Of a stretch of 64,000 nucleotides of DNA, positions 1 through 64,000 are shown piece after piece. The DNA comes from Klebsormidium nitens. Lineage: Eukaryota > Plantae > Klebsormidiophyceae. The stretch spans positions 1 to 64,000 of the forward strand of contig DF237110.1 in the NCBI GenBank assembly GCA_000708835.1. The letters are read 5' to 3'. Numbering within the stretch: the stretch's first letter is position 1; each line of letters begins with the position of its first letter. The notes beneath the pieces were generated by a model. That model had not been told where the DNA came from. It ran no database searches and saw only the letters and a list, made by a program, of their open reading frames with translations. The translations under genes were made by a program, and so were the position numbers.

Positions 1-3000
1 TCTTGATCAGTGTGCCTTCCCTCTTGCATTGCACAGCATTCCCCTTGAGAACATCGGAGTCTTATCCCCAGAGTTCAATCTGCGGCCTTGCCCAGACAGC
101 TGGAACAATCCTTTCGCAGGGAACGCGAGTACGTGGCATTCGTTGGTTATCACTGGACACGTGTCGGTTTTGCATTCAAGGATGTACAATCAAGCCTATG
201 ATTTGAACGCTTTATGCGCGTTGGTCAATAAAGAGAGTGGCAGGGAGCGAGCCTTTGGGGTTGTGGCTACTTTAGAACCAGGAATGTTCAATTTGTCGAC
301 GTATAGGACTTATCCAGAGTGTGAGGCGGCCACAGGAGAGAAATGTAAAACATACAAGAGCACTCCGTATCACCCCGGTTTCATTCACTCGCTTCGAGAA
401 GAAGCGCTGATAACTGGTTACAAACATACAAGTTCTAATTAGTTGGCACCTTGATTTGTCACATAGGACAGACATAACTAAAATGTTGGAGGTTGTCTTG
501 TAACTAGTCAACGTCTGCTTTGCCGCATGATGGTAGGGAAAGCGGTATATAAGCTGAACGAATCGTTCTAGTATCTGAATTAGGTACAAGTTTTCCAGCT
601 CGCCAATTGCTCTGCTCTCAAAATTGAGTTTTCTCTTATCCTTTCAATGATCCTCAAATCTGCATACAATCCGGCCAGATCTCCGAGTCAAACAAAAGCA
701 TTATGCTATTTAAGTTTCAAAAAGGTGCTTCTCCCCCGAAGCCCCGGATTGCCATGCTGCTATTGTGCCTTTCACGGAATGTGAGAACGCTGGACCCACA
801 TGAGCGGCATGCCTCGAGATCCGATTTGCAGTGCTGGTCATGCTATACCCAAGATTTGTCAGCTCTACAAGTCGGAGAGTTCCCAAATCATCTATGTGCA
901 TTTGGCATCGATCCTCCCATGATGTGCCAACTCATGCGTGGTGCACTGATTGCAGCGCACTGATATCCAAATCGAGGTGAGCTGCAGACTGTACTTCAAT
1001 TCAACCGCCCGTGCCTGATGGAATCAGAGCCAGTAAGGCAAAGTGGCAGCTTTGAGTACGTACGTGCATTCCTACAGTCATACATTGGGTCCTATTATCA
1101 ATGCCTTCGAGTTACTGATCAACCAAATCTGGCTCAAAAGTATCAAGAGAAACTTATATTGACTGATCACTGCCACAGTACTTTGGTCATGCCGTTGTTA
1201 GCCGACTTGAGCACCTAACAACCTTGTAATCATGGCAGTGGGTTTACCCGCCAGATCCGACGGCTATGTGCATATCTTTCTTCGTGGTGGAGGCACGAAA
1301 CAGGAGCAGATTGCTAATCTGCCGGACTCGCGAGCTAGGTACGGAGGGGTCCGCGAGTTGGATTCAAATGACTACCAAGCATGCCGCCCTTTGATAAAAG
1401 ACTTTGGCTTTTCATGAACCGCATCACGTTCGGGGCCGCTAGGCGTGAATTGCTTTGAAAAGTCACTCTGACGTGGGCGGTCAAGGGTGTTCATTTAAAA
1501 TCCAACTTATGAGCTCTTTCAGACATTGAGAACTCACCCATAAACAGCAACAACTTGTATAGATTGAAGCGTGAACCAGGCAAACATGAATCTACTAGTC
1601 CGCAGAATCACCATTTTGTCAAAATGGGCACCGCGGGACGCCTTGTAGCGTTTCTCGTATCATAATCACTATCAGACTGTTGATCGAAGGAGTCGACCAA
1701 CAAAAAGGGTGGATCACATGAGACTAATCTGGAAGTCAATGATTCTACGCTATCCTAAGCCCCAGGTCGCTGATCTATCCGTATCTGTGAATCTGATACG
1801 CTCCGCTTCACGGTAAGCTAGCGTCTGGCAGATGCGGATCCGGAATAAGACGTCCAACTATTTGCGGTCAGATTAATCCCTGTCCGTGTCAAGTCTGATT
1901 CTGTTGCTAATAAACACACGTGCAGCCATCCCTGCCCTAATTTTTAGAGACATCTAGCTTGTCTCTGTAGCCACGAAAAGAAAGGGGAATAGATTCTCGT
2001 GTGAAGATCTAGAGCTACTTACATCACTCATGAAACAGGTCAAGCTGCTTTGACGTCAAGCCCGAAGCTCGACAGGGCCGCCTTTATTGCAAATACCGGT
2101 AGAGGAAGCAGAGAATTCGAAATCACTTCGCCGCCATCATAGCCGGAGTGTCGCTTTTATTCCCAATGACTGTCTTGCAGGATAACCGGCTTACAACACG
2201 CCCGGTCGACCGAAATCACCTGAAACGAAGGCAAGTGAATGTTCAATCAGAGTCGTGCGGTTTGCAGAACTTGAGAAGCTGCACAACCGAACAGCTCGTA
2301 AGGTTCTGGACAGCTCAGATTTTGAAGCTCGAAGTTGGCAGGTTTAGCGCTGACGTTGTCGAGCTTCAAGAGCCCACAAAGCAGAGAGTTTTGCACGGCC
2401 TCAGCAATCTTCGCAAAGCTGGCAAACGCGGATTGCTGGCGCGCTGAAGTTTGGGCAGCACTGGAAACCATGTAAGTGATACTGGAGCCCACAGGAGATT
2501 TTGTCTGCTAAGCAGGCTGGTTACGAGAGTCGAGGCTTGGGTTATTGGACAAGTAACCGGTAGTTGACGTTTCTTTTGAGCTGGTTACCGCCCGAGTCCG
2601 GTTTTTGGACAGTCAACCACTTCTAGACCAGCTCATAACCATCCGTGGTTAAGGGCCAAAATTCCGTGTGGCCAAGATCCGAAAGTCTAGCACAGAGGAA
2701 GGGCCGTACCAAGTCCGTCAGCATGTGGCGACCATTGCAGTGTCTAATCTTCTTCACTGTCGCCAAATAGGCCGATCGCAGAAGCTTCCAAACTCGGGCG
2801 ACAAAGATGCACCCCAGCGGTCAGTATGTTCCGTCTCATAAAGACGCAGTCACTCATGCCCACTTTGAGATATCCGGAAACACATCAATCTAGATCTACA
2901 CAAATCAGATCGGGCAGCAGTCTTTTCTTGGTTCATGCCGCACGAGGTACTGTTTACCGGGCGGTGATCGTGCTGATGAGCCTTTGAAACGCGCTCACCT

Positions 3001-4431
3001 GACTAGTAGCCCTCGTTCGCCAGTCTGAAAAAGCTTTCGGAGGGCAGGCAGTCGAGATACGCTCGCCCGCAGTTCAGGGTCTCCGGGCAATACCAAGTGT
3101 TCTGCAGGGCGAGGGGAAAGTTTCGTCAGTGTTTGAAGCGCGCATAGCCTCCTTCTCTCACGCCTCTAGGCCACAGCAAAATGTCTAGACTATGATTTAC
3201 GGACACAAGAGGGGACCGTTTCCCTCAGTCTGGCCTGTTCCGCCCCTGTGCTTTGGTACGGAAGTTGCTGCCTGCCAAAAGTCGTCAACAAATTGAGAGC
3301 TCTTTTGAGCTCTTCCGTGGGCCTAGAGAGTGGTTCTTTTGCATGCGTCTGAATTTGAAAGAAACCAGCGTACTGATATAGCCACCCTTTGAACGAATCG
3401 AAGCGTGCTTGCAGCTTTATGCTCGATGATTGTCTACTAGAGTGCCCAACTCAAGCTCGGCCTCACATATCCATCCAAGAGCACCTTACAGAATATACTC
3501 CGTGCCTTTCAGAAAGCTGGACCCGTCTGAATTTCTTCCTTTACTCCGACTTCAACCCAAACATCTCTGTGAGCTCTGGCCTAAGTAGAACTTACCCCGT
3601 TGAAGTTGCACGGATTCGGTCCACTGTCAGGATCTCCGGTTGCATACGGACTGACGCCAGGCTCTGCCAGGATGAGGGCAGGGACTGCAGAAGTTGGGCA
3701 GAAAGGAAGGTTTAGCAAAATATTATTGAAGGTAACGCTCCTTGTTTCAATACATCTGCTGCACTTGCCACCTTCTCAGCGCCCAGCAAAGGTTCACGAA
3801 TATACTAGGAATACAAAGGTGCCAGCCTGAGGGGCCAGTAGCCCAGCCTATGAACGTTTTGAGACTCTTCCAAGAGGTTTTCTGATCAGAGCTGATCTCT
3901 CAAGAATTGAAGAGGCACAAGAATTAAACCCACTTGGGTGGAGCATTTGAGAAAGTTCAGAAGGCTTTCTGGTTGGATTGAAGCAAAGTAGAGTCCCTAG
4001 CTGATCCACCTGGGCACACTGGCTTAGTGGGTTGAGCTAGACAGAAGCAAAGCAGACTGAATTTTACCAAGACTGTCTGCTTGGCAAAGGTATGCTCCAA
4101 TAGGCTAACCCCATCTGACTGGCCAGATCTAGCTGCAACGAAATCTAGATTGTACAAAAGACCAAGTCCGCAAGCAGTCTCGATCTTTTGAAACTCCTAG
4201 GCCTCTTTGTTTTCTTCAGCCTTTTAAAAAAAATCTCCACAAGGCAGATCTAGACTTACAGGGGCAAAAAAACCCTGAGTGCGCCACTCGACTCGTCCAA
4301 TGGCCTCATTCTTGATCTCCTTTTGCAGATCTCTGACCGCACAATCTGCGCCAGCGCGAGGTCTCCCTCAAGGAGAGCACAAACTGGTGCAGGAAAAGGC
4401 TAGCCTACCATTAAAAGTAGGACAAAGCTTC

Positions 4432-5211
4432 TCAAAGAGGTTCAAGTGCCTTATTTGATCCCTCACTTGGGTCTCCACCCCCGCCAATCGCCTCGCACAC
4501 GCCGGCGCTCCCGTCGCCCAGGCACTGGGACCCAAAAGGGCAGCAGTACGGCTCCCCAGGGATCCCTTCTGGGGAGGGGGGAGGTGTGCACTGCACCAAG
4601 CATGCGCTGGTATCTTGCATCAACGATCGCCGCATCCCAAGGGGAGTTCCGTCAGCTTCCGGGATTGAGGGGAGTGTTCGAGCGCTGCAAACAGCCTGCA
4701 AAACAGAAGGAAAGATGATTGAGAGACGCCGGCAAACTACCGCTTGATCTCTCGATCGCGAAAGAATGCGGGGTCAATGGGGGGCGTTGCATTGGATTCT
4801 GGTCAAGCGCTCAAATAACGCACTAGCTATGATGTACGTTCAAGCCCCGAGTGTAAGCTTTACCAGACGCGCACTCGAGTTCCTTCGTAATGTCAATCTT
4901 AGCTCCAAAATTCCCTTACAATCAAAAGTCTTGACAAGTGTGAAACCACAGTGCCACGCGAGACCATCTCAGGGGTTGCATGTCATACACTAGGCGTCCT
5001 TCATCTCCTCTTCTTAATAAAACGTCAGATCCATGTGGAGTGCTGGGCCGAACCCGCACAAATCGAGCTGCTAAACTGCCCACGTTCCAAAAGTCCGCCG
5101 CACGTGTAGCGCAGTGACTTTCAAAACAGGAAAAGCTGGAAAAAGTCTCACCAAGTAAGTCACCAGTACCACGGCGACACTCCTCAGCTTCACTGCAAGC
5201 TTCCGCTCCAT
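4432..5211 (-). CDS. Small secreted Cys-rich peptide precursor (107 aa, 2 exons: 5211-5152, 4695-4432)
   Basis: Exon 1 MERKLAVKLRSVAVVLVTYL ends at TTG|GTGAGA (phase 0). Exon 2 follows ttttgcag| and reads AVCSARTLPSIPEADGTPLGMRRSLMQDTSACLVQCTPPPSPEGIPGEPYCCPFGSQCLGDGSAGVCEAIGGGGDPSEGSNKALEPL*. The spliced product is a signal peptide, a pro-region ending RRSLMQ, and C-x3-C-x14-CC-x5-C-x8-C. An in-frame upstream ATG at 5217 is an alternative start. Confidence 0.75.
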
Positions 5212-5655
5212 CCCCATGCAGCTGATGCGTGCGACCATTGCAAAGGCGAGCTGGGGATTTCTATGAGAAAGTGCTGCACCAATCAGTCCCGCAGGGAAGG
5301 GAGTATGATAACAGGAGCTGCCGCGCGCCTGATTGCAGCAACACCCTGATCGAGATCTACAAGATTCAAACAACCTAACAAGCTTGACACTGACCTGAGA
5401 TCTACAAGCGCTAGTAAACGCTAGTGCAGCTTGTGAAGATAGCTACTAGCTTGTAATTAGCTTGGAGTCATGAGAAGGGTGAGGCTTCCAGACTGAACAA
5501 GAGGGGAAGCGTTGTCTTACTCTTTTCCGACCATGTAAGCAGGGAGTGGCCCAGCCAGTAGTATGAAGGCAGCAGTGCGCCTAGTGGGATCTCTTCACAC
5601 TTGGTGAAGGAGTCCGTAGGGAGGCTATGCTACCTACCGTAATTGCTATGTCGGA

Positions 5656-5943
5656 GTACTGCATGGGCTCTGTACTACGTACCTACGTACCTGGTGCAAA
5701 GCAGCTCTTGGTAACGGCTTGTCAGGCCGTACTGGTAGTGTCACGGCTGCTTGCCAATTCCAGTAAAGGTACCCTACTATCCCGATACAGATAGTACCTA
5801 CCTACACCGTACCTACCCTCCGCTACGGCCTTCTTGAAAGAAGTACCGTACCTACGGTATATAGGTATGTACCGGCATGGCAGGCCGCCGGAGTATCGGA
5901 TACAAGACTTCAATCTAGAAGAAGTAAGCTTCAGGTAAAGTAC
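5656..5943. promoter_or_regulatory. GTAC-motif cluster upstream of the peptide gene (candidate SBP/SPL- or CRR1-type sites)
   Basis: 12 GTAC tetramers counted in 288 bp (about 1 expected at uniform composition), 450-730 bp upstream of the ATG at 5211. Function is inferred only. Confidence 0.3.
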
Positions 5944-6072
5944 GGTAAGCCAAGCAGCCTGGGACGGGTGGGTTAGGGTGGGCTTCGCTGTGGAGTGGGT
6001 GAATTTCAGGGTTAGGTTTTTAGTGTTAGGGTGGGAGCTTACTACATGCCTCGAGTTAAATCGAAAATACAT
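5903..6072. mobile_element. Degenerate copy of the G-rich-core MITE family
   Basis: Core gggacgggtgggttagggtggg...ggttaggtttttagtgttag is shared with the 52746 and 58820 elements. Flanked by tatcggata (5894-5902) and aatcggata (6073-6081), an 8/9 match. TIRs are weak. Confidence 0.5.
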
Positions 6073-8656
6073 AATCGGATAAATTTTGACCTTCACCGTG
6101 ACTCCAGAGTCGCAGGGTGACAGGCGTTTGAGAACAGACTCCGACAGAGGATCCGCTCATGTGCAGAATTGAGGTGCCCAGCCCGGGCACCTAAACTTGA
6201 ATTCCTAACCCAACAATCTACAAGCTGCGCACCCGCGAGCCGCAATCAGCATCACCCTAACCACCTAGCTAACCCCACTCGTCCTCCGGGTGCTCATTGT
6301 AGTGCAATCGGCTCGAGCCTCGGATCGACGGAATTTACTGTCCGTGTCGACACCTTTACTTTGTCTCTGGTTCGGGACTCGAAGCTCCATATCTCGGTCA
6401 CCGGTGGTCCGGACTCCGAAGACGACCTAGGTACCGGTACCCTCAGAGCCCCAATTATGTAGCTGTAGGTATTACCGAATTCACTACAGTACCTGACAAG
6501 TGTCAGGCAAGTACCTAGCAACACCTAGCAAGTAAGTACTGATCTGCGGCAAATCGATCTCTGACCAGCGCCTTGCTGGCCACAAACTTCACAACGCTTA
6601 TAATACGGTCAGTGAGGTTAGAAGTACCGATCCATTGTGATCCCATTTAGGGGCAATGAGGGGCTTTCACGGCCGGCCAGGTTCCTGCTTATTACCTATT
6701 ACCTGCACCTGCTTATCACTCGAATCCAATGAGCCAAGAGGGAGCCAAGCCGCTTTCTCCAGGTGCAAGCCAGTCGGCCAAATTGCGCCAGGCACTGAGA
6801 GGCGGGCCCACGGCAAACGTTGCCGCACTACCTAGCTTGTTTCCATTAGCAGGAGTCTCGGTCGACACGTATACCGCTGGGTAATCTACTAGGAGTGAGC
6901 CAATGGACGCCAAATGAAGGCGAAGAATGAAGGCAAGGTGAAGGTAATCTGGTAAGCATGAGCAATGCCTGCTTTAACAGCAAATTCTGATCAAAGTGAG
7001 CTGAAGCGTTGGTATTCGAGCCTCGCCACCGGCGTTGCCACAAACAGGCTGCAAACTGCAGCTGCATAAGCCTGTCGGTTGAGTAAGGAGACCGCATTCC
7101 TACGGCGCAACGGCAACGGCAGGCGGCAAACTGGCGTACTGCATCAGACGACATGGTTTCTACGTGGAGCCCATGAACGCCTGAATTTCTTAGCTGACCC
7201 TTATTAGTGACCAACGTGGATTCGTAGCTGAAAACTTTGGAGTCCTTCTCGCTGGAAGGGGAGCTTCAGTTGAACGCTCACTCTTACTATCGCAGGCCCA
7301 CGGTCGAATGAAACCGCCAGCAGCCACCTATGACTCGACCCAGTAAAGTGCGACCCAAGTATTCCGTGCCTTGGCTTGATTCAAAGCAGGTACAGATCTG
7401 CTGAGATTGTTGGGCAGGCCTGGCGGCGCAGCGCAATCCTCAGGTGACCGCGTTTCCTTAATCTTCATACTGAAATTCTGGTTCATGCACTCTAGCTTAC
7501 GGTTCTGTACCTTGACAGTTGACCTGGTTAAGTGGTACAGACAATGCAAGAACATCAGATGGGTCCACAAATCGGCGGTTTCTTTTTCGTCTTTATAAGA
7601 GATGCCGTTGGGGTGCTGCATAACCTCTGCCAAGGCGCCGTGAGCGATGATCCTGCGGGCCGCATCAAAGCTCATAAGAGAAACATGTAGGCCAGGGGTT
7701 ATTGGAGATCCAAAGCAGTGACAGTAGTTCTCAAGGCCATTGCTGTGGCTGCCTGGAGTTGCCGCTCTGAGTTTCGGTCTTTTTCCAAAAAAGGTTATCT
7801 GCACTTTGGGTGGTTGGCTGCGGGATGGTGTACTTGAAAGCTCGTGTCGCCTCGCACTGCATCTGGCCTTTTTCAAAGTGGCTATCTAAATCACGGATAC
7901 TTGTCCGCAGGGTGGTGTGAATAAGGTCTCGTGTTTGTTTGCCCTGCGTCAAGCTAGCTACTCTTTTCACGTAGGATGCATTTGATGGAACAGTAAGTAG
8001 CCCGCGCTCTTTGACAAGTCTTGAGCGACTCAGCTTATCATTGGTCCACTCTGTGAAGTTGTGACATCAACCGAATGATGCCCAACTAAAGCCAGCAACC
8101 ATTTCAAAGTTGAAGGCACCAGATCTCTTGGTAACGTTAAAGTCTGCTTCGACCCAAGTTCTATTGAAAGCAGATCATTCCTCTTCGTAAAACAATACGT
8201 CCTTCTTTTGGAAGTGGTTGGGACCTTCTGTTCTTGCCCCGGCCCTAAAATAAAGCAAGCCCTTACGAGCTCTTTCGAATTATCAGATCGAACTACAAGG
8301 CGATTAGTTTTTAAAGCTTTCCAGTCCCATTTCAGAAGCAGTCAATTTCTTTAGCCTGACGCAAATCAACATATGAATGCCATTGCCGAGAGAGGGCGGT
8401 TAACGCTCAATCCAGCTTTATGCCAGCCCGCTTGTGTGCATACACTCCGCATCAAAAAGCGACGTCATGGTCCTCTGACACGTAGGCGCGCGCAGTGCGA
8501 TCGAATACACCAAGTCGGAGCACGGACTCCTTCTTTCTTCGAGAACCACTTTGTGCCGGATCCGAACGTTCTCTGGCAAGCCAGTGGTCACATTCTCAAC
8601 AACTCGTTCTAGCTCCTAACAAAGCGTGGTTAAGCAAACCTGGATCTTCACGCAGG

Positions 8657-11600
8657 ATGGGTGCCTTTCAGCGGAAGCCGTTTGCCTCTCCAACCGGCAC
8701 CAGCTACCTCCTCCGGATCCTGTACGTCCTGTTTCTATGCCTAGGGAGCATATTTTTAGTCCTTCTACCAATGGAGGAACACAGGATCGTCCTCATGCTG
8801 GATTTCCGCCCGTCCACGTGGGCAGTGCTCCGGGAGTACGGCTTCACGGAAGCGGCAGTCGAGGCGATGCCGCGACAATACGTCCGAAACGTGATGGTGA
8901 GTGTTGGAATTTTCCTTCTTTGGGATGCGAAACGCTTTGCTTACTTCCTTCGCCTTGACGAGTTCGCTGCTGGAGTGCGGTTGCTTCGTTTGCTGCTTCC
9001 CATTCCATTCTATTCCTTCTCGTTTCGCTCCGTTCTTCCGTTCTGTTCCGGCAGGACAGAACTTGAACCGGCTTCGAAAATAGCCTCACGCTCGCATAAA
9101 CTTGAGGGGAAATTAACAGAAGATCCAGTATGGGGGCAAGACTAAACTTGAGTGTTCTTTTGAGAAGCTTTGGATAGGTCTTGGATTCAGTAGAGAGCTC
9201 AAAGTGCCTCAAGTGCCTCAACCTCTAATCAACCTCAGAACGACCCTTCAAATCTCGGAACGACCTCAGAAGGATTGTCAAGTTCTGACTTCTTGCATCT
9301 TTGCAAACCACTGCAATACTTAAGGCTTGAAACCCGAGCTTCTTTGAAGCGGTACGATCAGTCAGCTCGGCAGAACGTCCAAACCGTCTGTTACGGGCAC
9401 AAACTAACTCAAACCGTGCCTGATGGCGCTGTCAGATGCAGGGGATCACGTGGCAAGCGCGCATCCCCTGATCCCCGCATAACATACAATTTTAAGGCGG
9501 ATCAACAGCATACTTCGAGTCCTGGAATCGGATGCCATTTGCCGTACGTGGGATCCTATCTCGGCACAACACGTGGAGCGCGTCTTTGCAGGGGTCGTAC
9601 TCGCGGGCCAAGCAAAAGGGGCTGTCTAAGGTGCTCCTCATCCACGTGCAACACGGGCTGAGCAACCGGATCCGGGGCTACCTCAGTGCAAAAGCGTTTG
9701 CCAACGCGACAGGTGGGCACTTTTATGTGTGGGCAGTCCTGAAATGTAATTCGATCTTAGTATATCCGCAATCTTGCTGATTCCATGGAGGCAGAAACGA
9801 TGTCTCCAGCAGCCCAGGGAAACACTCCTATTCCAAGACATGTGTCGTCTTCAACTTGGGAGCCATAGCGGGCTGTTGCTCCTACGTCTGAGCTAGAGAC
9901 TCCGTATCTGAGAAGCTGCCCTTGACCGAATCCGAGGCGGCGACTTGGCCCAACTCCGCGGCGATCTCATCTCAGAACTGGTTTAAAAGCTTTGCGGAGC
10001 GGGACTCCGTGGATGTGTCCAGCATCCATGCAAACGAGCCAGGAATGTGGAACAAGTCTTGAAAGCCAGCCTTGTATAGAGACAATCCCTTTCTCAAGCC
10101 TGGGAAATCCAAGATCTCACCTTCATAACTGGTAAACACGGTATATAAGCGCATCGCACTAAATCCTGGACCAGGAAGTTTAGAATGTTTTGAGCAAAAT
10201 TCTGTTTCGGCCTCCGTTGCAGGCCGCCACCTGCGCGTCATCTGGATCCCGGACGAGCACTGCCGCGCGCGCTTCCCAGACCTCTTTCTAAACGACGAAG
10301 ACGTAGCGGATACGTTTTGGGAGGACGAAGTCTCGGGGGCGAACTTCGATGCGTACGACTATATGCATCCCGCCACTAAGTACCAGTTCATTGCGGACGG
10401 GCCACGTCATATTTACGTGCGCTCTGCTTTCCTGCTTAATGGACCGGCGGGCGCGGGGCAAGATGTAAGTGAGATGCGACTCGAGCGCGAAGCGCTGAAC
10501 GGTCTCTGAGCAACCCAATGTAAGGAGTTTGAGAGTTTCTAGAAACGTGACTCGTATGTTCTGCCTGCTTTGGCTGTCTCAGTTGATTACTATATACCTC
10601 GTACAGCTGTCCGATCAGCGCGTCGCTTGCTTGGACAGCGACCCACTTTGAGGCACATCCAAGACCCCGCAATCTGGACTACCAAACAGCCTCTGAGTGG
10701 AAGGCCGTTAACATCGGCAGCTGTCAAGCGCGCCAAGTTGATCAAGGACAAACTGCTTTTGAAACTCTTCAGGCTTCCAGCCTTGCGCGGCAGTTCCAGG
10801 AATTGGACCCAGTTGACAGCATCAAAGACGCCCTCCGGCCGTTTCACGCCGTCGGCTGCCACGTGGCACGCGAGTGGTGGCCCTGCATAGCGTATGTGGG
10901 CGTGCACATCCGGCAGGGGCAAATCGGCTTGGGCGAAGGTGAGTCTGCCTCGTGGCCAATGACTCTTCCATTGCACACTGGTGGGGAGGACTTTTGTGAA
11001 GGATTTTCGTGAAGAAGGTTTAACTACGCCTTTTCGTGGCGTCAAGGGCACACGTTGATTGGTTATTTTCGGGAGTAACACAATCTGGAGGAATTGCAGG
11101 AAGGACTTGTAAAACCTTGGGGCCGAGGCTGGGGTTGATAGGCATTGGAAGAAGTGGTGGTGAGTCTTTGAATCGAATCAAGAACCGCAGCTTTCCAGCG
11201 TTCTTTCTTCGGGGCAGTTGGCCTCTCAATTTCCGAACCTTAGCAGCGCCGGTCCTCCGCGAGCCGGCCCCCAATCCGTTTTCAGTCTGGAGGAAGTCCA
11301 TTTTGCCCAGGGTCGCAAAAGGTCAGCGGAACCTGGAATGTACCAAAAAGGTATTGTATAATCGTTTACGGCCACCTCGGGACATGCAAGGAAACAGCAT
11401 GCAGAATCACAATTTGGAGTGATCCCCTTGCACCCAATCCAAACAAGCAGAACCTCCAACCGATAGCCGGTTCTCGTCAGTGCACACAACACTATGAACC
11501 CCCGGTTATTTGCAGAATACCTGGGCACTCCCGAGGACGTTTCCGCCTACTCACCCGAGGACCGCGCGGCGCTGAACCTCGCGCGTGCCATGGCTCGCAC

Positions 11601-14600
11601 CGCGCACTTCGTCCACGAGCTGCGCGCGCTCGTCGCGCGCAACACGGGGCTGTCGATCTTCGTAGCGTCCGACACCGCGCGCGTGGAAGACGAGTTAATG
11701 CGCGAGTTCGGCGGCCGCATCATTACTCTGGGGCGCGACCGCCGGTGCACGCAACTAGAGCGGAACGTGGGCTGCCTGCGCGCGGCCCTGGCGGACATCC
11801 TGATGCTCGCGCACAGCAGGTGCGCGATCGCGGGCCTGCTGACGTTACGCCGCCACATCTGTCAGCCGGTCATGAAATACAGCGAGTTTGCGCTCACTAG
11901 CTTTCGTCTCCCCTTACTCTCTAGCTGAGACGGTGACGCTGCTTCTTTGCGATCTAGGCGCCAACAAACCGAGGAAGATGAAGGAAAGAATGAAACCTCT
12001 TCCTTAGGGACCGTTCCGATAGGCTCCGACGTTCCGCTCCGGCCAGTCCGGTCCGTTCCGTTCACACCTTTCGGCGCTCTGATGATTGGCATCTTTCTAT
12101 CCCAGCCACCCCGCCATTCTGGGCAGCCACTGGAGCTCCTTCACCGAAGTCGCGGCACTCGCGCACTCCAAACGAATCCTGCGCGCGTCCGTTGACTTCC
12201 AGGCCCCCGGACTCGCCCCGCTCATATGCAACCCGAGCTCCATATACGCGCTCCCCGCGTTCGAGGGCGTCTCAATATTGGCCGCCCTCAACCCTTCGTA
12301 CGCGGACCTCCTAAAGATTGCGCTGCCCACGTGGCTCGCCGCGATTGGCGTGCACGAAATTATTTTGTTGGATTATATGCCGGGGGACGATAACCGGCTC
12401 GCGGCGGCGGTTGCTGGCTTCGAGGATCCACGACTCAAGTATGTTAAGGTAAGCTATCCGCTTCCAATGTGGTGAACTTTCACCTCGACTCGCGGAGCAA
12501 AGCTCGTTTCTTTCATCCAAAACTTCTCCAGACTTTCTTTCAAGATTAGGAGCTGCCCGGAATCTAAGCTAAAGCCCTGGAAACGGATTTAGGAATTGCA
12601 TCCTGACCATTCTATTTCATCAGAACTTCTGTGAAGCTGTACATCCAGAAAGCCAAGACGCATTCGAAGATCGACAGGACCTGCTCCTGTCACTTTCCCG
12701 TCTCCCGAAGTTACTTCAAACAGTTTCGATTCTAAGTTAGATAGACCGAGGACGGAAGCACAAGCATTTAGGCACATATCTTATATGTGATACCTTTGTT
12801 TTCTCGCGACACGAGCTTTATAAGCTGACTGCCAAACCTTCTAATTCCCAGGTCCAAGGAACCGGCAAGTTCGACATAACGCGCGCGTACAACTTCGCGG
12901 GGCGCCACAGCCGGGGCTCGCGCATCCTGAAACTAGACGCGGACAGCATTCTCTTGCCGGACTTTGTTGAGCACCACCCGCACGTGGGCGGCATTTATTA
13001 CGCCGGAAACTGGAAAGCCGCCCGGTCGGAAAACGAGCGGCATCTTAACGGGGTGTTTTTCGTCGACCGGGCCACGTGGGCGGCCGTGAGCGGGTTCGAC
13101 GAGCGGATCGTGGGGTACGGACATGATGACGATAACCTGCAGATGCGACTAAGCAGGGTGAGAAGCTGTTCTTGTTGTTGTGATGGTGAACAACTAAACC
13201 AACTCAGAGCTGAGAAGATGCGAAAGCATCTATAGTAGAACCGGGATCCCAGATCCAACAATTCAACATCTGAAAAAGTGGGTTCTTCTCGATCTACCCA
13301 ATCCCCTCGAAGAGAAACTCTTGGGCGGTGATGAACGGGTGTTCCCACAGGGTTCTGGGGCGATCAGAGGCACGTTGACTCAAGTAACCAGAAATACGTA
13401 TCGAAGAGAAACAGCTTGCCACTGTCTGAACGAGCTCCGACAAGGTTTCGAACGTCTTTCAATCCATCAGACTTGCTCGAGGTGTCGGAACAATATTTCT
13501 AGCGGAAATTTCGACAAGCAAAGTGTGCCCATTAGTGGAGCGGCCACCAATTCTACAACTTACCATCATTGGCAGCTTGGTTCTTGTTGCCCTGCGCAGT
13601 TGGCCACGCGGCGCGACCTCGACTTTGACTACATCCGCCACGTTGAGCATGGCGACGGCCAGCGCGCGGACAACACTAGAGGGATCCCTTTCGTGGACGT
13701 GTCCAACCTGTTCAACGCGGCGCTGACGGCGCGGCTGGAGCTTTGGCACGAAAAGGTGACTCGCTCTTCAAATCTCGAATAGAGAGCGAAGTTCAAAAGT
13801 AAGATGTTTGAGTTAGTTGAGTCTGCGACCATATAGAAAGAACTGGCGAACTTCAAGTAGCTTCCTAAGTTTCCTCAGTATCAATAACTGGCAGCGAGCT
13901 GCATGAATGGAACATGAGATTCAAAATCTGCGAGTCCGTCAAGCTGATGCCTTTCGTTTTCAAAATCTTGCGGTGGTAGCCTGGAATGACTAAAGGGCTG
14001 ACGCCGTTAAAAGTGCTCCTGTGAAAGCGATTGGAACGCATAAGACGCGGCCCCGAATGTCCGATCGACGTCTCATCGGGTGTGGGGAGTAACTACAGAT
14101 TCCAACGTTTATTCAAACTACGAGGAACGGTTTACGTTAGAATGCAGATGCTTGAGTAGCGCTCCCTGACCTGATGCAAGTTGTTCAGTGTCCTGCTTCT
14201 GGTATCAAAGTTTTAAGCGGCCGGCTCTTACATTTCAGCCGGGGAGCTAAAATGAAGGTATCAAGCATCCAATGCAAGCTTCAACGCGTTAAACAACCTG
14301 CGGGTCCATACGAGACTCGGGTTCGTGCAAAGTCTTTTTCAAAAGAGTCTCAAGCCGGTAACAAAGCCTCGAAGAAACGAATGCAGAGTGATGACTTCAT
14401 ACGCCCATTTAGAACTCTCAACAAGCGATTCTTTTCTTAAGCAGAGCTCTTCTTTTCCTGTAGATGCAAGGCAGCCAGTACGAGTGCTCCCAGCAGTTGG
14501 ACGGCACGTGCGACTGCAACCTGACGGCGCCGGTTCCGGACATCCACTCGGGTCTTTCCCCCGAGGACGAGAGGTCCTACTTGCTGGGAGCCTACCGCAA

Positions 14601-17600
14601 AGTGGTCGGTTACAGCGTCGACCTGCCGGAAGAAAAGCTGGCCACGGTACGGTGACTTCGCCGATCTAGTTCCCTCGAGCTTCGGTTGGTATCTCATCCT
14701 AGGAGATCACGGCTTGTGCCACTTTCCGACTTTTCCTTCTAGGTGCATTCTCCTCTCATCCTTCTTTCGATATCTTCTGGTGGTTTTTCCCCTCGTAGAC
14801 TTTCGGTTGCGCTTCCTCCTGTTTAGGACAGTTTCCCAAGGAACTCCCCACGTTTCGTCGTCACTCATATTTTCTCGCCAATCCTCCTTCCCTGAAAAAT
14901 AAGTCGATCGCTACGTTCTAATCGGACTGCGTATCCTCTCAGTGCGCTTTGAAATTCTTGCCCACCGTTTTATGTAATAAGAGTGACTCATTTTGAGCAC
15001 GCCTTTGCTTCCAGGTCACGTCTTTAGAGTGGCTGCAAGGCCAGTTACGAATCCACTACCAGAAATTCCGCCGCCCCTGGATCGTTCTACGTCCGAACGG
15101 CACGTGTTCAGATCGGACGGCTGCCATTGCTTCCGGGCGCCTCCTAGCAGACAAGTTGAGTTGGCCGCTGCGAGTGATTTGGCAGAAAGACGAGCAGTGC
15201 GAAGAATCGTTGGGGGAGCTTCTGGACGCGGAACTGGATTCCATGGAGACGTTCTTTCCATGGGAGGTGAACTACAAGTACAAAGGTGAGGATACACGGA
15301 TACAGCCGGCGATGTTTCTGTTTCCTTTGGAAGCGCTGTTACTACCGTTCCTTCTGCCGCGGTCAAGTACAAGAGACGATGCGCCAAAAAGCTACAGTAA
15401 CTTCTAGCGTGGAAAGCTGCACTGGAAGTTGCTTGACAGATTTCCTTGGGAACCACCAGCGCCATAAATTGTTACACATTGGTTGCCTGTGAGTCGAATC
15501 GCCATCCTTCCTCTCCTCTACCGTGAACGGGACGACACCTTTCCTTGAAACATTCAGGTGCTTTTGATACTTGCCCTGGTGCACCGGACGGGCTGTAACA
15601 CTTACCTAAAACAATGCATTTCTGTATACAACCTAATCTGGCCGAATCGGATTTCTACCGCCGATTTTTTACCCGTTCAGAACCGATCTTAAACGCATCT
15701 TCCTTTCATCTGCTGTTCAGCCTTCGACTTGACGGTCGGCCCGGACTGGATCCTACCCTCAACGGACTTCGCGCGAGTCAGAAAAAGCCTGTTCATCCAC
15801 GCGCGCGGACCTTTCGGCGAGGCGCTCTTCTCGCCTGACGCCCTCGCGGCCCCGCACGCGGCGCTCCTTCCGCAGCCGCGAGCCGCGCCGGAAGAGCTGC
15901 CAACCCCCAAGTTTCCCCTCCTTCTAGTTGACCTAACCGGTCCCCTGGCCGAGCGGCTCCTAGACTTAGCCCGGGCCGTTCTATTGTCCCATAAACTATC
16001 ACGTAGGCTCGTCCTGTTATGGGACTCTGCTGACGTGGGCGGCGTCGAGCTCGGCGAGATTGTCGACGCGCCGTATCTAGTTCTCAGCCCCGGGGACCTC
16101 GAAACCGTTGCCGCCCTTCCACCGTCCGATCTTCCGACGGTCACCGTTCCCGCCGCCGACGTGTTCTCTAGACCGGACGGAACGGAACACGTGCGCGTGC
16201 CGGACGTAAGCCACGTGGACGCGTCGCAGATAGTAGAAGTGCAGCTCAACTCTATGGTGGGCTCTTTCCGCCCTGCGTTTCCGCTGAAAGAAGCGACCCA
16301 CAAGCTGCTCGTCGGCCGGAATTTCAGGGGGCTGCTCGTCGACCGCACCACACAGTGCGATGAGCGCGCGCTGCACGCGGCGCTCAAGGTGCGCACGCCT
16401 TTGCGCTGAATCCATCTTGAAGTTCTAGAAGGTGCTTTGTATTTCGCTTGCCATTCACTGACGAGGATATTGAGACTCTGTTCGCTGACAAAGCCTTTGA
16501 GACAAGCGCGCGCACAGTTTGCAATCACTGCAGTGCTACCTAAGGCGAGCTCAACGTAGGCCGTCAGATAGGATATCTTCAATCTTCTGAGAACTTCTGC
16601 CTTCGAAGCCGTATAGGGCAATTCAAACCCCCAATATATTTGGTCGAGGTTTTCCAACAACGAAACACTGCTGAGAAGTGCACTGGAAGTATTGCAGAAG
16701 GAAGGCCAACCACGCAGTTGCAGCAGTTCCTAAATAAAGTATTTCGACTTCTCGATCAGACATTATTTCCGGGTCAGCTTTCAGGTGAACCCTCACTACC
16801 TTTATTTAATCTTGTTTTCAAGCTGATTACCCTGATCTCACAAGCAATATCTTATCAAAACCCTCTCAGGCGAGTTTGATGGAAGCGGGCGCGACGAACG
16901 GCTCCTACTTCGCAGCCATCGCCCCCGCGCCCGTGTGCGCGCGCTTGGAGGCGCTGGGCGTCATGTGCGCGCGCTGGTGCGACGCGGGGAGCGGCCGCGA
17001 GTGCCACGCGCGCCAGCTGGCCATGACGCTCGCGCTCGCGCAGCTGAAGGTCCTCTACTTCACTTCGTGGGCCGAAAAGACGGTGGACTACATCCTGCGG
17101 CGAGGCCTCATACCGGGCGTGTAAGTTTTTCCCTGGTCAAAGGTCAACCAGAAATGTTCAAATATTAAGTTTGCTTCCGCTCGCGATACCCCTACACTAA
17201 AGATCAACGGGAATTGTTGTCGTTTGTGGGCGTTTTGCACTGCCCGTTGAAACCGGTCAGGTTACCAGATTATTCCGGCAAGCTTTTAAACGGACCATGT
17301 CAAAGGGAAGCCGAGCGTCCATTCGTCAGCTCTCAGTATGTGGAGCACGAAAGCACAGCAGTTTCGTCACTCCGTTCAGCCTACAATAAGGCTGCCGTTT
17401 CCAAAACAAATGCCGAGCTCTCAGAAGATCAAAACGAACTTGACCGGTCGCGATTCACTAGACTTACAAATCATTTCATGGTCTTCTCTCTCTTTGATTC
17501 ACGATCTTTACTTAACCCAGCTTAGTCGATTCCACACGACCTCACCCTATTCCGTCGTCGAATCCGTACAGCCTCCTCGACTGCAACTCGGCTTCGACGG

Positions 17601-20135
17601 ACACCCCGGGTCGCCTGTTCCGCCCCGCGCTCGCGCACGATTTAGAGACTGCCAGCAAGCCATTATCACGGAGAACCGTCTGCCCGACGGAAGGCTTGCA
17701 CCTGGTCACCCAGTATCCCGTCTTAAACCGGAATGATTCCGGCCCCCGGCAAGCGGAATTCACTGCCACGCTGGAAGCAAATCTGGTACATGACCAGGTA
17801 GGTGATTGAAGGCATCCGCCCTCACACCATGGTCCGCTGGTCATTTTTCGACCAGGTTTGGACGGCTCAATTTCAATGCATCGTGCCTAGAGTATGTCAT
17901 CTTTAACGAATGTTGATGTTTCGTGGAGCAGTCGAGCAGCGTCAAACTCTGAGCAAATGGCGGAAGTTTGATAATGGGTCTTGGTAGTAAAGATCGTCAT
18001 TAGATCCATGAGTCAGTCCTCAAAGTCAGTACCACGTCCGTTCTTTTCCTGACTGCATGATTGTCGTTGTTTCTGGGCTAGAAACGAGGACTGGTATGAC
18101 CTTTATGTAAGGGAAGAACGAAAACCAAAAGCCTCAATCATGATACCGAGTTACTGGAATGCAAGGCTCAACAAACTTCGAGAACTGTAAGACGAAGAAT
18201 GTGAGCAGGAGCCAACTTTCGGGACGATCGACCTTCGTGATGAGGCAGTGGACGTGCTTTCCAAAGAACGACATCCGTTTACTTGACAAGGCGTTCGGAC
18301 GCAAGGAAGCGCTTATGATGCCTCGTGGATTGCCCTGTTGACGTTGTCTCATTGTCAAAGCAATATTCTCAGAGTACATTTCTTTGCATCTCAGGAGGGA
18401 CCCAGGCAGAGAAGCCCAGAATACCTTCGAACGAGCTCGATAGCTATCCACCTGTGACAAGAAACCAAAATTCGGATCTTGGGCCAGATGGAACGAGATT
18501 GATCACGAAGCGCCCACCTGCTGCCGTTAAGGAACTTCATGGGTGCACGATGTCAGAAATTCTTTCTAACTTGGTTTTACACTCTCCTTGTGCGCGCACA
18601 CAGATCGCGGCCGTGCACCTCCTGCTGGAGTCTCGCACCGACGAAGCCGTCATCCGCGCCTCCTTCAGCGACCCGTGCGATAAGCTCCACGTGTCACTCT
18701 TAGGCCGCCGCCTGTACTACAGCGACGCCATCGCGTATGCGAACGAGCGCCTCCCGGGCAAGCTGTGCGCGCAGGCGCACGCGGACATCTACTTCGGCGA
18801 GGGTTTGGAGTTTCTGAGCGCCGACCGGCACCTCGCGGGCGGCCGCCGCGTGCTCGCGCTGAGCCGCCACGAGAAGACGGAGAGTCACGTCTGCGGGAGA
18901 AACATCTGCTACAGGTAAGTTTCTCATTGGATCAATCACCCACAGGATGGGTCCAAATAGCAAGGAGTAGACGAAGAGGAGAAGGGCCTTGAAGTAAGTT
19001 ACAACGCTAATGCGGGCGTTAGGGATTTCAAGTTTGCTCTATTGTGAGTCCTCACGACAAGTGCTCCGAATCAAAGGAGTAGATATTGTTAGCGTTTCAC
19101 CGGAGTCTAGGGATTTCCATCACTTAGTGGAAAGGCGATGGCGCACGTGAGTGTGGCTAGGAATATTCTTAGTGAAGGGCCAGCAACCACTTCAGTCAGC
19201 AACTATTTCAACGACCAGAACAACTTAAGATTCAGGGCAGAATGCTTCTAACTCAAACGACGCATTCTGCAGAGGCTTTGACCCTTCTCTTTGCTTGCTG
19301 AAAGAGACGCGCGTTCCAAACTTCAAATATGCATATATGAATTGCGGAAAGCACTCAACCTAGAGCGAGATCCCCAAGAAGTTGCCCGCCGTACGATTCT
19401 GCTCCGTTCGCAGGTACGAGCATTCGGAAGAAGGGCTCCTGTCGTCGGACGCTTTCGTCTTTGTCGCCCCTTTGCCGCAAAGCGTGGTCGACCAGACGGG
19501 GTTCGCGCCGCAATCGGGGTCCGAAAACGTCGTCATCTGGGCGCTTAAAAGAGCGGGGTTGGACGTTCGGAACCCGTGCAGGTTAGCCGGTCTGCTTAGC
19601 ATTTCGTCTTTCCAAGGCACAAACAAAATTAAGAAAGCCTTCCTCAAACCAGCAGCTGTCAAATCCTCACATTAATGCCCGGTCTTTTGAAACGACAGTA
19701 TCTCGGTAGTTGAGGGTTCCCCTTGTGCTGGCAGCATCAAATGGCAAGAAAGATTGGCTGCAGTACGTATCTCGGCCAGAGTCGGAAAAATACCTCAAGG
19801 AGCTGCATCCGAAGGCCTTATGAATCGTTGGACGAACACGCCACGGTGGCGCAGTGGACATTCCCGTTTGTACAGACTCGTACGACCGCTGTCTGGGATC
19901 ACCATAGATCATTCAGCGCACTGAACAAATGACGTTATCCTGCAGGACCGTTCGTATCTTCCACAACCACTGCTCGGGAGATCGGAGCACCCTCGCAAAC
20001 GCGGCTCGTTCCTGGGAGCACGAAGAGGAGCAAGACGCGCGTCTGGATCTGAAGATCTGCGATGACTTTCACTGCGGGGATGGGTACTGCGAGAATGGAC
20101 CGGAAGTGCTGGAGGACTTAGACGGGGAGGTTTGA
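8657..20135 (+). CDS. Multi-domain membrane-anchored glycosyltransferase (O-fucosyltransferase-like GT-B + GT2/GT7C-like GT-A + second degenerate O-FucT-like + C-terminal GT-like domain), ~1,400 aa
   Basis: Exons: 8657-8896, ~9495-9712, 10223-10464, 10773-10938, 11516-11819, 12106-12448, 12852-13157, 13600-13755, 14464-14646, 15015-15285, 15721-16388, 16870-17120, 17521-17797, 18604-18914, 19414-19581, 19946-20135. Phases are consistent from exon 2 onward; the exon 1/2 junction is unresolved. Motifs: TM ILYVLFLCLGSIFLVLL; HGLSNRIRGYLSA, RVIWIPDEHC, VGVHIRQG, IFVASD, ALADILMLA, GSHWSSFTEVA; ALPTWL..VHEIILLDY, LKLDAD, GFDERIVGYGHDDDNL; second RTAAIASGRLLADKLSWPLRVIWQKDEQC; LEANLVHDQIAAVHLLLE...NPCRTVRIFHNHCS. 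Confidence 0.85.
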
Positions 20136-20138
20136 TCC

Positions 20139-20275
20139 GCTCTGATACTTAACCCAAGGCTTAACCCGCTCTTGCACTTAACTCGAAGCTTAATCGGCTC
20201 TTACACTTAAGTTGAGGGTTGAATTCGCTCTTACACTCAACTAGAGGCTTAACCCCGCTCTTGCATTTGACTTGC
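20139..20275. repeat. 29-30 bp tandem minisatellite, ~4.7 units
   Basis: Units start gctct at 20139, 20168, 20197, 20227 and 20257. Consensus is approximately GCTCTTRCACTTAACnnGARGCTTAAnCC. It begins 4 nt after the GT stop codon. Confidence 0.85.
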
Positions 20276-21166
20276 GAAACGCAGTGGATACCGACGGCCG
20301 TGCTGGTCATATGATACGAGTCACGTTTCATAAGGTGTTGTTGTTTCACTGAGCTGATCATAGATAAATATACGATTGCAAACAGCAAGATGATCAAGAA
20401 TTAGTAGTCAAGCTGCCTTGTTAGAAGAAGTCTAGAGCTGCAAAACGTCTACTTGGCCGCGGTTAGGATCTGCTCGTCAGAGTAAACTCCGCGTTGTGTA
20501 AGCCAGCTTCAAAGCTAATCAGGAGATCATAGGAGATCAGGATTATAGAATCTATGAGCAGAGCAGTCACTTGAGTACATTGCTCCAGGGCTGCGTCATC
20601 CATTAATCATTCATCTAGTACAACCTCCTTAATGGCAATCAGGGCCGTAGTATACCAGCGACAACGTAGCTATCGTTGGATGAAATAGACTCAAGAATCA
20701 ATTAGCAACGTGTTGCTACTGCCATTGGGCCTGCAAGCGATACTGCACTGAACACTGTTGATCTAGTAGGCTAGATGGTGGAATGGCATGGCCGGCTCAT
20801 GCAGTCCCATGCTGCTCATTTTCTGGAGGTTTTAATATTACACAACCAGAGGATTCGCAGTATGGACTTGCCATGGATTGATAAGCTTGCGTGACAGGCT
20901 CAGTGCCATTTCACCGTCACGGGCCGGGCCGTCACGGATAAGCGAGCCCGCGGCCGCCCATCGCGCGCGCGCCCGGCCCCGCGGCCGGGGCGGCCGCGCG
21001 GTTTTCCCAGGGAGTCGGAAAGCATTGGAAAGCAGTACCCGTTGTAAGATTAGCCCTGTCTGAGTAGAGAGTCAGAGATGCAGAGGTTGTCAAAAGAATG
21101 AGGAGAGGGCCTCTGCCGCTCTGGGATTCCGTATCTGGCCAGCAGTGCCTGCGACAAGCCGTTGTT

Positions 21167-24100
21167 GCGATGGCTGCGCGCCTCCAAAAGCTGGTCGAAC
21201 TGGGTGAGAAGCGGGTTGTCAGCTCATCTGTGTCGGCACTGGAGCAGCCCAGGCATTGGGAGTGCTCTTTCCTGCCGCTCGTAAAACCGCTACAAGCCAA
21301 GCGCACTAGAGCTGAGCAGCCAAAGGCATTTTGTAGTATACCACCACGCGTCAAAGGTCATCTCTGTGCAAATGTTGGCATTCATGCATCTAGCTCACCG
21401 CTTACACCTTTCAGAAACCTGCCAAGAGGTGAAGTTATGTGTCCTTCTGACCAGCATTATCCAGCTTTTTCCAGCAGAACAGGCGCTTTCAGCCCCAAGA
21501 TTGCAAGCTTGCCTTTTCTCAGATGGAAGCAGGTGCAGCTGAGATGCTCCGCTGTTAATCAGGGGCCAAATTACCCCCCCCAGTGGACTGAGAGAGGATA
21601 CAGAACCTGGCGACAGCCAGAGACTGGTGAGCGGCATTCTGCACTTCCAGAGTGTTCAAACTGAATGTTAGGCGAAATAGTCAGTGGTCAATATAGGTGG
21701 TCTAACTGAGGTGCGCCTCTGGTTGAGAATGTGCAGTCTTGTGCCTCTACTCTGAGAGCTTCTGCTTGAGAATGTGCAATCGCGTGCCTCTGCTCTGATC
21801 CCTTGGAGGTATGTTCGACCTCAGGCGAGGGACCTGTAGAGTACTATGAAAGCTTTGCGTCTGCGATCTTCCAATGTTTGTCATTGCGATGTGAGTGCTT
21901 TGAGAACCTTGCATGAGCCAGACATTTGTGAGACTGACGGTATACCGCCTCGAGAGGCGTTATTTGAGGATTGCCACCTTGTTGACAAGTAACACCCGTA
22001 CCTTGCTCGCTGACTTTGTCATCTTTCACCATGGTGGGACGATCTTGCTGACGGAGTTCCTTTGCTTTCTTCCTCAGAAGCTGCTGAAACCTCCGGTCAG
22101 CACGGCGACTTTGACACCATCGCTGCCATCGTGACTCCTTTAGCCCTTGGAGACCAGCCTGGTGCGGTAGCTATAGTACGCCTCTCTGGCCCAAAGACCG
22201 TTGACATGGTGCGAAAGATCTTCAAACCGTTCCGAAGGAAGGACACGCAAGGGGGAGAGAGCATGGAGTGGCACCCTGAGAGCCACAAGGTGGAGTATGG
22301 GAAGATCGTGGACGCGTCTGGTGCACTAGTTGATGAGGTAAGCGATTGATGCCTGCGTTATTAGTCGCCCGAGAGGACTTCTTATGCAAACTGGATGCTT
22401 CTCAAGAAGTGGAAGATGCGCAAGAGACTCCCTTGGTGTGGTGATGATGGTGCCAACATCTTAGAAGGAAAGTTTTGCTGAGTGCTGCTCTCTTCAGAGA
22501 GCAGCAGACTGGTTGATTGCGCCGGATTTTGTTATTCTGAAAAATACCAGCTTGTCCTGCTGACACCTCTCAGTTAAGTCGTTCCAAGAGATTTCCCGAA
22601 CGATAGTCACAGCATCTGCCGGTGTTACAGCGCAGAACCATGATCCCTCGACCCTTGTGCGGTTAGTGTCAAGTATTATCAAATTTCTGTTCGCTCGTTA
22701 TCTCACTACATTCTGGTGAAATCAAGTTTTCAATTCTGAAAGACAGTTACAACCCCCAGTACCTGTTAAAACGACAGACTCACCACGGCATCTCATCTGG
22801 CGCACTGGCAAAACTTCGACTCGTTGCAACATGAGAAGAACCAACTCTGTTCACGTTGAGATCAGCAAGTCAGAACTCTTCTCCTCTGCGGGGGTCCACA
22901 TATGCAGCTTCGTTCCATTCATCGGATTCCAGGAAAAACCGCTTCTCTGCAAACGACGAAAGGAAGGGGTAAAAGGCCGTGAAACCCGACTCCTTTTTGG
23001 CATTTTGCTAGCCCTTTGCATTCCAGAAAAACGCCCTGATGCCTGCTGACTGGTCCAACTCACTGCGGTCAACAAACCACGTGGTCACTGGTCACTGCAA
23101 AGTGACAAGGCCGCAAGGTCATTTCAGGGTTTGACCTCTTTGAGATGATGACTAAGAAAATTTGGTTTACCTCGATGATGGACTAAGAAAGTGGCTACGG
23201 TATCTCGGCACAAGGCCAATCCGTGTGGGATCATTACATGCTTCAAGACCAAACCGAACGCCGGATCACCTGTCGTTTTCCAGGTCATCATGGTTCCGAT
23301 GCTGGCGCCGCGCTCGTACACCCGAGAGGACGTCATCGAGATCCAGTGCCATGGGGGCCAGGTGCCGGTACGCCGTGTGCTGAACACGTGTCTCGAGGCA
23401 GGAGCGCGCCTGGCGAAGCCTGGTAAGGTGTCCGTTCATAAGACCTGTGTGCAAATTTTGATGCGACGAGAGAAAGCTGCTTCAGATTTACTCCCGTGGC
23501 TGGAAAGACTAGAAGTGGGAGAACGAAAGAATAAAACACGGGGCTAATGGTGGGAGCAGGGCTGTATAAGTCGGGAAGCATTGAATAGTTCATGTCGACC
23601 CGAATATTGTTGGCTCCAGAACCTTCTCAAGCGCAGTGCAAAAGCAGATAGAGTAAGTGGCGATAGAAGTCTGATGGTTATGGCTTAGCTCAACAACTAA
23701 AGCCGAGGTGTAGTCTCGATTTTATGTTAAGTTACGGCTATGTTGAATTAGGTCATGCCCCCGGGACGGGTGGGGTTGCTTTGGGGGTTTAGGGTGGGTA
23801 CGGGTGCGGAGCATGTTGACTTTGGGTTTCAATGTTTAGTTTGTTTGCTACCGGGGACTTGATCTTACTCAACGAACACCTAAGTTCACTTAAAATCGAA
23901 ACTTATAAGCCGAAGTACTACTGTACTGGAGTTGGCAGAGCGCGTCTGTGAAAAGTTTCAAAGGAGGGCCGCTACTATTGCTATGTTGCTTGTATCAGAT
24001 CAAGAGGTTGACTGAGCAAGTTTGAAGCGAACCGATACACCAGCTGGAGTACGATTGGTCTTCTCGGCTCTGGTCGACGTTTACTGAGTGACAAGCGAGA

Positions 24101-27100
24101 TGACAAAAGTCTACCTTAATTGTCCGCAGGCGAGTTCACTCTGAGGGCCTTCTTGAACGGCCGTCTCGACCTGTCGCAAGCAGAGGGGATCGCTGACCTC
24201 ATCAATGCGCGCACAACTCAGGCTGCGGAGAGTGCGTTGTCGACCATGCAAGTAAGGCTCCTCTGGTACGAGTCACTAAGAGCGTCTGCTGTCTGCGTTC
24301 GTGAACCTTTATAAGCGACGCCGCCTTGAACGCAGAACCTTTCATGGGCCATGAGCTTCAGAGACCTGAGACAGAAACTAAAGTAGGTCGGTTGCTGCGT
24401 ACCAGCGGATTGGGGTCCGAAAGACGCCCCGCTATTGTACAAGTCAGCGCGGAATATTCTGAAAGTCGCGTATGGCCAGCAAATGCTGAAGCATCTCCGT
24501 CGCCTTTGAGATTTTGCTTCGCTTTCGGTAGGTATAGAACTTGACCAGATTGAGCACATGCTACGATTGTGCTCTTACGCGTGAGGCGACGAGTCTTTTT
24601 CTTCCGATGCTTCGGGACTGCTGACACTGCTCCCCGCTTTTGCCTCGAGAGCACCTTTTGACTTTCTTCCCCGCTTTTTGCCTAAGCAGTGACGTTGCTT
24701 GCATCAACGAAGATTCGAGACGGACGGGGCATGACTGCAGCAACGGGAAGGAAACTCTGTCAGAGACGGCTCTCTCTTCTATTCGAAGCGACATGTCCCG
24801 TATGTAGCCGCTTTTTGTGCGCCAGGCGCATCCTTGGAATCTCAGGTCCACCTGTTCCATTTCGGCACCTGCACATCAGCTCACCCGGGTTGCCTCCTTG
24901 CTTTTTTTCACCGGCGTCCCGTTCGGGTCCAAAATTGCGTCCTTCCACCAGCGCCGCATGTCCTGGTTAGCTGGATCACAGTCTACCGTCGTCACTCTCG
25001 GCGGGCGTATAACCGCTCGCAGTAACACCTCACGCGTTTCGTCCATCGGCGCGGCTTCTCCACCTTTCGTGACGTCACCCCACGCCGAGTGCATTGGTCA
25101 CGAGACTTGGGCCCACCTAAAGAGTCACGTGTGGTCGTCAATTGCTTCTTCTGACGTCTTCTCTGTCTCCGCTTCCAGCGCGGCCTGTCCAGCTTCGTGA
25201 CGTCACTCCGCGCCGAGTGCATCGACCTGCTGGTCGAGATGGAGGCCCGCCTAGACTTCGACGAGGAGCTGCCGCCGTTTGACGTCCCGGCACTGATCGA
25301 GCGCATCCACACCATCTCGCAACGGCTGCAAAAGGCCCTGGCGACAGCTCAGCGCGGCCGGCTGCTGCAGGCGGGGATGCGCGTCGCGATCATTGGGCGA
25401 CCCAACGTGGGCAAGTCCAGCCTGCTGAACGCCTGGAGCAATGTAGGTGAGCGGCGCTGAGCGGAACTGCAGTGTTGCTTCCACTGTTGGTGTGTTATGC
25501 TTATGCTGTGCGTGACGTTTTAGTGTTCAAATCTGTCTCTTTGTGGCTGTTTATCTGAGAATCTCCTGTGTGAAAGGGGTCCGCCAGTGTGGCGGAACAG
25601 CTGGTCTGGGCATGATCGGCGCTCGCAGCAGCGCCTACGCTTCCTATTTTTTTCAGAGGGAGCAGCCAGTGTTTGGGTTTCGGGGCCTGCTTAGAACAGC
25701 TTTTGGAAAAACGGTGCCGAAAGTTCGGGATGGTGTAGGAAGCTCAGATTCAGATTTTTCTATTTATCTTTTTGGCTGCCCGTCATCGTCCTGTGCTGTC
25801 TTTCTCAGCTCACCTTAAGCTTGTCGCCGTGTCGATGCCGGCTGGCCTCCAACCGACGACGCTTTCAGGACCCGACTCCTCAAGCTTCGCCTGTTACCAC
25901 TCCCTGAAGTGGCAGAAAATAATCAAGGACCGTCCAAGTTGCCCCTTTCCTTGACGCTACAGTTCGACGCGGGAAGAACCGCTCTCCTTTTTTCCGGTGT
26001 GCCTTTCCGGTGTGTCTCATCGAGCCGCCCTTACCTGGTGCAGAGTGACCGGGCCATCGTGACCAATATGCGATGATGAAAGAACGGGTTTTTATCACGT
26101 TTCCGGGTGAGGCGTTCTGGTGTGTCTCATCGAGCGGCCCTTACCCGGTGCGAAATGACCGGGCCATTGTGACCAACACTTGACCACAAAACAACGATTT
26201 TTTCACGCTTCTCCGGGTGAGTCTTTCCGGTTTGTCTTATCGAGCGGCCCTTACCGTTGCAGAGTGACCGGGCCATCGTGACCAATATTCCCGGCACCAC
26301 CCGGGACGTGGTGGAGGCAGCGGTGTCGGTCGGGGGGATCCCCGTGTACCTACTCGACACGGCCGGAATCCGCGACACAGCGGACGCCGTCGAGAAAATA
26401 GGTGGGCCGTTTGGGCTTGTGCCTTCTATGCTGTACGGAGGAGTGTCGGTATTTAAAGGCAGGTCGACCCGATTAGGAAGTTCACCGTGTCCCTGCACTA
26501 CTTTAGCCCGGCCCTCTGCGAGAAGGCAGGGCACATCCTTGGCGCGTTGGACACGGTCGGTTGGTTGCATCTGGGCTCTTAGTCCTGGGAGAAACGTCTC
26601 ACACATGCGGTGACAGCCAGTAGCAAGCAAGTCGACCGCCCAGTCTTGAAAACAGCCAGCCGCCCTTTCCCTGAGTTCCCGCTACTTTCGTCCGTGGCTG
26701 TCTCTGTGAGTGAATCTGCTAAGTGGGAGTTCTTGTAATCCTCCAAAGTCTTGGCGCTTCGAAATTCCTTCTTGCAGTCCGTCTCGGGAGAGGAGAACAT
26801 TGGCGGCAGACGTCACTTGACCTGCCACGTCAGCATGACATAGCTTTTCTGAATCTGCAGGCGTGGAGCGGTCCAAAGATGCCGCGGCGGGCGCTGACGT
26901 TGTCGTGATGGTTGTGAGCGCCGCCGACGGCTGGACGGAGCGGGATGACGTCATCTTAAGCCACGTGTGGGGGGCCAGCTCCAGCGGTTCCGCTCGGAAG
27001 TCCCTTTCCGGTCCAATGAGCGTTGGTGGCGTTGGACCACGAACCGAAGGAAAAGGCCCTGTAACCGAAGAGTGGAGTCACGCTTCAGACGAGCGACCGG

Positions 27101-28204
27101 CAGTCAGAAGTCTCTCAGACGGGGCCTCTGAACCGTACACACAAACGGCCACCGAGAAGAGCGCTTCTCAGGTCAGGCAGACTAGTCCTGCTGACCAGAA
27201 TACTGAGCGGGATCCCTCGTCGTCAACGGATTCCGCGAGAGAACCGGCAGGCAGTGCTTCGAACGGCGCTCCTCACGAACGGCTGCAAACCGCACGAATC
27301 TCTGGCCCTCCTGCGATCCTGGTTGTTAACAAAGTCGACCGTGCGCCCGAGTCGCAAGTGGCGGTACCTGACAGCTGGCGCCAGGTGTTCGCACGGCGCA
27401 TCGCCACGTGTGCTCGGGACGGCGTTGGTTTGGTGGAACTAGAGCGGGCGCTTTTAGAAATCGTGGGCGCCGGGGAAGCGACAGCGGAGGGCATCTCGTG
27501 GGCAGTAAATCAGGTAAACACCCCGTTCGGAAAGCTTGCGTAAATTGCTGGGCGTGCCTGTCGTTTCGTTTGCATAAGTGGGCGGGTGTTCTAATTTCAT
27601 GCAGAGATGCTTCCCGGCGGTTCCATTGATGACGTCAGCGCCGCTTTGGGGGGTCTACCAGAAGCAGCATGGGCATTAGTCCTTGCCCTTGTGCCGCTAC
27701 CTCTTGACTTAACCAGAAGTATTGACGAAATTGCTTTGTTGGTTTGCTGTGAGAGTTCAACCTGTCCGAGCTTTTATGAGCTTTCATCGCAGCTGGTCAA
27801 ATTGACGTTGATTCATGTGCCTACTGTACGGCAGTGACGAAGCTACTTTCGCCTTGGCCGTATGATCTGCGTAGCTCCCCGCGTGCAACCTGCCACGACA
27901 GGATTCGAGTTGTACCTTGTCATTGACCGTTATTTGTTGCAAGCCAGAATAACTGCTGGAAGTCAGCTCTGGTCATAGAAGCTAAGCTAAAGTCATTCTC
28001 GTTCCGCAGAGGCAAGCGGAGCAGCTCGTGCGCGCGAGCGAAGCTCTCCAGCGCCTGGTTGCAAGCATTGAAGACGACCTTCCAATCGACTTTTGGACGG
28101 TGGACGTGCGGGAGGCGGCGCTCGCACTGGGGCAAATCAGCGGGGATGACGTCACGGAAGAGGTGCTTGACGGCATCTTCAGCAGGTTCTGCATAGGAAA
28201 GTGA
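21167..28204 (+). CDS. mnmE: tRNA modification GTPase MnmE/TrmE (organellar, with N-terminal transit-like extension), 8 exons
   Basis: Exons: 21167(or 21098)-21626, 22078-22337, 23284-23422, 24130-24251, 25179-25442, 26263-26401, 26861-27513, 28010-28204, with canonical splice sites and consistent phases. Motifs: [55 protein letters not shown]1 GRPNVGKS, G2 PGTTRD, G3 DTAG, G4 NKVD, C-terminal IFSRFCIGK*. Confidence 0.96.
23709..23906. mobile_element. MITE (MULE-like, 198 bp) in mnmE intron 3
   Basis: Imperfect TIRs of ~50 bp (gtctcgattttatgttaagtta...ccccgg / ccgggg...taagttcacttaaaatcgaaac) around the G-rich core. TSD aagccgagg (23700-23708) / aagccgaag (23907-23915). Confidence 0.75.
24952..25225 (+). 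repeat. Triplicated 3' splice site plus start of mnmE exon 5
   Basis: cgcggcctgtccagcttcgtgacgtcactccgcgccgagtgcat (true exon, 25179) has a good copy at 25050 and a degenerate copy at 24952. The same triplet recurs in the pseudogene at 31378, 31494 and 31614. Confidence 0.7.
26010..26290 (+). repeat. Three ~110-bp tandem units containing the acceptor and first ~30 nt of mnmE exon 6
   Basis: tgtctcatcgagc(c/g)gcccttacc..tgcagagtgaccgggccatcgtgaccaa repeats with exon-start positions 26044, ~26153 and 26263. Only the third continues in frame. Confidence 0.9.
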
Positions 28205-28739
28205 TAGGTCGAGGAGTAGAGTAGAGTGCGAGAAGAGCCATGAAGATGCTTGCAGGTTGAAGGCCGATGCGGTGGGAGGCATATCAATTGTGCGCTGAAG
28301 GTGCAGGCTGGTGGTGTACTCTACAATCAAGACTGTGGCTTGTAGACCAATCAGTCAAATGACCAGCTACGTGTGATTGATGCGTGCTTCATTGGCATCT
28401 AACGCACTAGACATTGCGGGCGGCAAGTTTTCATAAAGTTGTGGAGGGTGCATGATGCCACCGTCCAGTGCACGGGCATGAGACTGTAGGCAGCCACGGC
28501 TGCTGCTGCCAAGTAAAAGAACATCGACAACGATACGATCATACGATCATGCTATAGTATGTTCGTTGGCCAACTCAAAGTCGCGTTCGAGTTCCTGGCA
28601 CAGCACCTCATTGCTTTGGAGACTGCAGTGCAGACGCCGACGTGGATCAGATGCATGCGCACGCGCGCGCAAAACGTTCATGCAGGTGTTCTGACTCTGG
28701 GGTATCCAGCCCTGAGTCCTGACTACCGGTAGGATAGTA

Positions 28740-28860
28740 ACAGTCCCCGGGGAGGAACGACTTAAGAACCTAAACCAACACTTGTACCCGCTCCGCACCC
28801 CGTACCCACCCTAACCTCCCAAGTAACCCTACCCGTTCCCCGGGCCTTGACCTAGCTACG
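28740..28860. mobile_element. G-rich-core MITE family member (reverse orientation)
   Basis: cccgctccgcacccgtacccaccctaacc...aaccctacccgttccccggg is the reverse complement of the core. Short ccccgggg-based inverted arms are present; no convincing TSD was found. Confidence 0.55.
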
Positions 28861-29171
28861 TCGGCCGCCTATATAAACTATATAGCTGTTTATCCCGGAT
28901 GGGGGTCCTGCCGTCGCGCCGGCACGTTGCCGTCCCGGGTTGTTCATGCCGGTTTCCGATTCTCAGTTCCACACTACAGACTGTGTTTAACAGTCTTGTA
29001 CCGTTTCAGCTGTCTCGGAAGTCAGGTTGTCCCCCCTCGCAAGGGTCGTGCGCTTGTTGAGATCTCGATCGAGCTACGGTTCGCTTCATATGCCTGATCA
29101 GACGTCCCTTCAAGCTTCAAGTTGTTCACGTTCAAGTTTTGAAGGACCACTTTTCCAGCTCTTTAGAGGCC

Positions 29172-30304
29172 ACGATCGGCGCTCAGCTACACAGCATGAT
29201 GGTTCCAGCGAATCTGCTAACCAGGTCAAAGTCCGGCGCCCCACCTCCTACTCGCGGAAGTCCACTTGGTTTGCCCCCTGCAATGCCAGCTGTTGCAGGC
29301 CCCCTGGTCGGGAGCGCGCAGCTGTGGAGGACAGGTTGCGCAGGAAACAAGGTCTGCTCACGAGCGTCAACCCTGAGAGCTTCTCTCCCCAGCATTGGGG
29401 GATTCAAAGTTTTAGCCGGCTTTAGAAGACTCACCACTTCAGGAGGCGCGAGCAGAGTGGCATGTGCCGAGTGTTGCCACTGGCTGTCACATCTTGTGGA
29501 GGATTGTACTGCCAATGCCGTTGTTTGGAAGCCGCTTCTGGTCACCGTCCCGGCGTCTTTTCCTGGGGAGCTATTTCTAGTCTGGTGGCGAGGAAGAATG
29601 TGTCGGTGTGGCAAACAGCGGCTGCTGCTGATGATGTGAGTAGCGGGGCTTCTGGAGAACAAATCAGGAATGCGGAAAACGAGGAGGCCCAATGTGTAGA
29701 CGAAGGGGTGGTTGCGACCAACAACCGTACCGAGGGTAAAATGTGCACTGAATGTGAAGTGTGGAAGCCGCTTCGGAATTTTGGGAAGCTGGCGAGCGCA
29801 GTCGATGGGCGACACATCTTGTGCCGAGCGTGTGACGCCAAGGTGCGGGCGCAGCAAGCGAGAAGGGAACTTCATCACCTAGCAACGCCGATTGCTGAAG
29901 CGTGGGCACAAGCGAAGAAAAGCTCTAAGTGCAGTCTGGTTCAGGAGCTGCGGGATTTTCCACGTCGATCACAAAGCAAGGATGGCTTGCACACGTACTG
30001 TCGGAGTTGTATAAGTGAACGTTCTGAACGATTGCCCTTCCGCTCTGCTGCTGACTCAGCGACGTGCATTCGGTGTGGGCAGGAAAAGCCCGCTGCAAAT
30101 TTCCCTCCGAGCAGATCAAAAAGGAATGGGTTGAACTCGGTTTGCAGACTGTGTCATTTGGAAATTTTGAAAGGGAGAAAAGGTAGAAAGTTCCGAGTGT
30201 ACGTAAAGAGGACCGATAAGCTGTGCAGCCGGTGCAAGGTCAACAAACCTGTAGAGTCATTTACTAGCCACAGGGATTCCCGTGACGGTCTTACAACCTA
30301 TTGA
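29172..30304 (+). pseudogene. Broken paralog of the four-repeat C4 zinc-binding protein
   Basis: Colinear with 34267-35544, but it lacks that ATG (tttagaggccacg vs catcatggccacg), has a frame change near 29440, and has TGA at 30302-30304 where the paralog has TGT (Cys), which removes the last CxxC. Confidence 0.7.
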
Positions 30305-31377
30305 AAGGCTTGTGAAAGAAGCTACAACAAAGAGGCATACAGGCGCCGGGTATCCACAAGGGCCCCCTGTCAACCGTCAGACTGTGCAAAAGGTGAGGGG
30401 TACAATTGCAGATAGCGGTTGCGAAGTCGCGTCACGCTTCTGGTAGGCAGTTAGGACTCTTTTGGTGGGGAGGTATGTTGTTTTGAGGCCGGTCAGAAAA
30501 TTGGCAACGTAAACCAGAGCACAGGCAGCTTTGTGTGCATACTATGAGCAGAACGCTGAGCCAAGGCCTTTAATGTCAAGTTCAATGATGCAGAGTTGGG
30601 AGGCCAACTTCATTCCTTGTCCCAACCTAATGCTAAGATAAATCACAACCACGTCGAATCCTGTCCTGTCAATGTTGCAAGAACTCAAACAGACGTTCTG
30701 GAAGTTTTGCCTTACCTAAATTGGCTGACATGGAGTGAAGCTTGAGTCGAAGTCTGGACTTCTGTAGCATTTCGACTAATGTCGTCACAAAGAAACTGGG
30801 GTGTACCTTCGTTTTCTATTGCTTGAGTCCTCCTATACCTCCATTCATTCCTCCAATCCGGATGGCTGCTCTCCAACTTTGGCCTATTTCAACAGATCTC
30901 AGGATCATGGACCCCGTACTCTGTTGACTACCTTTTTGCCGATTTCCAACCTTTCAAACTTGCAGACCTCGTACAAACCCGATCCTTGTAGAGCTTACGA
31001 TTGGTGTCCCGCTGACAGGATTTACGCTGGCGTTGTTACCTGCACTGCAAGACTCACTGCGCCTTTTCTCTTTCAGATGAGGCCTGCTAACGTCATGCTT
31101 ACTTGGCGGTGCCAGCCTGGGGGTGGGGGTGGCCGACGCAAATGCACTCCCTCGGATGAGTGCAAAATTCTGTCGCTTCCAGTGGCCGTACGATTTGCTC
31201 CGAGAAGGAACCTTCTTCTTTCCTCCCATCAGCGCATTCCTACACCTTCAAATTGTCATGACGCGCTGGGTTTATACAAACTACAAAACCTGGTGCTAAT
31301 CCTGAAAGTCATGCACACAGGAACTTTCTTATCTGCGGTAAAGTGCTCGATGTTGAATCATCTCTGTCTTCCGTCAA

Positions 31378-33340
31378 CGCGGCCTGTCCAGCTTCGTACC
31401 GTCGCTACACGCCGAGGGCACTGGAAGTGAGTTTTAAAGGCCGTTTCATATCCTGCCGTGACCAGTGCGCAACGAGCTTCTCGTCTCTCCCAGCGCGGCC
31501 TCGTTGGCCCTGCGACGTCACTCCGTGCCGAGTGCATCAAAGATGCGACTCGAAGCATTCAAATCGAGCCGCCGTACGCAGCGCTCTCACCAACTCCGCC
31601 GCTCCCCTTTCAGGCGGCCTCTCCAGCTTCGTGACTGCACTTTGCGCCGAGTGCATCGACCTGCTGCTCGAGATGGAGGCCCGCCTGGACTTCGACGAGG
31701 AGCTGCCGCCGTTTGACTTCCCGGCACTGATTGAGCACATTCACACCATCTCGCGGCCGGCTGCTGCAGGCGGGGATGCGCGTCGCAATCACTGAGCGGC
31801 GCAACGTGGGCAAGTAGGTGAGGGGCGTCGAGTGACTTTCCGGTTTTCCGCATTGTGAGTGCCGTCTTTCCCGATGAGTCTTTGCGAAGGCAATGTGATC
31901 TGGGCTACTAATCTCTCTTGCGTGGCTCTGCTAAGTGCACGTTTGCCTTTGTGTTCCGTTCGGTCATTTTAATGCCTGCAGCTTTCGAAGCGATTATGTT
32001 GGGACTCCAATCTGCTTATGTGCGAGTTCACACATGGGCTGCGTCCTGGCAGCGTCTACGACTTTCAAAAAACGCATCTCATTTGTGGAGGCGTCCTCCG
32101 GCCGCATTCAAAAGACGCTTCTGAAAACATTCTGCTGTGGCCGTATAACGCTGCTTTGGCCTTCTATGCATTGAAATGCTATTATAAAGCCCGTCGTATT
32201 CGGGTCCGTCTGCCTTAGCAATGTCAATAGACTGACCCTCAGAGCCCACAGCCGGCGAAGCTTCTCCAACCCACCTCCTGGCGCATCTTGTTGTCTTCTT
32301 CTGAAGCGCGGAAACAGGATCCTTAGGGACCCTTCACACGTCATCCTTGCTTCATGCATATTCGGCCGGTGGAACAGGTCTATGCCGCGTGTATATACCT
32401 GAGCCCGCCCCTCATGTGCGTGGTGAGCAGAGGATCACGCACATTGTAATCAACTGCTGATGACGAAAGAAAGCTAAATTTTCCTTTCACTATTGATTTT
32501 CCGGTGTATTTCATCAAATTTACTCATTGCCCGGCGCACAGTGACCGGGGCATGGTGACCAGCTTCTTGGGCACCACTCGGGACGTGGTGGAGGCAGCGG
32601 TGTCGGTCGGGGGGGATCCCCGTGTACCTGCTCGACATCGAGGGCGCGGGGGAGGCGGCAGCGGAGGGCATCTCGTGGGCGGTAAATCAGGTAAGGAGCG
32701 CGTTCCGAAGCTTTTAAAAGTATTACTGGAAGTGCCTGTTGTTTTCCCGCATAGTTGGGCAGGTCTTGAGAGCACACACGGAGACGCTCTCTGGCGGTTC
32801 CAATCGTGACGTCAGCGCCGATCCGGGGGGTCTACCAAAGGCAGCATGGGCATCAGTCTTTGCGCTTGTGCGGAGGCCTTTCCAGTCAAACCTAGAATAA
32901 CAATAATCTTGCGTATTCGTTTCGTATGAGAGTTCAAGTCTGAGCTTTCGACACAGCTAATCATTTCGACGTTGGTACCCAAGCTACTTTCGCCTTGATT
33001 GTATAAGTTGCACTTCCCGCGTGCAACCTACCACGAAGGATTCATGGTGTACCGTGTCATTGGCCACTATCTCGTGACGTCAATAGTGCTGCTGGAAGTC
33101 ACCTCTGGTTATATAAGCTAAGCTGACGTCATCCACGTTCCGCAGAGGCAAGCGGAGCAGCTCGTGCGCGCGAGCGAGGCTCTCCAGCGCCTGGTTGCAA
33201 GCATTGAAGACGACCTCCCAATTGACTTTTGGACGGTGGACGTGCGGGAGGCGGCGCTCGCACTGGGTCGGATCAGTGGGGATGACGTCACGGAAGAGGT
33301 GCTTGACGGCATCTTCAGCAGGTTCTGCATTGGGAAGTGA
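31378..33340 (+). pseudogene. mnmE: Partial mnmE duplicate 1 (exon 5 to exon 8 remnants)
   Basis: Exon 5 copy (31614-31820) has a deletion and lost frame. Exon 6 copy (~32540-32640) is fused directly to the exon 7 tail (gcggagggcatctcgtgggcggtaaatcag|gtaag). Exon 8 copy (33146-33340) is still open and ends FCIGK*. No 5' exons are present. Confidence 0.9.
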
Positions 33341-33834
33341 TAGGTCGAAGGAAACGAATAGGGTGCGAAAATTGCCATGAAGATGCTTGCAGGTTCAAGG
33401 CTGGTGCAGGCCGATGGTGTACTCTACAATCTCACTTGTGGCTTGTCGACTAACAAGTCAACTTGATGACCATTTATGTGCATCATTGATGCATGCCTCA
33501 GTGGGATCTAATCCGGGCGGCGCGAGTTTGCGGGCGGCGCGAGTTTTCATAAATCTGTGGAGGGTGCATGATGCCTCCGCCGCCAGTGCACAAGACTGGA
33601 GGCGGCCACGGCTGCTGCCAAGGACAGTAGTACAGCATTGACAACGATTCGGTCATCCATTTAATATGTTCGTTGGCCAACTCAAAGTCGCGTGCGAGTT
33701 CCTGGCACAGCACCTCATGCAGAAGCTGGGCATTGGAGACTGCAGTGCAAACCCCGACGTGGATTTGATGCATGCGCACGCGCGCAAAACGTTCATGTGT
33801 TCTGACTTTGGGGTAACTCCTACTGGTAGGATAG

Positions 33835-33962
33835 TAACAGTCCCCGGGGGAAAACGAATTAAGAACCTAATTTACCAACACATGTACCCGCTGAGCACCG
33901 CACCCGTACCCACCCTCCTCCAAACTAACCCTACCCGTTCCCCGGGCTATGACCTAGCTACC
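33835..33962. mobile_element. G-rich-core MITE family member carried by the segmental duplication
   Basis: Same position and sequence as 28740-28860 (gcacccgtacccaccctcctccaaactaaccctacccgttccccggg). Confidence 0.55.
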
Positions 33963-34266
33963 GGCCGGCCTAATCTGTAGGTCTATCCCGGATGGGGGTT
34001 CTGCCGTCGCGCCGGCACGTTGCTGTACCGGGTTCTGCATGCCGGTTTCCAACTCTCTGATCCACGCTTCAGGATGGGTGTTCAGAAGTTTAGTACCGTT
34101 TCAGCTGTCTCGGAAGTCAGCTTGCCCCCCCTTGCAAGGGTCGTGCGCTTCTCACTAGCTAGAGCGCTAGAGCGCTAGCTCCCCTTCAACTTGAACTTCA
34201 AGTTCCAAGTTCAAGGCTTCATCACTCAGACTGGACAGACGTCCCTTTCACTTCCAGCTTTTCATC

Positions 34267-35544
34267 ATGGCCACGATCGGCGCTCAGCTACAGAGCGTGA
34301 TGGTTCCAGCGAATCTGCGAACCAGGTCAAAGTCCCGCGCCCCACCTCCTACTTGCGGAAGTCCTCTTGGTTTGCCCGCTGCAATGCCAGCTGTCGCAGG
34401 TCCTTTGGTCAGAACCGTGCAGCTGTTGAGGACAGGTTGCGCAGGAAGTGAGGTCTGCTCACGAGCGTCGCCCCTAGGAGATGCCCTTCGTAGCATTGGG
34501 GGACTCAAAGCGTCGACCTGCTTTAGAAGACTCACTACATCAGGGAGGAGCGAGCAGAGTGGCCTGTGCCGACTGTTGCCACTGGCTGTCTCATCTTGTG
34601 GAGGATTGCACTGCCGATGCCGTCCTTTGGAAGCCGCTTCTGGTCATCATCCCGACGTCTTTGTCCTCGGAGGTATCTCTAGTCTGGTGGGGAGGAAGAA
34701 GGTGTTGGTGTGTCAAACAGCGGCCACTGCTGATCATGGGACTAGCGAGACTTCTGGAGAACAGATTAGGGATGGGGCGGAAACCGAGGAGGCCCAATGT
34801 GTAGACAAAGGAGTGGTTGCGGCTAACAGCCGTACAGAGGGTAAATTGTGCACAGAATGCGAGGTGTGGAAGCCGCTTCGGAATTTTAAGAAGCTGGCGA
34901 GCGCTGTCGATGGGCGACACATCTTATGCCGAGCGTGTGACACCAAGCTACGGGGTCAGCAAGCGGGAAGGGAACTTCATCACCTTGCAATGCCGATTGC
35001 TGAAGCGTGGGCACAAGCAAAGAAATGCACCAAGTGCAGTCTGGTTCAGGAGCTGCGGGATTTCCCACGTCAATCACAACGCAAGGATGGCTTGTACACG
35101 TATTGCCGGAGTTGTGTAAGTGAACGTCATGAACGATTGCCCGCCCGCTCTGCTGCTGACTCAGCGACGTGCATTCAGTGTGGGCTGGAAAAGCCCGCTG
35201 CAGATTTCCCTCCGAACAGATCAAAAAGGAATGGGTTGAACTCGGTTTGCAGACTGTGTCATCTGGAACTTTTGGAAGGATTTAGAAATAACGTCAGAAA
35301 GTTACAGGTGTATGTAAAGAGGACAGATAAGATGTGCACCCGGTGCAAAGTCAACAAGCCCGTAGAGTCATCTGCTAGCGAGACGGTTTCCCGTGACGGT
35401 CTTGACAGCATTTGTAAGGCTTGTAGAAAGAGCTCCAACAAAGAGGCATACAGGCGCCGGGTATCCACAAGGCCTGTCAAACTGTTGAATAAGGTGAGGG
35501 GTACAATTGCAGATAGCAATTGCGAAGTAGTATCACATGTCTAG
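34267..35544 (+). CDS. Apparently intronless 425-aa ORF with four CxxC...CxxC zinc-binding repeats
   Basis: Repeats: CTECEVWKPLRNFKKLASAVDGRHILCRAC; CTKCSLVQELRDFPRQSQRKDGLYTYCRSC; CIQCGLEKPAADFPPNRSKRNGLNSVCRLC; CTRCKVNKPVESSASETVSRDGLDSICKAC. The true start is uncertain because the N-terminal ~150 aa is not domain-like. Confidence 0.75.
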   Translation: MATIGAQLQSVMVPANLRTRSKSRAPPPTCGSPLGLPAAMPAVAGPLVRTVQLLRTGCAGSEVCSRASPLGDALRSIGGLKASTCFRRLTTSGRSEQSGLCRLLPLAVSSCGGLHCRCRPLEAASGHHPDVFVLGGISSLVGRKKVLVCQTAATADHGTSETSGEQIRDGAETEEAQCVDKGVVAANSRTEGKLCTECEVWKPLRNFKKLASAVDGRHILCRACDTKLRGQQAGRELHHLAMPIAEAWAQAKKCTKCSLVQELRDFPRQSQRKDGLYTYCRSCVSERHERLPARSAADSATCIQCGLEKPAADFPPNRSKRNGLNSVCRLCHLELLEGFRNNVRKLQVYVKRTDKMCTRCKVNKPVESSASETVSRDGLDSICKACRKSSNKEAYRRRVSTRPVKLLNKVRGTIADSNCEVVSHV

Positions 35545-36616
35545 TAGGCAGTTAGGACTCGTGTGGTGGGGAGGTATGTTTTTTTGGGGCCGGTCAGAGA
35601 ATTGGTTTCGTAAACCAGAGCACATGCAGTTTCGTTGCATCATATGAGTAGTCGAAACGCTGAGCCAAGGCCTTCAATGTCAAATTGAGTATGCACAGGT
35701 AGGAGGCCAACTTCTTTTTCAGTACTAGATTAACGCCACGATAAATCACCTACGTCGAATCCTGTCATGCCAATGTTGCAAGAAGTCAAGCAGACATTCT
35801 GGAAGTACTGCCTAACCTGAGTTGGCTGAAATGTGGTAGAGCTTGCATCAGACTCTCTGGAATTTTGTATATCATTTTCACTATTTTCCTTACAAAGAGA
35901 CTGGGCGTACCTTCATTTTCTATTGCTTGAGTCCTCCTATTCCTTATCATTCATTTTTCCAATCCGGATTGCTGCTCTCCACTTTGGCCTATCTCAACAG
36001 ATCTCGAGATTAGTGGACCACGCGCTCCGTTGACTAACTTTTTGCAGATTGCCAACCTTTCAAACCTTTGCAGATCTCGTACAAACCCGATCCTTGCAGA
36101 GTCTTACGATCGGTGTCCCCCTGACAGGACTGCAGTGACGTCATTACCTGCACCGCAAGACTTACCTGCGCATTTCGTTTTTCAGATGAGGCCTGCTGAC
36201 GTCATGGTCACCTGGCGCTGCCAGCCTGTGGGGCGGAGTCCCAACGTAAATGCACTGCCGCCGCATGTTGCTCCAGCCAATGGGGAGATGTGTGCGGTAG
36301 ATATGAGAGGCGGCCCTGAAGGCTGTGAGCACTTGGTTTACAAGCAAAGTAGTGTGCGGCGCCCTTTTTCTTTATGATCCTCAATTGGTTGAAACCGTTC
36401 TATCAAAAAAAATTCCCTGTTTCTGCCTTTCCTCTCTGTCAAGCTGCTTCTATCCTCTCTGGATATCAGCCGCACTCCGACACACGGTGGTCTTGGTTCC
36501 AAGCCGAGAATCTCCACAGCATAGCTTGGGCCTCTTTATCCAATACAATCACTTTGTGACGTAAGAAAGAAGAGAACAGATTTATTTTTACATGCTCTGC
36601 TTTGCTTTACATGCAG

Positions 36617-39335
36617 GCGAGGTTACTCTGAGGGCCTTCCTGAACGGCCGTCTCGACCTGACGTAAGCGGAGGGCATCGCCGACCTCATCAATGCGCGCA
36701 CGACCCAGACTGACGAGAGTCCGTTGTTGACAGTGCAAGTAAGACCTCTTTATTGCCAGTCACTTGAATCCTTATGAGCAACTGCGGGCTGCATCAGACG
36801 AACCTCCATAAGCAACGCCGGATTGTGCTCAGGACTTTTCAGGGGTCTCAGCTTTGCCAAAAAACCTTAGCTTTGGAGAGAGACTGAGATATGTTTGTGC
36901 TGCGTACGAGCAGCTTCGACCATCTCAATCCCGGACGGCGGCATAGAGATCAAACGCGATAAGCCTACACTTTTCCAGAGGTTCACGAACGGCCAGTAAG
37001 AGCTCAAGCACTCCAGTAGATTCTAAGCGCTTCTCTTCCCTTTCTCGCTATCGGCGGAGTTCGACCATGTTGAGCTCGTGCTCTGGAACCAAACGTCTAC
37101 GTCTTTAATGACGTCGACCAGATCAAACCCGTGCTATGTTCCTGTTTGAGTCTTCTTCTCCAGAAATTTGTGCAAATGCAATGCGATCTGGGCTACTCTT
37201 CTCTGCATAGCACTCCCGGGTGCACCTTTTGCTTCTGCTTTGTGTTCCGTGCGTCTATATCATCGCCCGCAGCTTTTAAGGGCACTTGGGCTGGGAGACC
37301 AAACTGCTTCTGCGCGGGTTTGCACATGAGTTGCGCCCTCTATGACTTTCACAAACACGCTCCGCATGTCTTCCGGCCGCACTCAAAGACGCTTCTGAAA
37401 AGACACTGCTTTGACCTTGTAACGCTGCTCTGGCATTGAATGCATTGAATTGCTATACTAAACCCCATTGTTTCTCGTTCCGTTCACCTCGGCAATGTCA
37501 CTAGACATTCTCTTGCCGCTCTGTTTGACCCTCAGAGCCCGCAGCCGGCGAAATTCTATGACCTACCTCCTGGCGCTTCTTGTCCTCTTTCTCTGAACCG
37601 CGGAAACATGAGTCTCAGGACCCTTTCGACGTCATCCGTCCCTCACGCGATTCGCCCGGCGGAACAGGCGCATACCGCGCGACAAATCCGATTCCGCCCC
37701 TGTGCCCGGTGAGCAGGGAGTAGGCAATCGTGGTCAATTGCCGTTGACGAAAAGAAGCTTATCCACATTTCCTCATCTTTCCGGTGTATTTAATCAAATT
37801 GCTCTTTGCCCGGTGCAGAGTGACCGGGCCATGGTGACCGACATTCCTGGCATCACTCTGGACGTGGTGGAGGCAGCGGTGTCGGTCGGGGGGATCCCTC
37901 TGTACCTGCTGAACACGGTCTGCATCCGATCCACGTCAGACAGGTGAGTGACAACGGCAATTCTGCATGTTCTGCTGTACGAAAGAGAGTTGGCTTTGAT
38001 CTTGGAAGAGAAGAATTGTTTGTCGTGAACTCCCCGCTTTAGGCCGGTCCTCTGGGACTTGGACGCAGCAAATAGCCTTCGCTTCTGACAAAGTCAAATA
38101 GGGCCTTCATTCACGGTCTTGGGACAAGGCCCCCACTCTTGAGCGACTCTCGACTCCTCAAGTGTGAGACATACAGCCGACCGCGCTTCCTTTCGTGCTC
38201 ATTACTGTCGTCCGTGGTTGTTTCTGTGAATTTGTTGCAAAAGTGGGAGTTCTTCCTGAATCCAAAACTCATTTTGTCCTGCAATGCGTTCCTGAGGAGA
38301 GTCAATCTTGTCACAGGAGTTTCCGTTGGGTCGAGATTGTTGCCAGCAGACGTCCTTCTGTACCTGCCACGTCAGCATGACGTAACAATTCCGATTGCTG
38401 CAGGCGTGGAGCGCTCCAAGGACGCCGCTGCGGGCGCTGTCGTGGTCGTAAAGGTGGTGAGCGCCGCCGACGGCTGGACGGAGAGCGGGCACCTAAGTAG
38501 CGAGTGGTGGTACCCGACAGCTGGCGCCAGGTGTTCGCACGGCGGGTCGCCACGTGTGCTCGGGACGGAGTCGGTCTGGAGAGCGGGCGCTGTTAAACAT
38601 TGTTGGTGCGGGGGTGGCGGCAGCGGAGGGCATCTCACGGGCGGTGAAACAGGTAAGGGCTGATTGCAGGAGCCTTTGAAAGCATTTTTGAGATTGTGTG
38701 TTTTAACCGCTAGCATAGCTGAGCGAATCTTAGAATCCCGTAGTGAGACGCTTCTTGGTTTCAACCAGGCCATCAGCACGGAAGTACTTTTCGGAGACTG
38801 CTCTAGGTTGCTCCTCTAGGTGCAATTGAGGAGGCCGCAGCACGATTGTAAGGACCGACTTGCCGTCTTCTCAAGACTTCCCGTGATTGGCTTTGCTGCA
38901 AAGCTGAAGCTGTCTTCGCTCTTGTCAGCTAGTCTTCGACCTTGCTCTGACGTCACCCTGTTCGGCTCACTTGTGCTCTGCTCTATAAAGCAATGAACTG
39001 GCAACTCTCTTCTCGCTGCACGTGTTCGACCAGGTTGCTACCTTGCCGTTGGCCATCTCTATCAAAGTCATCTCTTCTTAAGTCAATAAGAGCTGCCAAG
39101 ACGTACCTCTGGTGATCACAGGCTAAGCCGACGTCATCCTTTCTCCGCAGCGGCAAGCGGAGCAGCTAGTGCGCGCGAGTGAGGCCCTCCAGCGCCTGGT
39201 TGCAAGCATCGATGACGACTTACCAGTCGACTTTGGGAAGGTCGACGTGCGCGAGGCAGCGCTCGCACTACGTAAGAGTAGTGGGGATGACGTCACGGAG
39301 AAGGTGCTCGACGGCAGGTTCAGAAGGAAAGTGAC
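36617..39335 (+). pseudogene. mnmE: Partial mnmE duplicate 2 (exon 4, 6, 7 and 8 remnants)
   Basis: Exon 4 copy at 36617 has CTG ACG TAA (stop where the intact gene has CAA). Exon 6 copy ~37820-37940, internally deleted exon 7 copy ~38404-38652, and diverged exon 8 copy from 39151 that lacks FCIGK. Confidence 0.9.
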
Positions 39336-40450
39336 AAGTCGAGAAGTATTTTATAGAGTGCGGAATATCAAAAAGATGGTGCAGACACCGTACGATAGGA
39401 ATCAACACAGTCGTGAGCTGAAGGTTCCTGGCGGCATAGTGTATGCATGATCTTAAAAGTGGCTTCTCAGAAACATACTATAACGACCATCCGATCTGCA
39501 TGCGATGAATGATTGATTTCTGAGCTACGTTTCCAGCTTGGCACAAGACAATGCATGCGGCACACCATATATTGATTTTGAAGTGGTTGATCAGATGTTA
39601 TACATTTTGGGCGCATGCATGCATGCTAGCTCCAATTGTACAGATACGTACATCTGACTAAGCCTGTACGTCGCGGCGGCCGCATGCACCGGCTCATGTG
39701 CTGCGCTTGTAACATACAATTTATGAAATGCCGCACCGGGTTGCACTATGTTGCAGGTTACGGGGTCATTAGGTCAGGATTGCTTTGATTAATGAAGGCG
39801 AATTAGAGGGGCGCACATGAAATTGAGCTTGCACTGACATGCGCTCGCATCCTACAGCGGCAGTCGTGCCGGGCCGGTCATGCGCGCGCTCCATTTCATG
39901 GTTACCCCGATTGCGCGCGCGGGGTTTTTTGATGCATGCACATGATCAATGGAACCAATACAGAACTCAAGGAAAACACGGCGAGGCCCCGAGTACGTCG
40001 TCTGGCCGAACGTCCCGCTAAACATGATCGAGATGGCCCCGTTCAATCTATTTCCGATTTCAGTGTCGTTGTCATCACTTCCATTGCCAACGTTCTTTGT
40101 CCGGTCTTGGTCTTCGATATGCTTTTATAGCTTATATGCTTGATCGACCTGATTCACACACTAGCTTTCCTCATGACAAAGCAAGCCTCGTCTTCTCGTT
40201 TTTCGTCAATCCGTGAAACTCTTCAGCCATGCCCATGTGCGATGATTAGCTGTGAATGAGGATGGAATCAAAAGCATACAATCATGGCAATGCGATGCCT
40301 TGAAATTCAGGGTACCTATCACAATTGTGAAGCTACCTTAAGGTGTTGCTTGGCCTCCCTCATTGTAAAGAATAGCTCTGTAAGTCAGTGCCACTCCTTG
40401 TGACTACTAGCTATGTAAGTCAGTGCTCTGCAGACCTGTTGCTTTCTTTG

Positions 40451-42637
40451 TCAAGATTGTCCCTTGACTCGGTACGAGAAGTCGACGGTGCACAACGGCA
40501 GCTCGTAATGCACGTTATTCATTACTACGACTCCTTGATAACCTAGATATCGCGGAGAGACCGCCAATCCAACAGGAAGCAACAGGAAGAGAATCAATCT
40601 GAACCTCTGATGCTGCTGCGGCGCCTGAGCTGCATCATAAGGCTGGCCTTTGCGACAGTAGCCTGTACTCGTCATCGGAGACATGGCAAACCAGTCTGAT
40701 CCGCTCAATACTCTCTTTTCCGGCAGCATTCCGTCCTTTAGGATGGACGGAATGTTGGCGGGCGGAGTGCCGTGGAAGGCGAAGGTGAGCGGAGCGATAG
40801 ACGGGGTGGCGGCGCCCATAAGCGTTCGGAAAGCAGCTGCATTTATACAAATGATTGTCGGAGCACGCAAGAAATGCGACGAGACGTCTTCAAGCAGAGG
40901 AAGATTCAACGAGACAGTGCTCATTCAGAAAAGGCAGGGCAAAGCACGGAAGTCCAAGGTCGAACAATGAAAGTCAATCAACTTCAGCCGTCACCCCATG
41001 CTCCAAACCCCCTTTGAGTTGCGGAAAGAAATCAGGTTCTCTGCATGCTCAACTTTAAAGCAAAGCCGTTTCCTTTAACGAGGCGCTCTCACGTACCTCC
41101 CAGCTTTGCCACGTGTCCGCTCATCGCGCCCCGGAAGCCCTGATACAGAGCACCCCCAGGCTGCGCCTGCTTGTTTATAGCAACCCGGGAAAGCTGAACT
41201 TTGTCAATTCCACGGCTGTGATTGTACGGCTGTAGGAGGGGCCCCTCGGTCACCTCTTGTAAGAAGCTGTCGATGCGCTCTTCCGAGATGAGAAAGTTCA
41301 GGACCTCCGTGACGACCAAGAGAGATAGTCAGCAGTCGTTTCAGGCTGGCTGCAGTAAGCCTCCTCAGGAACCAATCTGAATATAATAGGACAAGTTCGG
41401 ATGAAGCATCTTATCGAGACTGGATTGAAGTATTGCATGATTTCCGGGCAGAGATTGGATCATGTAATTCGGGAGGCACGCAAAGACCGGATGTTCAAAA
41501 GAAAGTCGCATGTCGGGCATTACAGAAGATAACCCAAGTGCACCACGGTTCAAAACCCTTTCGGTGGGGTTGGTCCAAGAGGAACGGAAAGTAACGCAGG
41601 AAAGAAAAACATCTGATCACAAAACGATCCCGATTCGTTCGAAAACTTCTACGCCCAGGAAGCGTCATTATCTGAGACCTTATAGCCGTAAGAGCTCTCT
41701 GATCAGAACGTATGTTGCGCGGAAGCTCCAAACCATTTCTTCACTTTCCTGTCTCTGCTTCGCCGCTCCGCACTCCGCAATCATGGCCGCGAGCGCAGGC
41801 GCAGTGCTGGGCAGCCGGTCGAAGATGATCGTCGAAGAGAAGCCCCAGCGGATGGCGCGGAAGGCCTTCGACGACGAAGAGCCGTCCCGCATGGTTGCGA
41901 ACGTAAGCAACCGATTCTCGCTCACGGGCTTTGAGTACCTGCATTGGAAGGAAGTTATCTTGGTCTGAATGAGACTGTCAAGCGGTTGATCAAGTTCGTC
42001 TTCTTTTCCTTGCCAAGCTGACTTTTGGAGGTTACCAGTTGATGAACACGTGCCCTACTGGCTGACACGTTAGGCCCACAACTCGTCGTGACGATTGATC
42101 TCGGAAAGAACCTCTCTTGTTTACTTCTGACTCTTCCCTATCTTGAAGAGTCAGATCGATCTCTTTCAATCAGGGACTTTCGTATTTAGACAATCTTCTT
42201 TCTTCGGACCAAAGATACATATATTAAACAGGCAACCAAGGCGAAATGAGAAGGTTCAGATAGCTTCGAGGTCTGATCGATTGGGCCTTACAAGATTTTG
42301 ACTTTGACAGCAGCACAAACGACCTTAAAGGCGCCGACACATCATTCTGCAGAGCGGGCTTACTTGGCCTCTGCGCGCGCGCGCTTCGTCTTTCTCTGTC
42401 CGCGCTTCGTCGTCCGCGCCGGCTGGAGCCCCTTCACCCGGGGCGACCGCCGCACTGCTTCTTTCACCTTGAAGGTCGCCCGCCCGGAAGCATACGCCGC
42501 GAGCATAGCTCGGGCGACGCTGTCCTCGTATGGCTGCCATTGCCTTGAATGGGGTGCTCTCCAGCTGACGTTCAGGCGGAGACCGCTCTTGACAGGTGGC
42601 GGTGACTTGGAAGCCCTCACCATGACGTAATCTAGAC
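40451..42637 (-). CDS. WWE + PARP-like ADP-ribosyltransferase, paralog 1 (5' exon not located)
   Basis: Exons: 42637-42364 (VSWRAPHSRQWQPYEDSVARAMLAAYASGRATFKV), 41938-~41749/41734 (LTFATMRD...RAIRWGF), ~41304-41097, 40836-40451 (FAFHGTPPANIPSILKDGMLP...DWFAMSPMTSTGYC...GVVVMNNVHYELPLCTV). At the positions homologous to the other copies, the intron 3 donor reads GA and the acceptor reads TG. In-frame alternative sites exist nearby. Confidence 0.7.
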
Positions 42638-44740
42638 CTGTTAGGAGATTGGAGAGGTTACGGGTTGTTGCTGAAATCGAGACGATAGTCCAGCTCCAGA
42701 AAGATTGTACTGGTCATTGAAAGCCGCTCCAAACAGCATTGAGCAATTGTGTCCCCTAATTAAGATGCATGATTTGCCTGAAGTCACGCGTTGACAGACC
42801 ACCTGCTCAAAATGCCCGGAGAGGGAATCTTTGGCAGTCAAACCTTCAATGAATGAGCGATGCTGTTGCCGCAATTGTAGACAGCATCCTTGGATTCTTC
42901 ATCGAAGAAGCCGGAATGTACGGGTTGAGCCAAGTGTAGACTGAAAAGGCTGAGTTTGTTCAACGCCCCTCCAATGCAATATAGCGCGCAAGAGAATGTA
43001 CAGAACTGTGAGATGCACTGCGTCTGCGACTGCACTGTCCAATTGCAAGAATATTTTTCTCGAGGCAAATAAGCTTGCTAACTTTCCAATGAACCAGATG
43101 AGAGCTCGAATCATTTCGTTATGTGCATTAACACCCCAGCAAACTTGTATTCTAGGTTCGTGTGCAGAACAAACTGAAAACGTTGAGAGAATGGTCAGTC
43201 TTCAGCCTGGAATCAGCTAGCAACAGTCGTTGAGGGAATTTTCCAATCGCGCTTGTTTATGTGACCGTCCGAAAAAGCTCCAACCAACGGCTGCTTATGT
43301 GCTCGACTTAGGAATCAAAATTGGTCAAGTTAGCTGGCTCGCTCGGACCCCCTTGCGCCAGAGTATATTCATGGCGCCTTAACCACCAAATGTCCTGAAC
43401 AAAGTCACGAAGCACATGACGAAGGAATGTACCCAAACGCATGCTTTGCGAAGGTTCTCTTCTCCCAGCATCAAGTACTTGCGCACATCGCCATATTGCT
43501 CACCTGTGCTGCTGTAGATGTGCTACACAGACTTGCGCCGCTGCTTTGCAAAGCGCATGTGGTGGTGGCAAGAGTTCTTCAGCGGGGCGCAGCTAAAGAC
43601 TAAACCGCTTTCGTGGGGTTTATAAGTCTTACCTTGACGCGAGCTGCGCTCAACCAGAGTTGAGGTGCTGTCACCATGACGTCGCCTTGATGGCCTCTGT
43701 TCACGTGGTTCCGCGGCGGTTAATTCTTCGCAGCACTGTGCACATCTGTCACCGGAATATCAATCATGTGGTACCGCGCCGGGTAGCGACTCAAAGTACT
43801 GGCAAACAGTCGCCGAGGCGTTACGAGTCACTTGACGCCCCTCTGAATTAGGCCGCAGGCTTGCAATTATATAATCAATTGCAAGCTAATCTTAGATATT
43901 GTGGGCCCCTGTTCATTCTGCAAATAGAGCGTCGATTATGCCCAACATATTTTTGAAACGTTTATGCGACCAGTTCAGGTCTCGCGCGCCACCGTGCCGC
44001 CTGTGCACGCATGTCCATGCCAGTCTAAACCCTGCCCAAGACTAAAGACAATCTCCCCGCTGCATCTGACGTCTTGAACGGCCGGCTTTCTGAGCGTACT
44101 CGGACTTGACATCAAGAGCAGAATTACGATCGATTCAAAGCCACAAGAACTCTTCCTGATCCAAATCCATACTTTTTCGCATGCATCGTGCCTCATCGAA
44201 AGTTGCGTCATACGGTCTCGAAAAGCTGCAAGAATTTTACCACAAAACGGCTCTACTGCCGTGCGCTCAAGCAGAATGCGATTAAAGAGAAGTAGCGTGG
44301 AAGCCAGATCACATGATGCTATGGCGCTATTCAGATTCGCTTCTTCACTGCTTTGATTAAGCCTGTGAAAGAGCGCTGTAAACGGCTGGACTGCAAACAT
44401 TCCTGATTACATGAAGGCTATCGAAATGGTCTGCATGAACAAGTGCCGAGCTGGCAGGATTACCCATGGTTGAATAGTAAAAGAATATTAACATTGTAGA
44501 CGGACTGGGCAGAGCAGCATCTTCATAATTTCTACATAAAACAAAACCCGTACTGACGCTTCCTGTTTGCTCCTAGTCCACCATACTACCGTGACTATGA
44601 CGGGATCCGACTTTCGTTCTCAACAAGAGACCTCAGGTTAGCACGTCTGAAATCAGTGCAATGGGTTTTGATGTCTACATGAATGTTTTGTCCCCAGACG
44701 CAAGAGCTTCCGCGCGCCTAGCGACCTTAAGGGCACAATG

Positions 44741-47626
44741 TCAGTAGTACCCAGTGTACGCAACCGTGCATAATGGCAGCTCGTAACCCGGATCATCCAT
44801 CACTATAACACCATAACCTGTATGCTGTGGGATTATCTTGCTTGGAACGGGCAGCAGAAGAAAGAGGATCAGTTCAAAACGGTATTTTAAGTGCGCATTG
44901 TATTTCTTGCAGTACGGAACGCTCGTTGAAGGCGATGTGGCGAACCAATCCCCGCCCTTTCCGCACGCCCTTCTTTCCGGCAGCATTCCGTCCTTCAGAA
45001 TGGACGGAATGTTTACATGCGGAGTGCCGTGAAACGCAAATTGGAGCGGCGCAATCGCATCGGAGCCGGAACCCATGGAGGATTGAAGCGCATCTGCAAA
45101 AGGACCCAAGAGGAACAGATTGCGCAGATTCGTTTACGAGAGACATTTTGAGAACCCTCAGAACTTTCTGTGTCCGCTATCGGTCACTATTTATGACGTC
45201 AGACCTTTGCATGGTGCCCCGAATAAACAGAAGCCTGGATAACTTAAGGTACGGAAATTCAAAGCGGCTGCATACGATCTTAGACGGATAAGACGCTGTT
45301 TCAAGCTTGTAAGCTCTCCTCTTCATCAACGCGTAGGGATAGGCGTTTTTCTTGAATGTAGTCGATCAGGATGATTAGAATCATAGAATCCCTAAGCAAG
45401 CTTCATCTCTGTTCGCAGAAGGTGACCGCACTGATTCGTGTCTCGGGAGATTGTGGCGTAATATCTTAAGTAAAAGAGTTTCTCTACACTCACATGCGCA
45501 TGCCTCCACGAGCACGAAGCTTCGTGTGGGTTGTCAAGACTCAATCATTGATCCTTTTCCGGATAACCTTCTTGTAACCCCGGATCACCTACCTCCAAGG
45601 TCTGCCACGTGCCCCTCCATCGCGTCTACAAAGCGCTCGATCAGCAAACCCCCCGGCCGCGCGTGCTCGTTCACAGCTAGTCGGGAGACACTGGACCCGG
45701 TCTCGGAAAGGAAGCAGTCGATCCGCTCGTTTGAAATCAGAAACTCGAGCAATTCTGAGAGAACCTGTCAATGAAAGCACACGGAAAGAGTTCAAGAGAG
45801 GGAGGAGGTGAAGCACTAAAGGAAAGCAGTTGCCAGCAACACTGCAGGCTCGAACATTAGTGCATGGAAGATAAGATTGATCAAATGCTTGACTCGTAAA
45901 TTCATGAACCATGTCCAACGCTGAGATCTGAAAGTGAGCAAACGTCAACAATATAGCGACCTTGACAGTGATTAGGCCACACACAACAAGGAGTACTCAA
46001 GGGAGTTCTGACGCCAGCGCCCAAAATTGTCGACAGTCAACCAGAGGAAGCCAGGAGAAAGTTCAAATGCACGTGCCTGTCTCCTTTTCACCCGGGCACA
46101 GGCTGCAAGCATTTTGGCGAGCTCGCGCGGAGTCCTGGGCAGTCGGTCGAAGGTGCACAATGAAGTGAGGCCGCAGCGAAATTCGTAGCGTTCGTCCCAC
46201 AATCCCTCAACTTCCACTTGCATCGTTTCGAATGTCAGCACTGGGTTGAAAAGCTGACCATCTTCTTCCCTGCACGATTTGAGCAAGCTCATCTTTCATC
46301 TCCATTGCGTCGCTGGCCATTTGTTTTGCAATCGAAAGTAAGATAGAAAAATTCGTCGAAGGGGCTCAAGAAGCAAAACTGGAACGACCAGGAAATCATG
46401 ATTTACTCCAAGGCCGGAAAGCAAAACCACCATGGATTTTGGACGTGTGTTCAGGATCGCTTTCTCAATACAGATTCCCTCGGCATTAAGCTTGACGCCA
46501 GCGACGTACAAGAATGTTCTAGCGAAGAGGGTTCGCAGCGGACTAGAATTCACAGCACTTTTCTGCATCACGTGTCAACTTAGCTTGAAATCCAGTTACT
46601 GTAAGGCGTACTCGCAGGCACTCGCACCTGTTCTCTATGTGCGGCAGCGCTGGTGTCGTCTCCTTATTCTCGTTTGGCCGCGGCGACCTTTGAAGTGACT
46701 TCTCCGGCCGAAAGGTCGCTTGTCCCGCTGCCCAGGTGGCAAGGATGGCTCGGCCAACGGTGGCTCCGCACTTGTACCAAGTACTGGAACCGGGCCCTCT
46801 CAAAATCACAAACAATCTGGGGCTGCCCTTGAATCTTGGTGGCGACGATATTTTAGGGACTGTTCAGAAATAAAGTCTCTTAATCCACTTCTTCTGTCAA
46901 AGTTACCAAACAAATGAACTCACATTGTAATGAAGCTTAGCAGGGTGGACAACATTCGGAATATACAATGGCGAGAAATTCTGAAGGGGTGATCGGGATC
47001 CAACAAAAGCAATTACAATCAATCAAAGATGACATGAAGAAGAATTGCATTTGCTGAGTCATGGTCCCTTTGCTAAGCCAGCTAGCCACACAAACCAAGC
47101 CCGGCCCTTCCCAATCTTAACGAAGTTTCAAGAGTTGCAAAGCTTTTTGGTGCTCTGAAAAAGACAAAGCCCATCCCAAACCTGCCACAGACGAGAGCAG
47201 GGATGCTTCATTTGCTAAATCAGAATCAAGGAGCTGTAGTACTGGAGAATCATTCGATATCTGGTCACGTGAATGTCATCAGACCTTCAAGACATTGTCA
47301 CGGTAGTCTTTGATCCAACCAGCAAAAGTAGGGCCTTTGTGCTGTTGCTTCTCAGAATCGTCTTTGAACTTCGCGCGCGCGCTTCTCAAGCTAATAACGA
47401 CTACAGAAGTAAGAGATACTCTATGAAATTACGGTCAAGACAGCACCAGAAGAGCAGATCAAAGACCTCGAATGACATAGATAAACGTCGCTGGCTTCTA
47501 GAATGCAAAGCTTGCAGTAAGAGGCCTTCCAAAAAGCTCACCCCTGTCGCTTTGCCAGCAGCACGCCCAACAGCACCATGTCAAGAAGAAGAGGGGGAGC
47601 AGCAGCAGCAGACACCACGCGCTCAT
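44741..47626 (-). CDS. Membrane anchor + WWE + PARP-like ADP-ribosyltransferase, paralog 2 (intact, ~340 aa, 5 exons)
   Basis: Exons: 47626-47542 (MSAWCLLLLLPLFFLTWCCWACCWQSDR), 46859-46628, 46269-46092 (or to 46077 with a GC donor), 45764-45593, 45093-44741. Phases 1, 2, 0, 1 are all consistent. ART motifs: FAFHGT, NIPSILKDGM, GDWFATSPSTSVPYC, GVIVMDDPGYELPLCTV. Confidence 0.85.
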
Positions 47627-47771
47627 GGTGTCGCTTCGACGACGAACCCTATCTCCTCAATTAAGCAGGTCGTACGAGGGCTTTTCGAACGTTTCGTTCA
47701 AGGTTGACGATTCGTCTGCATTTGACAGCTCGGTGCGTACCGGTCGCCTGAGACGAATAGCCTGAGAGACG

Positions 47772-47787
47772 CCCGGTACGTACCAGG
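47772..47787. promoter_or_regulatory. Conserved GTAC palindrome upstream of ART paralog 2
   Basis: cccggtacgtaccagg (one mismatch), ~146 bp upstream of the ATG. Homologous to 52449 and 58651. Confidence 0.5.
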
Positions 47788-47815
47788 CATGCAGACGCAG
47801 ACACTCGGGCAGGCT

Positions 47816-48510
47816 CTAATCGCCGGGCTTGCGCACGAGTCCTGACCTTTCCAAACCCTCCTCTCGGCTACCCCTTTCTGGCCTGTCCCTCGTCCCGCCC
47901 GTGCGGGTTAGATCACCAGCTTTGCACTTCGAAATAGAGTCCATTTCGAGGGTTTGTTTTGCGTGAAGCTCAAAGGAGGTCCCGGCGCGGAGCCTTTGCG
48001 ATCCTGGCCTCGGGGTAGCGGGCAGCGGCGGCGTGTGCGCGCGCGCGGCAGCACGCACCTGGTGGACCAGCACATGGGCGCGAGAGCGAGCGGCTCGCCG
48101 GGTCGTGGCGCTCCACTTGGCACCTCCAGAGCTCTCGAAGTGCCACGTGGCAGCAAGATCCCGGTTTGAAGAGTCCGTCAGTGCAACTTCGGGAGCGAAG
48201 CCGCGCGCGGCGCGGTTACGAGCGCAGGACGATCGCCGGGGCAGTGCTGAGGTCACGCTCAGGGCCGAGAGCCCGAGGCGCAACACTTCGAGGGAGGAAA
48301 TCCTGCTCACATCCACGCTCGCCGCGCTCAGTCTGCTCACAAAAGCGTTCGCGACCGGGGATCCCTGGGAAGCTGTCTTCGTGCATCATCGGCTTTCTAA
48401 TGTTTTCGTGCTGACACTCTCAGTGACCGACTCGTTGTCTCGACGGAGTTTGACAACCAATTGCGGGCAACATTATAGGCAGTGATTGGCATGGGCATGC
48501 TGCACGGGCA
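47816..48510 (-). pseudogene. Remnant of an unknown companion sequence in the ART array spacer
   Basis: PVANAFVSRLSA and tgtcatgcccgtg..catgcccatgcca match PVTNAFVSKLRA and tgtcatgcccgtgttgcggatgcccatgcca at ~54550-54730. No product is recognisable. Confidence 0.4.
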
Positions 48511-49265
48511 TGACACTAAACAAGTGTTCAGCTGGTAGCTTCTACGACTAAAACGAATTCGTCTGTATGTGCCTAAGGAGGGCCCCGAGGTAACATTCAA
48601 TGTACCCGCTGATCTTGGATCTTGGACAGCTTTCACAAGCAACGGGACATCCTAGGTAGTGAAATAACAACCTCGCCTACAGCCAGGTAAAAATCTAGGA
48701 TACGCACGCGTCGACCTCATCAAATGTACGTTGGCCTTCCGCTTTCTAAAAAGTTGTAAGCTTTTAGCTTGTGAGAAGCAATTCTGCGCGCTGCAAAACT
48801 TCGTGCGCGCAAGCACCAATGCGACTCAATCTGAAGTAGCGTGTCAGCCAGATTACCGCACGTTTCCAATGCTTCGAAGAGAAACTCTATCTTAGTCTTC
48901 CTAGGAGCATGAGGGACGCTGTAAACAGGCCGGGTTGAGGTATGCGGCTGAAAGGGAACAATCTTGATCCTGCAAACCATCTCATGAATAAAGCTGCATA
49001 TGACGTGTCGAGCTGGCAGAACTTCCCGCAATGTTACTTCGGGAAGAAATAGAAGGACCAATAAGAGCAGCTTTTCGATTCTTTGTACATACAAGACCAC
49101 CTCCACTTATGATTCCTTTTGATGCGTGTCAATCCTCCTTGTACAAGAACTCGACGTCTCCAGGACGTTTGGTCTCCCGAGAGAGAACTCAAACATGCAG
49201 ATTTGATTCTTCAATCCATGGCCGCACGATTGTCTACTTCTCTTCTGCCTCGAACACAATTTCAA

Positions 49266-52200
49266 TCAACACCAGTGCCTGTAAGACACAGTGCATACAG
49301 GCAGCTGGTAACAAGGATCGTTCATTACTATTATATGAGAATCTGTATATTCTCGGATCACGTTCTTTGGGACAGGCAGCAGCAGAAAGAGGATCATTGC
49401 AACCGGGTTGTACCCCGTACGCAAATCCTTTGTCAAGTGTTTCCGGCAGTAAGGGACGCTTGTCGAAGGTGACGTGGCGAACCAATCCCCCGCCACGGGC
49501 GCACGTCCTCTTTTCCGGCAGCATTCCTTCCTTCATAATGGACGACGTTTGCAGGAGGCCGAGATTCAAGAAGCGTCAGGCTTTCCATCAAACTCTCAAA
49601 TGCTTGCGCTTTGCTCTGTTTCGTGGCGCGGCGCTACTCCTGACTGCGCCTGACACTAGATCTATAGGATAGCGGACAACTGAGGACAAGCATGTTTATA
49701 GGCGGATTGCCATGGAACGCGAACTTGAGCGGCGCAATCTCAGGGGAACCGTAACCCAGAAGGGATCGAAACGCTTCTGCAAGGATGGAGGCGCAAGAAA
49801 GAGCGCTAATCAGTTAACAAGTAATTTGTAAATAGGACACGTTTGAAGACACTTATGTTCACCACCCGGCGCCAGTTTTCAACTGCCTTATGCTTGGTGC
49901 CCTGATCTCCACAAAGGACTCCTGAAATACTGCGGCGAATGGTTGAACATGAGCGGCTGAGTATTATATTAGACTTTCTTCACTTCCGTAATCAAGGCGC
50001 AAAGACTGAAACAGCATCTAACTGAAAGGAAGCAGTTTCTTGCCCGGAGGTCGAGGGGTGCAAAAGTGGCTGAGTCTAAGGAAGACTTATATAAGCGGGC
50101 GATTTGACCGATGGAGACATTCAATAATAAGGATCTATTTACTGTGAAGCTCTAGACATTCTTTCTCTCTTTGGCAAAACCCTCTTCATTCAAAACCTCG
50201 TCACGTACCTCCAAGATCTGCCACGTGTCCCGCCATCGCGTCTAAGAAACGCTCAAACAGCGCACCCCCCTGCCGCGCGCGCTCGTTCACAATGACTCGG
50301 AAAGATTGGAGCTGGTCTTGGAGAGGAAGCGATCGAGGCGCTCGGTCGAAATCAGGAACTCTAGCAACTCTGAGAGAACCTGCCAGAGAGTTTGCGCACA
50401 TCAGATGTGTTCAGAATTTGGAGCAGGAGGAAGATATTAGATTCTCAAGGGGTTCGAATCAGTTCGATTCGAGGTGTAAAGTAAGGAACTGACATAGATG
50501 GAAGAGGTTCGAAAGACAAGATTGCTCTGGAAGACCGGACCTATCTGCAACTCGAAGAAACCTTCTCCAAAAGCATAATTTTTATTAAAAAGGAAAGCTT
50601 CCCTCTGGATCAGCAAGTCCCTCGGTGGAATTGAGGCCTTGTGTGACGGGGAGAACTGACGAACGGGCGAAAACCAAATGATCAGATTTATAACCAACTG
50701 AGATTGATATCAGTGAGAGACACTCACCAGTCTCATTTTTGCTTGTTCGCAGTTTGCAATCATCTCAGCAAGCGCGCGAGGGGTGCTGGGCAGCCGGTCG
50801 AAGGTGCAGAACCAAGAGAAGCCCCAGCGGAATGTGTGGCATTCATCCGACCCCTCAATCCCAGCTCGCATCGTTCCGAACGTCAGCACGGGGCTGGAAA
50901 GCTCAGCGTCTTCTTGCCTGCACGGTTTGAGTTAGCTCGTTGCGTTTGTTGCAGAGGCGAACCAGGACAATCGAAAAGGTTACCTTTTGAATTGCTCATT
51001 TGCTTTGAGGGACCTGAGAATGGAAGTAAGGTGGAAGAGATTGTCATAGGCGCTCAAGCATTGACGATAGTAGGGCGACCATTGACATTCTGACCGATCT
51101 ATGTCGAAGTAACTATTGATGGATATAAAGTTGGAAGTGTTCTCAGTATGGCTTTCGAAAATGCCCACCCGACAGTAGAACTTCATTGATCGAGTGTCAA
51201 AGACAATTCTTAGGAAGAGAGTCTGCAGCGAAAGAAGCCAGAAGAAATTCTCTGCGTTACATGTCATCGTAGCTTCAGAAACTGGCTTTTGTAAGGCACC
51301 AGCTGTTGCGCGCGCCTTCCTGCGCCAACGTGCGTACCTGTGCACGACGTCCGGCAGTGCTGATGTTTTCTCCGCTTCATCGTGAGGCCGCGCCGGCAAC
51401 TTTGGAAGCGGCTCCTCCAGCCGAAAGGTCTCCTGTCCCGCTGCCCAGGCCGCAAGGATGGCTTGACCAACACTGGCTTCAAACTGGTACCAAAGTTTTG
51501 AATCGGGCGCTTTCCATTGCACGACCAACTTGGGGCTGCCCTTGAATATTGGTGGCGCTGATGCTGCAGGCACGTTGAGAAAGAGTTTTCCCTCTTTCAA
51601 CTCCAGGCAAAATGAAAATATGAGTTCTGATGATAGCTGGAACATTTGGATACGAAGGCGGGATGTTTACAGGGGTCTGTCAAAAATGAACGAGACAGTT
51701 GCGATGAAATGAAGATTACAACAAACATTGTAAACAAAGTAGTACGTTCTGGATCTTCGGCCAGCTGGCCAGACCTACCAAGTTCTTCCTAGGCTCAGTT
51801 TCATTTCAAGACCCGCAAAGCCTTCCAGATTCTATGTGAATACTAAACTCATCCCCATGCTGCAGACGAAACCAAGGATGCTTGATTCTGAACAAAGTTG
51901 CTGCATTAGTAGGGATCTTACGAAGTTGGCCACGAGTTGGTCCTCAGAATCACGACTTTGTGGTCTTTTTGGAGTGTTCCCAACATCAACCAGCAAAAGC
52001 TGAGCTTCAACGACTGTTGCCACCTCAGCATCTTGTTCGTGGCTTTCCGTGCTTCTTCTCGAACACAGGTGGGCGTATTGCAGCTTATTAACGACTGCAA
52101 AAGTGAGGGACTTTGAACAAAGTTCACGGTTGATGATGCAGAAGAGCAGGAAGACTTACGATGACGTACATGATTGCGCTAGCTGCTAGGATGAAAAGCT

Positions 52201-52305
52201 CTCACTGAAGGCTCCTGCAAGAATCTTACCCTTCTCGCTTCGCCAGCAGCACCATGTCAAGAAGCAGAGGGGGAGCAGCAGCAGCAGCAGCCACCATGCG
52301 CTCAT
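49266..52305 (-). pseudogene. Membrane anchor + WWE + ART paralog 3 (disrupted)
   Basis: Exons: 52305-52230 (MSAWWLLLLLLPLCFLTWCCWRSEK), 51563-51338, 50917-50728, 50379-50209 (171 nt vs 172 in paralogs, a -1 frameshift giving TGA), 49776-49266 (FHGN, ~144-bp insertion, +1 G before DWFA). Confidence 0.85.
49547..49690. other. ~144-bp insertion inside the ART exon of paralog 3
   Basis: Splits FAFHGNPPINM from SIMKEGMLPEKR and is absent from the other three paralogs. Boundaries are approximate. Confidence 0.75.
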
Positions 52306-52448
52306 GGTGAGTCTTCGACTTTGGGGCCTATCTCCACATATCAGGCGGGCCGACTTCTCGAGTTTTTTGTTCGAGTTTGCAAGATGGTTCGTCTGCAATT
52401 GCCGGCTCGGTGCGCACCGGTCGCCTAAGACCTGTAGCCAAAAAGACA

Positions 52449-52464
52449 CCCGGTACGTACCGGG
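52449..52464. promoter_or_regulatory. Perfect 16-bp GTAC palindrome upstream of ART paralog 3
   Basis: cccggtacgtaccggg, ~144 bp upstream of the ATG. Confidence 0.5.
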
Positions 52465-52537
52465 CATGCTTTGAAGCGGCGCATCCTAAAAAGCTAATCA
52501 TTGAAAGGGGCAGACATGCATCGCGAGTCTGTGCTAC

Positions 52538-54730
52538 CTAGTAGTCACTCGAAGCCCTAGCTGCGCGCAGGCTTCTAAATGCCATGCAGGCGGATCTGGG
52601 GTCTTGAAGAATCCGAAGGTTTTGCAGTCGACTTTTCGGCCGCTGCGCGCTTGTGTGACTCTCGATCGGTATGGAAATCGCCGATTCACAAGGCCTCAGT
52701 GAGAAGGGCGACGTCTTCACTCTGTGCCTCCGAGGACCCGTCTCTATGAAACTCAAGAGAAATAATAGTAAGCCCAGATAATAGTAAGGTAACCGCACTG
52801 TGACGGGTAGGGTTAGTAAGGTGGTTAGGGTGGGTACGGGTGCGGAGCGGGTGTTTCCTTATAGGTTAGGGTTTTTAGTGTTAGTCGGAGCTTACTATTA
52901 TCTTGGCTTACTATTATCTTTCTTGAGAATTATCCCGTCTCTCCCTCCGAACTGCAGTCTGCAGGCAGGCGGCCGCCCGCCGATGATCTGGCGCCATCGC
53001 TTCCTTTGCAAACTTCCTCCTGGTGAATGCTGACGTCAGCCGACACCGACTCTGCAAATTCGGCCAGTGCGCTCTTGGTCTCGCCGCCTGTCTCCTTTCC
53101 CTCGGCTTCATCCCCCGGGCTCTGCTTCTTCCTTTTGGGAAGCACGTCCTTCCCGAGCCGGTTTCCAGTCTAGATCCCCCCCGGCTACGTACCGGGGGGG
53201 TATTTATACTGCTGTCGGTGATGAGGAACCAGGCTTCCTCCGAATCAGCCGCACTTGTCACCCCACGGAAAGAGACCGGACTGAAATTCTTGCTTCTCCC
53301 ATCCTTTTAGGACCACAACAATATGTTACTCTGGTCTTCAGCGATAGTCGCTTTCAGTGCACTTTAAATCTTCAGCGGCGTAACCAGCTCACTTCGCAAC
53401 CCACCGTCAGCTCCATTTTCCGTTTCCCGCCGTACTGCTTGGTCAGAACCCCCAGTGAACCGTTTCTGCATCGTTTTCTTCCTCCCCTTGCCCGTGACAG
53501 CCCATGTCCCCGCTGATTGGAAGTGTTTCATACTTTCGGCGCTCACTTCCTGTCGACCACCCGCTCGCTCGTCCGTGTCAGTTTTGCTCATTTTCTCCTC
53601 GTTTATGTCCTCCGGGCGCTCAAGCCGCCTTTCTACGATGCCTTCTGGGTCGGGATTCGGCTGCGGTTCAACGGGGCTGTCTAAAATCACCTCGACGGCA
53701 GCCTGGCGCGCACGAAGCCGGTAACGAACCTCAGATAGCTAGAAGCCGGCGCTGCCAGCCGCCAAAAAGGGCCCTTCTCCTGACCGGGGGATCCCTCCCT
53801 GTTCCCTGGGCTCCTTGGTTTAAGCGTTGGCTTCCACGACTTGGATTTGTCCGTAACCTCGTGTCTGGAGCATCTGATGCCCCCTGATTGAGAAACTGAA
53901 GTATCTTGCTGAGGAACAGATGGCCAGCCCCGATTAAACCGGTTGAAAGTCTCCTGTCCCGACAAGGTTGACGCCTCTTGATCGGAACAAAGCTTACGAA
54001 ATACGAGCATCCAACAGCCAATCCCATGGTTGCCATTTCGTCGTCGGAGACAGGTCCGAGGTGCTCCGGAAACGGTCCTGCCGTTACCTCTGGAGCGGAA
54101 CCCTTCTCCGCCTCGCGCCTCTGTGGACACGGTCTGACTTCTCCTGATCAGAACTTTCAATGTCTGGCGCTCGGACACGGCCTAAGCTTTGGCGAGTAAT
54201 AGAAATTTTCTCCGCAACTGGATCCCCGCTTCTTCATTGGAGGCTGCCCCCTGCGTCGGATTCGAAACGACAACTAAGTGCCTTCTCCTAGCCCAATTCG
54301 TGAGCCCTTGTAAAAGAAACGGCCTTTCCGTCTGGAGCCGATCCCGCCAGTGCGTCTCGATTGAACACGCTCTTGCCTGATGGCTCAAAGTATGGGCGAA
54401 CGGGTGATCTACCACATGGGCTGGTCTGCATATAATTGCATTTGAAAAATCAGAATCTTTCAAAAGAAACAACATTCTGAGTGAGATGTTTTGTTCACAT
54501 ATCCCCGCTCGCGCCCTGAGTTTGCTCACGAAAGCATTCGTGACCGGGGGATGATCTGGCAGCATTTCTCGGCATCAGCGACTTACTAGGGTATTCGTGC
54601 TGACTGTCCCAAGCTGGAAGCAATGATGTAGCGACAGATTCTTCCTTTCGTTAGAGATAATAAGCAACCAAGGGCAAGGATTGATGGGCAATTCTTTGGC
54701 ATGGGCATCCGCAACACGGGCATGACACTG
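52538..54730 (-). pseudogene. Decayed low-complexity (acidic/disordered) ORF between ART paralogs 3 and 4, interrupted by a MITE
   Basis: Protein-like fragments in shifting frames (PVTNAFVSKLRARAG; DSPVEPQPNPDPEGIVERRLERPEDINEEK; DLDWKPAREGRASQKEEAEPGDEAEGKETGGETK). Removing the 52746-52933 MITE and one TSD rejoins SSEGETG to PRRHRVK in frame. Confidence 0.45.
52746..52933. mobile_element. MITE (MULE-like, 188 bp)
   Basis: Perfect 9-bp TSD cccgtctct (52737-52745, 52934-52942). TIRs ctcaagagaaataatagtaagcccagataatagtaag / cttactattatcttggcttactattatctttcttgag. G-rich core. Confidence 0.88.
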
Positions 54731-55502
54731 AGCGAGCACGAGACATTCAATTGGTCGCTCTATGTTTCAAAACGGAGCTGGAGTAAAAGACGCTTCGTTC
54801 GCAGAAATAAGGCCAACAAAAAAGTCAAATGAATGCCCCGCTGAATCAAAACTTTGAACGGATTCGTAAGTGACTGGACAGCAAAGCTTTCTGTAGCGCA
54901 ACCAATAAACCAAGGTGTCGTTCACAGGCACAAGGAATATTCCAACCATGACCGTCCGACGGTCCATAGATCTGAGCTTGAACAATTTTCAAAGCTGCGA
55001 GCAATTCACCATGTTATCGATTACTGCTTCTCTGCGCTGCAAAAGACGTGCACTTAATTTAGCAAGCATGCCGCAATTTAGAGTAGCGTGTCATGAGCCA
55101 ATCGCAAGACTCGTGCCAGTGCTTCGGGGGAGAATTCGATTCTTTATTACGCCTAGGAGCGTGAGGGGATGTTGTAAATTAGGCTGGGATGCAATATAAT
55201 CTGTGATCCACAAAGCCGCTCTACTGGTCTGAAGATCGAGTGCCGGGCTGGTAGAAGTACCCGTGTTTTCACGAGCAATGGAATAAGTAACTGGCGGTCG
55301 AGCAGCTTCGGTCCATATGCGTCTAAGAACAAGCTATTCTGCTTCCCTTTTGCTGCCCGCAAATCCTTTTTTTTACGAATTTTCCGCATCTCTTGCACAT
55401 GAATACTTATGATGACAACACCATGATCTGATGTCTCTGATGGCTGCATCCCTGCTTGGTCTTGAAACTGCGATAGCCTAGCGTAGCTGATCGTTATGCC
55501 TG

Positions 55503-58469
55503 TTAACAATGTCTGAAACTAACGGTGCATAACGGAAGCTCGTAATAGGTATCGTTCATCACTATAACACCGGAATTTGTGAATTCTCCGATCACCTTTC
55601 CCGGAATAGGCAACAGCAGAAATAGTATCATCTTAACCGCATTCCACCGCCCAGACTCAGATAAGAGGTGTTTCTGGCAGTACCAAACGCTCGTCGAAGG
55701 TGACGTGGCAAACCAGTCCCCGCCGCGGCCGCACGCCCTCATTTCCGGCAGCATTCCGTCTTTCAAAATGGACGGAATGTTCATTGGCGGAGTGCCGTGG
55801 AACGCGAACGTGAGCGGCGAAATGGCAGGGGAGCCGGAACCCATGAGGGATTGAAGAGCATCTGCAAAATTTCGCATGCAGAAAAGAAGCGCAAATCAAG
55901 TTGGTGAAGAGCATCGGATAGCTAAGTGTGGAAAGTGATGCCCGCTTTCTGTTAACTTTGTAAACATCAAGTAGCATGGTGCCCCGCTTCTCGCTGATTT
56001 AGGCCGGATGAAGCGGTAGCATAAAACTGACGTCCGTTGCGACTCATTCCTCAAAGTCACTGCACCTTCGAGTGCTTTTCGGATTCAAATTGGCCTTTGG
56101 CCTTTGAATCTTTTGACCACAATTTGTTCTGTGCAAATAGCTTTCTTTTTCAAAGAGCGCGAAGGTAAGAATATATTTATGTGGGATCTATACCGCAACT
56201 GGAATCATGATTGGAAGTCTTGACAAGCCCAGGTACCCGCCCGGGAACCGTTAGTATCAAGGCTCTTTGGTCTGCTCGTCTGCCTTCCTTTCTTTTCTAG
56301 GATTCTGACCCGTCTTACCTCCAAGGTTTGCCACGTGTTCCGCCATCGTATCTGAGAAGCGCTCAAACAGCAGATGCCCCGGCCGCGCGCGCTTCTTTAC
56401 GTAGAGTAGGTGAAGACGCGGGCTGGTCTTCGAGAGAAACTGATTAAGGCGCTCGACCGAGGTCAAGAACTCCAGCAGTTCCGAGGACACCTGTTTGAGA
56501 GTTCGTGTACAATCAAAACACTTTTCATCTTGAGGCGAGAATAGACGTGAGGCCCTGAAGGCGGTTCAGTTATCGCAAACTTAAAGAGAAGAGGAATGAA
56601 AGGCGCACGAGATTGCTCCCGATCTATCTGCCCACGTTAAAATCTGTCCCAAGGCCGATTGGATTAAAGCGAAGAATCTGCGACATGTGTAAGCAGTCTC
56701 TGATAAAAGCAGGCCGTACATAAGAAGGAACTCTGGCAAATGGGCAAGAAACTTTTGCGCAGTTCAAAAAAAAAGAAAAACGATTCAAAATGGAACGAAA
56801 ATACACTCACTCTCCGCCTTCTCAGCCGTTCGCAGCTTGCAATCATTGCGGCGAGCGCACGGGGGGTCCTGGGCAGTTGGTCGAAGGTGCACGTCGAAGA
56901 GAAGCCCCAGCGGATTGTGGAGAAGTCCTTCGACCCCGTAGTTTCAGCGCGCATCGTTGCAAACGTCAGCACGCGGGAGACGAGAGTCTTAGCCTCTCCT
57001 TGCCTGCTCAGTCGGAGAATAATCATCGGATTTGTTGTGCATTCTGGAATCAAGAGGGAAACGAGATGAAAATGAAACGGCTGTTTCTTTCAAAGTGCGT
57101 CTAAGGTCCTTTCCAAAGGGCCGAGAAGGATAGAAACATGGAACAGGTTGTCGGAGGTGCTCATTTTAGTTTAGTGACTGTGGAATACTTCGATTCAAGG
57201 CATTACCCTTATCATGGCTGAGACTTTTGGTCATATTGTATGTCCGAACAGTCGACAACTGAGCTCATGCGGCGCTCAGAATGCCAATGACAAACGTAAG
57301 GCTCATCAGTCAAATCTCGGATTGGGTTTGTGGTACCAATTTCCTCTGATCTTCCTTACTGTTTGCTTTGTTCATCTTTTGAAGACTCTGAAAGACTAGC
57401 CTGAGTTGTGTAAAAGCACGAGCTTGTACCTGATTCGGTCCTTGTGCGGCCGCGCTGACGTCTTCTCCACATCAACGTTGGGCCGCGGCGACTTTCGAAG
57501 CCGCTTTTCGAGGTAAAATGTCGCCTGTCCCGATACCCAGGTGGCAAAGGATAGCTCGGCTAACGCTGGCCTTATACTGACACCAAGTGTTTGAACCGGA
57601 CCCTTTCCAGCTCACTGCCAATCTGGGGCTGCCCTTGAAAGGTGGTGGCGTGAATGCTGCGTTCAGGACAAGAGTGAGTCGTTCAGACAAAATATGGTGT
57701 ACTCAGCTCCAGCAAAACGGAGCAACCAAAGCCTAACAATATCTTGGCTGGTTTGAGACTGGAATATCAGCTAGGTAAACTGTGGGAACGGTCACAGGGG
57801 TCGCCAGACTTCGTGAACAAAGACAACTGTCCAGAATCGACAGACACACTAAGCATTGCGTTTCATCGAAGCAGTGGTGCAATCCAGCTTGTTCACTCTT
57901 TTTGAAGCTCTTCTTTGTTTCCGGTGTTCTTTGGATATCAGGAGCACTGAAATCTCGAAGCAGAAGCTGACCATCCAAACATGCGGAGACGAGAGTAGGA
58001 CTGGTACTTCAGTCACTGTACGCTGGACCAAAGGGCTCTCTGCTCAGACTGCTTTTGAAGCTGGTTATTGCAGGCGGTCATAAAGAGTCCAGAAAGCCAT
58101 GACTCTCCCTTGAGCATCTGGGACCGTTTCCAAATTAAGTAGGGAGAGAGGGCTGCAACGACTAAACTTTGCCCTCCTCAGAATCTTGTTCAAGGCTCGC
58201 GCGCTTCTCAGTAACAGGTCGACCTTACTGTAGCCTGTTGACTGCAGAGTGGGAGATTGTGAACAAAAGCCACTTCGTAGCGACTAAACACAGCAAAATA
58301 ACTCCACGAATATCGTGAACGTGTGCTGGCTGCTGGAGCACAAACCTCTCATTCAATCAGCAGCAGCTCCTAAGAAAAGCTTACCCCTGCCGCTTTGCCA
58401 CCACGCCCAACAGCACCAGCTCGCCGTCAAGAAGACGAAGAGAAAGAGCAGCAGCCAGAACGCGCCCAT
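55503..58469 (-). pseudogene. Membrane anchor + WWE + ART paralog 4 (single +1 frameshift; pseudogene or sequencing error)
   Basis: Exons: 58469-58385 (MGAFWLLLFLFVFLTASWCCWAWWQSGR), 57656-57430 (227 nt; ATCCTTTGCC vs ATCCTTGCC in paralog 2), 57003-56811, 56490-56319, 55861-55503 (FAFHGTPPMNIPSILKDGM...DWFATSPSTSVWYC...GVIVMNDTYYELP). All other exons are open with canonical sites. Confidence 0.75.
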
Positions 58470-58650
58470 GGTGTTCCAACTCGGACTATGCACCTACCAG
58501 CTACAAGTATCAAGCGGGTCATTCAAGCCGGTTCTGCTGGAATGAATCTGCTTTTTGTGGCTCAAATTGAAGGTTCTTCGAACTTTTGCATTGCACCCTC
58601 AAGTCCTGTATGTACCGGTCATCTCAGACATTGGCAGTCACCAAGAGACG

Positions 58651-58666
58651 TCCGGTACGTACCGGA
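58651..58666. promoter_or_regulatory. Perfect 16-bp GTAC palindrome upstream of ART paralog 4
   Basis: tccggtacgtaccgga, ~182 bp upstream of the ATG. The outer pair is T-A where paralog 3 has C-G. Confidence 0.5.
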
Positions 58667-58819
58667 GATGCTCATGCAGAAACCCAAGCAGTACAAAACT
58701 CCATTGCATGCTGGCGCACCTATCACAGCCGTCCGATCTTGGAGTGCACATCAAGCTTCAGATGAATGCTTTCTAAGACCGAAAACGTGAGCTAGACCTC
58801 TGCCATGAGCTGCAAGAAG

Positions 58820-59017
58820 ACTCTGGTAACTCCCATTTCACTTTAGAGCCATTCACTTAGGATAGGCGCCCGGGAGACGGGTAGGGTTGGTATGGTGGTT
58901 AGGGTGGGTTCGGGTGCGGAGCAGGTGATTCTGTTGGTTAAAATTTTTAGTTTGTTTGCCCGGGTACCTTGGATCTTAAGTTAAATGGCTCCTAAGTGAA
59001 ATGGGATTTACCAGTAT
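58820..59017. mobile_element. MITE (MULE-like, 198 bp)
   Basis: Perfect 9-bp TSD tgcaagaag (58811-58819, 59018-59026). TIRs of ~55 bp ctggtaactcccatttcactttagagccattcacttag...cccggg / cccggg...cttaagttaaatggctcctaagtgaaatgggatttaccag. G-rich core. Confidence 0.9.
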
Positions 59018-59180
59018 TGCAAGAAGGGCAATGTTGCTGATTGATTAATCGAGGCCGTCCACTCTGTTTCAACGTTAACGCCGACGAGATACTGACGGTT
59101 GGAGGCTTCAAGTTTCCCAGCTACTTCTCTCGAGTACGAACTTCGACATCATGCTGACGCACTAAAGAAGCGCCGAACCT

Positions 59181-59429
59181 ATACCGGTAACTCTCGTGTG
59201 ACCTAACGGGCGTGTGACTTAAGATACGAGCTACCCGGGCACTTCAAACTAAAAACCTAATCCAAATAACCANNNNNNNNNNNNNNNNNNNNNNNNNNNN
59301 NNNNNNNNNNNNNNNNNNNNNNNNNNNNNNNNNNNNNNNNNNNNNNNNNNNNNNNNNNNNNNNNNNNNNNNNNNNNNNNNNNNNNNNNNNNNNNNCACGT
59401 CTCTTAGGTCACACGAGAGTTATCGGAGT
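59181..59429. mobile_element. MITE (same family, reverse orientation) spanning the assembly gap
   Basis: Perfect 9-bp TSD gccgaacct (59172-59180, 59430-59438). TIRs ataccggtaactctcgtgtgacctaacgggcgtg / cacgtctcttaggtcacacgagagttatcggagt. cccgggcacttcaaactaaaaacc leads into the Ns. Confidence 0.88.
59273..59395. other. Assembly gap (123 N)
   Basis: Run of N. Confidence 1.
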
Positions 59430-60462
59430 GCCGAACCTTGTAAGGGGCAGAAGTAATCACATTCTGAGCCGTTTGCTCGCGATGCCCATGGCTGTGTGCG
59501 CGGCAAGCTTCAATCTCAACATGTGGTTTCCGAAGAAGCTAAGGTTATCAGCTTATGCACGTTGGCAGGCACGTGACCCGACCCTTCAGCGGCGGGCCGG
59601 GCTCTCACGATCTTGCACGGCGAAAGCGAGTTGCTGCTGATGAAACCAACGGGCATAAATTCTGTTTTAGGAGTGCTGCGCTGTTCACGACGGTCAGTCA
59701 TCATCATAAGCTTGGTCGACACGTCATGCTCTGGCCGGACTGATAGACAATTTGCCTATACCACTCAAGATAATTTATGATTGCCCTATGCGAGGCAACA
59801 TGCCTCGATCTGCAACATACTAAGCTAAGTTGCCAATCAGCATCTGGCATGCACGTACGACGGTAACAAAACACGCTGTCACATATGTACGAAAAAACAT
59901 GCGAATGCTTAGGTTATCGGGAAAGGTCGGGCGTCCATTGTCGTACAATTCGTCGCTGGAAGCCTGGTATAATTTTGATACAAGACATGCGCTGCGGCCA
60001 AGCTGCCGAACAGTTTTTGCTGTTATAAGCCCAGAGAAAAACGTCTGATGACCTGCATGTGACTTTCGCTTGCTAGCTGCGCATGAAGGTCGCGGGCCCG
60101 CGCTCCCGGCCGTGCTTTTTTGGAGGCGTTCGTCTGTGTCTCGCGTGTGCGATCGGAGATCCACTAATTGCACACTAACTCATCAACCCACATCCTAAGG
60201 TGCTCCCGTTTTACGATCCAACATCCTCCCTACCTGTCACAGAACACAAAGTCGGTGGTGCCAAAACGTGCCCTTCAAAAGGGGAGTGTTCCGTTCTCAA
60301 TCACTCACATTCAAGGCCGGGATGACTAACTTGAGTTACACACGTCGAGATCTACGTTCAACAATCGCTCAACTCCTGCTCGCCCTCACCCTATATCTCG
60401 TCCGGCGTTGCCAGCCCCGAGCAGAGATTCTGAGCAAGGCTACACAAATCTCAATAATTAGA

Positions 60463-63197
60463 TTACGAGCGTATCACACTTTGGACTATTTTAACCTCTT
60501 GACAAAACGCGTGAACGGCTGTGATAAACTCCAGGCCGTGCGTGTCGGCTACATCCAGGTCCGCGCCCGGAATGTCATGGTAAACGGCGTCCCGGAACAG
60601 CGGAACGGACTCGCGGGTGGCCTCCCCGAGTATCTCCTTATCGCTCGCAATCGCTAGCACCGGCTGCTTGACCTGGGGGAAAAGGACGCCAATGTTTCTT
60701 CGCGCGCTATACATTGCTGAGTTTTCTGCAACGTCCCTACTCAAAGCAAAAGCTGTAGGGGTGCTAGCGGAGAGGGTGTTGCACGCTGCGAAGAAGTGCT
60801 GAACCGTCACAAGAAGTCGTCAAACGAGCTCGATCTAGAAGAGGGCATGCCGTCGCCGCCTTCCTTCTCGAGTTACAACAATCCGTCAAAGTTTTGGTGA
60901 CTTACAGGATTCAGTACTCAAATAAGGTGTAGAAAAGAGATTGCCGTCCGCTTTTGCAAGTATGCTAGCTCACAACTGTCTTGCTGCAGCACAAGCTTCG
61001 CAGATTGGGTTTCGGTCCGACGACATACTCAAATCAATATCTTCTCGAAACAAGTTCTTTCGTCCAAGCACAAGTCAGCAGGCCAGCTTCCAACGTGCGC
61101 AAAGCCCTGAAGGATCATGGCCATAAAGTAAAGCTATCAAAACGACGCGATGCCGAATCCGCAGACAAACAGCTTGGAAGCAGGAATGGGCAGCCCGTAC
61201 ACGTCACCGGGTTGACGCGCGTCCGAAGCAGGCGGCAGTGAGCTGGGGACGCTCAGAAGATTGAAAAGCGAGATACACGGAATAAGAGCAAAAGACACGG
61301 ACAGAGCGTTTTGTGGCAACCTCTACAGAATGCGCACTCATAGATTTGACAGCAGGGCCGCCCACCTGTTCGATCAGGCTCCTGACGTCCGCCCGCCCAA
61401 TCGCGCGGTGCGCCCACGCTTTCGTCTCTTTGGTCTGGAGCGCGCCCACCAGGAAATCAACCTTGCGCCCGAAGTTCATCCCCGGATAATGTTCACAGAG
61501 GAGCGTCCACTGCTGCGCGAGTTCGCTCCCGTCGTCGCTGTACGTTGGCGGTGCTTCGTCAGCAAGCTTTTTCTGCCATTCCTCGTTCAGGAGGGGGATC
61601 CCCCAGAGCGCCAGCCGGCGAACGCTGGAAGGGTGCGTGGCGGCGATCCAGAGGGCCACTCCGGCGCCTGCCGAAGGGATAGCAAATTCCAAGAATAAGG
61701 GGCAGGACAGTGTGCAGAAATAACCCAGGAGGTTTTACACTAGTCTTGACGCCTTTTCTGTTTCACACCCTCGTTTTCTTCGGCAAGGATAGACAGGACT
61801 CACTCCGACTTGAAACTGTCATGGGTTTGCAACAAGAGCATATCCGCAGATAAGTCTTGATAGCAAGAGGGTTCTGAAAACCAGACCAGGTACAGTGGGC
61901 CTTTGACACCGGCGCATCGGCCGTGTACAGCAACGTGTGAGTTGTTACGTGTGATGAGAATGTTCCTTCTGAAAGATGTGCGAAAGGAAAGTGCGTAATC
62001 AGGATCTGCTCGGATTCAAAAATTCCTCGCTCTAATCAACACTTTGGAAAGTTGATTCAGTCATTCTTTCCTTCCATGTGGCTTTCCTTATGAGGGTTTT
62101 TACTCCCAGTTCGACAGTAAGCTTAGCACTTGACACCGCTTCCAAAGGCCGTCACACCGAAAAGCACTCTCCCACCTGTGTGGTGTCCAACGTAGTCCAC
62201 CGCCTCTCCCAGCCGGAGCGCTTTTACCGCCTCTAGCGTTCCTTCGGACAGCGCCGCCAGGTCCGGTTCCTCCTCCGGACGGTACGAGAGGCCGTGTCCG
62301 GGAAGGTCGAGGGCGATGGCTAGGTAACCCTTCTCCGCAAACCCTGGGTTAAAAGACCGGTTAGTGTTCGGTGTCGGTCCCGGTGGTCTGAGAGGATAGG
62401 TTGCTCAATAACGTCTGGCTGAGTAGTTGGCTGTACAGAAGATTTAGAAGGCCAATTCAGCTTCAGCGAACTCCTAAAATTCTGATCAGGACCAGAATTG
62501 CATACAAAGAGCTTTGTTGAAGGAGAAAAACAGCTATTTTTGATTGTTGAGACTGGTCGGATTGCTTGTGCCTCTCAGCCAACAGATCCTTCTAAAATAT
62601 GGGAGGTAGGTCACCGACAAGCTGAACAATCAAGGGTTCCTCTTATAAAAGATGAGAAAAGCAGGTTTTCAAGAACTCCATGATGTCTTGAAGAAGGATG
62701 TAAAGGGGTCAAGGCCATACCTTTTGCATTGAACAAGCGCTTCTTTTCCTAAAGACATTCCTAACAAAACTCCACTATGGGTGGGAGCCTTCAGTAGTGA
62801 GCATGATTCAGGGGTACGAGCAGGATGCCCTACCATCTTTCGTTCCCTAAACTCTAGACGAGCTTGACAGCGGGTCACAGAACTCCACCCCTTTGTGAAT
62901 TGCAAGTATCTCCAAGCTAGTCAGGGTCGGGCGCAGCAACCAAATATGGTCAAGTGGCAAATCTCTAGAAAGTGTTGTGTGCAATCCATATGATTCACAG
63001 ACACTAACCAAAAACTTCGATATGGCATCCACAATCTGCTCACCAGGGAGCACTGCATCAAACATGGCCCCCGACTCTGGCGACTGATGCAGCAGGATGA
63101 GCGGGGTCGCCCCATCTGTGCCTGCCCTCCTGTAATGCACCTGCCCTTTGGCGGTGTCCACGTAACCTTTTCTGATGAGAGGAGAACCGCTGGACAT
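60463..63197 (-). CDS. Alpha/beta-hydrolase-fold protein with GHHTG elbow (4 exons, ~277 aa)
   Basis: Exons: 63197-63044, 62343-62176, 61667-61366, 60672-60463, with consistent phases. Sequence: IRKGYVDTAKGQVHYRRAG..PLILLHQSPESGAMF; GYLAIALDLPGHGLS; DYVGHHT-GAGVALWIAATHPSSVRRLALWG; VKQPVLAIASDKE; DIPGADLDVADTHG. Confidence 0.88.
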
Positions 63198-64000
63198 TGC
63201 AACGTTTCTGCTTAGACTTGCCACAGCTTTACTGTACTGGCAGACCGTCTTTTTGAAAAACCTCAATTGACCGCGCGTACAAACAGAGTGTGAGAAAAAG
63301 ACGCGTTCAAATTTTTGAGTCTGTCAAAGGGCCAGCACCGAAGATCAGTCCCCTTTTTCTTTTTCAAGCGGATTATGAGAGCATCAGAGCGGCAGCCCCT
63401 AATGAAGCTCGCAATTACGTCAAGAACCTGAGTCCATTGTTGCGCAGACCGACAAATCCACAGCTCAGCAGTCTTCTTTTTCACAAATCGAAGGCGCTGC
63501 AAGTGCTTTCTGCTGCAGCTTGCAGGCTTCAGCTTCTGGCTTGATTCGCAAAAAATGTTCGGAAGGAGAAGACCTGAGCGATCATAGTAGCAAGCGCTGC
63601 CCTCGCAGAAGAGCCGAACAGCTTTTCGCACTGCATACTGCAGGATGAGGCTCATACTGCAAGGACCAAAGTGCTCGGCTCAGAGCAGAGGGCGCAGACG
63701 CCAGCCAAAAAGCCGGCGCGAGCAGAATTGTAAGCGGGCGGAATCGTCATATCCAAACTGCCCACCAGGTCAAAACGACTTGGCTAGGTCCCAGTACGTT
63801 CTCTACAAGTTTCCACCATCGTTGGGTGTCATTTGACCGGTCCAATTGAATGCCCAAAATATCCATTTTAGCTGGGAAAGTCAGACATAGGGCCACTTCG
63901 TACTTGACACTGAGGGCTCCACCAGGTTGCGTTGACCCGAAAATGGGTGCAAATGGTAGCCAATAGGCCATACGAGACGTCCACGAATTTTGGTGGACGC

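Follow-up and report, generated by a model that had tools for sequence, protein, structure and literature searches.

Four colinear minus-strand paralogs at positions 40451–58469 of a Klebsormidium nitens scaffold (numbered within the window, the whole 64,000-nucleotide stretch of DNA analysed) encode small proteins in which a predicted WWE domain, a fold that reads ADP-ribose or nucleotides, is joined through a helical linker to a compact ADP-ribosyltransferase (ART) of the PARP type, where the protein ends. We interpret the array as a tandem cluster shaped by gene birth and death; it belongs to a small WWE-PARP-like family that lacks annotation and combines two subfamilies, and copies 2–4 are predicted to be mono-ARTs on the cytosolic side of a membrane. 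Taken as a whole, we consider this reading probable rather than secure.

Gene array and state of the copies

The exon blocks recur four times at a spacing of 4.3–6.1 kb with 64–88% DNA identity, and the introns between them have diverged. Intron positions are identical and intron phases are 1, 2, 0 and 1 in all copies, wherever the exon is present. A tblastn comparison of the copy-2 protein with the whole window returned these four copies only. The FHGT, GDWFA..S..YC, VIVM.D..YELP and IRW motifs are all present in the array. The exon maps and the tblastn matches thus bear out the preliminary description of four minus-strand paralogs with matching introns; every motif that it quoted was found in the copies, and its proposal of a tandemly amplified, strongly diverged and partly pseudogenised family is also supported. 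Public annotation wrongly fuses the four copies into a single 1042-residue protein, KFL_001610050 (GAQ83764.1). The features are as follows.

40451–42637, minus strand: copy 1; four exons (42623–42364, 41938–41749, 41304–41097, 40836–40451), no anchor exon
44741–47626, minus strand: copy 2; five exons [47626–47542 (anchor), 46859–46628 and 46269–46077 (WWE), 45764–45593 and 45093–44741 (ART, including the stop)], spliced model of 1035 nt and 344 residues, frame intact
47542–47626, minus strand: exon 1 (anchor) of copy 2; Met followed by ~22 hydrophobic residues ending WCCWACCW
49266–52305, minus strand: copy 3, pseudogene; five exons (52305–52230, 51563–51338, 50917–50728, 50379–50209, 49776–49266), a 147-bp insertion and two 1-nt frameshifts
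52802–52857, plus strand: G-rich 56-nt block upstream of copy 3 (repeat family D20)
55503–58469, minus strand: copy 4; five exons (58469–58385, 57656–57430, 57003–56811, 56490–56319, 55861–55503), all family motifs intact, one 1-nt frameshift

The G-rich block recurs upstream of copy 4 (58876–58931, 91% identical) and belongs to the duplicated unit.

Not one of the four copies combines an intact gene with full conservation. Copy 2, the only one with an uninterrupted frame, uses a GC donor at intron 3 (within 46082–46070) and has alone lost residues that are invariant in the five other paralogs compared: the first WWE Trp, and RWGFSS, which has become RCGLTS. The motif Glu of its WWE is also missing, and the one open anchored copy has a degenerate WWE domain. 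Copy 3 is dead. The 147-bp insertion in its exon 5 (49691–49545), which lacks GT/GC..AG ends and has no second copy within the window, holds an in-frame stop; the frame is also shifted by an extra G in exon 5 (within 49496–49482) and by a 1-nt deletion in exon 4 (within 50309–50296), and FHGT has changed to FHGN. In copy 4, an extra T in exon 2 (CCTTTGCC versus CCTTGCC, within 57552–57540) shifts the frame inside the WWE, as is also seen in tblastn matches split over two frames; sitting in a T-run, this base could equally be an assembly error. The ATG of copy 1 (42623) lies directly 3′ of a possible acceptor at 42637, and its exon 4 carries a ~16-residue insertion. The intron-3 donor position of copy 1 reads GA (41748–41747); the public model avoids it via a different GT..AG pair (P0001:703–1042), and an in-frame GT 15 nt beyond the GA is an alternative donor option. 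No full-length copy-2-type protein was found in a collection of 5.8 billion proteins.

The cluster is therefore decaying, with one copy dead, one frameshifted, one with a doubtful donor and one with a degenerate WWE. Whether the whole array is non-functional debris, with family function residing only in the unlinked paralogs KFL_001310210 and KFL_004040150, has to be weighed. The three lesions of copy 3, the frameshift of copy 4, the GA donor of copy 1, the WWE residue losses of copy 2, a stop codon in frame where another K. nitens copy (L002) should have the conserved tyrosine of YC and an overall dN/dS of 0.5–0.57 among copies 2–4 all fit such a history. We nevertheless regard it as unlikely: for the ART, copies 2 and 4 give a dN/dS of 0.29 with dS at 0.89, and these two copies have therefore been constrained for most of their history; copy 2, in which the splice sites are usable and every ART motif is present, still reads open through 344 codons in five exons; and the copy-4 lesion is a single base. 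Pairwise dN/dS values of about 0.3–0.7 (0.6–0.74 for the WWE) mean relaxed or purifying selection, and they carry no arms-race signal for the fast-turnover immune family envisaged in the preliminary description.

Predicted WWE and ADP-ribosyltransferase folds

A structure model of copy 1 (pLDDT 75.7, pTM 0.69) was compared with known structures using VIA-align (Z) and Foldseek (E). Model residues 14–125 match the WWE domains of TRIP12 (Z 10.9, 73/73 aligned, r.m.s.d. 2.3), RNF146 (Z 10.4), HUWE1 (Z 10.4, 69/69 aligned, r.m.s.d. 1.8), DTX1 (Z 10.1) and Deltex (Z 8.5), and the model thus places a WWE fold in copy 1. At the sequence level, Pfam PF02825 gives no match on the exon pieces, on copy 1 or on the family protein P0094, and the best PDB match of the region is the Deltex WWE (E 0.26). 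Using hhalign, the N-terminal region aligns with zygnematophyte WWE domains (one of which has a Pfam WWE at E 6e-10) with a probability of 88.6% and an E of 2.7e-6, spanning the loop insertion. The name-giving residues (VSW, W(Q/Y)P and (F/Y)E) are kept in copy 1, copy 3, P0094 and P0004; copy 4 keeps both Trp residues, with Lys in place of Glu (QYKASV).

Model residues 147–338 match tankyrase 1 (Z 14.1, 163 aligned, r.m.s.d. 3.1), PARP15 (Z 12.8), PARP10 (Z 12.3), RCD1 (Z 11.4) and PARP16 (Z 10.1), and the best Foldseek matches are PARP12, PARP10 and PARP14 (E ~1e-5); the model thus has an ART fold of the PARP type (H-Y-E clade). A family profile compared with the PDB matches the PARP15, PARP10, PARP13 and PARP12 sequences, where FHGT falls on the His of PARP15 and GD(W/Y)F on its Tyr. 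The exon-5 pieces of copies 4, 2 and 1 score 22.8, 24.7 and 11.5 bits against Pfam PF00644, under its gathering score of 26.7 bits, and neither whole copy 1 nor P0094 has a Pfam PARP match; eight relatives (P0016, P0026, P0032, P0033, P0035, P0037, P0040 and P0065) pass. Hence the Pfam route suggested in the preliminary description left the WWE undetected and the PARP below cut-off, and its proposal of a WWE plus a PARP-like ART within ~340 residues is upheld by the predicted fold and the profile comparison.

The triad of the clade is His-Tyr-Glu, with Ile, Leu or Tyr replacing Glu in mono-ARTs. At position 2 of the catalytic triad all four copies have Trp, where most relatives have Tyr; position 3, the Glu site, reads as Gly (His in copy 3), from the strand pattern only. 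An alignment of 30 family sequences shows conservation of 90% or more for the NAD+-contacting His of FHGT, the Gly-Thr that follows it, an Arg behind the first helix and the second Tyr (S..YC). With a His-Trp-Gly triad, a combination for which we know of no assay, the array proteins would therefore be mono-transferases at best. The retained His and second Tyr suggest that the fold would bind NAD+ and, without the catalytic Glu, would pass single ADP-ribose units to nearby targets.

The same missing Glu and the replacement of Tyr by Trp could also mark a pseudoenzyme, the proteins then serving as readers or as scaffolds in the manner of plant RCD1/SRO or TASOR; the model scores near RCD1 (Z 11.4), wheat SRO1 (Z 10.6) and the TASOR pseudo-PARP (Z 12.0) as well as near active PARPs, and the window proteins fall under the Pfam PARP threshold. 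This is possible, but in our view not the probable outcome, as the NAD+-contacting His and the other residues just named are conserved across the alignment, whereas RCD1 has lost that His, and many active mono-ARTs also lack the Glu (Citarelli 2010). A different substrate, a phosphate on RNA or another non-protein target as for Tpt1/KptA, is suggested by the top PDB sequence match, a near-identical 34-residue stretch with the NAD+ motif of RNA 2′-phosphotransferases from archaea and bacteria (E 4e-8), and by weak Tpt1 matches in Pfam and NCBIfam. That match is limited to one β–α unit, however; the whole domain gives Z values of only 5.5 and 3.6 to Tpt1 versus 12–14 for PARPs, the N-terminal Tpt1 lobe is missing and the NCBIfam full-length Tpt1/KptA profiles score 12–17 bits against cut-offs of 231–239, so that a Tpt1-like role is scarcely probable. 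We thus continue with a PARP-type mono-ART as the preferred reading.

The proteins end 5–10 residues past the last ART strand. Because the frames stop right behind the enzyme fold, there is no RST domain C-terminal to the ART (nor an RST match in Pfam), as the preliminary description had stated. A C-terminal transmembrane segment of the PARP16 type is likewise absent, the hydrophobic segment being N-terminal.

Anchor exon and two subfamilies

Exons homologous to the copy-2 anchor exon are present in copies 3 (52305–52230) and 4 (58469–58385), and both the exon and the DNA upstream of it are conserved among copies 2–4 (repeat families D14, D16 and D18). The anchor segments have Kyte–Doolittle 19-residue means of 1.9–2.2 and no acidic or basic residue N-terminal to the hydrophobic stretch; K+R/D+E counts in the anchor plus the following 15–20 residues are 5/1, 4/1 and 3/0 in the three peptides. 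Neither copy 1 nor loci L001–L005 yielded an exon of this kind. The four genes had all been described as membrane-anchored, which holds as a prediction for copies 2–4 and fails for copy 1. In the tree, copies 2–4 form one clade (97/96) and copy 1 joins anchor-less paralogs (89/84). The WWE loop of copy 1 contains the basic stretch KRGQRKTKRAR, and in the alignment this basic loop is confined to anchor-less copies; copy 1 is thus a member of a soluble, anchor-less subfamily with a basic, NLS-like loop. The anchor-less type, with its nuclear-localization-like stretch, would be the older form, and copies 2–4 a younger clade in which the basic stretch and the internal start codon were probably lost and an exon was added upstream that encodes an N-terminal hydrophobic segment with juxtamembrane cysteines.

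The positive-inside rule is well established, and microsomal P450s are anchored with the N-terminus out and the C-terminus in. By such rules of thumb, the hydrophobic segment would be an uncleaved anchor with its N-terminus outside and its C-terminus in the cytosol, and it may be palmitoylated. An endomembrane or the plasma membrane would then carry the reader–writer pair on its cytosolic side. Exon 1 might instead encode a cleavable signal peptide, making copies 2–4 secreted or lumenal ecto-ADP-ribosyltransferases: the stretch starts right behind the initiator Met, as in signal peptides, and in copy 2 it is followed by small residues (..CWA/CC..). This we consider very unlikely, since the hydrophobic run of ~20–22 residues exceeds the usual signal-peptide core, a positive N-terminal region is absent, the net positive charge and Pro-rich hinge after the stretch follow the pattern of the P450-type anchors, and WWE and PARP folds otherwise occur in the cytosol or nucleus. 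An uncleaved anchor facing the cytosol remains our preferred assignment.

Relatives and comparison with known systems

Streptophyte relatives, all named ‘hypothetical’, include K. nitens KFL_000060290/300/320, Closterium CLOM_g16483, Mesotaenium ME000081S09775, Cryptomeria SUGI_1030180/200/210 and proteins of Taxus; tandem arrays also occur at other K. nitens loci, among Zygnematophyceae and among conifers. The streptophyte relatives share the ART signature (NP..PG..LY.RF, FHGT..N..SIL..G..P..R, GD(W/Y)F and (E/Q)LP) and, like the array genes, have WWE (one or two) in front of the ART. They differ in that their WWE is detectable by Pfam, none has an anchor exon and triad position 2 is mostly Tyr. 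With the WWE-ART core in Closterium, Mesotaenium, Cryptomeria and Taxus, that core is not specific to this lineage, contrary to what had been supposed; we found no publication on it, in line with the earlier impression that it had not been described. It is conceivable, although we judge it distinctly unlikely, that copies 2–4 represent the first membrane-tethered ADP-ribosylation reader–writer of the green lineage (a palmitoylated N-terminal anchor that keeps a WWE sensor together with a catalytically active His-Trp-Gly mono-transferase on the cytosolic side), in a streptophyte family (Klebsormidium, Zygnematophyceae and conifers; lost in angiosperms) serving as a fast-turnover stress or defence system. 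If so, this system would be invisible to standard annotation.

The land-plant RCD1/SRO proteins (Clade 2) resemble the array proteins in their streptophyte origin, in the WWE-then-PARP order and in the fold of the RCD1 PARP domain (Z as above). The array genes could on these grounds be algal forerunners or sisters of the WWE-PARP-RST clade that predate the RST, and streptophyte algae lay outside both SRO surveys. Unlike RCD1/SRO, however, they have no RST or C-terminal extension and retain the His lost by RCD1. The family profile reaches PARP15, 10, 13, 12, 14, 1, 16 and 3 in the PDB (E ≤ 0.01), with no sequence-level match to RCD1 (5ngo) or wheat SRO1 (7plq). Moreover, conifers, which as land plants have SROs, retain the WWE-miniPARP family beside them; the two lines are therefore at least old paralogs. 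A forerunner or sister relationship to the SROs seems highly unlikely.

Among animal proteins, PARP11 and the PARP7/12/13 group (Clade 3E WWE-PARPs) also lack the catalytic Glu, and PARP12, PARP10 and PARP15 rank among the closest proteins in fold and sequence, a likeness that is not an assignment of orthology. The triad is H-W-G here, whereas Clade 3E has Ile (or Val) at the Glu position, and Clade 3 is reported to lack plant members (Citarelli 2010); the N-terminal anchor of copies 2–4 and the long WWE-loop insertion also set the array apart. Compared by description only, the PARP12-like protein of the sponge Amphimedon carries a PARP domain behind a transmembrane segment at its N-terminus (Perina 2014), in which it resembles copies 2–4 with their predicted anchor, but it is an animal protein for which no WWE is reported. 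The pairing of an N-terminal membrane segment with a PARP domain is thus already on record, which qualifies the proposal of an undescribed architecture. Finally, PARP16 (ARTD15), a mono-ART of the ER, is a small PARP-fold protein with a single hydrophobic membrane tether (Perina 2014), much as predicted here; its anchor is C-terminal and it has no WWE, whereas in the array the anchor is N-terminal and a WWE lies between it and the ART.

Gene array and condition of the copies

A single gene is present in four head-to-tail copies on the minus strand at 40451–58469.

40451–42637, minus strand: copy 1, last four exons
44741–47626, minus strand: copy 2, five exons
49266–52305, minus strand: copy 3, five exons, dead
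55503–58469, minus strand: copy 4, five exons

Exon-sized blocks with 64–88% DNA identity recur four times at a spacing of 4.3–6.1 kb, and the DNA in between has diverged; a tblastn comparison of the copy 2 protein with the window matches these four copies only. The exons were mapped by hand from the sequence and their coordinates were then fixed by script. Intron phases are 1, 2, 0 and 1 in copies 2, 3 and 4. The four copies, coordinates, matching introns and motifs of the preliminary description all proved correct on this mapping.

Copy 2 is the sole uninterrupted reading frame among the four (344 residues), with GT–AG at four splice sites and a GC donor at one intron. Copy 4 is intact apart from a single surplus T within the WWE part of exon 2; this base belongs to a short run of Ts and may stem from misassembly. 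In copy 3, exon 5 contains a 147-bp insertion that includes an in-frame stop and, close by, a single additional G; exon 4 has lost 1 nt, and FHGT reads FHGN. The insertion was considered both as a new intron, which was rejected as its ends are not GT/GC..AG, and as a repeat, which was rejected as a second copy is absent from the window. Copy 1, which lacks the first exon, has GA at the donor position of intron 3. The public gene model sidesteps this donor through another GT..AG pair, deleting part of a helix; a GT lying in frame 15 nt further on could also serve as the donor. The cluster is in decay, which limits its value.

The public protein GAQ83764.1 (KFL_001610050, 1042 residues) is a chimera that joins exons of all four copies with spurious intergenic reading frames (e.g. 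around 53.4–54.0 kb and 47.8–48.3 kb) and needs to be split into separate gene models.

Several further features are located in the window.

26863–27543, plus strand: GTPase-like reading frame
29139–30304, plus strand: Cys-rich gene with a weak Pfam Stc1-domain match (E = 3e-5)
34267–35544, plus strand: paralogous Cys-rich gene with a weak Pfam Stc1-domain match (E = 1e-3)
38139–38663, plus strand: shorter, degraded look-alike of the GTPase-like frame, about 11 kb away
52802–52857 and 58876–58931: G-rich 56-nt block GGGTAGGGTTAG..GGTTAGGGTGGGT.., one upstream of copy 3 and one upstream of copy 4, at 91% identity

The Cys-rich genes contain repeated C..C motifs and have near-identical N-terminal regions (MATIGAQLQS.. 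and ..EATIGAQLHS..); the pair looks like a second local duplication, to which the GTPase-like pair probably also belongs as part of the same duplicated segment.

Domain folds and active site

The profile check proposed in the preliminary description returned no Pfam WWE match in any exon piece or whole paralog and only sub-threshold PARP scores (22.8–24.7 bits against a cutoff of 26.7). PADLOC and NCBIfam gave nothing useful, and a profile of the N-terminal region compared with PDB sequences gave only a weak match to the Deltex WWE (E = 0.26). The search and fold queries were copy 1 (residues 703–1042 of the merged public protein), exon pieces and paralogs, in place of full-length spliced copy 2.

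An AlphaFold2 model of copy 1, calculated on a 69-row family alignment (pLDDT 75.7, pTM 0.69), was compared by an all-against-representatives structural search, which gave two clean and separate results. Residues 147–338 resemble PARP catalytic domains (tankyrase 1, Z = 14.1; PARP15, 12.8; PARP13, 12.6; PARP10, 12.3; PARP1, 12.0; RCD1, 11.4; PARP16, 10.1), and residues 14–125 resemble WWE domains over their full length (TRIP12, Z = 10.9; RNF146, 10.4; HUWE1, 10.4 with an r.m.s.d. of 1.8; DTX1, 10.1). An independent Foldseek search placed PARP12, PARP10 and PARP14 at the top. Profile comparison also relates the K. nitens N-terminal region to zygnematophyte WWE domains (probability 88.6%, E = 2.7e-6), bridging a long loop insertion, and one of these domains matches Pfam WWE with an E value of 6e-10. 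The reading of these genes as WWE plus a PARP-like domain is thus borne out by the structure match and the profile comparison. A wider WWE alignment for ligand-binding residues was dropped owing to misalignment across the loop insertion. As first described, RST is missing, since the protein stops within ten residues of the last strand of the ADP-ribosyltransferase (ART) fold.

When the family profile is aligned to PARP15, FHGT falls on the catalytic His and GD(W/Y)F on the triad Tyr; the latter position is Trp in all four window copies and Tyr in most relatives. Judging from the strand pattern (..G-V-I-V-M-D.. versus ..E-Y-I-V-Y-D.. in PARPs), the Glu position would be occupied by Gly in copies 1, 2 and 4 and by His in copy 3. 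Positions conserved at 90% or more in a 30-sequence family alignment are the His, the Gly-Thr, an Asn, an Arg after the first helix, a second Tyr and the C-terminal Leu-Pro. This pattern of residues suggests that the NAD+ pocket is kept and that the chemistry would be at best that of a mono-transferase.

Anchor exon, subfamilies and selection

Exon 1 of copies 2–4 encodes a Met followed directly by ∼22 hydrophobic residues (Kyte–Doolittle 19-residue mean of 1.9–2.2) that end in a Trp/Cys cluster (WCCWACCW, WCCW and WCCWAWW). The segment is preceded by uncharged sequence and followed by a net positive charge and a Pro-rich hinge, PP.FKG.P. The positive-inside rule and the resemblance to the N-out/C-in anchors of microsomal P450s suggest an anchor that stays uncleaved, its N-terminus outside and its C-terminus cytosolic. 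Such a topology would place WWE and ART facing the cytosol, and the anchor cysteines may be palmitoylated. In copies 2 and 4, exon 2 lacks an in-frame ATG, and translation therefore has to start in exon 1. The exon for the putative membrane anchor, first attributed to all four genes, is present in copies 2–4 and not in copy 1; an anchor exon was sought in the DNA preceding copy 1, around KFL_001310210 and at the relative-bearing loci L002–L005, and was not found.

In a maximum-likelihood tree of 19 sequences, copies 2–4 form a clade (support 97/96), and copy 1 joins the unlinked anchor-less paralogs KFL_001310210 and KFL_004040150 together with two fragments (support 89/84). In the anchor-less genes, the start codon is an ATG immediately ahead of WWE, and the WWE loop contains a basic stretch (KTKRAR, KKKRAR or KAKRAR) resembling a nuclear signal. 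The loop is acidic or neutral in the anchored copies, with no basic stretch. The distribution may reflect relocation of the protein following duplication, and the family offers a natural comparison between a soluble form with a putative NLS-like loop and a derived membrane-anchored form.

Nei–Gojobori estimates of dS and dN/dS for the window copies
Whole gene, among copies 2–4: dS 0.44–0.64; dN/dS 0.48–0.57
Whole gene, copy 1 versus others: dS above 1; dN/dS about 0.4
ART region, copy 2 versus copy 4: dS 0.89; dN/dS 0.29
ART region, pairs with dead copy 3: dS about 0.5; dN/dS 0.44–0.48
WWE region, among copies 2–4: dS about 0.45; dN/dS 0.59–0.74
Anchor exon (28 codons): dS low; dN/dS about 1

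Copy 2 is the only one of the paralogs compared to lack residues shared without exception by the other five (e.g. the first WWE Trp, and RWGFSS, which has become RCGLTS). Together with the dN/dS pattern, these losses indicate past constraint on the enzyme half and a relaxation that is under way in the reader half. The dN/dS check among paralogs gave no sign of positive selection at Nei–Gojobori resolution.

Relatives and comparison with known systems

With copy 2 exon 5 as query, HMMER retrieved only 93 proteins at E ≤ 0.001 from 1.84 billion representatives; the family is therefore a divergent branch of the PARP superfamily with few members.

K. nitens: KFL_000060290/300/320, three tandem genes, each with two WWE domains
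K. nitens: KFL_001410230 and KFL_001880230
K. nitens, DF237935.1 (locus L002), 1633–3874: anchor-less copy, KFL_009860010 and its neighbour
Zygnematophytes: Closterium (WWE + ART) and Mesotaenium (2×WWE + ART)
Conifers: Cryptomeria SUGI_1030180/200/210 (adjacent locus tags) and Taxus
Klebsormidium-like alga, JGI metagenome 3300060285, 82-kb contig, 3184–5336 and 7556–10318: two tandem anchor-less WWE-ART copies

The DF237935.1 copy has an in-frame stop precisely at the conserved Tyr of S..YC and is annotated as two short genes. The metagenomic pair shows that the tandem arrangement recurs outside K. nitens. Metagenome contigs were scanned twice for relatives, with no match. The wider ART branch consists mostly of marine protist transcripts, whose unnamed proteins include fusions with FHA, WW, UBA, UBC or ALR domains. 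KFL_001410230, a distant K. nitens member of 283 residues, has a long hydrophobic N-terminal region (..TVFLLGFFFCPPFLGFTLCALFAYLLGLGALYL..) ahead of the ART motif and may be an independent membrane-bound version.

The cluster and its relatives constitute a streptophyte WWE-PARP-like family without RST, in which the NAD+-contacting His is kept, tandem arrays are recurrent and the annotation is everywhere 'hypothetical'. It extends the ADP-ribosylation machinery by a branch close to where land plants arose. A role in defence or stress is a guess prompted solely by the tandem turnover.

The best PDB sequence match to the family is Tpt1/KptA, over a 34-residue stretch (E = 4e-8), with a poor whole-domain fit (Z = 5.5). 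Membership of Tpt1 and an origin from SRO were both considered, and both fail on defining features. Our search of the full-text literature found no paper on these genes, on streptophyte-algal WWE-PARP proteins or on this architecture in algae. Streptophyte algae could not be examined in either of the main surveys of PARP and SRO evolution (Jaspers 2010; Citarelli 2010), and the latter left open whether SRO-like genes exist in them. Clade 3, which comprises the WWE-PARPs, is reported to have no plant members (Citarelli 2010). A sponge protein combines an N-terminal transmembrane segment with PARP, and PARP16 has a C-terminal one (Perina 2014), so membrane attachment of a PARP is no novelty as such. 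What is new is a WWE-PARP-like family of streptophytes that lacks RST and that includes, in this cluster, a derived form with an N-terminal anchor.
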